A stretch of 32,000 nucleotides of DNA, from the NCBI RefSeq assembly GCF_004365815.1, contig NZ_SODD01000026.1, positions 1-32,000 of the forward strand. Reading direction: 5' to 3'. The stretch is from Breznakia blatticola (lineage in GTDB: Bacteria; Bacillota_I; Bacilli_A; Erysipelotrichales; Erysipelotrichaceae). This document shows, piece by piece, positions 1 to 32,000 of the stretch (position 1 is the first letter of the stretch; each line of letters starts with the position of its first letter). The notes under the pieces were generated by a model. That model was not told the origin of the DNA. It saw nothing but the letters and a program-made list of their open reading frames with translations, and did no database searches. The position numbers were made by a program, and so were the translations under genes.

Positions 1-136
1 CCATCACAAGAAATGCTTTAAAGACACATAAATTATTCAGTACTTATCAGTGATTTATCGAGACTTGGTATGCACTGGTTGAATTAAGCCAATTAATAAT
101 AAAAAAATAAACATTAAAGCAGAGCAAGCTTTAGAA

Positions 137-667
137 ATGCAAGTTAATGCATTGTTTGGTATTTTATCAACATTTGATGAAAAAAGCTTAGTTGATAATG
201 CAACTATTGAAGTAAATTGGACAGTTTATACGTTAAAAGAAAAGGATGGAGAGTTTTTTGTAAAATCTCCTAACTATGCAGACAATGCATATGAGGAGTT
301 AACAGATGACTTAACATTAGCCTTATGGGTACATTTAGAACAATTTCATCTATTAAGAAAATTGAATATCGAAGGAGAAGCTATTAGATTTGATGATAAA
401 GTCATATATGCAGATGGAGCTTTCGATGCTAATAACGTCTATCTTCAAAGGATTGAGACATCAACGAAAGGGGATTCTGGATGGTTTATAGGCGTTAGGA
501 ATGGGGACAATTCAAAACTTAAAGCATGCTATGCATATCAGCTATTAAAATTGAATAAAGAATTTATACAATATTTGGTACTTCCAAAAAATTATTTAGT
601 AGTTTTAGAAAACAATGAAGTTAAAGCAATATTGAATGGAGACAATGAGAATATTACAAATAATTAA
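137..667 (+). CDS. Putative polymorphic-toxin immunity protein (Imm33/DUF2185-like C-terminal half)
   Basis: 176-aa ORF. The C-terminal 'TKGDSGWFIGV...LVLPKNY' resembles the DSGW signature I associate with Imm33/DUF2185. It heads a toxin/immunity array, so a cognate toxin would lie upstream of the window. Confidence 0.45.
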   Translation: MQVNALFGILSTFDEKSLVDNATIEVNWTVYTLKEKDGEFFVKSPNYADNAYEELTDDLTLALWVHLEQFHLLRKLNIEGEAIRFDDKVIYADGAFDANNVYLQRIETSTKGDSGWFIGVRNGDNSKLKACYAYQLLKLNKEFIQYLVLPKNYLVVLENNEVKAILNGDNENITNN

Positions 668-711
668 ATCAAAAGTAGCTTGTGTATTTTTCTTTCGGCT
701 ATTACTTACTA

Positions 712-778
712 CCCTTGGTGCGCCAACGGCAAGGGCCTGAGAAGTGCGTTTGGATGAGGATGTAATACCACCCTACGC
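712..778. repeat. GC-rich conserved intergenic element, copy A (partner at 8314..8388)
   Basis: ~58% GC by hand count in an AT-rich region. Shares the blocks GCGCCAACGGCAA and GAGGATGTAATACC(A/G)CCCT(A/G)CGC with copy B. Starts 45 nt after an immunity-gene stop codon. Confidence 0.8.
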
Positions 779-915
779 ATACATATTAAAATGAGGAAAG
801 CACAAATAAGTAGGAATAATATGTAAATACTTGTAGGTGAAATTTACATGCAAAGTAAATAAGAAACAAGAAATAAACACAAAGACCATTAACAGCAGGC
901 TGTCTATGTTGCGAT

Positions 916-2655
916 ATGGTCCTTTTGTTATGCAAACAAGATCCAAATACATATCAAGGATATACGACAAAAAAAGTAAGAAAAGTAGAAGTATCCTATG
1001 AAGACATTGTCAAAGGAAAAACAATTATCGACTTAGGTGATGACTTTAACAAATACATAAAGGGTATAAATGATGGTATAATAAAAGCAGATAAAATATC
1101 TGAAGATGAATACATGAATGCAGTACTAGGATCTAAGTTTGCACATGATATGGAAGCGGATGATTTTATATCTGGATTAAGCTTTGTCTTAGATTGTATA
1201 CCTGTCGTAGGTGGTATAAAAAATATTGCAGAAGCATGTTCTGGAACAACTATGACAGGAGAAAAACTATCTGATGATGAAAGAGTCATGTTGGGAGTTG
1301 GAGGACTGTTATCAATTGGAATTGATATAGCTACGTTTGGTTCACTAAGTGGAGCTACAACAGCAGCAAAAGTAGGAAGTTTCACAATCAAAGTAGGAAT
1401 AGAAACAGGACAAGCAATGGTGATAGGTCTAGGTAGTCAATACCTGATAGAAAATGGATGTAATCCACTATTGGCATTTGCTATTATGGCAGGAGCAACT
1501 GTAGCAGGTGGAGCAGCATTTAGTAAAGTAACCGCAAAACCATCTATCAAACTTGATTTAGACACTCTAGCAAGTAAAGGAATTAATAATGTAGATGAAC
1601 TAGCAAAACATGGAATCACAAGTATGGATGATCTTGCTAAGCTAGGTGTAAAGAATAGTGATGATCTAGCTAAACTAGGAATTAAAAATGCAGATGACTT
1701 GGCAAAATTTGGAGTAAATAGTTTAGAAGATTTAAAACATATTGGTTTAGGTGATTTAGCAACCTATAAAAGTATTGATGATATCTTTGATAGCAAGAAA
1801 AGCTTCATGGATATGATGGATGCAACAGAGGCAGCAAGATATGAAAAATATCTAAGTTCTAAATTAACAGATGGATTGCCACCAAATATGGATATGGATG
1901 ACTATTTGCGATATCAAAAAGCATTAAATAAACTAGATGAAATAAGTGCATACAACAAAGTAAATGGAAATGCGATTCTTGATATAAGAAGAGAAGCAGA
2001 TAACTTACTAAAATATGGAGTGAAAAATACAAGTGATTTAGGAAAGTTAGGAATCACAAGTATAGATGACTTAACAAAACTAGGAATCAAAAACACAGAT
2101 GATTTACTAAGTTTAGGAGTTAAGAATATCGATGACCTTAAGCAGGTAGGTATTAAAGGTTTAGATGAATTTAATTCGATAGATAAAATTTTTAAGGGCT
2201 TGGGGAATGAAGAGCGTCTAATTCCAGGTATGGATGGAGTTGTGACTGGTGGTAATTCTACAAAGCTTGGTAAGAATATGCTTGGGGATATGGGTGTTAA
2301 TGGTTCAAAATGGAGCGGTTATCAAGCACAGCATATTATTCCCGCTGAAGCCATGAATCACCCAGTAATTCAGAAAATAGGTATGGATTTTGATGATGCA
2401 TCAAATGGATTGTTCTTAAGAACTACCGATGATGGTATTAGTACAATGTCAAGACATAAAGGATATCATTCTACATACAATGATTTTGTACTTTCAGAAT
2501 TAGATAAAATAGATATAGCACAAAGTAGTGTCGCTATTCAAAAACAAGTTTTGGATTTGCAATCTAAATTAATCACATTACAAAAAAGCGGATTACCTCT
2601 TTATCCTAAGCAAGGTGCAAGTATTGATTTGTGGGAGAGATGGTTTTATAAATAA
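916..2655 (+). CDS. Orphan (N-terminally truncated) polymorphic toxin: PT-TG domain, Gly/Ala-rich segment, 11-aa repeats, C-terminal AHH-type HNH/EndoVII nuclease
   Basis: 579-aa ORF. 'LDCIPVVGGIKNIAEACSGTTMTGEKLSDDER' fits the pre-toxin TG pattern. The C-terminus 'YQAQHIIP...DDASNGLFL...SRHKGYHSTYN' fits the AHH nuclease pattern, with AQH instead of AHH. An in-frame stop at 889-891 leaves only ~85 aa before PT-TG, versus ~205 aa in the 6288..7805 toxin. Confidence 0.75.
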   Translation: MVLLLCKQDPNTYQGYTTKKVRKVEVSYEDIVKGKTIIDLGDDFNKYIKGINDGIIKADKISEDEYMNAVLGSKFAHDMEADDFISGLSFVLDCIPVVGGIKNIAEACSGTTMTGEKLSDDERVMLGVGGLLSIGIDIATFGSLSGATTAAKVGSFTIKVGIETGQAMVIGLGSQYLIENGCNPLLAFAIMAGATVAGGAAFSKVTAKPSIKLDLDTLASKGINNVDELAKHGITSMDDLAKLGVKNSDDLAKLGIKNADDLAKFGVNSLEDLKHIGLGDLATYKSIDDIFDSKKSFMDMMDATEAARYEKYLSSKLTDGLPPNMDMDDYLRYQKALNKLDEISAYNKVNGNAILDIRREADNLLKYGVKNTSDLGKLGITSIDDLTKLGIKNTDDLLSLGVKNIDDLKQVGIKGLDEFNSIDKIFKGLGNEERLIPGMDGVVTGGNSTKLGKNMLGDMGVNGSKWSGYQAQHIIPAEAMNHPVIQKIGMDFDDASNGLFLRTTDDGISTMSRHKGYHSTYNDFVLSELDKIDIAQSSVAIQKQVLDLQSKLITLQKSGLPLYPKQGASIDLWERWFYK

Positions 2656-2666
2656 AGGAGGATAAA

Positions 2667-3119
2667 ATGATTATGACAGAAGCTCAACAAAGAATTATAA
2701 ATCATTTATTATATGAAGCAAATGATGATAAAGTAATAAAGGCATTACATGGAATAAAAGATACCGATATTATATATATATATATGTTTAATTATAATTG
2801 GGATAATGGCTTTGATATACCTAATGAAATTATAAATCATCCTTACTGTGATTTAAGTACGGCACTCATGATGTTTTATCATGCTGATGGGGATGCCTTT
2901 TTAGAGGACAAAAGAGTTAATGAACAACTCAAGAAATGGTTTGATTTTATTAAATTACTATATTCGTTAATTTTAGGCTGTAAATATAAGAAGAGTGATA
3001 TAAAATTTAGCCCTCCACTTTCTAGGGTGCAAATATTTAAGTTAAAAAAAATATTATCTCCTAATGAGAATATATTTATTGAGGAATTCGGAAACAGAAA
3101 TTTAAATATTATCGTTTAG
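2667..3119 (+). CDS. Putative cognate immunity protein of the AHH-type toxin (family not recognised)
   Basis: 150-aa ORF starting 11 nt after the toxin stop, behind an AAAGGAGG RBS. The position is the canonical immunity slot. Confidence 0.55.
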   Translation: MIMTEAQQRIINHLLYEANDDKVIKALHGIKDTDIIYIYMFNYNWDNGFDIPNEIINHPYCDLSTALMMFYHADGDAFLEDKRVNEQLKKWFDFIKLLYSLILGCKYKKSDIKFSPPLSRVQIFKLKKILSPNENIFIEEFGNRNLNIIV

Positions 3120-3253
3120 TGGTTTAAAGTGATCTATCTTAATGTGTGGTTACATTGTAAAGAAAGAGAATTCGTACCAAATATGTTAGTTGGTGCCAAA
3201 AAGAATGGAGTCGTAGAAAAAGTAATATTCTAGTTAAATAACAACATCAAAAT

Positions 3254-3300
3254 AAAATGCATCTAGATAAGTGTAATCAAGACATCTACAGATGCATTTT
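3254..3300 (+). terminator. Hairpin with 11-bp perfect stem (AAAATGCATCT / AGATGCATTTT) ending in a T-run
   Basis: The inverted repeat was read directly. The 25-nt loop is large and has inner AGAT/ATCT pairing. It lies 135 nt after the 2667..3119 stop. Confidence 0.4.
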
Positions 3301-3330
3301 TATATAATGATGCAATTATTCAAGGTTATA

Positions 3331-3368
3331 AAGTGAACAAAGTATAATAAAGTGAACAAAGTATAATA
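3331..3368. repeat. Perfect 19-nt tandem duplication (AAGTGAACAAAGTATAATA x2)
   Basis: Read directly. Each unit contains TATAAT. Confidence 0.9.
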
Positions 3369-3778
3369 AGGAAATAACGGCATATAGTAAAATAAGTAAA
3401 TTTGCAATTCTTGACAAAAAATAGAAGCATAAAACTTACAAAATATGAAGTAAAAAAACTCAGGCATTTCAAGAGAACTAGAAATCAAAATTTTGATAGA
3501 GCAGCAACAGTTTTAGTAATGTTAAGGGCTATTGTCAATAAAACATGGATTCCTAAGGGAATTAATGAGCAGATAATGTCAAGTGGATACACATGGTATG
3601 AGTTGAATAATGCAGAGATTATGATATTTTTCAGTGTAAAAAAGACTTCGTAGGGATTTATGTCTCTCAGAAAATAAAAGACATTATTGAAGAGAATGAT
3701 TGAATCGGATTTGTATTATATAAGCAAGATATTATTAAAATTAAGTAAGTAAATTTTTTTTGCAATTGTCTAGAGAAA

Positions 3779-3799
3779 GGCGTTTATGAAAGTAACTAT
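3779..3799 (+). repeat. Left copy of exact 21-bp direct repeat GGCGTTTATGAAAGTAACTAT (dsbA-like 5' end remnant)
   Basis: Identical to 17773..17793. Similarity ends abruptly on both sides. Confidence 0.9.
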
Positions 3800-4223
3800 C
3801 ATTTAGAATATACCTGTCTTTTTTTGTAATGAATCATCAATATCTATTATGAAATTTACTGACAAAAGTGCTGTGATAGTTAATCGGCTCATCCATTAAA
3901 CACAAAAAATACTTTTAATAATTCTTTTGAATGACTTAAACTTTGGAGTGTTAATATACTCAAATGTTGTAATGACACTTGGTTGGTAAAAGTCATTTTT
4001 TATCTTCAGCGTGAATTTCGAAGGGGTAATATTGACTAGTGACATCAAGTGTTGCTATATTAATAGTCATTCTTCTTACGTTGTCTCAATCACAATCGAG
4101 CCAAAATAAACCTAGTATCAACCTATATTTTGCGAGTGTTTACATGCAAAATAGCACATAGTAAATTAACCTACGTTTTTGAAAGAATAGTCAGAAAGTA
4201 TTAGTTATAGAATGATAAGTTAA

Positions 4224-4252
4224 TTGAAGGCTAATGTATAAAGTGTTATAAT
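4224..4252 (+). promoter_or_regulatory. Sigma-70-like promoter TTGAAG-17 nt-TATAAT for the toxin operon
   Basis: Hexamers and 17-nt spacer read directly. It lies ~105 nt upstream of the 4357 start. Confidence 0.5.
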
Positions 4253-4356
4253 TTAGCCATTAAAAAAGCAAGAAGGGAAAAGAAAAACAATTTAAAATAA
4301 GTTTAATGGAATCCATTAACTTGGGTTCTGTTTTAATGTAGAGGGGGGTATAAATA

Positions 4357-4728
4357 ATGGGATGGTTTAGTAAAACCTATGTGCAAGAAATGATTGATGA
4401 GTTTGAAGATTTAATTTGCGATATCAATAGCACAATTACAAAGATGGAAAGTAATTTAAGCACCTTGAAAACAGATGTAAAATCCATTCATAGTAAATTA
4501 GGTACATATACAGAAGCTAAAGGGTCTTACACAGATATTTATTACAAGAAAATAGGGGAAAGTAAAGAAGATTTCAATGTTGTGTATAATAAGTATCAAG
4601 ATGCTATAGATGCACTAAAGGTGAAAAAGAGAAGAGCAGAATACGTGTTAAGTCAATTCGAGGATTATCGTAGAAAAGAAGTAAATCAAGACATAGAATA
4701 TAGTGCAAATGAAGTTTACATTAACTAG
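4357..4728 (+). CDS. Small helical accessory protein (Lap/WXG100-like candidate)
   Basis: 123 aa with a coiled-coil-like composition and a GAGGGGGG RBS. It is the first gene of the operon, the position typical of small helical partners of Gram-positive secreted toxins. Confidence 0.45.
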   Translation: MGWFSKTYVQEMIDEFEDLICDINSTITKMESNLSTLKTDVKSIHSKLGTYTEAKGSYTDIYYKKIGESKEDFNVVYNKYQDAIDALKVKKRRAEYVLSQFEDYRRKEVNQDIEYSANEVYIN

Positions 4729-4740
4729 CGGAGGAGAATT

Positions 4741-5076
4741 ATGAGTGCAGATAAATACATTTTTGATCCTGCGGTAGTAACGAGGGTCATAAAAGAACAA
4801 AGACATGTTCGCAGTGAACTACAAGAGATTTATAAGAGTGCAATTGAACTAAGAAGTAAAATTGATAGTGGCATTAGTTGGAAGGGTAAACAAAAGGACG
4901 TTTTACTGAATATGTTAGATGCTGTGATTTTATATCATGGTGATGTAACTGGTGGAAAAGATGGAAAAAATAATAGTCCTTACGATGCATTAATTAGTGC
5001 ATTAACAAACTTAGAGAAAAGTTTGAATGTATCTGTTAATGATATTCCTGCTTATAAGGAGATTTCAAAAGTATGA
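4741..5076 (+). CDS. Small WXG-like accessory protein
   Basis: 111 aa with a central 'ISWKGKQK' W-x-G motif in a helix-turn-helix-sized protein. There is a 12-nt gap with a GGAGGAG RBS. Confidence 0.45.
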   Translation: MSADKYIFDPAVVTRVIKEQRHVRSELQEIYKSAIELRSKIDSGISWKGKQKDVLLNMLDAVILYHGDVTGGKDGKNNSPYDALISALTNLEKSLNVSVNDIPAYKEISKV

Positions 5077-5726
5077 TTGCATTAAATACAAATGAGATTC
5101 TTGCCTTAAACGGACTATTGGATAGTGAAGCGATCCATGGAATCAAACTTCCAACAGTACCACAAGAACAAGAAGAAGCAGTAACCAAAGAAGTAATCGA
5201 GTCACTCACGGAAAAAGAGTTTTTTATTGATGGGAAGATGAGTGATAAATTGTTTGCGATTACACAATTGTTAGAAGAATACAAAACGAGTGAACGATAT
5301 GTATTTATAAATCAAATGCGTATTGGATTAAAAGATGAAGATGAAGTTACTTTTTTAGAAATTAATGAAGATGAAACTATTTATCTAGGACGTATCCAAA
5401 GAGTAAATATAGTAAAACAAATTGTTGGCAATAGTGAGTTTTTGAAGAAGGAACAAAAAACACGTTACTTTGGAAATGAAGAAAAGGATTGTAGTTTTGA
5501 TGAATACACAGAGTATGTAAATAGTAAAAATGATGAATGGAAAGATATGATAGTTATCCAAGTTTATCAAGAAGAACAACTACAAAACTTTTATACATAT
5601 TATATGAGTGATAATGAGGGATATTGCTACAACCATTTACGTAAAACAAGTAAAGAAAAAGGGCCGAAAGATATACGACAAGACTTAATCGATATTCTTG
5701 AGGTAGTAGGTGATCGCAATGAGTGA
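5073..5726 (+). CDS. Acidic 217-aa accessory protein (candidate chaperone/adaptor; family not recognised)
   Basis: Its start overlaps the previous stop (ATGA). A degraded copy of its 3' end is present at ~9880..9950. Confidence 0.4.
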   Translation: MIALNTNEILALNGLLDSEAIHGIKLPTVPQEQEEAVTKEVIESLTEKEFFIDGKMSDKLFAITQLLEEYKTSERYVFINQMRIGLKDEDEVTFLEINEDETIYLGRIQRVNIVKQIVGNSEFLKKEQKTRYFGNEEKDCSFDEYTEYVNSKNDEWKDMIVIQVYQEEQLQNFYTYYMSDNEGYCYNHLRKTSKEKGPKDIRQDLIDILEVVGDRNE

Positions 5727-6291
5727 TGTTACAGGAGTTACAAGTACTCAAGGTGTTGAAGTTTCAATCGGCGAAGAGAGTTATGAAATTGCAATGGAGT
5801 TTAGTAATTTAGTTGCAAGACTTGCGAGTGCTCAAAATGATTTCAATAAAAGTGCAGCATTTATGAGTGCATCAGAAGGTAGTATTATTGGAAAACAACT
5901 TGCTGAATCAATAATGACAAAAATGTCTGGATTGTTTGGACCAAACAAACAAGCAATACCATCAAATAGTCCAATACGGCCTGTAGGTGATGGAGAAGTT
6001 ATGTATGAAGGTAAGGCAAGTGAAGAGATAGCGAATGCTACAGCAACACTGTCTACACATATTGATAACCTTATGAATTTTTACTCAATGTGCTCAGAAT
6101 ATATCAACCAAGCATGGGAAGCAATGGTTGAAAAAGATAAAGAGTTAGCGGATAAAATCTCTTTTAATTATATTGTTGAGCATAAGGAAGAGTATCGAAA
6201 GATACTTGAAGATGACTATGGTATCGATGCCGATGCATTACAAAAAGTTTCCCTTGAAAAAGATAGTAATCAAGGAGGCACAACAGCATGA
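5710..6291 (+). CDS. Helical accessory protein translationally coupled to the toxin (possible stand-alone LXG-like module)
   Basis: 193 aa (GTG at 5710, or ATG at 5719). Its stop overlaps the toxin start (ATGA) behind AAGGAGG. The last 90 codons are duplicated at 9952..10222. Confidence 0.4.
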   Translation: MIAMSDVTGVTSTQGVEVSIGEESYEIAMEFSNLVARLASAQNDFNKSAAFMSASEGSIIGKQLAESIMTKMSGLFGPNKQAIPSNSPIRPVGDGEVMYEGKASEEIANATATLSTHIDNLMNFYSMCSEYINQAWEAMVEKDKELADKISFNYIVEHKEEYRKILEDDYGIDADALQKVSLEKDSNQGGTTA

Positions 6292-7290
6292 CAAAAACCA
6301 AAATTGTATGTACAAGATGGGAAGACAATGAAGTAAAAAATAATGCGATGTTGTCAAATCTTATCAGTCTTGATTTAGATGGACCAGTAAATAGAATTAA
6401 TGCTGAGTTTGCAAGGTTACCACATATTGCGAAAATTAGTTATAGTAATTTAAATGAAAAAAAGAATACTGCTATGTATGGCTTATCAACTATATCTGGG
6501 TATGTTACAAAAATCATTGATTATATTGATGAGTACATCGATGATCCATTCTACAAAAAATTAAATGGACCAACAGGAGTTCTGGAACGTTTGGAAAAAA
6601 TCCGTTTGGATGACTCAAAATATCAAGTGAAAAACACAGCAGGTATTGAAACAGAAAAAACGGTTTATATTACAGATCCATATACACATCAAACAAAAGC
6701 TGAAGTAGTTAAGGAAGTAAAAAACAAAATCAGCATTGAAGATATGTTGAAGACTAGTGGGGTAAAAGGAAGTAGCAGTATTCCGACATTCAAAGATTTA
6801 TATAAGGAACAGTTTGACCAACAAAGTAAGGCGAATCCGGATTTGAAGTATAGTGAATATGTTGATCAACTTATTCATAGAGCAGACATTAGTCATAGTG
6901 TGGATGCAGGATGGCTAAATGTAGTAAGTGATGTACTAGATATAGTAGGTATTGTATCTATTGTTGGAATATTTACAGGTAAAGATTTTATTACTGGAGA
7001 AATCTATACGAAAGCGGAACGCGATGCAGCCTTAATTAATGGTATAATAAGTATAGGAAGTTTAGCTTTTGCTGGAGTTGGGCTCGTAGGAAGTGGACTA
7101 AAAGCAACGGCAGTTGGATTAGGAAAGGCAGTAGCATTGGATATGGCAGCTGGTGCAGCTGGTATGGGGGCAGGAGCAGTAGCTGGAGCACTAGGTGCAC
7201 CAGATGAACTTCGTGCCTTGATTACAATTGGAACAGCAATGGGTGCTGGGTATGGACTTGGAAAGATAACCAATAAAAATATAAATAAAG
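6021..7290 (+). repeat. 1,270-bp direct repeat, copy 1 (partner 9952..11221)
   Basis: Constant offset of 3,931 nt with no indels. By eye, 12 substitutions, all in 7010-7271. Confidence 0.95.
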
Positions 7291-7805
7291 CTAGTAAGGG
7301 TTCGGGTGCTAATTTAGATAATATTAATGGATTTGCTAAAGGAAATAAGAATTTCGATGATGTAGTAGATGATTATGCAAGGATTTACGCAGATAAAGTT
7401 AAAAGTAATAAGAGTTGGGAATGGATGGATATTGAAGGTGCTGAAAACCTTACGCCAAAACAAATGAAAGAAATTCGAGAATTAGCAAAAACTAATGGTT
7501 ATATACCAAATATTCAGTTGAAGCCAGGAACTAACTACCCTGATTTTGAAAGTTCTGATGTTATTTATAAAGTTAATGGAAATCCTGTTATAGAACAATT
7601 ACCAGAAGATTTATGGCTAAAAGGAGATAAAGCACAATTTGATTATCTAGACTCACAGTTGCCCGGTGGGGTTAGACCAAAAGGGTATACTTGGCACCAT
7701 AGCGAAATATCCGGCAGAATGGAGTTAGTTGAATATGGTATTCATAACTCTACATGGCATAAAGGCGGTAGAGCACCTGGCGGTTGGGCCGATGCAAAAA
7801 GATAG
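6288..7805 (+). CDS. Polymorphic toxin: unknown N-terminal domain, PT-TG, Gly/Ala zipper, C-terminal WHH-type HNH/EndoVII nuclease
   Basis: 505 aa. Contains 'FTGKDFITGEIYTKAER' (PT-TG), 'AAGAAGMGAGAVAGALGA', and the C-terminal 'PKGYTWHHSEISGRMELVEYGIHNSTWHKGG' (WHH at 7692-7700). Confidence 0.8.
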   Translation: MTKTKIVCTRWEDNEVKNNAMLSNLISLDLDGPVNRINAEFARLPHIAKISYSNLNEKKNTAMYGLSTISGYVTKIIDYIDEYIDDPFYKKLNGPTGVLERLEKIRLDDSKYQVKNTAGIETEKTVYITDPYTHQTKAEVVKEVKNKISIEDMLKTSGVKGSSSIPTFKDLYKEQFDQQSKANPDLKYSEYVDQLIHRADISHSVDAGWLNVVSDVLDIVGIVSIVGIFTGKDFITGEIYTKAERDAALINGIISIGSLAFAGVGLVGSGLKATAVGLGKAVALDMAAGAAGMGAGAVAGALGAPDELRALITIGTAMGAGYGLGKITNKNINKASKGSGANLDNINGFAKGNKNFDDVVDDYARIYADKVKSNKSWEWMDIEGAENLTPKQMKEIRELAKTNGYIPNIQLKPGTNYPDFESSDVIYKVNGNPVIEQLPEDLWLKGDKAQFDYLDSQLPGGVRPKGYTWHHSEISGRMELVEYGIHNSTWHKGGRAPGGWADAKR

Positions 7806-7817
7806 GAGGAATTATTA

Positions 7818-8291
7818 ATGTTTGAAAGAAGTGATATGAATGTGCTTCCTTCACCTTCGAAGGAGCAAATAATAAAAACTGAAAGATTTTACAGAATAAG
7901 TTTGCCAGAAGATTATGTAGAATTTATTAAAAATTATAATGGAGCAATACCTAAGAAAAATGCATTTACAATTGATGGAAGGGAGTATTTAGTAGAAAGA
8001 TTTCTTTGTATATTAGGAAACTTGAAAAATGATTATGAAGAAGGTTGGGCTGACATAGGTGTTATTATAACCCAAATATTTGATAGACTTACTGATAGTC
8101 CGGATGAGCTGGGAATGAAAATAATACCAATTGCAGCATTGTTTGCAGGAGATTTTGTTTGCTTAGATTTTAGGGTAAATAAAAAAGATCCAAACGTTTG
8201 TATTTGGTATCACGAGACATCGGATGAGTTTAAGCCAGACACTAAAAAAGTTGCTAGAAATTTCACAGATTTTTTAGAAATGCTTAAATAA
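7818..8291 (+). CDS. SMI1/KNR4 (SUKH-1) family immunity protein
   Basis: 157 aa with the 'SLPEDYVEFIKNYNGA' hallmark. Starts 12 nt after the toxin stop behind a GGAGGA RBS. Confidence 0.8.
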   Translation: MFERSDMNVLPSPSKEQIIKTERFYRISLPEDYVEFIKNYNGAIPKKNAFTIDGREYLVERFLCILGNLKNDYEEGWADIGVIITQIFDRLTDSPDELGMKIIPIAALFAGDFVCLDFRVNKKDPNVCIWYHETSDEFKPDTKKVARNFTDFLEMLK

Positions 8292-8313
8292 TGAAAGTGC
8301 AGTGAATGATTTT

Positions 8314-8388
8314 CCTTGCCCCCAGGCGCGCCAACGGCAAAGTGCCAAAGGAGTGGTGCTGGGCGAGGATGTAATACCGCCCTGCGCT
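8314..8388. repeat. GC-rich conserved intergenic element, copy B
   Basis: Aligns with 712..778. Starts 23 nt after the SUKH gene stop and lies upstream of the terminators at 8476..8550. Confidence 0.8.
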
Positions 8389-8475
8389 AACGTCAACAAA
8401 CAATAAAATACTGGATAAACATGGGACAATAAGCGAAAAAGGGCTTACCCCATAATATTTGAAAATGATAGAAAT

Positions 8476-8550
8476 AACGCCTCATTTTGAACTCTGCGTA
8501 TACATCAAAATGAGACGTTTTTTATTACCGAGGGGCTTCGCCCCTTTTTT
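8476..8550 (+). terminator. Two tandem rho-independent terminator hairpins
   Basis: First: CTCATTTTGA/TCAAAATGAG stem (8481-8490 / 8505-8514) plus a T-run. Second: AGGGGC-TTC-GCCCCT (8531-8545) plus a T-run. Confidence 0.65.
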
Positions 8551-8706
8551 GGTACATCGCAGAAACTTGGGGTGAGCAGAAAAAACACAAGTAAATAAGT
8601 TGGGGTGAAAAGTACCCCAAACTTCTTAAGAGACGGTGTAAAAATTTTTGTGCAAAGTATCCTCCCTTGGTAGAATGAAAATAACTACCAAAGGAGGATT
8701 TTTAAT

Positions 8707-9272
8707 ATGAGTAAGAAAGATATCATTAAAATGATAAGAGAAGAATATGGTGTAACGAATGCTTTAAAAGATCTAATAGGTGATACTCTCCAAGATATGC
8801 TTAATTCAGAATTTGATGAGCACATGGGATATGAGAAACACGACCAGTCTGAACTCAAAGACAATTATCGTAATGGTAGTTCTAAGAAAAATGTAAAAAC
8901 TACACAAGGTGAAATAGAACTAAATATACCAAGAGACAGAAATGCAACTTTTGATCCAATGGTTATAGAAAAGCATAATCGAGATATATCTGACATTGAT
9001 CATAAAATCATAAATTTATATGCTAGAGGTATGTCAACACGTGATATTAGCGATTCTATAAAAGACATCTATGGAGTTGATGTTAGTGCTACTATGATTA
9101 GTAAAATTACGGATAAGATTATGCCGAAAGCTTTAGAATGGCAAAATAGAGCGTGTACACGGTTTATCCAATCGTATTTATTGATTGCGTACATTTTAAT
9201 GTGAAGAATGAAAATATGGTAAGCAAGAAGGCTGCTTATGTAGTTTTAGGCGTTACAGAAACTAGATTATGA
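8707..9272 (+). mobile_element. IS256-family transposase remnant (frameshifted, 3'-truncated)
   Basis: '...MGYEKHD...RNGSSKKNVKT..GEIELNIPRDRNATFDP..I.KH.RDIS..D.KII.LYARGMSTRDI...I...YG...SATMIS.ITDK..P...EWQNR' is IS256/mutator-like. After ~9150 the frame shifts ('VYPIVFIDCVHFNVKNENMVSKKAAYVVLG'). The reading frame ends at 9272, with roughly half a transposase missing. Confidence 0.75.
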
Positions 9273-9507
9273 GGTGGTTGGGTCATGAATGCAGATGATA
9301 TTAACGGTTTAACCCCTACTCAAATTTAGATGAAATATGCATTAACATATGAGCCTATATTGGAGAAAAGCTATATTACTGGCAGGCATAAAAATCAATA
9401 TGGGTGAAGCAAATAGTCTTTTTGGTTATCTTGGTGGAGCTATTCAAATTGATTTTATTAGTTGGAGAATTTAAAGAAATCGGAAAAAATACAAATTGGA
9501 GTGATAA
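9273..9507 (+). pseudogene. Decayed 3' remnant of a TNT-like toxin domain
   Basis: Nucleotide similarity to 11470..11712 (for example 9333-9356 vs 11530-11553, 23/24 identical). Its translation 'GGWVMNADDINGLTPTQI*MKYALTYEP...' contains several stops. Confidence 0.75.
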
Positions 9508-9510
9508 ATA

Positions 9511-9867
9511 ATGATAAAAGTAAATAAAAATGTAATAGAAGTAAACAAAAAGAAAAAAGAATTTGAATATAATATTAGAAAATATATACAGCGAAATGAT
9601 AAAATTTTTATATTACTAGAGATACCTATGGGAATAAATCTAACAAGAAAAGAAATTGACAATATTATTTGTGTTAATTTGGATTTAGATATTATATGGA
9701 TAGTGAAAAATATACCATTAAAACAGTTTCCTAATATGGATAATCTTCCTTTTGAAGCAATAAGAATAACTGAAAATAATGAACTAAGGGGAGTAGACTT
9801 CTATGGTAGAAATTATTGTATTAATCAAAATAGCGGAGAATTAATAAGTTTTAAAGTTGTTAAATAG
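9511..9867 (+). CDS. Orphan immunity protein, paralog of 11716..12078
   Basis: 118 aa. Shares 'DKIFILL(E/D)IP.GI.LT.KE' and 'G.DF.GR' with the 120-aa protein that follows the intact TNT-like toxin. Confidence 0.6.
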   Translation: MIKVNKNVIEVNKKKKEFEYNIRKYIQRNDKIFILLEIPMGINLTRKEIDNIICVNLDLDIIWIVKNIPLKQFPNMDNLPFEAIRITENNELRGVDFYGRNYCINQNSGELISFKVVK

Positions 9868-10222
9868 TACATTTAATATTGATAGTAATAACAAAAGATT
9901 TATAGTGCATAATAAAGAAGAATATTGCTGCAACCAGTTACATAAAATAAATGAAGAGATAGCGAATGCTACAGCAACACTGTCTACACATATTGATAAC
10001 CTTATGAATTTTTACTCAATGTGCTCAGAATATATCAACCAAGCATGGGAAGCAATGGTTGAAAAAGATAAAGAGTTAGCGGATAAAATCTCTTTTAATT
10101 ATATTGTTGAGCATAAGGAAGAGTATCGAAAGATACTTGAAGATGACTATGGTATCGATGCCGATGCATTACAAAAAGTTTCCCTTGAAAAAGATAGTAA
10201 TCAAGGAGGCACAACAGCATGA
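9857..10222 (+). CDS. Chimeric ORF: degraded 3' end of the 5073-type gene fused in frame to the last 90 codons of the 5710-type gene
   Basis: 'FIVHNKEEYCCNQLHKINEE' resembles 'YTYYMSDNEGYCYNHLRKTSKE' of 5073..5726, followed by identity to 6021..6291. TTG start; expression is uncertain. Confidence 0.4.
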   Translation: MLNSTFNIDSNNKRFIVHNKEEYCCNQLHKINEEIANATATLSTHIDNLMNFYSMCSEYINQAWEAMVEKDKELADKISFNYIVEHKEEYRKILEDDYGIDADALQKVSLEKDSNQGGTTA

Positions 10223-11221
10223 CAAAAACCAAAATTGTATGTACAAGATGGGAAGACAATGAAGTAAAAAATAATGCGATGTTGTCAAATCTTATCAGTC
10301 TTGATTTAGATGGACCAGTAAATAGAATTAATGCTGAGTTTGCAAGGTTACCACATATTGCGAAAATTAGTTATAGTAATTTAAATGAAAAAAAGAATAC
10401 TGCTATGTATGGCTTATCAACTATATCTGGGTATGTTACAAAAATCATTGATTATATTGATGAGTACATCGATGATCCATTCTACAAAAAATTAAATGGA
10501 CCAACAGGAGTTCTGGAACGTTTGGAAAAAATCCGTTTGGATGACTCAAAATATCAAGTGAAAAACACAGCAGGTATTGAAACAGAAAAAACGGTTTATA
10601 TTACAGATCCATATACACATCAAACAAAAGCTGAAGTAGTTAAGGAAGTAAAAAACAAAATCAGCATTGAAGATATGTTGAAGACTAGTGGGGTAAAAGG
10701 AAGTAGCAGTATTCCGACATTCAAAGATTTATATAAGGAACAGTTTGACCAACAAAGTAAGGCGAATCCGGATTTGAAGTATAGTGAATATGTTGATCAA
10801 CTTATTCATAGAGCAGACATTAGTCATAGTGTGGATGCAGGATGGCTAAATGTAGTAAGTGATGTACTAGATATAGTAGGTATTGTATCTATTGTTGGAA
10901 TATTTACAGGTAAAGATTTTATTACTGGAGAAATCTATACAAAAGCAGAACGCGATGCAGCCTTAATTAATGGTATAATAAGTATAGGAAGTTTAGCTTT
11001 TGCTGGAGTTGGGCTTGTAGGAAGTGGACTAAAAGCAACGGCAGTTGGATTAGGAAAGGCAGTAGCATTAGATATGGCAGCTGGTGCAGCCGGTATGGGA
11101 GCAGGAGCAGTAGCCGGAGCATTAGGTGCACCGGATGAACTTCGAGCCCTGATTACAATTGGAACAGCAATGGGTGCTGGGTATGGACTTGGAAAGATAA
11201 CTAATAAAAATATAAATAAGG
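9952..11221 (+). repeat. 1,270-bp direct repeat, copy 2
   Basis: See 6021..7290. Confidence 0.95.
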
Positions 11222-11712
11222 TAGTTAAGGACTCGGGTACAGTCGGTTCGGGTAGTGTTTATGATGATTTAGATGAGATGTTAACAGGATCACTTGATGG
11301 TAAAGTTAAGTACAATAAAATAGAATTATCTGATAATGTAAATGATTTCTGGAAAAACAAGGGATACAGTGAGCCACCATATAATGCTGGTGATGTTGTA
11401 ATTGATGGTACCCTTACCAAAGATGGAACATTTGTTCGTGTTTATGATGGTGTAAACACAAAATTGGAAGGTGGATTTGTAATGAAGGCAGAAGATATAA
11501 AAAATCTTACTCCTGCTGAAATCCAAGCAAAATATGCATTACCATATGAGCCTGTTTATGTTGCAGAGGTGAAATTAGATGCAGGAACCAATATTCATAT
11601 AGGTGAGGTAGCACCTAATTTTGGATACTCCGGTGGTGGTATTCAAATTGATATGAAAGGTGCATGGGTAGGTGAATTTAAAGAACTCGGAAAAATAATA
11701 GATTGGAGATAA
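10219..11712 (+). CDS. Polymorphic toxin with the same N-terminal/PT-TG region as 6288..7805 but a TNT/DUF4237-like (putative NAD+ glycohydrolase) C-terminus
   Basis: 497 aa, identical to the first toxin through '...KITNKNINK'. The C-terminus 'FVRVYDG...KYALPYEPVYVAEV...GEVAPNFGYSGGGIQ' (11602-11646) matches the TNT-family 'G.iAP.FGqpGGG.Q' signature as I recall it. Confidence 0.65.
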   Translation: MTKTKIVCTRWEDNEVKNNAMLSNLISLDLDGPVNRINAEFARLPHIAKISYSNLNEKKNTAMYGLSTISGYVTKIIDYIDEYIDDPFYKKLNGPTGVLERLEKIRLDDSKYQVKNTAGIETEKTVYITDPYTHQTKAEVVKEVKNKISIEDMLKTSGVKGSSSIPTFKDLYKEQFDQQSKANPDLKYSEYVDQLIHRADISHSVDAGWLNVVSDVLDIVGIVSIVGIFTGKDFITGEIYTKAERDAALINGIISIGSLAFAGVGLVGSGLKATAVGLGKAVALDMAAGAAGMGAGAVAGALGAPDELRALITIGTAMGAGYGLGKITNKNINKVVKDSGTVGSGSVYDDLDEMLTGSLDGKVKYNKIELSDNVNDFWKNKGYSEPPYNAGDVVIDGTLTKDGTFVRVYDGVNTKLEGGFVMKAEDIKNLTPAEIQAKYALPYEPVYVAEVKLDAGTNIHIGEVAPNFGYSGGGIQIDMKGAWVGEFKELGKIIDWR

Positions 11713-11715
11713 TAA

Positions 11716-12078
11716 ATGAATTCAAAATATAATGTTGAAGAAAATAAAATCATTATAAATAACATTGAAATTTATATGGACTATCCAATTAAGGATATTA
11801 AAGAATTAAGAGATAAAATATTTATTTTATTAGATATCCCTAGAGGGATTAAACTTACAGAAAAAGAAGATTGTAATATCCTTTGTTATAATTCCTCAGG
11901 TATATTTCAATGGCGTATAAGTTCTTCTTTACCCAAAGGCATTGAGAGCAAAGAATTAATACCCTATATTTCTATAGATATACAAGAAGGAAACTTATAT
12001 GGTTTTGATTTCTGGGGGCGCAAATTCCATATAGATACTTTTAATGGAAATTTACTTGACTTTAAAACTTTCAAATAG
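11716..12078 (+). CDS. Putative immunity protein for the TNT-like toxin (family not recognised)
   Basis: 120-aa ORF starting 3 nt after the toxin stop behind a GGAGA RBS. A paralog sits at 9511..9867. Confidence 0.6.
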   Translation: MNSKYNVEENKIIINNIEIYMDYPIKDIKELRDKIFILLDIPRGIKLTEKEDCNILCYNSSGIFQWRISSSLPKGIESKELIPYISIDIQEGNLYGFDFWGRKFHIDTFNGNLLDFKTFK

Positions 12079-12337
12079 AAATAATATATGACTTTGAAAT
12101 CGGAAATCAAAGGGGCATTGTCGATTTATGTGGCTAATATTTAGCTTTTGATCAAACAAAAGACAATACCAAATGAAAAAAATCACTGTGAAATTTTTAG
12201 TATGAATAAGCAAAAAGGTGCTTTGAGAACTAGCGGGGTTTTAGACAAAAGTTATAAAGTATAGAGGGGTCAATCTTTACCCCTCTATTAGTTTAAAACC
12301 ATCAGTTCAATCAATAGACTTCAGTCAAGACTGAGGA

Positions 12338-13150
12338 CTATTTTTTCGTTCCTTTCTTTTTCTTATTTGTCCTGTATTCACTTAAGGAATAGCACTCATA
12401 CTTATTTTGCGAGTACATGATTTTATTGCGAGCTCTCTCAAAGTTTCTAAAACCATTTGCATTATTCAAAATTTTCTTAATATAATTATTTAACCTTCAA
12501 TTACACCGTTCGAGAACCGTCGTCCATCAAACCATACAAATGAGTTTAGTATTTCTTCTTTCCATTTTTCCAGAGTATTTGCACATCTATTAAATTCATT
12601 TATCTGAGAGTTCCGCATTGCTTCAACTATGTCATCAAGTCTTTCATTATGAAGTTCCGCTTTTGTGAACTTGGTTTCTTGAAAAAGTAGTCGTACAGGA
12701 TTACGTATCTTCTAGATTTTACGATATCAAGAATCAGTTTCTTATCGAAATCCATAATCATAAATGCATATTTATATTTCGAATGTCGATTGAAATAAAA
12801 CTCATTGATACAGATGTGTTGTGTGAGTGCTTTTGGTTGTACTTGCACATGAATATCAAACAACTCCACTACTTTAGTAACAGATAGGTTGTATCTTCTT
12901 GCCACTGAGGAAAAAGTTTCGTTATATGGTTTTAAATCATCTAAAATGTTTATAATGGACTTAGAAGATACTTTAGTGCGTCTATTCGATGTAAACGGAT
13001 TGTTTTCAACGAATGAAATCTGGCAGGATTTACACAAGTATCTTTTACATTTGTAGAATAGGAAAGTGTCACGGTTGATAAGACTATTATGTGATACTTT
13101 TCTTATTAGCGAAGCTAGAATACCACTTACTATGCGAGTGGTAATAGGCT
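12338..13150 (-). mobile_element. ISL3-family transposase pseudogene (frameshifts, internal deletion)
   Basis: Minus-strand translation gives 'FYKCKRYLCKSCQ', 'ICINEF', 'SNGVIEG(fs)NNYIKKILNNANGFRNFERARNKIMY'. At least two frame breaks are present, and the total coding length is far below a full ISL3 transposase. Confidence 0.65.
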
Positions 13151-13247
13151 TCTAGTTGTAAACACGCACCAAAAAAGCACCAAATTTCGATATACTATAG
13201 ATGGCCTGGCAGCTAACTATAAATAAAGAAAGAAGGTGCATTGTCTA

Positions 13248-13409
13248 ATGAAAGACACAAACAATTTATCACACACAAGTTACAGATGCAAATATCACAT
13301 TATAATAATACCAAAGTATAGAAGAATGGTAATTTATAATAAGTTAAGGAGAGATGTCGGACAAATATTGAGAAGACTAATAGAAAGAAAATCTATATAT
13401 TTTATATAG
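13248..13409 (+). pseudogene. IS200/IS605-family TnpA N-terminal fragment
   Basis: 53-codon ORF 'MKDTNNLSHTSYRCKYHIIIIPKYRRMVIYNKLRRDVGQILRRL...' matches the TnpA N-terminus. It stops before the HUH region. Confidence 0.7.
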
Positions 13410-13511
13410 GCAGAAATTTTAAGTTAAGTTATAGATTAGTACATATGAACTATAATTAGTTACAAATACTAGATGTATTATTCGGGTAATGTATAAATCA
13501 AAGGAGATTGA

Positions 13512-14024
13512 ATGAAGAAGGCAATTGTTTTTTTAGCAACACTCATTTTTATAACTGGGTGTATAAGAGTATATAGTTCCCATGACAAATTAAGAGATTA
13601 TCTAAAGGACTATTGTGACGATTTAGAATGTGAAAATGAGGGGATTGTAGCTGAAATGGAAATTACTGATGTAGGAAGTTATGCAATTGCAAAAATAAGT
13701 TATGATGGAAACGAAGAACTTATTTTCGCTTGCCGTCACTCACCTGGAGGTCAATCTCCAACAGGTTCTGGAGAACTTGGACCTGTATTTCTAGAGGATT
13801 CATACTATTTATTTGATAATCTGGATAGTTGGTTTGGACATGGTTATAACTATTATGTATATATGGGTTATGGGCTACTAGAATCAGTGGAATATAATGG
13901 TGTAAAATTAGATAAAGAAGTATTTGAATTTTATTTGAATGGAGATAAAAAAATAATAACTAGCTTCGTTCTTAAATTGGATTCAACAGAACTATTTGAC
14001 AAATTAAATCTAGTTTTGAAATGA
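13512..14024 (+). CDS. Putative lipoprotein
   Basis: 170 aa. Signal peptide with the lipobox 'LIFITGC'. Confidence 0.7.
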   Translation: MKKAIVFLATLIFITGCIRVYSSHDKLRDYLKDYCDDLECENEGIVAEMEITDVGSYAIAKISYDGNEELIFACRHSPGGQSPTGSGELGPVFLEDSYYLFDNLDSWFGHGYNYYVYMGYGLLESVEYNGVKLDKEVFEFYLNGDKKIITSFVLKLDSTELFDKLNLVLK

Positions 14025-14148
14025 TTAAATAGGGTTTTATGTATGTCGTTGCGCGTAAGGAAGGGACAAGGCAATAAAATGTAAGTTATAGTAGTAGTGT
14101 GTGTAGAGTTATTTGATAGTGGTTTATAAAAATTAGTAAGAGGGGAAA

Positions 14149-15321
14149 ATGAAAAATATAGGAGAAGTATTGTTTAGACATGTTACTGCAACGTGTGTAA
14201 CATTTATTATTGCATATGTATTTACTACATATTATGAGAATAATATAGGTGTAAGTAAGTTTGAATGGTTTGGTTATTTAGCCCTTTTTAGTGGTATCAT
14301 TGCAACTGCAACTTACATAGGTCAATACATTGATAAAGCTAAAGGAAAAGCGTTAGTACTATTTATAGTAGGATGTATTATATTGGTGAAATTTGGTGTC
14401 TTTTTTGTATTAGTACCAATGTTACTTATTGAAAGTATAGTATTTATTTATTCGATTTTTAAATTGAATATGAATACTGTTTTGAATAGTGATGAACAAA
14501 GGCAAATTGAACAAGGCAAAATTGATAAAATGAAGATTGTAATACTTCAGAATAGAAGATTATGTGCATACAAAATTTTGATTGCGTTGATTGATACAGG
14601 AATTATATTTAGTCTTTCAAGAATTTTTAATAGTGTTGCTATAGTTGCCTTAGTCTTATTGTTTTTGTCTTATTATTTGTATATAGGTAAGATTCAAGGC
14701 AAAAACATTCAAAAAACTGCTAAGTTATTAGATGATGTTTTGACAGTAGAATGCGACGCGAAATTATATTGTGTTATGTATCGTGCGATAGAAAGAAATT
14801 GTAGTTCGATTGCTATCATGTATAACTATATGTGTGGACTTCAATGGGGTGGGTATGTAATAGAACTTGATAGAATGTTAAAAGCGTACCGAACATACAG
14901 CAAAACGTTTCAATATAAAACCATGTTTTATTCAAGAAAGGCGTTTGATAATAAAGTAAGTGAAAGTTTGTACACAGAGTTAATTGCACTTTATGATCGC
15001 GTTATTAAGCGTAGTAAAAATGATAAAATGTGGATATATGGTAGAAAAATACTGGTGATACAACGAAAAATCATTAAGCAAAGTTATAGAGAAGCACTAG
15101 AGAACATTCATGAATTATATGAATATGAAGAGATTTTACCAAAGATTTCATTAATTAATCAGAGAAGTTTGGAAAGTGAGTGTTTATATCATTTAGGTAA
15201 ATATGAGGAATGCACGAACTTACTTGAATGGATTATTGAACATGGTAATACATTGGTGGTGGTACGTAATGCGCAAGATCGTAAACAAAGGATTCATGAA
15301 AACCTAGCTATTGAAGTATAA
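14149..15321 (+). CDS. Polytopic membrane protein with Cys-rich/TPR-like helical C-terminal domain (unknown family)
   Basis: 390 aa. Several hydrophobic segments in the first ~190 aa. GAGGGG RBS. A paralog sits at 16428..17630. Confidence 0.7.
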   Translation: MKNIGEVLFRHVTATCVTFIIAYVFTTYYENNIGVSKFEWFGYLALFSGIIATATYIGQYIDKAKGKALVLFIVGCIILVKFGVFFVLVPMLLIESIVFIYSIFKLNMNTVLNSDEQRQIEQGKIDKMKIVILQNRRLCAYKILIALIDTGIIFSLSRIFNSVAIVALVLLFLSYYLYIGKIQGKNIQKTAKLLDDVLTVECDAKLYCVMYRAIERNCSSIAIMYNYMCGLQWGGYVIELDRMLKAYRTYSKTFQYKTMFYSRKAFDNKVSESLYTELIALYDRVIKRSKNDKMWIYGRKILVIQRKIIKQSYREALENIHELYEYEEILPKISLINQRSLESECLYHLGKYEECTNLLEWIIEHGNTLVVVRNAQDRKQRIHENLAIEV

Positions 15322-15697
15322 AATAGCTAGATAAAGTGATGTTTACAACATCCTGGTTACATCAATTGACATAATGTCTATCCAATACGAAGTTCACAGC
15401 AACTAAAGCAGTAATATTTATAAAATTACAGTTAAAGAAGAACGTTTATGAAAGTACTGGTGATTATGTATGTTTATAGAAAAGGAAAATAGTATTGTTA
15501 TTAAAATACTCTGATTAAAAATAGATAAACAATTACCTAGACAAATGTAAAAGATTCTTATAAAAATGTATGGTATGATTATTTCGTTGGAATTGCGTTT
15601 TAAATAGTGAGTAAACAGAGAATGTTAAGAAAATCTTATGTTCGGTATTACTTGCTATAACTTAATTAAAAGTGTTGTGATTAGATAAGGAGATTTT

Positions 15698-16258
15698 ATG
15701 AATCAAATTGGTAAGAAAGCTAGTATATTCTTATTGCTAATACTGGTTTTGTTTGGCTGCCGGAGCGATTTACCATCTTTCGAAGAGAGTTTAGATGAAT
15801 TTGTAGAAGGAAGCGAAACACTGGTTCGTGTAGAAGAAATTTTGGATTATAAGGAGTTTGAAGATGCATTGATTGGAATTGCATTAATAAGTAATGAAAA
15901 TGAGGATGAAATTCTTTACTTAAGCGGATTGATTGTTGATGAAGATACAGGATTAACTGTAGAATCACACGGTGAAACTAAACCTATCTATATACATAAT
16001 GAATCAGAAATTATGGTTTACCCTTCAAAAGATAAACAATATGAAAGCGATCCAAAAAGTAATTACACGGAGTTTAAGTCCTCAAAAGTAAAATATTATA
16101 CTGGAATCGTAGAAGGAAATCAAAAACTTAAATATAATGACAAAAAAATATACACCAAGAAGGTGGATTTAGAATATAAGGGCAAGCCAGAAACTATAAC
16201 CTTTTGGATAGTTAAGATATCCAGTGACGAAAGTTTTAATATTGATAAATTGACCTAG
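15698..16258 (+). CDS. Putative lipoprotein (distant relative of 13512..14024)
   Basis: 186 aa with the lipobox 'LVLFGC' and an AAGGAG RBS. Confidence 0.7.
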   Translation: MNQIGKKASIFLLLILVLFGCRSDLPSFEESLDEFVEGSETLVRVEEILDYKEFEDALIGIALISNENEDEILYLSGLIVDEDTGLTVESHGETKPIYIHNESEIMVYPSKDKQYESDPKSNYTEFKSSKVKYYTGIVEGNQKLKYNDKKIYTKKVDLEYKGKPETITFWIVKISSDESFNIDKLT

Positions 16259-16427
16259 TAAGGTAACAGAGATGTAGTAGTTTAAAAACTATGTCTTTTG
16301 TATATTAGATTTGTTAGCGAGTGACATTGTGCGTAAATAAAAGACAAAGCAATAACAATGTAAGTTCTAGTAGTAGTGTGTGTAGAGTTTTTAGATAGTG
16401 GTTTATAGAAATTAGTAAGAGGGGAAA

Positions 16428-17630
16428 ATGAAAAATATAGGAGAAGTATTGCTTAAACATGTTGCTGTAACGTGTCTAACATTTATTATAGTATATGGAT
16501 TTACTACAAATAATGCTAATCTATTTGAATGGTTTTGTAATTTCGCACTTCTTGGTAGTGTTGCTGCAACGGTAACTAACGTTGGTCGACACATTATCAA
16601 ATCAAAAGGAAATGCACTAATACTATTTGTATTAGGTTGTCTTGTAGTGTTTATAGCTGGGTGTATTGTATTGGCAAAATTTGGTGCCCATTTTGTGTTA
16701 ATACCAATGTTACTTATCGAAAGTATATTATTTGCTAATTCGATTTTAAATTTAAATATGAATTCCATTTTAACTAAAGATGAACAAAAGCAAATTGATC
16801 AAGATAAAATTGGAAAAATGAAGACTATAATACTTCAAAACAGAAGATTATACTTATACGAAATATTGATTGTATTGGTAGATACTGTAATTATATATGG
16901 TCTATCAAAAATTATTGAGATTAAAATGATTGTTTTCATAGTGTCAATAGTATTGATTATCTGGTCTTATTATTTGTATATAAGTAAGATTCAATTAAAA
17001 AGTTCATTCAAACCCAGCGAGTTATTAGAGAATGTTTTGTCAGAAGAATGCGATGCATATTTATATTGTGTTATGTATCGAGTAATTGAAAGAAATTGTA
17101 GTTCGATTGCTGTTATGTATTGCTATATGTGTGGACTTCAATGTGGTGATTATGTAATAGAATTTGATAGAATGTTGAAAGAATACTATATGTATAGAGG
17201 AATGTTCCAATATAAAGTAATGTATTATTCAAGAAATGCATATGATAATAATGTAAATGATAGTTTATACAAAGAACAAATTGAATATTGCGATCGCATC
17301 ATTAAACGCCTTAAGAATGATAAAGAAATGATATACAGTAAAAAAATACTCATGATAGAACGAAAATTTATTATACAGAATTATACAGAAGCACTAGAAG
17401 ATCTTTATGAATTACATGATGAATTTTGCGAGTATGAAAAGACAAAATCAAAGCTTTCGATAATTAGTCTGAAAAGTTTAGAAAGTGAATGCTTATATCA
17501 TTTAGGTCAATATGAGAAATGTATGGACTTACTTGAATGGATTATTGAAAATGGAAATACATTAGCGATAGTACGCAAAGCACAAATATGCAAATATAAG
17601 ATTCAAGAAAAACTAGCTATTGAAGTATAA
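16428..17630 (+). CDS. Polytopic membrane protein, paralog of 14149..15321
   Basis: 400 aa, colinear with the first copy. The upstream ~85 nt and downstream ~70 nt are near-identical to the flanks of the first copy. Confidence 0.7.
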   Translation: MKNIGEVLLKHVAVTCLTFIIVYGFTTNNANLFEWFCNFALLGSVAATVTNVGRHIIKSKGNALILFVLGCLVVFIAGCIVLAKFGAHFVLIPMLLIESILFANSILNLNMNSILTKDEQKQIDQDKIGKMKTIILQNRRLYLYEILIVLVDTVIIYGLSKIIEIKMIVFIVSIVLIIWSYYLYISKIQLKSSFKPSELLENVLSEECDAYLYCVMYRVIERNCSSIAVMYCYMCGLQCGDYVIEFDRMLKEYYMYRGMFQYKVMYYSRNAYDNNVNDSLYKEQIEYCDRIIKRLKNDKEMIYSKKILMIERKFIIQNYTEALEDLYELHDEFCEYEKTKSKLSIISLKSLESECLYHLGQYEKCMDLLEWIIENGNTLAIVRKAQICKYKIQEKLAIEV

Positions 17631-17772
17631 AATGGATAGATAAAGTGATATTTACAACATCCTGGTTACATCAATTGACATAATGTCTATCCAATACTAA
17701 GATAACACCAACCAAAGCGGTAAAAGTTATAAACAAAGAGTTTATAGGTTTATAAATTTATAGCTAAAGGAG

Positions 17773-17793
17773 GGCGTTTATGAAAGTAACTAT
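17773..17793 (+). repeat. Right copy of exact 21-bp direct repeat
   Basis: Identical to 3779..3799. Overlaps the ATG and first codons of the dsbA-like gene. Confidence 0.9.
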
Positions 17794-18484
17794 TGATATG
17801 TACAGTGACTATGCATGTCCATTTTGTTATCTGGGAAAAGAGAATTTAAAAGCAGCAATTAAAACGTTACATCTACAAGATGATGTTGATATTCGTTACC
17901 ATAGTTTTCAGTTAGATCCAAATATTGATCAATCACACCCAATTGATTTAGAACACTTTGCGAAGATGAAAGGAATTTCATTGCAGCAATTACTTGAATC
18001 ACAAAAAGAATTAGGTGAAAGACTACAAGAAAAAGGATTGACGATGCATTATGACAAATTGATTGTCGCAAACAGTTTTGATGCACATCGTTTAGTAAAG
18101 TATGCAACAACACAAAACAAGGCTACAGAGTTACAAGATCGTTTATTAAAAGCAAGTCTTGAACAAGGATTAGATATTGCAGATTATAATGTGTTAACTA
18201 CACTAGCTGTAGAAGTAGGTTTGGATAAAGATGCAGTAAAAGCTGTACTAAATTCTGGTGATTATGCATATTCAGTCATTCAAGATTTGGATAGTGCACG
18301 TGAACAAAATATATCGGGTGTTCCATTTTTTGTGATCAACAATCGTTATCCAATTTATGGTGCACAACCAGAATATCGTTTTGAAGATACACTACGTCGT
18401 GCATTACTTGAAATGGATGATGCACCAATAAAAAAAGAAAAGAAACCAGAAGTCTGTGAAGGCGATTGTTGTTTGTTTGAATAG
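17780..18484 (+). CDS. DsbA family (FrnE-like) thiol:disulfide oxidoreductase
   Basis: 234 aa with an N-terminal 'YSDYACPFCYLGK' CxxC motif and thioredoxin-fold layout. Confidence 0.8.
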   Translation: MKVTIDMYSDYACPFCYLGKENLKAAIKTLHLQDDVDIRYHSFQLDPNIDQSHPIDLEHFAKMKGISLQQLLESQKELGERLQEKGLTMHYDKLIVANSFDAHRLVKYATTQNKATELQDRLLKASLEQGLDIADYNVLTTLAVEVGLDKDAVKAVLNSGDYAYSVIQDLDSAREQNISGVPFFVINNRYPIYGAQPEYRFEDTLRRALLEMDDAPIKKEKKPEVCEGDCCLFE

Positions 18485-18584
18485 GTGATGTTACGGCATC
18501 ACTTTTCTTTTGAAAAAGTTGTATTCCAATAGAATTTAGACACACATATTGATATACTAAACCTAGAACTAGGAGGATGATAGG

Positions 18585-19535
18585 ATGGCAATTCAAGAAG
18601 GAAAAGTCGTAATTATCGGAGCAGGTATGGTTGGTAGTCAAACCCTTTCTGCAGTATTAAGAGAAGCAGTTGTAAATGAAATCGTTCTTATTGATATGAA
18701 TAAAGAAAAAGCCCAAGGAGAAGTGCTTGATGCATCGCATACAACAGCGTTTGCATATAGCAGTAATGTGAACATTCATACAGGTGATTATAGTGAATGT
18801 AAAGATGCACATATTATTGTGATGTCAGCTGGTCCAAGTATTACTAAAGGAAATACGATGGATCGTAGTTTACTGTTAAATAAGAATATTGCAGTAATGC
18901 ATGATGTAATGACGAACATCACAAAATATACAAAAGAAGCCATTATCATTGTGATCAGTAATCCACTTGATGCATTAGTTTATTATGGGCAACATGCATT
19001 TGATTATCCACGTCATAAAATGATTGGGACAGGTACGTTATTAGATACAGCACGTCTACGTAAGATTATAGGTGAAACCTGTGGTGTAGATAGCAAGAAT
19101 GTACATGGATATGTTCTAGGAGAACACGGAGAAAGTGCATTTGTTACTTGGAGTGATGTGAATATTGCAGGTATCCCATTTGAAGATTTAAATACAACCT
19201 TCCAAACAAAACTCGTAAAAGAAGAAATCTATAATGAAATGCGTTCCGTTGGATTTGATATATTACAATTAAAAGGATATACAAATGTTGGAGTTTCAGC
19301 TGCATGCGCAAGAATTATTAAATGTATTGTATTAAATGAGAAAAGCGTATTACCGATTTCCAATGTGCCTGATGGAGAATATGGATTACATGATGTTGCC
19401 TTAAGTTTGCCTTGTATTGTAGGTAGTCAAGGAATTGAACGGATTCTAGAAATTCCATTAACAATTGCAGAACGTGCTTGTCTAGAGCGTTCAACAGCAA
19501 AACTAAAAGAAGAAAACTCAAAAATCGAAGCATAA
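18585..19535 (+). CDS. ldh: L-lactate / L-2-hydroxyisocaproate dehydrogenase family protein
   Basis: 316 aa with 'KVVIIGAGMVGS' (Rossmann fold), 'ISNPLD', 'LDTARLR' and 'GEHGES'. Confidence 0.8.
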   Translation: MAIQEGKVVIIGAGMVGSQTLSAVLREAVVNEIVLIDMNKEKAQGEVLDASHTTAFAYSSNVNIHTGDYSECKDAHIIVMSAGPSITKGNTMDRSLLLNKNIAVMHDVMTNITKYTKEAIIIVISNPLDALVYYGQHAFDYPRHKMIGTGTLLDTARLRKIIGETCGVDSKNVHGYVLGEHGESAFVTWSDVNIAGIPFEDLNTTFQTKLVKEEIYNEMRSVGFDILQLKGYTNVGVSAACARIIKCIVLNEKSVLPISNVPDGEYGLHDVALSLPCIVGSQGIERILEIPLTIAERACLERSTAKLKEENSKIEA

Positions 19536-19539
19536 GTTG

Positions 19540-19570
19540 GCATGTTCCTTAATAAGGAATGTGCTTTTTT
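19540..19570 (+). terminator. Rho-independent terminator after ldh (duplicated at ~20360..20392)
   Basis: GCATGTTCC-TTAATAA-GGAATGTGC stem (two G:U pairs) followed by T6. Confidence 0.65.
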
Positions 19571-19638
19571 CTTTATACGTATATATCAAAAAATGATATG
19601 ATATCAAAAGGGTGTGTGATGTAAAATGGGAGGACTCT

Positions 19639-20259
19639 ATGTTTTCGAGAATCTTAGTAAAAGAAAAAGCAAAAGTACAAAAAAGAAGTAATACGAAATT
19701 CATGCTTGTCGATTTATGTTTTTGCTGGATTTTACTGTTTGCACTTTTTATAGCAATTTGTCTTCTAACAGAACCAAAAGTGATAAACGTAACACTAACC
19801 ATAAGTATTGTTGCTATTTTTATTGTTATGATTTCATGTTTTGTTGCAAAAATAATTAATAAAACTGTAAAGTATGCAAAAGATGAAGATGCATTTTTAA
19901 TACTTATTGATGAATCTGCATCATATACGTTTATAACGAAACACTTAGTTGCTTGTTATATCATTGGTGCAGGATTATTGTTATTTATATTTCCTGGAGT
20001 GTATCTAGCATATCGCCTAATGTTTGTAAAACAAATTGCGGTTGATAAGCCAAAATTAGGAATAGTAGATACGATAAAATATTCTTTCGAACTGACAAAA
20101 GGAATTGAATTTGATTTGTTTATTTTGGATCTTTCATTTGCTTGGCGTTACATAATAATCATTTGTACATTTGGTGTAGCTATGATTTTACTTGCTCCAT
20201 ATATCTTAGTAACAAAAGCAGTACTATATGATCAATTGTCAACAGAACCACTGTATTAG
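19639..20259 (+). CDS. DUF975 family membrane protein, paralog 1
   Basis: 'MFSRILVKEKAKVQ...' N-terminus and '...FPGVYLAYRLMFVKQIAVD.P.LG...' fit the DUF975 pattern. GGGAGG RBS; the ATG at 19639 is preferred over the track start. Confidence 0.7.
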   Translation: MFSRILVKEKAKVQKRSNTKFMLVDLCFCWILLFALFIAICLLTEPKVINVTLTISIVAIFIVMISCFVAKIINKTVKYAKDEDAFLILIDESASYTFITKHLVACYIIGAGLLLFIFPGVYLAYRLMFVKQIAVDKPKLGIVDTIKYSFELTKGIEFDLFILDLSFAWRYIIIICTFGVAMILLAPYILVTKAVLYDQLSTEPLY

Positions 20260-20456
20260 TGGTTCTTTACTGCCTTTGTAGCATATGCTTTACGTGCTTG
20301 TCTAGAGCGTTCAACAGCAAAACTGAAAGAAGAAAACTCAAAAATTGAAGCATAAGTTTGGCATGTTCCTTTATAAGGAATGTGCTTTTTTTAATTTGTA
20401 TATATTAAAAAATGGTATGATATCAAAAGGGTGTGTGATGTAAAATGGGGGACTCT

Positions 20457-21080
20457 ATGTTTTCAAGAATTTTAGTAAAAGAAAAAGCAAAAGTACAAAT
20501 AAAAGGAAAAAGAAAATTCATGCTTATCGATTTATATTTTTGCTGGACTTTGTTATTTGTACTATCGATAGTAATTAGTCTACTAATAGAACCAAAAATT
20601 AAAAACACAACAGTAGTAATCGTAATTATTTTTGTTATTCTCGTTATGCTACTTTCGTTCTTTGTAGAAAGAAGAACTAAAAAAACTGTAAAGTATGCAA
20701 AGAATGAAGATGCATTTTTAATACTTATTGATGAATCAGAATCATATACGTTTATTACGAAACACTTAGTTGCTTGTTGCATCATTGGGGTTGGTTTATT
20801 GTTATTTATATTTCCTGGAGTGTATCTAGCATATCGCCTAATGTTTGTAAAACAAATTGCGGTTGATAAGCCAAAATTAGGAATAGTAGATACGATAAAA
20901 TATTCTTTCGAACTGACAAAAGGAATTGAATTTGATTTATTTATCTTGGATCTTTCATTTGCTTGGCGTTACATAATAATCATTTGTACATTTGGTATAG
21001 CTATGATTTTACTAGCTCCATATATCCTAGTAACAAAAGCTGTACTATATGATCAATTGTCAACAGAACCACTGTATTAG
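20457..21080 (+). CDS. DUF975 family membrane protein, paralog 2
   Basis: The C-terminal ~130 aa are almost identical to paralog 1. The N-terminal TM region has diverged. Confidence 0.7.
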   Translation: MFSRILVKEKAKVQIKGKRKFMLIDLYFCWTLLFVLSIVISLLIEPKIKNTTVVIVIIFVILVMLLSFFVERRTKKTVKYAKNEDAFLILIDESESYTFITKHLVACCIIGVGLLLFIFPGVYLAYRLMFVKQIAVDKPKLGIVDTIKYSFELTKGIEFDLFILDLSFAWRYIIIICTFGIAMILLAPYILVTKAVLYDQLSTEPLY

Positions 21081-21174
21081 TGGTTCTTTACTGCCTTTAT
21101 AGCATATGCCTTCTGTATGATTTATGGTATGATATACATCGTGTGTGGATTAAGTAATGAAAGAGAGGGAACGA

Positions 21175-21840
21175 ATGTTTATTAGAAAAGAGTTAAAAGA
21201 AAAGGCAAAAAAGCGACTAAAAGGAAACTTAGCGAATATTATCGCACTACAGTTTTTCTCTATTGTCGCTTTTTTAGGAATGTATGTTTTTGCTTTTGGT
21301 ATGATTGCAAGTAGAAATCGCCAACGAGGAATCACTATTTTACTGAGTATTGGATTTATCCTATTTCTACTGTATCTATCTGTGGTTATTATGAATATGT
21401 ACGTCAAGTATGCAAAAGAGGAAGTATATACATTTTCTGATACAAAGTTAAAGACGGTGTGTATGTATGCCTTGAAAAATCTAGTAGTAGGATTACTTGT
21501 ATGCATTGGAACGATTACACTTTTTATACCTGGAATATATCTACTATATCGCTACACATTTGTTAGACAAATCGCTGTAGATCAACCAAACTTAGGAATT
21601 ATTAAAACTCTTCGATATTCAGCAGAACTGACAAAGGGAATCAAACTAGATATCTTTGCACTAAACTTGTCATTTTACTTTTGGCAACTACTATGTGTAG
21701 TTACTTGTGGTTTAGCAGCGTTTTATGTAATACCTTATGTGACGATGACAAATACGGTATTATATTATGAATTATCTATTGATGAAGGTAATGTGACAAA
21801 TGAAGTAAGGGAGGAACATTGGAAACAGGGAATCGAATAA
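21175..21840 (+). CDS. DUF975 family membrane protein, paralog 3 (diverged)
   Basis: 'MFIRKELKEKAKKRLKGNLANIIAL...' and 'IPGIYLLYRYTFVRQIAVDQPNLG'. Confidence 0.7.
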   Translation: MFIRKELKEKAKKRLKGNLANIIALQFFSIVAFLGMYVFAFGMIASRNRQRGITILLSIGFILFLLYLSVVIMNMYVKYAKEEVYTFSDTKLKTVCMYALKNLVVGLLVCIGTITLFIPGIYLLYRYTFVRQIAVDQPNLGIIKTLRYSAELTKGIKLDIFALNLSFYFWQLLCVVTCGLAAFYVIPYVTMTNTVLYYELSIDEGNVTNEVREEHWKQGIE

Positions 21841-22250
21841 GAATTGCTCGTGAACATAAGCGATACACGCAACAAGAGTTTGCAAAACACATTGATGTAA
21901 AAGAAGGAATTGTAAGACACTGGGAAGCTGGTGTATTATTTCCTACGGCATATGAATTATATAAAATAGCTAAGTGTCTGGATCTAACAATTGATGAGTT
22001 CTTAAAAGATGATACACGTATGGTGAATGCAATTGAATACAATCATCGATTGCTTAAAACAACAAGAATATTCATTACGATTTCAGCACTTTCTATAATG
22101 ATTACGTTATTTGCTTTGTTGTTTTCATTTGGATCAAGAGAGTTGCAAACCAACCTAATGGATTTGAATATATGGATTGTGATGTTATGTATGTTAGCTA
22201 ATTTTGTGTTATTCAGTGTATATCGAGTACCTCAAAAAGAGAATCATTAA
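21819..22250 (+). CDS. XRE-family HTH regulator with C-terminal transmembrane segments
   Basis: 'IRIAREHKRYTQQEFAKHIDVKEGIVRHWEAG' is an HTH_3-like motif. Two hydrophobic stretches lie in the C-terminal half. Overlaps the preceding gene by 22 nt. Confidence 0.65.
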   Translation: METGNRIRIAREHKRYTQQEFAKHIDVKEGIVRHWEAGVLFPTAYELYKIAKCLDLTIDEFLKDDTRMVNAIEYNHRLLKTTRIFITISALSIMITLFALLFSFGSRELQTNLMDLNIWIVMLCMLANFVLFSVYRVPQKENH

Positions 22251-22281
22251 GTTCATTTTTGTTGGGGAAACACTAAATAAG

Positions 22282-22334
22282 AAAAAACAACAGACAAGTT
22301 TGATTAAGTTGAATTAAACCTGTCTGTTGTTTTT
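22282..22334. terminator. Bidirectional terminator between convergent genes
   Basis: ACAACAGACA / TGTCTGTTGT 10-bp stem flanked by an A-run and a T-run. Confidence 0.6.
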
Positions 22335-22635
22335 ATATGTTTCGTCCTTGATATTGTATGGTAACGACGAGCACAGTTTTATCTATTTCATTGATACGAA
22401 AAATAACAATATACTTATCAACTAGTAACTGTTTATAGTTCTTTCCTGCATAATTTCCTTCAATGCGATCTTGATGAGACATCGGAAATGTTGACATATT
22501 CAAAATGTCGTGCTTGATTTGGTTTGTTAATTTTTTTGCACTTTCAGGAGCTAATATCGTATGTGTAATGTAATCATAAATGCTTTCCAATTCTTTTATA
22601 GCTTTAGGTGAAATAACTACTTTATATTTTTCCAA
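22333..22635 (-). CDS. Type II toxin, RelE/ParE family
   Basis: 100 aa. 'YKVVISPKAIKELESIYDYI' and the C-terminal 'VLVVTIQYQGRN' are typical of ParE/RelE. Overlaps the upstream antitoxin by 14 nt. Confidence 0.75.
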   Translation of the reverse strand: MEKYKVVISPKAIKELESIYDYITHTILAPESAKKLTNQIKHDILNMSTFPMSHQDRIEGNYAGKNYKQLLVDKYIVIFRINEIDKTVLVVTIQYQGRNI

Positions 22636-22891
22636 AATACTTTTTGTCTAATTCAGCAAAAACTGTTTTCGCATCAACAGGTTCTGCTCCGTTTGTGATT
22701 TCTTGTTCAGATTCATAGATAGCTTGGTCAATACGATTTATTCTGGCAAATTTATCATATAGTTCACTACTCATTATTACTAAATCGCTATATCCGTTTT
22801 TGGTAACAAATATTGGTTGATTTTCCTTATGTGCAAGGTTTGAAATTTCAGTTGTATTTCGCAAATCTTTAATAGGTACAATAATTGGCAT
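22622..22891 (-). CDS. Type II antitoxin, Phd/YefM family
   Basis: 89 aa. 'IVPIKDLRNTTEISNLAHKENQPIFVTKNGYSDLVIMS' is the Phd/YefM N-terminal pattern. Confidence 0.75.
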   Translation of the reverse strand: MPIIVPIKDLRNTTEISNLAHKENQPIFVTKNGYSDLVIMSSELYDKFARINRIDQAIYESEQEITNGAEPVDAKTVFAELDKKYFGKI

Positions 22892-22905
22892 ATCGTTAAG
22901 CTCCT

Positions 22906-22945
22906 CTCTTTACATAATTATAGCATAATTATGTAAAGAGGTAAA
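22906..22945 (-). promoter_or_regulatory. Perfect 16-bp-arm palindrome (operator) overlapping the TA promoter
   Basis: CTCTTTACATAATTAT-AGC-ATAATTATGTAAAGAG (22906-22940). On the minus strand this reads TTTACC-17 nt-TATAAT, with the -10 at the palindrome centre, followed by an AGAGGAG RBS. Confidence 0.6.
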
Positions 22946-23067
22946 TAATCGCTTTAAAAGTACAAATTTATAAATAGAGTGATAGAAAATATGATGTATT
23001 CAACAAAATAATGTAAAAAAATGAATAAAAGAATAAAGTTTGCCACAAGTAAGGTAAACTTTTTTTA

Positions 23068-23095
23068 TTGGCAATAATTTTAGGTTTCATATAAT
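23068..23095 (+). promoter_or_regulatory. Sigma-70-like promoter TTGGCA-16 nt-TATAAT
   Basis: Read directly, ~20 nt upstream of the 23114 start region. Confidence 0.45.
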
Positions 23096-23113
23096 GAAGG
23101 TAGGAGATAAAAG

Positions 23114-25063
23114 ATGATAGTTCTAACAAAACGGCAAAAAGAGATTCTTACACTTTTGGCAAAGCAAAGTGATTACATCACATTCAATGAAATTGCGAAA
23201 AAGCTAAATGTAAGTAATCGAACCATTCGTAATGACATGAAGCAAATTGAATATTTTCTAGACGAAAAGAATATTGAACTTATCAAGAAATCAGGGGTAG
23301 GTGTTTTCATAAACTGTCTAGATAATACGATGCGTGAAATTCAAAAAGATATTGATGAACCATGTATGCGAATATTATCAAAATCAGAACGTAACGATTT
23401 AATGAAGGTGTATTTGTGTCTACCACGAATTAGCACCTTTCAAGAACTAGCAGATTTCTGTTTTGTGTCAAAACAAACCATTGTTAATGATTTTGATGAA
23501 GTGATACAGGAACTTGGTGGATACAACATCTCTGTTGAGAAAATACAAGGTGTTGGCTTGCGATTGTTTGGAAGTGAAATTGATATTCGTAAGATGTTTA
23601 TGCAAATCAACAACCAAGGAACGTATCAAAATGAAATCAAAGAGTTACTAACGATTCATGATGAAACTGGAATGCTTCAAAAGAAGGTAGAAGATATCTT
23701 TAATCAATTGGAAAATGAATATAACATTGTATTCAAAAATAGAGAGCGTTTTACCAATATTATCTTATTTTTCTTCCTGCGTATGAAACACAAGCAAGAA
23801 TTAGCTGAAGACTTTCAATTTCCAGAAACACCAACACATGAGAGTTTGCCATTCTTTGTATCTTTTTTAACACCATATATTTCAAACAAACAAGAACGTT
23901 TATATATGAGTACAATCATGATCAGTGAAAGAATGAGTCAGTTATCAGATTTACTTCATACAGATACAAATGAAAATGATGAAGCATATCAAATCTCCAT
24001 GTATTTAGTAGATTCCTTACAAGCTTTACAACCATTAGAAAAAGAAGCAGTTCAGGAAATGATAGATGGATTAACTCTTCATTTAAAAACTGCAATTCAT
24101 CGTTGTCGAAATAATCTTCAAGTGAAAAATGACTTAGTTGATCAAACACAAATGATGATTTCGCTATTCTATGAATTCACACGCAAGCAATTACATAAAA
24201 TTGAAAAAGATTATAATCTAGCTTTTGATGAAAATGAAATTGCATATATTGCGATGTACATTGCCTCAATTTATGAAACTGGAAATAAGGAACAAAATCT
24301 AGTGAATGTATTGTTGGTTTGTTCGTTTGGTTTAGCAACCAGTTCAATTTTGAAATCAAGACTTTCACAGTTTCTACCAGAGATTTGTATCATTGGGCCA
24401 ATTGGTGAAAAACAAGCACAAGACTATATACAAAAAGAAGATATCGATTTAATTATTTCAACTAGTGATTTTGAAGCACAAGAGATTCCAGTGATTCAAG
24501 TAAACGCGATGTTGAATCAAGTCGATATTGAAAGAATAAAGAATACGTTGTATCAATTCTCTTATGCAAAGATGTGTTCGTCATTTATTAATTCAGTTGC
24601 ACCTGCAATTGAGAAGTTAGAGAAACACTATATTAGTGATTACATTGAACGTTCACATATTCAAATTGTTGATCGTGTAGCCTCATGGGAACAAGCGATT
24701 CAGTTAGCTGCAAAACCATTACTACACAAAGGATATATTGAACAAACGTATGTAGAAACTATGATCTATGCGGTAAATGAATATGGGACGTATATGGTGA
24801 TGACACCAGAAACAGCATATATCCATGCTGGTGTAGATGATGGAATTTATCAGAATTGTACAGCGATGTTGGTACTAAAACATCCAGTGATGTTTGGATA
24901 CAACAATCCAAAACTAGTTCGTAATATCGTAATCTTAGGAATCGAAAATAAACAAGAAAATGATTTGTTGAATATTGCATATATTTTAGAGAAAGAATGG
25001 AATATTAAACAACTTGAACATAAAGAAATAACTAAAGAAATGATTTTAGACATGCATGATTAA
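23114..25063 (+). CDS. PRD-domain transcriptional regulator (BglG/MtlR-type: HTH, PRDs, EIIB-like and EIIA-like domains)
   Basis: 649 aa. N-terminal 'KRQKEILTLL...ITFNEIAKKLNVSNRTIRNDM' HTH, 'VLLVCSFGLATSS' EIIB-like Cys loop, and a C-terminal EIIA(Mtl/Fru)-like region. Confidence 0.75.
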   Translation: MIVLTKRQKEILTLLAKQSDYITFNEIAKKLNVSNRTIRNDMKQIEYFLDEKNIELIKKSGVGVFINCLDNTMREIQKDIDEPCMRILSKSERNDLMKVYLCLPRISTFQELADFCFVSKQTIVNDFDEVIQELGGYNISVEKIQGVGLRLFGSEIDIRKMFMQINNQGTYQNEIKELLTIHDETGMLQKKVEDIFNQLENEYNIVFKNRERFTNIILFFFLRMKHKQELAEDFQFPETPTHESLPFFVSFLTPYISNKQERLYMSTIMISERMSQLSDLLHTDTNENDEAYQISMYLVDSLQALQPLEKEAVQEMIDGLTLHLKTAIHRCRNNLQVKNDLVDQTQMMISLFYEFTRKQLHKIEKDYNLAFDENEIAYIAMYIASIYETGNKEQNLVNVLLVCSFGLATSSILKSRLSQFLPEICIIGPIGEKQAQDYIQKEDIDLIISTSDFEAQEIPVIQVNAMLNQVDIERIKNTLYQFSYAKMCSSFINSVAPAIEKLEKHYISDYIERSHIQIVDRVASWEQAIQLAAKPLLHKGYIEQTYVETMIYAVNEYGTYMVMTPETAYIHAGVDDGIYQNCTAMLVLKHPVMFGYNNPKLVRNIVILGIENKQENDLLNIAYILEKEWNIKQLEHKEITKEMILDMHD

Positions 25064-25076
25064 TGGAGGACTTAAA

Positions 25077-25520
25077 ATGAATGAAATTATACGAATGAAT
25101 CATATACTAATCAATCAAAAAGCAAATACTTGGGAAGAAGCGATTCGATTGACAGGACATCCATTAGTGAAAAGTCATGCGATTGATATGGAATATGTAG
25201 ATAACATGGTCACAAGTGTAAAAGAGCTTGGACCGTATATTGTGATTATGCCACACTTTGCCTTAGCACATGCTGCTCCGGGTATCAGCGTACATCAATC
25301 AGAAATGTCGATTGCGACATTTCCAGAAGGGGTTTGTTTTGACTGTGACAACGATCCAGTAAAAGTACTGATTTGTATGGCTTGTATCGATAAGACATCA
25401 CACATTGATCGCTTACAAAAGATTGCAAATATTTTGATGGATGAAACGATTATTCAGCGGATGTGTGATTGTACTAGTGAACAAGAATTATACGACATCA
25501 TAAATACAGATGGAAAATAG
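25077..25520 (+). CDS. PTS EIIA component, ascorbate/mannitol (EIIA-2) type
   Basis: 'IVIMPHFALAHAAP' His-containing motif. GGAGGA RBS before the ATG at 25077. Confidence 0.75.
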   Translation: MNEIIRMNHILINQKANTWEEAIRLTGHPLVKSHAIDMEYVDNMVTSVKELGPYIVIMPHFALAHAAPGISVHQSEMSIATFPEGVCFDCDNDPVKVLICMACIDKTSHIDRLQKIANILMDETIIQRMCDCTSEQELYDIINTDGK

Positions 25521-25532
25521 AAAGGAGGCATT

Positions 25533-25817
25533 ATGAAACATAAAATTCAGACAGTTTGTGGTTTTGGTTGTGGCTCTTCACTAATGTTAAAAATGAATGT
25601 AGAAGCAATAGCTAAAAAACACGGAATTGAAATTGATGCGTTTTGCGGAGATGTTGGAACATGTTGTTCTAATGAATGTGATGTAATCTTCATCTCTAAA
25701 GAACTTGCAGAACGTATTGCAGAAAGAACAAAAGTACCGTTAGTTGTATTCAACAACTTTATGGACAAAAAAGAAGTAGAAGAAAAAAGTTTAGCCTATT
25801 TTGAAACGATTAAATAA
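25533..25817 (+). CDS. PTS EIIB component, ascorbate (UlaB/SgaB) type
   Basis: 94 aa with the 'KIQTVCGFGCGSSLMLKMN' active-site Cys loop. Confidence 0.8.
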   Translation: MKHKIQTVCGFGCGSSLMLKMNVEAIAKKHGIEIDAFCGDVGTCCSNECDVIFISKELAERIAERTKVPLVVFNNFMDKKEVEEKSLAYFETIK

Positions 25818-25843
25818 GAGATAGAAAAAGGAGAGTATATAAT

Positions 25844-27118
25844 ATGGCAGTATTTAATTTTATTATTAAGGAAATATTTGGACAGGGTGCAATATTTCTA
25901 GGATTGATTGCATGTATTGGTTTATTATTGCAAAAGAAATCCGCTTCAGAAGTAATTCGTGGTACGGTAATGACCGCAATGGGATTCTTTGTATTATCAA
26001 CAGGGACAGGATTAATTACAGGAAACTCGATTGATGGAATTGCAACAGCATTTAATTCCATCATGCCTACAGCAGTAGAATCAACAAATGTAGATATCGG
26101 TGCATTATATGGTACAGAAATTGGAATTGTAATGTTGGTTGGATTTGGGATCAACCTATTAGTTGCTAGATTCACAAGATTTAAATCTGTATTCTTAACA
26201 GGACACATGTTATATTGGTTCCCGTTTGTATTTATCGCTGCCGGAGTAAATGCAGGACTTACTGGAACAAAATTAGTAATTATTGCAGGTTTATTTACTG
26301 CAGTATATATGGTAGTTTCACCAAACTTAATGCGTCCATTTGTAAAAGAAGTAACTGGAGATGACTCATTTACAATTGGTCACCCAACGACGATATTATC
26401 TGTAATTTCAGGGTTATTAGGAAAAGCATTTGGAAACAAAGCAAAATCAACAGAAGATTTAAATATTCCTAGTTCATTAAGTTTCTTACGTGAAGTATCA
26501 ATTACTGGATCTATTGTAATTGCGATTACATATATTGTAATGTACTTTATCTTACAAGGTAATGGAATGGATCCTGCAGTTGTATGGGGATATGCAGAAT
26601 CAGGAACAACAGCATTTAGTTACATTTTCACACACGCAATTTACTTTGGTGTAGGGGTTACGATTATGTTACAAGGGGTACGTATGTTAATTGCAGAAAT
26701 CGTGCCAGCTTTCCAAGGAATTGCAGAGAAATTCGTACCTGGTGCAATCCCAGCATTAGATGTACCAGTTATCTTCCCTTATGGACCAAATGCATTAATT
26801 ATTGGATTTATCGTAGCGATGATTACATCAACAATTACGATTATTCTTACTGCAGGAATGTTCCCTACAGTAATTATTCCACTAACATTCACTTGTTTCT
26901 TTGAAATTGGATGTGCGGCAATTATTGGGAATGCCACAGGTGGAATTCGTGGATGTATTATGGGAGCAGCAGTGAGTGGTATTATCATGGTTCTTCTTGT
27001 TGGGTTTGGAGCATACTTCTTTAACGATACGATCCAACAATGGATGCTTGTATATGGAGGACAAGATTTCTCACTATGGGGTATTCTAGAAGGATTGTTT
27101 GCACGCTTATTTGTGTAA
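25844..27118 (+). CDS. PTS EIIC component, ascorbate (UlaA/SgaT) family
   Basis: 424-aa polytopic protein, colinear with the UlaA-type EIIC pattern. Follows EIIA and EIIB. Confidence 0.8.
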   Translation: MAVFNFIIKEIFGQGAIFLGLIACIGLLLQKKSASEVIRGTVMTAMGFFVLSTGTGLITGNSIDGIATAFNSIMPTAVESTNVDIGALYGTEIGIVMLVGFGINLLVARFTRFKSVFLTGHMLYWFPFVFIAAGVNAGLTGTKLVIIAGLFTAVYMVVSPNLMRPFVKEVTGDDSFTIGHPTTILSVISGLLGKAFGNKAKSTEDLNIPSSLSFLREVSITGSIVIAITYIVMYFILQGNGMDPAVVWGYAESGTTAFSYIFTHAIYFGVGVTIMLQGVRMLIAEIVPAFQGIAEKFVPGAIPALDVPVIFPYGPNALIIGFIVAMITSTITIILTAGMFPTVIIPLTFTCFFEIGCAAIIGNATGGIRGCIMGAAVSGIIMVLLVGFGAYFFNDTIQQWMLVYGGQDFSLWGILEGLFARLFV

Positions 27119-27129
27119 TTGGATAGTCT

Positions 27130-27873
27130 ATGAAATTTGCCTATTTTGATAACATCAATGAGTTATTAAAACTTGTTGAAGAAAAAGAACACGATGGAAT
27201 GGAAGCGAGTGTAAATCTACTATATGAGTGTATTCAAAGAAAGAACAGTATTTATACCTTTGGTGCAAGTCATGCAGGAATTATAAGTGAAGAGTTATTT
27301 TATCGTGCAGGTGGACTTATGCTATTTAATCCGATTTTTGGACGTGAGATGATGTTAGATACATCACCAATTACGCTAACTTCACAAATGGAACGTACAG
27401 TTGGATACGGGACAGCTCTTGCTAATAGTAAAGTAAACTTTAAAAAAGGGGATGTCTTAATTGTCCACTCTGTATCAGGAAGAAATCCAGTTGCATTAGA
27501 TGTTGCAGAAGTAGCAAAAGCAGCCGGTGTCCACATTATCGTAATTACAAATGTAGTATATTCAAAATCAACAACATCACGTCATCCAAATGGAAAACGA
27601 TTATTTGAATATGGAGATATCGTATTAGATAATCATGGGGATATTGGAGATGCTTGTGTAAGTATTGAGGGACTCGAGCAAAAAGTATCACCAACATCCA
27701 CAATTATTGCTTCAAGTATGATGCATGCAATTGTAGCGAGTCTTACACAAAAACTAGTGGATACAGGTATGAAAAAACCACCAATTTTCTATAGTGCAAA
27801 CTTAGATGGTGGAGATCAAAGTAATCAAGAATTATACAAATTGTATAAAGATGAAATCCACTATAAATTCTAA
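27130..27873 (+). CDS. SIS (sugar isomerase) domain protein
   Basis: 247 aa with 'IYTFGASHAGIISEELFYRAGGL' and 'VHSVSGRNPV', typical of SIS-domain proteins. Confidence 0.7.
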   Translation: MKFAYFDNINELLKLVEEKEHDGMEASVNLLYECIQRKNSIYTFGASHAGIISEELFYRAGGLMLFNPIFGREMMLDTSPITLTSQMERTVGYGTALANSKVNFKKGDVLIVHSVSGRNPVALDVAEVAKAAGVHIIVITNVVYSKSTTSRHPNGKRLFEYGDIVLDNHGDIGDACVSIEGLEQKVSPTSTIIASSMMHAIVASLTQKLVDTGMKKPPIFYSANLDGGDQSNQELYKLYKDEIHYKF

Positions 27874-27883
27874 TATTAGATTG

Positions 27884-27915
27884 AAGATGACATGTCGTTT
27901 GATGTGTCATCTTTT
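27884..27915 (+). terminator. Rho-independent terminator of the PTS operon
   Basis: AAGATGACA / TGTCATCTT stem followed by a T-run. Confidence 0.6.
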
Positions 27916-27974
27916 CACTGTATACATTTCATTTTCTTATTGAAAAAATAACATCTGAAACATATAATTTAGTT

Positions 27975-28340
27975 ATGGATAAATCAATAAAAGTTGGACT
28001 TTTTAAACAAAAATATAATACAGTTTTAAATACAAATTTTCCAATATATGACATTGTTAAGTCAAATGGATTGAAACACCATTTGATAAAGAATAATCAC
28101 AGTAATTGTCTATGTTATTTAGATAAGATAGAAGAAATATTACATGATCCAACATATATTGGTCAAAATGCAAGACACTCTAATAGCATAGAATTAATAA
28201 AAAGATATGACGATAATATACTAGTTGCTATGAAACTAGATAATAAACATGGATGTTGGTATGTGGCAAGTGTGTATGATGTTCCAGAAGAAAAAATAAT
28301 AAGAAGACTGCATAGTGGACGCTTAAAAAAATATAAGTGA
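27975..28340 (+). CDS. Small basic protein, possibly a PBECR-type (barnase/EndoU/colicin-like) nuclease domain
   Basis: 121 aa. The '...GLKHHLIKNNH...YLDKIEEILHDPTYIG......IELIKRY.DNILVAMKLD' layout resembles PBECR-type domains as I recall them. Identification is weak. Confidence 0.3.
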   Translation: MDKSIKVGLFKQKYNTVLNTNFPIYDIVKSNGLKHHLIKNNHSNCLCYLDKIEEILHDPTYIGQNARHSNSIELIKRYDDNILVAMKLDNKHGCWYVASVYDVPEEKIIRRLHSGRLKKYK

Positions 28341-28607
28341 AAGTTATAATAATAAAAGTGATTATAGTGTGTCAAGTTATTTTTGAGGTAGTTGTTAATT
28401 GAATTGACAGTTTTTATTCCATATCTTTATTATGCTGAGTTCAAGAGTCAAATATTTGACAAACAAATTAAACTATAGTATATTTTAGATACCAAAAATG
28501 GTGATTAGCAGTATATATTTGAAGTAGAAAATGGTTCTCTACACACCTAGTGATAGGTATCTGAGATGATGGATACACCGCCCATCCAAATGTATATTGC
28601 TTACATA

Positions 28608-28637
28608 GGGTGATCAGAAATGGTCACTCTTTTTTTG
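28608..28637 (+). terminator. Terminator-like hairpin
   Basis: GGGTGATC-AGAAAT-GGTCACTC (two G:U pairs) followed by T7. Which transcript it ends is unclear. Confidence 0.45.
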
Positions 28638-28802
28638 TTATATATATACTCATAACTGCTTTATTTATCGTTAAATATAGTTATCCAGGGGTTTTGTTAA
28701 TTTTCTGTTAACAATGTAAATATTTGTTAAATAAAAAGATACCATATGTTTCAATGTGTACTGTTTAAACAGTGCAATTTTATAAGCGCAAATGAGGTAT
28801 GT

Positions 28803-30483
28803 ATGAATTTTTTAAACGCTGAGTTTATTAAGTCTGCTGTACTGGTTTTAGGTGGTTTAGCATTGTTTATTTATGGAATAGATTCAATGAGTGAGGGACT
28901 CAAAAGTATTGCTGGATCAAAGATTCGTGACTATATTGAAAAATATACGAGCAATCTATTTATGGCTGTACTTGTAGGGACAATTGTTACTGGAGCCCTT
29001 CAATCATCAACTGCTTCAACAGTGATTTCTATAGGGTTAGTTAGAGCTGGATTAATGAAGTTGGAACAAGCCATTGGGGCAAACATCGGTAGTTGTTTTA
29101 CATCGATTATGATTGGTATGATTATTGAAGATTATGCATACTATATTATCTTTATTGGTGTTTGTTTGATGTTACTAGTAAAAAAGAAAAAGTGGACATA
29201 TTTAGGAAAAGTATTCCTTGGATTTGGTTTATTATTTGTAGGTCTTCAAATTATGGGAGATGAATTAATTAAAATTGCGGATACTGCAATATTTAATGAT
29301 GCAATGGTATTCTTAGGAAAAAATCCATGGTTGGCATTATTAGGTGGAACCATTGCTACTGCAGTATTACAATCATTTGCAGCGGTTGTGGGATTGTCCA
29401 AAACTATTTACCACAGGGATTATTACGCCTGTAGCAGGTGCTGCATTCATCTTTGGATCAAATGTAGGTACAACACTTACTGCAATCATTGCGGGTGCTG
29501 GAGGGACTGTATCAAGTCGTAGAGCTGCATGGTTCCATGCGGTGTACAATATCGTCGGTGCCATCTTAGGAATGATTTTAATGGTGCCATTCTTATGGTT
29601 AGTTGATTGGGTGAATTCTTTTATTCAAGGTTCACCAGAAATGTGGATTGCCCAAGCACACTTAATCTTTAATATTCTATCTACAATCTTGATCTTACCG
29701 TTTGTTGGCTACAGTGTAAAACTATTAAAGATGTTAATTCCTGGAGAAGATCGTCAAGGTGCGAAAATCGAAAGTATTGATAACTTAGATTTCTCTTTAA
29801 TTGAAACATTACCTGCAGCAGCACTTGAGGTATCAAGAAAGAATACGCTACGTATGGGTCGTAATACATCAACCATTATGGATATGAGTAAACGTTACCT
29901 TGAAAGCAAGAGTTCAGAAGACTACGATGAAATACAAGAAGTAGAAGCAACTGTTAATAAGTATGATGAAACATTATCCAAATACTTATCAGTGATTGTG
30001 CAGCAACAAAACCTTGCAAAAGATCAAACCAAAGAGTATTCACGTAACTATGTTGTTGTTAAAAACTTAGAACGTATATCCGATTTATCGGTTGTATTAT
30101 CTCAATTCTATAAATTAGTGTTTGATGAAAAAGAAGGATTCTCAACTACTGCAAATACAGAACTACACAAAATGTACAGTCTATTAGAAGAAATGTTACC
30201 TGCAGCTATGAATGTATATGCAGATATCGATAAAGAAGAAAATGTAAAAAAAGTTGGAGAAATTCATCTACAACTAAAAGAACTTGAAGAAGGATTTAGA
30301 GATAGCCATTTTGATCGTATCGTCGACTACTCATGTAAAGACCAAGTAGCAGCATCAATTTATGTAGATATATTATCAAACTTAATGCGTATGGGTGAAC
30401 ATATACTAAATATCGTAAATAACTCAGTTTCTAAATCACAAGTGATTTCTAAACACGTAGAACCAGAATTAATTGCAGCATAA
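28803..30483 (+). pseudogene. Na/Pi cotransporter family protein (two Na_Pi_cotrans repeats + PhoU-like C-terminus) interrupted by a +1 frameshift
   Basis: ORFs 28746..29522 and 29344..30483 are colinear halves. Removing one A from the AAAA at 29400-29403 restores '...AVVGLSKLFTTGIITPVAGAAFIFGSNVGTT...'. Confidence 0.75.
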
Positions 30484-30487
30484 ATAT

Positions 30488-30519
30488 AGACAGTGGAAGT
30501 TAAATTCCATTGTCTTTTT
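30488..30519 (+). terminator. Rho-independent terminator
   Basis: AGACAGTGGAA / TTCCATTGTCT stem followed by a T-run. Confidence 0.65.
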
Positions 30520-30642
30520 ACATACATAGAGTAACAATGAAAAATAAACCCTAATTCCTTTGAGATTTTACGTGTTGTTTGTTACTATTTGGTTAGTGTT
30601 ATTTGTGCCTTCAGTGTGAAGTTGAAAGGTATTGTGGAGATA

Positions 30643-31338
30643 ATGAGGGTACATGCAGAAATAAAAAGAATAATAGTAGTTGATGATGAGAAAGAATATA
30701 CATCAGCACTAGCAAAGAAGTTAAAGAAAGAAGGCTATAAAGTTGATTGTTTTAGTGATCCGGTTAAAGCGATTTCGATGGCTATAAAAAAACCATATGA
30801 TTTAGTAATTTCCGAATATAAATTCGAAAATATGGACGGATTTCAATTGGTTGGAATATTACAGGGGATTATGCCAACATTACATAGCATCCTCTTAACA
30901 AAATGTTTAGATGAAGCTGTAGAACTTCGAGCGATTGAAAGTGGAATTGATCAATTTATAAATAAACAAAAAAGTATTGAGGTAGCGGTAAAATATATTG
31001 TAGAAATTCTAAATAGAGAATATCAACAAGTTTTTACTCCAAGAGAGTTGATTTCACAAGAAGAAGGAATTGTCTTGAATACAAGAAAACGAGAAGTTTA
31101 TAAAGATGATCAAATTATTGATGTAACAAAAAAGGAATATGATTTACTTTTATTATTCTTAAGCAACAAAGGGGTTGCATTAAGTCGAGAAGCAATTGCA
31201 GAACAATTGTGGACGACAGAAATTGAAGAGATTGATTTGCGAGTTATTGATGGACATATCAATCGGCTTCGAGCAAAGTTAAATTTGTTTTGTATTAACG
31301 CGATTCGTGGATATGGCTATAAATGGAATGAACAGTAA
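30643..31338 (+). CDS. OmpR-family response regulator, atypical receiver (Glu at phospho-acceptor position)
   Basis: 231 aa from the ATG at 30643. Receiver 'IIVVDDE...YDLVISEYKFENMDG...SILLTK...FINKQ' and a winged-helix C-terminus '...IDGHINRLRAKL......IRGYGYKW'. Confidence 0.75.
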   Translation: MRVHAEIKRIIVVDDEKEYTSALAKKLKKEGYKVDCFSDPVKAISMAIKKPYDLVISEYKFENMDGFQLVGILQGIMPTLHSILLTKCLDEAVELRAIESGIDQFINKQKSIEVAVKYIVEILNREYQQVFTPRELISQEEGIVLNTRKREVYKDDQIIDVTKKEYDLLLLFLSNKGVALSREAIAEQLWTTEIEEIDLRVIDGHINRLRAKLNLFCINAIRGYGYKWNEQ

Positions 31339-31774
31339 TTTTTATATGAATATACACATATCGTAATCAAATCAACTTCATTTGTATGTGATGGATGTTT
31401 CTAGTTTTACCGATTTAGAAAAAAATTCACGTATTTATAAGGAAATACGTGTCAAGTAGGCACAAATAACACATAACTTCTTTTGTGCTTCATATAACAA
31501 ATAATACATACTATTTATACAGAAATGTGTTTGATTGCACTTGTGTGGATTGTTATAATGCCTTTGATAGAGATAGATCTATCATTCTATAAGCGGGGGT
31601 TCCCTTCTTATTAAAACACACACACAAAGGAAAAAGGTACTCTTATATAGGGTATCTTTTTCCTTTATGAAGTCTTTCTCATTTTTGACATAAATTGAAC
31701 AATTATCATGATTCTTCGTGTTTTTGTTTAGGGTTAACCTACGTATAATGAATAATTGAAAGAGAGGATACGAA

Positions 31775-32000
31775 ATGAAAAAGACAATTATTGGGTTATT
31801 ACTTTGTTTGATATTAGTTGGGTGTTCAGGTTCTTCAAATAAAACAGTATGTACATTTAGCAAAGGATCTGATTCTTATGAAATCACAATCACAGAAGAT
31901 AGAGAAAAAATCGGTCATGTTAATTACACAATAACAAGTGTTGATGAACAATATAAAGATCTAAAAGAAGATGACGTTAAAAGTTTTGAAACACTTATGC
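31775..32000 (+). CDS. Putative lipoprotein (partial, runs off the window)
   Basis: ATG behind an AGAGAGGA RBS. 'MKKTIIGLLLCLILVGCSG' lipobox. Open frame to the window end. Confidence 0.65.
   Translation, partial: MKKTIIGLLLCLILVGCSGSSNKTVCTFSKGSDSYEITITEDREKIGHVNYTITSVDEQYKDLKEDDVKSFETLM

Follow-up and report, generated by a model that had tools for sequence, protein, structure and literature searches.

The six same-strand genes at positions 4357–8291 (+) of the window, by which we mean the whole 32,000-nt stretch analysed, most probably (probability about 0.8) constitute a highly diverged EsaD/EssD-type type VIIb secretion (T7SSb) toxin cassette of Breznakia blatticola, a cockroach-gut bacterium of the Erysipelotrichales. 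[quoted passage not shown] The first-pass annotation had recognised a polymorphic toxin–immunity operon related to T7SSb systems and equipped with small helical partners, and this description was borne out. Its further suggestion, that a targeting domain is supplied in trans or that the delivery module is undescribed, is not supported, and we conclude that the cassette belongs to the known EsaD-type module as a new, divergent member and does not represent a novel means of delivery. Its divergence is so strong that most of it escapes standard domain searches.

Operon layout and related loci

The six ORFs (4357–4728, 4741–5076, 5073–5726, 5710–6291, 6288–7805 and 7818–8291, all on the + strand) encode products of 123, 111, 217, 193, 505 and 157 aa, in this order. 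Neighbouring genes are separated by 12-nt gaps at 4728/4741 and 7805/7818, and four-base start/stop overlaps are present at 5073–5076 and 6288–6291, where the ATGA at the latter junction was read directly; the ORFs, gaps and ATGA junctions thus lie exactly where they had been placed before. Gene 4 overlaps gene 3 by 17 nt if it starts at GTG 5710, or by 8 nt if it starts at ATG 5719, which is the start in the NCBI annotation and gives a 190-aa protein. Each of the six genes has its own Shine-Dalgarno sequence, and the toxin ATG is preceded at 8 nt by AAGGAGG.

A sigma-70-like promoter candidate (4224–4252, +; TTGAAG-17-TATAAT with a TG extension) matches the consensus at 10 of 12 positions and precedes the first gene by about 105 nt. 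This is the near-consensus site described earlier; since promoter-type matches in the window are not enriched over shuffled sequence (46 found against 48.8 expected), the candidate is suggestive by its position only. A hairpin followed by a T-run, resembling an intrinsic terminator, lies ∼240 nt past the operon (8530–8556, +).

We compared the operon with the S. aureus module (locus L019), in which EsxC, EsxB, EsaE, EsxD, EsaD and EsaG have 130, 104, 224, 105, 614 and 163 aa; the order is the same and the sizes are similar. Both have a DUF5081 chaperone and an immunity gene immediately downstream of the toxin gene, and S. aureus also has a separate gene, esxD, upstream of esaD, like gene 4 of Breznakia. 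They differ in the nuclease, which is of the WHH type (HNH/EndoVII) in Breznakia and Endonuclea_NS_2 in S. aureus, and in the immunity protein, SUKH in the former and YezG/DUF600 in the latter. The hosts are also different, Breznakia being a gut anaerobe of the Erysipelotrichales, whereas S. aureus is a member of the Bacilli.

Linkage to the secretion machinery was observed in related loci. In the metagenome loci L002 and L006 we found homologues of the accessory genes, and in L002 also of the toxin N-terminus (E 8e-18, 2e-9, 4e-56, 3e-18 and 8e-48). In both loci the cassette directly follows the 3′ end of essC (TIGR03928, E 5e-57; PDB 5fv0, E 8e-38). The full gene order of the window is present in L002 and L007, and in L006 as far as the start of gene 4, where the contig ends. 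In Breznakia the cassette is not beside essC within the 32-kb window, in which no T7SS core gene was found.

A cassette of the same order, uncharacterised and for the most part annotated as hypothetical, is also carried by the Agathobacter rectalis plasmid NZ_CP143948 (155 aa, 'EsxB', DUF5081, 115 aa, PT-TG/TNT toxin, 189 aa). Homology to Breznakia is evident at positions 2–5 (E 7e-6, 8e-14, 1e-4 and 3e-23), and the first position gives a marginal match (E 0.006). Both cassettes have the WKG and YxG turns; however, that of A. rectalis has a TNT NADase toxin domain, another immunity protein and a gene 4 product of only 115 aa.

With the canonical LXG toxins, such as TelA-D of S. intermedius and YokI of B. 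subtilis, the operon shares the general features of T7SSb polymorphic toxins: a helical N-terminus for targeting, small partners resembling WXG100 proteins that would bind it, a toxin domain at the C-terminus with an adjacent immunity gene, and downstream orphan cassettes. In contrast to these systems, which have two Laps (Lap1/Lap2, DUF3130/DUF3958) with or without an Ltc chaperone, Breznakia has three partners and an EsaE-type chaperone, has no match to PF04740, and has no proteins of the DUF3130, DUF3958 or DUF4176 families (no Pfam match to any of the three in the four upstream proteins).

The toxin, its immunity protein and the chaperone

The domain plan of the 505-aa toxin resembles that of EsaD, with a transport region at the N-terminus, PT-TG in the centre and a nuclease at the C-terminus. 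The nuclease pattern noticed at first reading was confirmed: residues 462–500 (7671–7787, +) form a WHH domain of the HNH/EndoVII superfamily (PF14414, E 1.6e-14, 53.8 bits; Colicin-DNase, E 5e-8), and the C-terminus reads ...GYTWHHSE...HNSTWHKGG, which includes the W-H-H signature. The adjacent gene, which starts 12 nt past the toxin stop (7818–8291, +), indeed encodes a SUKH (SMI1/KNR4) immunity protein of 157 aa (SUKH_6, E 7.8e-24; SMI1_KNR4, E 2e-19).

In residues 216–334 (6933–7289, +) the PT-TG region leads into a Gly/Ala zipper; this stretch contains 5 GxxxG and 24 small-xxx-small motifs. The zipper reported earlier was found at residues ∼250–330; it is pronounced, unlike in S. aureus EsaD. 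The PT-TG motif at residues 216–270 stands less firmly: it remains below the Pfam cut-off (17.5 against 23.5 bits), but it is collinear with the PT-TG of EsaD in the profile alignment.

The first-pass annotation saw no recognisable export domain in the toxin. This holds at the Pfam level; however, the first ∼335 residues are a conserved module that occurs in toxins with four kinds of C-terminal domain and aligns to S. aureus EsaD. Residues 1–215 (6288–6932, +) correspond to the conserved EsaD-type transport region, which recurs in the 497-aa orphan toxin downstream, the 563-aa toxin of L002 and the 598-aa toxin of A. rectalis. The profile of this N-terminal family aligns with EsaD 75–269 (hhalign 91.6%, E 8e-7, with shallow profiles of Neff 2–3), and, after removal of the PT-TG part, still with EsaD 75–181 (66%, E 5.5e-5). 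Residues 1–68 are not aligned to EsaD and match nothing known. Toxin variants that combine a common N-terminus with other C-terminal domains have been described for EsaD-like loci (PMC10653861), and the same is seen in the relatives of the Breznakia toxin.

Neither the toxin nor the 193-aa protein has a Pfam match to LXG (PF04740) at E ≤ 1, and the toxin N-terminus scores 0.6% by hhalign against a nine-sequence LXG profile. As a control, YokI scores 192 bits on PF04740, and S. aureus EsaD itself fails both the Pfam and the profile tests, although EsaD is reported to be detectable by HHpred when deep alignments are used (PMC10653861). As a genuine EsaD fails the same tests, the missing match is uninformative. 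This applies also to the check which the first-pass annotation had proposed for its own reading, an LXG match on toxin residues 1–200: none was obtained, and the EsaD control gives none either.

The extra acidic protein of 217 aa (5073–5726, +; pI 4.6), previously left without an assignment, is a chaperone of the DUF5081/EsaE family (PF16887, 33.9 bits against a Pfam cut-off of 27). The named member of the DUF5081 family is EsaE (PMC12478183), and the profile of the Breznakia chaperone family aligns with S. aureus EsaE over 148 columns (hhalign 69%, E 4e-5).

The small partners

S. aureus EsxB, EsxC and EsxD have no detectable sequence similarity to any of the three small partners, whose assignment is based on position, size, turn motifs and the sub-threshold WXG100 matches of the A. 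rectalis orthologues. The first, a helical protein of 123 aa at the EsxC position (4357–4728, +), has homologues at the equivalent position in L002 and L006 (E 8e-18) and weakly in A. rectalis; it gives a sub-threshold YwqH-like match (Pfam, 17 bits), and its hhalign comparison with S. aureus EsxC was negative. The second, of 111 aa (4741–5076, +), occupies the EsxB position and is WXG100-like in its W47-K-G49 turn. G49 is invariant in the family alignment, and WKG is common to the window protein and its A. rectalis orthologue, which is annotated as EsxB and matches WXG100 below threshold (E 4.7e-4). The window protein itself has no Pfam match, WXG100 included, and the hhalign comparison with S. 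aureus EsxB was negative. The sizes, positions and predicted helix-turn-helix of the products of genes 1 and 4 fit EsxC- and EsxD-like hairpins, without sequence similarity to EsxC or EsxD. Such dissimilarity among ∼100-aa hairpins is expected within one system, because Pfam has no family for S. aureus EsxD, and great divergence has been reported for proteins of the EsxC type (PMC10653861).

The third partner, at the EsxD position (5710–6291, +; 193 aa, or 190 aa from ATG 5719), is predicted to be a hairpin of helix, YxG turn and helix with a ∼45-aa insertion (residues ∼55–97) and an acidic tail of ∼30 aa, whereas S. aureus EsxD has 105 aa. An exhaustive HMMER search of 1.84 billion protein representatives returned eight relatives, all free-standing proteins of 104–152 aa that match residues 95–170; none forms the N-terminus of a long toxin. 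Y99 and G101 are invariant in the family alignment. The SASEGSIIGKQLAES segment, which the first-pass annotation had placed where LXG domains carry their motif, is not a motif of the LXG type: it falls inside the insertion, which the seven aligned small relatives do not have (in one of them a few additional residues occupy this place), and the turn that is conserved is Y99-x-G101. In L002–L005 and L007, homologues are encoded between the genes for DUF5081 and the toxin; in L006 the match begins just past the DUF5081 gene, on a contig that stops short of a toxin gene. The orthologues in related loci have 115–136 aa, so that the excess length of the Breznakia protein corresponds to the insertion and the tail. 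The family has no counterpart in Pfam, NCBIfam or PDB, and scores 0.6% by hhalign against the nine-sequence LXG profile. An extra helix is predicted in the 193-aa member; the structure models made from single sequences were too poor for use (pLDDT 44 and 35). Judged from its sequence relatives, the protein is assigned to a family of small stand-alone hairpins and not to detached LXG domains.

Alternative readings, proposed mechanism and the orphan cassette

The 193-aa protein is helical, comparable in length to an LXG domain and translationally coupled to a toxin in which Pfam finds no LXG domain, and it might on these grounds be the detached LXG targeting domain of a split toxin, supplied in trans. 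This is very improbable and already largely refuted: all eight relatives are short and free-standing, the extra length is insertion and tail in comparison with the orthologues, the family does not resemble the LXG profile, the toxin retains its own ∼215-aa N-terminal region alignable to the EsaD transport region, and a separate esxD precedes esaD in S. aureus as well. That genes 4 and 5 are instead a single toxin gene of ∼700 aa, interrupted at 6288 by a −1 frameshift, we regard as extremely improbable. The two ORFs do share a 4-nt overlap in different frames, and a word-indexed protein search returned only the 121-aa protein of the orphan copy and not a full-length product; against this stand the strong Shine-Dalgarno sequence ahead of the toxin ATG, the NCBI annotation of a 190-aa protein at gene 4, the recurrence of the two-gene arrangement in L002, L003, L004, A. 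rectalis and S. aureus, and the lack of any fused homologue among the 1.84 billion representatives.

An export module that is EsaD-like in layout only, with new partner families, a new N-terminal domain and possibly an altered recognition by EssC or another exporter, appears unlikely, though not to the same degree. It would accommodate the three partners without similarity to EsxB, EsxC and EsxD, the unmatched toxin residues 1–68, the isolation of the gene-4 family from Pfam, NCBIfam and PDB, and the extra predicted helix. However, the DUF5081 chaperone is common to both systems, the toxin is homologous to EsaD, the gene order is identical, the cassette adjoins essC in related loci, and the dissimilarity of the partners is what the published divergence of these proteins leads one to expect (PMC10653861). 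A more tentative extension of the EsaD-type reading, which we consider possible but doubtful, is that the cassette and its relatives from gut metagenomes and Lachnospiraceae are a deep, undescribed EsaD-type branch outside Bacilli, with new partner families including the 'YxG' hairpins, in which the Breznakia EsxD-position protein gained a ∼45-residue predicted-helical segment and an acidic tail that could alter the architecture of the pre-secretion shaft. If so, the added segment might, for example, supply a helix that is no longer given by the unaligned first ∼68 residues of the toxin.

Under the EsaD-type reading, the domain identities, family relationships, gene order, essC linkage in related loci and duplication were observed directly, and from their analogy with the known module we infer complex formation, export, toxicity and immunity. 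The N-terminal ∼215 residues of the toxin would form an elongated helical shaft together with the hairpins of 123 aa, 111 aa (WKG turn) and 193 aa (YEG turn), with the 217-aa DUF5081 protein as the probable chaperone and targeting factor. Within the producer cell, the SUKH protein would bind and neutralise the C-terminal WHH nuclease. Export would follow recognition of the complex by the EssC ATPase; the PT-TG/glycine-zipper region plausibly aids entry into a competitor cell, in which nucleic acid would then be cut by the WHH domain.

Downstream of the operon, we found an orphan cassette whose 5′ homology to it extends over 1.27 kb, comprising the end of gene 4 and toxin codons 1–334. It consists of the 3′ remnant of a second gene-4 copy, from codon ∼104 on (9949–10222, +), a 497-aa toxin (10219–11712, +) whose first ∼334 residues are as in the 505-aa toxin and whose C-terminal domain is different, and a 120-aa protein (11716–12078, +) that is presumed from its position to be the immunity protein. 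This homology might allow recombination to exchange the toxin tip together with the immunity gene. Positions 6021–7009 and 9952–10940 are 100% identical (989 nt), and identity continues at 88–98% as far as the toxin-domain junction. The C-terminal domain of the orphan toxin gives a weak hint of TNT (Pfam, E 0.06), and the 120-aa protein has a 40%-identical paralogue at 9511–9867, just after a decayed toxin-end remnant at 9205–9510.

Layout and domain content of the six-gene operon

The window belongs to a 33-kb contig of Breznakia blatticola. The operon spans 4357–8291 on the + strand and comprises six ORFs encoding products of 123, 111, 217, 193, 505 and 157 aa. The first-pass annotation had described genes joined by 12-nt gaps or ATGA overlaps, and the ORF coordinates bear this out: gaps of 12 nt were observed at the junctions 4728/4741 and 7805/7818, and start/stop overlaps of four bases at 5073–5076 and 6288–6291, the ATGA at the latter being read directly. 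Gene 4 overlaps gene 3 by 17 nt if it starts from GTG 5710, and by 8 nt from ATG 5719, the start of the 190-aa form in the NCBI annotation. A Shine-Dalgarno sequence precedes each of the six genes; that of the toxin gene, AAGGAGG, lies 8 nt 5′ of the ATG. A terminator-like hairpin follows the operon at 8530. Upstream, a promoter-like site, TTGAAG-17-TATAAT with a TG extension, was found at 4224–4252; sites of this type were not enriched over shuffled sequence in a scan of the window, and only its position speaks for it as a candidate promoter.

The 505-aa toxin (6288–7805) carries a confident WHH nuclease domain (aa 462–500, Pfam E 1.6e-14). The PT-TG motif, also read earlier from the sequence, is present at aa 216–270 but stays below the Pfam cut-off (17.5 vs 23.5 bits); the Gly/Ala zipper comes after this region. 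The proposed SUKH gene behind the toxin was confirmed, as the 157-aa product (7818–8291) matches SUKH/SMI1-KNR4 with E 8e-24. The 217-aa product had been regarded as an extra acidic protein, an odd component of the locus. It turned out to belong to DUF5081 (33.9 vs a Pfam cut-off of 27 bits), as does EsaE, which serves the T7SSb nuclease toxin EsaD of S. aureus as chaperone (PMC12478183).

When the 193-aa protein, residues 1–334 of the toxin and the 217-aa protein were used as queries in word-indexed homologue searches, essentially only Breznakia's own proteins were returned. PDB sequence and profile searches were negative or spurious for the 193-aa, toxin and 217-aa proteins and for three family profiles of window proteins (A1, the 193-aa family; A3; A5, the 111-aa family). 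Single-sequence AlphaFold2 models of the 193-aa protein (pLDDT 43.9) and of the toxin (35.1) were too poor for a fold search.

The operon follows the order of EsaD-type modules

We compared the operon with the S. aureus EsaD locus, which was fetched after the EssD/EsaD sequence had been confirmed by exact look-up. There, the order is essC, EsxC (130 aa), EsxB (104 aa, WXG100), EsaE (224 aa, DUF5081), EsxD (105 aa, without a Pfam family), EsaD (614 aa, PT-TG and Endonuclea_NS_2) and EsaG (163 aa). Yang et al. [quoted passage not shown] The window operon shares this order, the DUF5081 chaperone family and homology of the toxin N-terminus. In hhalign, the family profile of the latter matches EsaD 75–269 (91.6%, E 8e-7). 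Without the PT-TG part it still matches EsaD 75–181, around an ID.PF motif that the two have in common (66%, E 5.5e-5). The profile of the DUF5081 family matches EsaE (69%, E 4e-5). In contrast, the three small-partner families showed no similarity in hhalign to EsxB, EsxC or EsxD, or to each other. This is unsurprising, since these are hairpins of ~100 residues, EsxC is itself called highly divergent (PMC10653861), and EsxD has no family model.

Scanning metagenomes with the 193-aa family alignment yielded five loci. Two of them, L002 and L006, encode the last ~400–540 residues of EssC, as identified by TIGR03928 (E 5e-57) and by the EssC structure 5fv0 from Geobacillus (E 8e-38). In L002, EssC is followed by products of 125, 106, 217 (DUF5081), 122 and 563 aa and then by a CdiI-like gene; L006 has the same genes up to the start of the fourth, where its contig ends. 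In pairwise comparisons of the first five products of these two loci, the toxin being that of L002, with those of the window, all positions matched in order, with E values of 8e-18 (123 aa), 2e-9 (111 aa), 4e-56 (217 aa), 3e-18 (193 aa) and 8e-48 (toxin residues 3–334). The toxin tip of L002, an EC869-like CDI nuclease, and its immunity gene are unrelated to those of the window.

The same order was also observed on an Agathobacter rectalis plasmid (NZ_CP143948): 155 aa, 'EsxB' of 106 aa, DUF5081 of 213 aa, 115 aa, a PT-TG and TNT toxin of 598 aa, and 189 aa. Compared pairwise with the window, positions 2–5 are detectably homologous, whereas the match of position 1 is marginal (E 0.006). The second and fourth plasmid proteins have sub-threshold WXG100 matches (E 4.7e-4 and 9e-3), and a W-K-G turn is common to the second window protein and this 'EsxB'. 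Searching plasmids by tblastn with the A. rectalis DUF5081 protein returned only itself. When the genome collection was scanned with the L006 EssC fragment, the only matches were a Lachnospiraceae MAG and a Clostridium MAG, with no Breznakia essC among them; the small genes 3′ of the MAG essC are unrelated.

The 193-aa protein, the LXG question and the proposed mechanism

Searched exhaustively with HMMER against 1.84 billion representative proteins, the 193-aa protein had eight matches. Seven of these stand on their own as proteins of 104–152 aa, and one is a shortened copy of gene 4 itself, farther along the window; the matches cover only query residues ~95–170, through the C-terminal halves of the matched proteins. 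The alignment shows an N-terminal helix, an invariant Y-x-G turn (Y99 and G101 in the window protein) and a second helix of the pattern H..L..FY..C..Y...W..M..LD.ELA. Compared with its relatives, the window protein has an insertion of ~45 residues ahead of the turn (about aa 55–97) and an acidic tail of ~30 residues. The segment 'SASEGSIIGKQLAES', which the first-pass annotation had placed at the position of the LXG motif, lies within this insertion and is absent from the seven small relatives aligned (one of them, P0007, has a short extra stretch there), so that the proposed correspondence was not upheld. No counterpart of the family was found in Pfam, NCBIfam or PDB. Scanning the genome collection with the family gave only two stretches, which tblastn did not confirm and which, we guess, are perhaps the masked window itself. 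The protein is very unlikely to be a detached LXG domain, its relatives being small hairpin proteins with a Y-x-G turn that stand on their own.

By eye, we also noticed a Y-[GN]-I-[DE] motif near the C-terminus of three proteins: YGID at aa 170–173 of the 193-aa protein (6218–6229), YGIEL as the last residues of the orthologues from metagenomes (the 122-aa protein of L002), and YNIEG ending S. aureus EsxD (5674–5991 of the S. aureus locus, L019), where it is described as a YxxxE targeting signal. Judged from these sequences, the motif may be a conserved T7SS export signal.

Both Pfam and a canonical profile built from YokI and eight plasmid LXG toxins were negative for LXG, in the N-terminus of the toxin as well as in the 193-aa family. 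Genuine S. aureus EsaD, used as a control, was also negative in both tests; hence, the profile test has no power for EsaD-type domains. EsaD was recognised as a divergent LXG domain by HHpred only (Yang et al., PMC10653861). The earlier statement that the toxin has no recognisable export domain thus stands at the level of Pfam only, and what had looked peculiar to this locus is a trait of EsaD-type toxins generally. We therefore filed the locus under the EsaD-type module and not under canonical LXG/Lap.

We consider it about 80% probable that the cassette is a divergent EsaD-type T7SSb toxin cassette working as in S. aureus. The three hairpin partners and the toxin N-terminal region would form the export shaft, with the DUF5081 protein acting as chaperone and the SUKH protein protecting the producer; EssC would export the complex, and the WHH domain would attack nucleic acid in competitor cells. 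A split LXG domain, with the 193-aa protein as its detached part, is unlikely, for the relatives of that protein are all free-standing. Equally, genes 4 and 5 could be thought of as one frameshifted gene, an unlikely reading given that NCBI annotates a separate 190-aa protein from ATG 5719. It is rather improbable that so deep a branch differs mechanistically despite the shared layout.

Read as an EsaD-type module, the cassette is a new, very divergent member of a known system and brings to light no new mechanism of delivery. The published survey of this module searched Bacilli; its occurrence outside them (Erysipelotrichales, Lachnospiraceae and gut metagenomes) is modestly new, as are the unmodelled YxG partner family and the enlarged EsxD-position protein. 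Among the papers of the library searched, none tied T7SSb to Breznakia or to Erysipelotrichaceae, and none tied EsaE/EsxD to Lachnospiraceae. The locus takes the three-partner-plus-EsaE architecture beyond Bacilli, and its very divergent partners, among them the YxG family and the enlarged EsxD-position protein, could help to tell the essential features of the shaft complex from the others. In anaerobic gut Bacillota (Erysipelotrichales, Lachnospiraceae), EsaD-type T7SSb cassettes nearly escape standard domain searches, which recognise only the DUF5081 gene and the toxin/immunity domains. Therefore, a lone DUF5081 gene with helical ORFs of ~100–200 aa on its flanks should be interpreted as an export module for a T7SS toxin.

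A toxin-immunity island and other features of the window

The segment 6021–7009 recurs at 9952–10940 with 100% identity, and 88–98% identity persists to ~7290. The duplicate begins at codon ~104 of gene 4, just past the YxG turn, extends through toxin codon ~334 and then enters a different C-terminal domain, giving a 497-aa toxin (10219–11712, +) followed by a presumed immunity gene of 120 aa (11716–12078, +). This is a classic orphan cassette, from which recombination can swap the expressed toxin tip. The two cassettes are separated by an IS256/Mutator transposase fragment (8707–9204, +; E 3e-40), a decayed toxin-end remnant (9205–9510, +; matching the end of the 497-aa toxin at 48–69% aa identity, over three frames) and an intact 118-aa paralogue of the presumed immunity gene (9511–9867, +; 40% identical to the 120-aa protein). 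Together with the 8707–9204 fragment, a truncated transposase gene with a weak ISL3 helix-turn-helix match (12627–13037, −) flanks the orphan cassettes. Upstream of the operon, we observed an Imm33-like gene (137–667, +), a 5′-truncated PT-TG and AHH toxin of 579 aa (916–2655, +) and its DUF4274 partner (2667–3119, +). The transport region of this toxin is missing its first ~125 residues, and the protein is weakly collinear with residues 130–277 of the 505-aa toxin. The region around the cassette is a toxin-immunity island.

A GC-rich repeat of ~65 nt, GCGCCAACGGCAA...GAGGATGTAATACC, occurs at 718–780 and 8327–8390 (+), ~50 nt 3′ of two different immunity-type genes (137–667 and 7818–8291). 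Its copies are about 75% identical overall; searches for an Rfam family, a tRNA and a significant predicted fold were negative. Farther on, two tandem paralogue sets with little or no annotation (13512–17630 and 19612–21840, +) comprise two pairs of a small lipoprotein-like gene and a 390/400-aa membrane protein without a Pfam match, and three consecutive DUF975-like membrane proteins. At 22333–22891 (−), a ParE-family toxin gene (E 1.5e-10) overlaps a Phd/YefM-like antitoxin gene, the latter below the Pfam cut-off (25.2 vs 29.8 bits). A skipping-rope RNA (28514–28594, +; Rfam RF02924, 69.6 bits, gathering score 36.7) is flanked by a PBECR3 nuclease-like gene (27975–28340) and a Na+/Pi cotransporter-PhoU gene (28746–30483, +). 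The latter apparently consists of two overlapping ORFs in different frames (28746–29522 and 29344–30483), which suggests a frameshift or a sequencing error.

Follow-up and report, generated by a model that had tools for sequence, protein, structure and literature searches.

The gut bacterium Breznakia blatticola carries two complete antibacterial toxin genes in tandem, tox1 and tox2, whose front halves are the same and whose killing domains differ. As polymorphic-toxin loci go, it is ordinary if tidy, and recombination has shaped it. With modest confidence, we favor the reading that the direct repeat in the locus represents the constant region that two full-length tandem EsaD/YeeF-like T7SSb toxins have in common; in this reading, tox2 is the relic of a second module and gene conversion has acted between the copies.

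Organization of the toxin locus

The window, which is the whole 32,000-nt stretch of DNA analyzed, contains four partner genes in the EsxC, EsxB, EsaE (DUF5081) and EsxD positions, followed by tox1 and its SUKH gene. After these come what is left of an IS256 element, an orphan C-terminus that has decayed but whose immunity gene is intact, and then tox2 and imm2. The features are listed below.

916..2655, + strand: truncated member of the toxin family, 579 aa, with PT-TG (Pfam, 1.2e-7) and AHH nuclease (Pfam, 5.2e-20)
2667-3119: DUF4274 gene directly after the truncated AHH toxin (Pfam DUF4274, 2.8e-17)
4224..4252, + strand: candidate operon promoter, TTGAAG/17-nt spacer/TATAAT with extended -10 TG (consensus scan)
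4357..4728, + strand: EsxC-position export partner, small and helical, 123 aa (weak YwqH-like Pfam match)
4741..5076, + strand: EsxB-position export partner, small and helical, 111 aa (homology to same-position genes)
5073..5726, + strand: DUF5081 protein, EsaE-type chaperone, 217 aa (Pfam DUF5081, 2.3e-8, above cut-off)
5710..6291, + strand: WXG100-like partner in the EsxD position (5710-type gene), 193 aa
6021..7290, + strand: repeat copy 1, 1,270 nt
6288..7805, + strand: tox1, 505 aa, constant N-terminal region and WHH/HNH nuclease C-terminus
7818..8291, + strand: SUKH-family immunity gene for tox1, 157 aa (Pfam SUKH_6, 7.8e-24; SMI1_KNR4, 2e-19)
8530..8546, + strand: predicted intrinsic-terminator-like hairpin and T-run, 3' of the SUKH gene
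8600..9260, + strand: IS256/Mutator-family insertion-sequence remnant (Pfam Transposase_mut, 2.8e-40, three-frame translation)
9261..9507, + strand: decayed orphan fragment, last ~85 codons of a TNT-like C-terminus (tblastn, translation)
9511..9867, + strand: imm', the orphan cassette's immunity gene, intact, 118 aa, DUF7957-type homologue
9868..9951, + strand: remnant, 3' end of a second, diverged DUF5081 gene (nucleotide match, conserved motif)
9952..10222, + strand: truncated 5710-type gene copy (tblastn of residues 102-193 of the 5710-type protein, 97.8% identity)
9952..11221, + strand: repeat copy 2, 1,270 nt
10219..11712, + strand: tox2, 497 aa, residues 1-334 identical to tox1 and a 163-aa C-terminus
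11716..12078, + strand: imm2, putative tox2 immunity gene, 120 aa, intact DUF7957-type homologue
12627..13037, - strand: remnant of an ISL3-family transposase, bounding the toxin island on the right (HTH_Tnp_ISL3 and DDE_Tnp_ISL3, both weak in Pfam)

The partner proteins have homologues in the same positions at other loci, here numbered L001 to L009. The EsxC-position protein matches those of the Listeria welshimeri T7SSb locus L003 (6.5e-15) and of L004 (3.5e-19), the EsxB-position protein those of L003 (5.3e-15), L004 (1e-9) and L009 (2e-12), and the 5710-type protein those of L003 (3.9e-17), L004 (3.2e-16) and L009 (1e-8), together with a weak match to the L003 WXG100 protein (1e-3). The DUF5081 protein is 39% identical to its L003 homologue (3.6e-48), and its EsaE role was assigned after the published EsaD model (PMC10653861). 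Residues 98-102 of the 5710-type protein form a Y-E-G-K-A turn motif, and the stop codon of its gene and the toxin start codon overlap in ATGA. For all five module genes, homologues stand in the same order adjoining YukC/EssC/WXG100 in Listeria welshimeri, beside EssC in a metagenome contig, and also in L009, where they accompany a tox2-type C-terminus/immunity pair. Homology and synteny thus place the locus in the family of EsaD-type T7SSb toxin modules, while no T7SSb core genes were found within the window. The candidate promoter lies about 105 nt 5' of the first partner gene and is called only a candidate because promoter-like sites in the region are no commoner than in shuffles.

Alignments across the family indicate a constant N-terminal region with exchangeable C-terminus/immunity cassettes. 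The ~330-aa N-terminus is common to 155 representatives, PT-TG is present in 61 of the 85 scanned, and the C-termini comprise GH-E, EndoU, TNT, AHH, WHH, CdiA_C, RES, deaminase and other domains. In tox1, the constant residues 1-334 consist of a helical part, PT-TG (Pfam, 0.004) and a glycine-rich hydrophobic stretch. The predicted model of this N-terminal region has a pLDDT of 39.7, too low to give a fold, and the Pfam scan of the locus returned no LXG match. The C-terminus matches WHH (1.6e-14) and Colicin-DNase (4.9e-8), and the protein is annotated in the database as a HNH/ENDO VII nuclease of Breznakia blatticola. The metagenome locus L001 shares 75% nucleotide identity with the tox1 C-terminus and SUKH gene; it likewise pairs a SUKH gene with a WHH C-terminus but carries the tox1-type C-terminus on a different N-terminus. 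These results bear out the earlier note, which had read a WHH toxin followed by a SUKH gene and had given each toxin its own immunity gene, the putative DUF7957-type imm2 being that of tox2.

The IS256 remnant, also recognized earlier, matches the profile over positions 15-159 of 379; what is left of the transposase is its N-terminal ~185 codons, with a frameshift. The 3' half is deleted, and the remnant is joined directly to the orphan C-terminus. The orphan cassette (9261-9867) exists as proposed and its immunity gene is intact, but its toxin part is decayed, with at least one stop codon, two frameshifts and tblastn matches in three frames. This fragment is related to the tox2 C-terminus, with 72% nucleotide identity to 11458-11553. 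The imm' product is 38-40% identical in amino acids to that of imm2 and homologous to DUF7957 genes in L009, L008, L006 and L001 (5.7e-24 to 1e-10), which follow members of the tox2/orphan C-terminus family. Upstream, the product of 916..2655 is N-terminally truncated, its residues 5-278 aligning with residues 95-380 of the L003 toxin (3e-21), and with the DUF4274 gene it makes up an older orphan module. The toxin module of L004, like the island here, is followed by ISL3 and, in addition, IS110 genes.

The repeat and its mismatches

Shifted by a constant 3,931 nt, the two copies align with zero indels, as described earlier, and are identical at 1,257 of 1,270 positions. They span about the last 90 codons of the 5710-type gene (from codon 104) and toxin codons 1-334, and stop at NKNINK, beyond which the WHH C-terminus of tox1 faces the probable TNT-type C-terminus of tox2; a semi-conserved linker, K-x-x-K-x-SG, leaves about 17 nt of residual similarity. 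Family alignments show that the NKNINK junction is the constant/variable boundary across the whole family. All 13 mismatches, which were absent from the earlier account, lie within 7010-7290. The copies do not differ at all over 6021-7009 (989 nt) and agree at 95.4% of positions in the last 281 nt; such clustering has a P of about 3e-9 if mismatches are evenly spread. Since every one of the 13 is synonymous (P about 3e-8 under neutrality), the tox1 and tox2 proteins are identical over residues 1-334. The metagenome locus L005 provides a third allele, 96% identical, which at the mismatch sites is a mosaic of copy-1-like and copy-2-like states; therefore, recombination within this 281-nt segment does occur in nature. 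Considering the 989-nt identity and the mismatch pattern, the sequence points to a gene-conversion tract as the best reading, from which a recent partial duplication with a recombinant 3' end is not formally separable.

The left edge of copy 2 is a fusion. Positions 9912-9957, a short stretch of 46 nt, match 5611-5656 in the DUF5081 gene with 80% identity (E 1.4e-4) and encode EEYCCNQLHKI, which aligns with EGYCYNHLRKT, where the Y-C-Y-N motif is kept across the DUF5081 family. This remnant continues in frame into the 5710-type gene from codon 104, the junction falling inside a 9-nt microhomology, AAGTRAAGA, found at 5648 and 6018 in copy 1. The truncated 5710-type copy accordingly retains the second helix and C-terminal tail without helix 1 and the YEG turn. 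A DUF5081 remnant at the microhomology left of copy 2 argues that tox2 is debris of a second complete module, apparently a relic minus its partner genes. The idea that tox2 is a purpose-built store does not fit this edge, which is a decay junction and no designed cassette boundary.

The tox2 toxin and its putative immunity gene

Tox2 is no orphan in need of activation. The gene runs to a full 497 codons, starts at an ATG of its own and is preceded by the AAGGAGG Shine-Dalgarno sequence that tox1 also has. Its C-terminus, earlier called TNT-like, is probably a divergent TNT/Tne2-type NAD+ glycohydrolase. In the AlphaFold2 model (pLDDT 70.5), the top Foldseek matches are all NADases, namely Tne2 6b12 (prob 0.99, E 0.054), Tse6 4zv0 and AfNADase 6ygf, although no match reached E<=1e-3. 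As in TNT, Tne2 and Tse6 (PF14021; 6b12, 4zv0), there is a C-terminal G-x-x-a-P-x-F-G-x-x-GGG-x-Q motif and an invariant Arg in an F-V-R-V-Y strand. The profile used here retrieves bona fide TNT family members. Unlike PF14021 toxins, the C-terminus scores 14-16 bits with Pfam TNT against a 27-bit cut-off, the four family members all stay below threshold (best 7.3e-4), and hhalign with TNT gives 88.6% probability across 31 columns, the only ones that align. A further difference is that the predicted NADase is paired with a DUF7957-type immunity gene. The imm2 product is homologous to those of DUF7957 genes in L006 (1.5e-28), L009 (1e-14), L008 and L001, all of which sit after a tox2-type C-terminus.

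The terminator-like hairpin (fold energy -14.4 kcal/mol, z-score -1.6) stands between the operon promoter and tox2. The only promoter-like site near tox2, at 9879-9906, does no better than chance, since shuffles lead one to expect 54 sites and the scan gave 52. Tox2 could thus be silent, as the earlier note assumed.

Comparison with known systems

In the EsaD model of Yang et al. (2023, PMC10653861), an esxC-esxB-esaE-esxD cluster lies 5' of EsaD-like toxins, whose toxin domains vary and can be a NAD+ glycohydrolase. The Breznakia module matches the gene order of Staphylococcus aureus EsaD/EsaG and of the Listeria/Bacillus EsaD-like toxins (PMC10653861), with two helical partners, a DUF5081 chaperone, a WXG100-like partner, toxin and immunity genes. 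The toxin layout of helical N-terminus, PT-TG and variable C-terminus is also alike, as are a NADase among the alternative domains on the same scaffold and, in relatives of the module, the proximity to essC. In contrast, the host belongs to the Erysipelotrichia, the N-terminus is about 35-40% identical to Listeria proteins, the EsxD-position protein has 193 aa against 104 aa in EsxD, and two full-length toxins follow one partner set. For the Breznakia module, T7SS dependence is predicted.

Orphan Rhs/CDI modules similarly have constant-region direct repeats before alternative C-terminus/immunity cassettes (PMC3967940), and recombination would exchange the deployed C-terminus in both. However, a Rhs orphan has neither start codon nor export region and depends on fusion (PMC3967940), whereas tox2 is complete. 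At the Breznakia locus the homologous block extends over 1,270 nt, taking in a portion of the upstream gene, and recombination, experimentally shown for Rhs (PMC3967940), is hypothetical. The cassette at 9261-9867 and L005 are of the orphan type of Enterococcus faecalis OG1RF T7SSb, where C-terminus/immunity cassettes with 5' homology lie 3' of the full-length toxin (Chatterjee et al. 2021, PMC7790226), but the OG1RF toxins are canonical LXG proteins with Lap-type partners (PMC7790226), and the second toxin here is not truncated. Garrett et al. (2022, PMC9484751) describe how recombination between conserved blocks of the tandem immunity paralogues esaG and tipC in T7SSb loci leads to gain, loss and mosaicism. 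The gene-conversion tract and mosaic L005 allele give the same kind of signal, although the recombining block is here the toxin N-terminal region and partner-gene 3' end rather than immunity genes.

Origin of the tandem arrangement

In our preferred reading, a second complete module would once have been present and have lost its partner genes through deletion, with one deletion junction, at the microhomology, uniting what remains of DUF5081 with the EsxD-like gene at codon 104. Later gene conversion would have homogenized 989 nt, from the junction to toxin codon 240, leaving an older, purely synonymous 4.6% divergence in the last 281 nt. By analogy with EsaD, whose residues 1-220 are bound by EsxBCD (PMC10653861), the homogenized part of the toxin may be the partner-binding part. 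The tox2 protein would be produced using its own ATG and Shine-Dalgarno sequence, possibly alongside tox1, and exported via the partners encoded upstream of tox1, which could serve it in trans because the two N-termini are protein-identical.

It is unlikely, in our judgment, that tox2 is a transcriptionally silent store and that a RecA-mediated deletion switches the deployed toxin from nuclease to NADase. The 3.9-kb deletion proposed earlier is mechanically possible; homologous recombination would remove exactly 3,931 nt, with the WHH C-terminus, SUKH gene, IS remnant and orphan cassette, and would leave an intact 5710-type gene, tox2 and imm2 behind the accessory genes and the promoter. In favor of a switch, the long near-perfect repeats lie in register and include the exact 989-nt stretch, and every crossover yields an intact EsxD-like gene with tox2 and, owing to the identical N-termini, the same proteins. 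The hairpin after the SUKH gene and the lack of a convincing promoter before tox2 are consistent with silence, relatives such as L005 have orphan modules keeping part of the same N-terminus, and an orphan Rhs toxin is activated through recombination over 522 bp of 95% identity (PMC3967940). However, tox2, being full-length with its own start signals, needs no fusion, and copy 2 begins at a decay junction instead of a designed boundary. Deletion would discard the SUKH gene and leave the recombinant open to its siblings' WHH toxin, while the siblings would be immune to the new toxin if imm2 is expressed; for Rhs, Koskiniemi et al. (2014, PMC3967940) met this loss of the main immunity gene by proposing that duplication precedes recombination, which keeps the gene. 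In the databases searched, no second Breznakia blatticola genome and no deletion variant was found, and neither arrangement was seen elsewhere. The switch interpretation is therefore only partly supported, and nothing shows a dedicated toxin switch.

That tox2 is a non-functional relic heading to decay, and the repeat a recent segmental duplication or conversion without present function, is more doubtful still. Its own partner genes are gone, the adjoining orphan C-terminus is already full of stop codons, IS remnants flank the area and the scan gave no promoter evidence for tox2, but the 497-codon toxin and 120-codon immunity ORFs are both intact, the differences from tox1 are without exception synonymous, and canonical full modules elsewhere keep the tox2-type C-terminus/immunity pair. 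An assembly artefact, with alleles or distant loci threaded through a collapsed repeat, is highly improbable. The exact 989-nt repeat does exceed short-read inserts, and the sequence comes from a draft genome, on a contig of 33 kb, yet the copies differ at 13 phased positions, copy 2 has a distinct left flank of its own, and the 2,661-nt unique segment between them is repeat-bounded on both sides, so that tandem order is the only linear path using every segment once.

Taken together, the reading of two modules homogenized by gene conversion would mean that the cell may have two usable effectors sharing a single partner set. As substrates for RecA-type deletion, duplication and conversion, the repeats would also provide standing variation in the toxin repertoire, as in other polymorphic-toxin loci, with no dedicated switch.

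Toxin module and its export partners

The toxin region of the window, which is from Breznakia blatticola, encodes two toxins, tox1 (at NCBI an 'HNH/ENDO VII superfamily nuclease') and tox2 (EDD63_12613), both on a 33-kb contig. The features of this region are as follows.

Features of the toxin region (window coordinates, strand, description)
4357-4728, +, small helical protein of 123 aa
4741-5076, +, small helical protein of 111 aa
5073-5726, +, DUF5081 protein (Pfam DUF5081)
5710-6291, +, 193-aa protein (5710 gene), stop codon overlapping the toxin ATG
6288-7805, +, tox1, weak PT-TG match and WHH nuclease (1.6e-14)
7818-8291, +, SUKH immunity gene (7.8e-24)
8530-8546, +, terminator-like hairpin, GC-rich with a T-run, after the SUKH gene
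about 8600-9260, +, IS256/Mutator transposase remnant, frameshifted and without its 3' half
9261-9507, +, last ~85 codons of a tox2-related toxin C-terminus, fused directly to the IS remnant, with a stop codon and two frameshifts
9511-9867, +, imm', intact immunity gene of the orphan cassette
9952-10222, +, truncated copy of the 5710 gene
10219-11712, +, tox2
11716-12078, +, imm2, putative immunity gene of tox2
12627-13037, -, ISL3 remnant

Rfam gave no match in the toxin region, and NCBIfam had no model for any protein of the module. Directly upstream of tox1, four genes stand in the order esxC-esxB-esaE(DUF5081)-esxD, which is the mark of an EsaD/YeeF-like module. This is the same gene order as that of the S. 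aureus esxC-esxB-esaE-esxD-esaD arrangement, in which EsxB, EsxC and EsxD bind residues 1-220 of EsaD and EsaE acts as the targeting chaperone, and 'EsaD-like genes with a different toxin domain', including NAD+ glycohydrolases, have been described (PMC10653861). Based on the matching arrangement, the 5710 gene was assigned as the EsxD-position partner; its product is weakly similar to a WXG100 protein. The nearest relatives of the toxins, at ~40% identity, are Listeria welshimeri proteins, where the toxin gene lies directly 3' of YukC, EssC and WXG100 genes and is preceded by four genes encoding 124, 106, 209 (DUF5081) and 152 aa. A metagenome contig presents the same gene order after EssC. 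When the four partners in the window were compared with the genes at the same positions, E-values were 6e-15, 5e-15, 4e-48 and 4e-17, and in pairwise comparisons all four were homologous, in order, to the clusters in L. welshimeri (L003) and in two further related loci, L004 and L009. No T7SSb core gene (EssC, EssB/YukC, EsxA) was found within the window, while the relatives adjoin YukC/EssC/WXG100.

In both toxin genes, an AAGGAGG motif is located ten bases 5' of the ATG, within the 3' end of the EsxD-like gene. A good candidate promoter with an extended -10 is found ~105 nt 5' of the first partner gene, and a promoter-like site at 9879-9906 precedes the truncated 5710 copy, in AT-rich DNA where promoter-like sites are as frequent as in shuffled sequence.

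Constant N-terminus and variable C-termini

Using the 334-residue N-terminus shared by tox1 and tox2 as the query of an exhaustive profile search (E<=1e-3), we identified 155 representative proteins of 430-700 aa that share residues ~1-330, collinear from their own N-termini. Among the 85 members scanned with Pfam, PT-TG was present in 61 and the C-termini comprised GH-E, Endonuclease_NS_2, TNT, EndoU, AHH, WHH, CdiA_C, RES, deaminase and Ntox28. Homology among the members ends at the NKNINK column, and in one representative, P0003, this N-terminus is followed, again at NKNINK, by a third C-terminus. Judged from these alignments, tox1 and tox2 belong to what is by its architecture a polymorphic toxin family, with a constant N-terminus and unrelated predicted toxin C-termini. 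In tox1 and tox2 themselves PT-TG scored 17.5 bits, below the 23.5-bit cut-off, and Pfam LXG was not detected in the N-terminus. The AlphaFold2 model of full-length tox2 had a pLDDT of 39.7, too poor to assess an LXG-like fold; modelling of EsaD without its partners was reported to fail in the same way (PMC10653861).

A putative immunity gene is positioned immediately 3' of each toxin C-terminus and travels with it. The WHH C-terminus and SUKH gene of tox1 recur in L001, a metagenome locus, at 75% nucleotide identity on a different N-terminal sequence, which marks WHH and SUKH as a mobile pair. The tox2-type C-terminus was found on the diverged full-length family members P0028, P0044 and P0106, one of which lies in a canonical five-gene module (L009), and it is always followed by a DUF7957-type gene (in the window, L001, L006, L008 and L009). 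Both imm2 and imm' are homologous to DUF7957-type genes. The tox2 C-terminus is seldom seen, a word-indexed protein search of 5.8 billion clusters having returned three short homologues.

The earlier note had called this C-terminus TNT-like. TNT was indeed its best family, while the scores of 14-16 bits fell under the 27-bit Pfam cut-off; the same family was the best in 4/4 close homologues, all sub-threshold (best 7.3e-4). Aligned with TNT by hhalign, the tox2 C-terminus gave a probability of 88.6% over only 31 columns around the GGGxQ motif, and the next-best matches of its profile were family members with bona fide TNT domains. The top Foldseek matches of its AlphaFold2 model (pLDDT 70.5) were Tne2, Tse6 and the Aspergillus NADase (AfNADase), with E-values of 0.05-0.3 and TM-scores of 0.45-0.59, as obtained from a pLDDT-70 model. 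R73, G138, Q142 and D144 are invariant. A PDB profile search with the tox2 C-terminus gave no match. Plasmid sequences searched with tblastn yielded a single hit, a distant Agathobacter 'TNT-related' toxin. These signals for a TNT-type NADase are weak and concordant, and the tox2 C-terminus is probably a TNT-like NADase.

Repeat between tox1 and tox2

Self-comparison of the window confirmed a repeat that had been noticed earlier between 6021-7290 (copy 1) and 9952-11221 (copy 2), with a constant offset of 3,931 nt and zero indels. As had also been described, it ends at ...NKNINK, beyond which only a short semi-conserved linker, K-x-x-K-x-S-G, is common to both proteins. It starts inside codon 104 of the 5710 gene. 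Since relatives of the 5710 protein have in common a Y-(E/D)-G-(K/R)-A turn motif at residues 98-102 and the repeat begins just past it, the truncated second copy keeps the second helix and tail only.

The earlier description lacked 13 mismatches between the copies, all of which are inside 7010-7290 (4.6% divergence there), whereas the 989 nt of 6021-7009 are perfectly identical to copy 2. Such clustering has P ~3e-9 if mismatches were evenly spread. All 13 are synonymous, where only 26% of random changes in this part of the repeat would be (P ~3e-8), and so tox1 and tox2 do not differ in amino-acid sequence from residue 1 to 334. The purely synonymous divergence indicates that both versions were under purifying selection while apart. 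Divergence falls into three segments: 20% in a DUF5081 remnant to the left of copy 2, 0% over the following 989 nt, and 4.6%, at silent sites only, over the last 281 nt. As read from this pattern, the simplest account would be a gene-conversion tract, whose left limit would be the end of homology at a deletion junction and whose right end would have fallen at 7009/7010 by chance. Alternatively, a recombinant origin with the crossover at 7009/7010 would leave the same mismatch pattern.

A further allele was found in the metagenome locus L005, whose orphan toxin (423-1316) retains, apart from two internal deletions, the N-terminal stretch of residues ~186-334 (96% nucleotide identity); attached to it at NKNINK is a third C-terminus, again of WHH type. 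This allele includes 11 of the 13 variable sites, matching copy 2 at five of them and copy 1 at six, and such a mosaic indicates that recombination within the segment is common in the wider population. Neither L003 nor L004, both canonical relatives, contains an internal toxin repeat; across the few loci seen, tandem toxins are therefore not a general trait of the family. Other origins of the repeat were also considered: a chance repeat was rejected, as were a simple tandem duplication, the structure being A-B-A'-C and not A-B-A-B, and a site-specific shufflon, a recombinase gene and inverted repeats both being absent.

Probable erosion of a second module

Directly left of copy 2, the window self-search aligned 9912-9957 with 5611-5656 at 80% identity (E 1.4e-4). 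The latter is the 3' end of the DUF5081 gene, and the remnant encodes EEYCCNQLHKI where the gene encodes EGYCYNHLRKT, whose Y-C-Y-N motif is kept across the family. The two copy 1 sites that meet at the junction, 5648 and 6018, both read AAGTRAAGA. Taken with the DUF5081 remnant, these matching sites make copy 2 look like a second module that once held DUF5081 and EsxD-like genes and that would have lost ~370 nt between short direct repeats. At a further junction, the DUF5081 remnant is joined to imm'. Additional decay is suggested upstream by the orphan C-terminus, which the IS256 remnant cuts, and the AHH toxin at 916-2655 is another N-terminally truncated family member. These features show that the locus is a stack of modules in varied states of erosion.

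Upstream of the module, an older toxin array (137-3653) consists of an Imm33-like gene (137-667), a PT-TG and AHH member (916-2655) and a DUF4274 gene (2667-3119), and it contains a short remnant at 3371-3457 with 76% identity to 1939-2027. Beyond the left end of the window there may be another full module. A GC-rich element of ~60 nt, starting GGYGCGCCAACGGCAA, is present at 717-778 and 8325-8387 (mutual identity 78%), 35-50 nt past two unrelated immunity genes (Imm33-like and SUKH). It had no Rfam match and its fold was not more stable than that of shuffled sequence; it might represent either the edge of a cassette or the end of a mobile element. L001 has 300-nt direct repeats of 83% identity (1182-1481 and 5337-5636). 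One copy closely follows the SUKH gene and the other the orphan cassette, so that between them lie a resolvase gene, an IS110 transposase and the intact orphan TNT-like C-terminus/DUF7957 cassette, an arrangement suggesting that this cassette was inserted or duplicated along with mobile elements. In the window, a short ORF at 13236-13409, beginning MHCLMKDTNNLSHTSYRCKYHIIIIPKYRR, appears to resemble the N-terminus of an IS200/IS605 TnpA and may be a further mobile-element fragment at the edge of the toxin island.

Two effectors or a toxin switch

The earlier note regarded tox2 as a stored toxin switched on by a 3.9-kb deletion between the repeats. Mechanically this proposal is sound, in that any crossover would leave an intact EsxD-like gene and tox2 behind the promoter; such deletion is, however, unnecessary for expressing a gene that is already complete, and it discards SUKH. 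As Koskiniemi et al. pointed out (PMC3967940), recombinants arising by a deletion of this kind would become susceptible to sibling cells; their proposal was that duplication precedes recombination. Moreover, the parent carries imm2, and the new toxin would therefore gain nothing against kin if imm2 is expressed. We consider the deletion switch unlikely. In orphans awaiting activation at Rhs, CDI or Maf loci, the stored C-terminus has neither start codon nor export region and is expressed only once fused to the main gene. Nor does tox2 fit this type, having a full 334-residue N-terminus, its own ATG and an AAGGAGG Shine-Dalgarno sequence; the 9261-9507 fragment does fit that type, yet is decayed.

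That tox2 is a decaying relic seems improbable in view of the intact ORFs and silent-only divergence. An assembly artefact is scarcely credible, because the repeat stands on both sides of a unique 2.66-kb segment and the 13 differences phase the copies. On balance, we lean towards tox1 and tox2 being two full-length EsaD-type effectors in tandem, tox2 belonging to a relic module that lost its partners while conversion kept its N-terminus identical. Because of that identity, tox2 is plausibly served by the upstream-encoded partners, which it would use in trans. The repeats would permit deletion, duplication and conversion, as at any polymorphic-toxin locus.

Distribution and other features of the window

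The collections searched contained no other copy of the locus, whether from a genome or a metagenome. Searching public assemblies for the exact sequences of tox1, tox2 and the flanking Ldh returned no record. Word-indexed protein searches gave only the two window proteins and one metagenome fragment for the N-terminus, and only three short metagenome proteins for the tox2 C-terminus. Scans of genome contigs (N-terminus; DUF5081 alignment) and metagenome contigs (N-terminus) gave no relatives.

Elsewhere in the window, a ~2.3-kb tandem duplication (14078-15456 and 16357-17788, 72-90% identity) encodes two paralogues, of 390 and 400 aa, that match no Pfam family, and the start of a DsbA-like gene (17780-18484) is echoed at 15417-15456. 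Three tandem DUF975 membrane-protein paralogues occupy 19459-21840; each of the first two, together with its upstream region, lies in an 820-nt repeat unit (75-91% identity). Rfam identified a skipping-rope RNA (RF02924) at 28514-28594, upstream of a gene at 28746, with a score of 69.6 bits, well over the gathering score.

Implications

Precedents exist for each element: alternative toxin domains on EsaD-type modules (PMC10653861), orphan pairs of toxin and immunity genes at T7SSb loci (PMC7790226), activation of an Rhs orphan through recombination (PMC3967940) and recombining tandem paralogues in T7SS loci (PMC9484751). As a toxin switch, the locus adds little to the Rhs, CDI, Maf and LXG orphans already known. 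What is particular to the window is the host lineage, the unusually long EsxD-position protein and a complete second toxin whose partner genes are only remnants. It extends the EsaD-type T7SSb module, with three helical partners and a DUF5081 chaperone, to an insect-gut Erysipelotrichia bacterium. It is also a clean natural example of locus evolution, in which whole modules are stacked, partner genes are lost via microhomology deletion, insertion sequences truncate cassettes, and conversion homogenises the export domain while selection holds the protein constant.

A more speculative proposal, which we hold to be rather doubtful, is that after the partner loss of the second module, conversion kept the partner-binding N-terminus of tox2 base-for-base that of tox1 as an export strategy. 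One EsxC/EsxB/EsaE/EsxD-like set could then load two different toxins onto the T7SS, and subpopulations could drop or amplify one toxin by recombination via the repeats. If true, two effectors would share one adaptor at a locus able to vary its own repertoire, an arrangement not described before for EsaD-type modules. If one partner set exports both toxins, the partners recognise only the constant N-terminus and are indifferent to cargo, which would help in understanding and engineering T7SSb substrate targeting.
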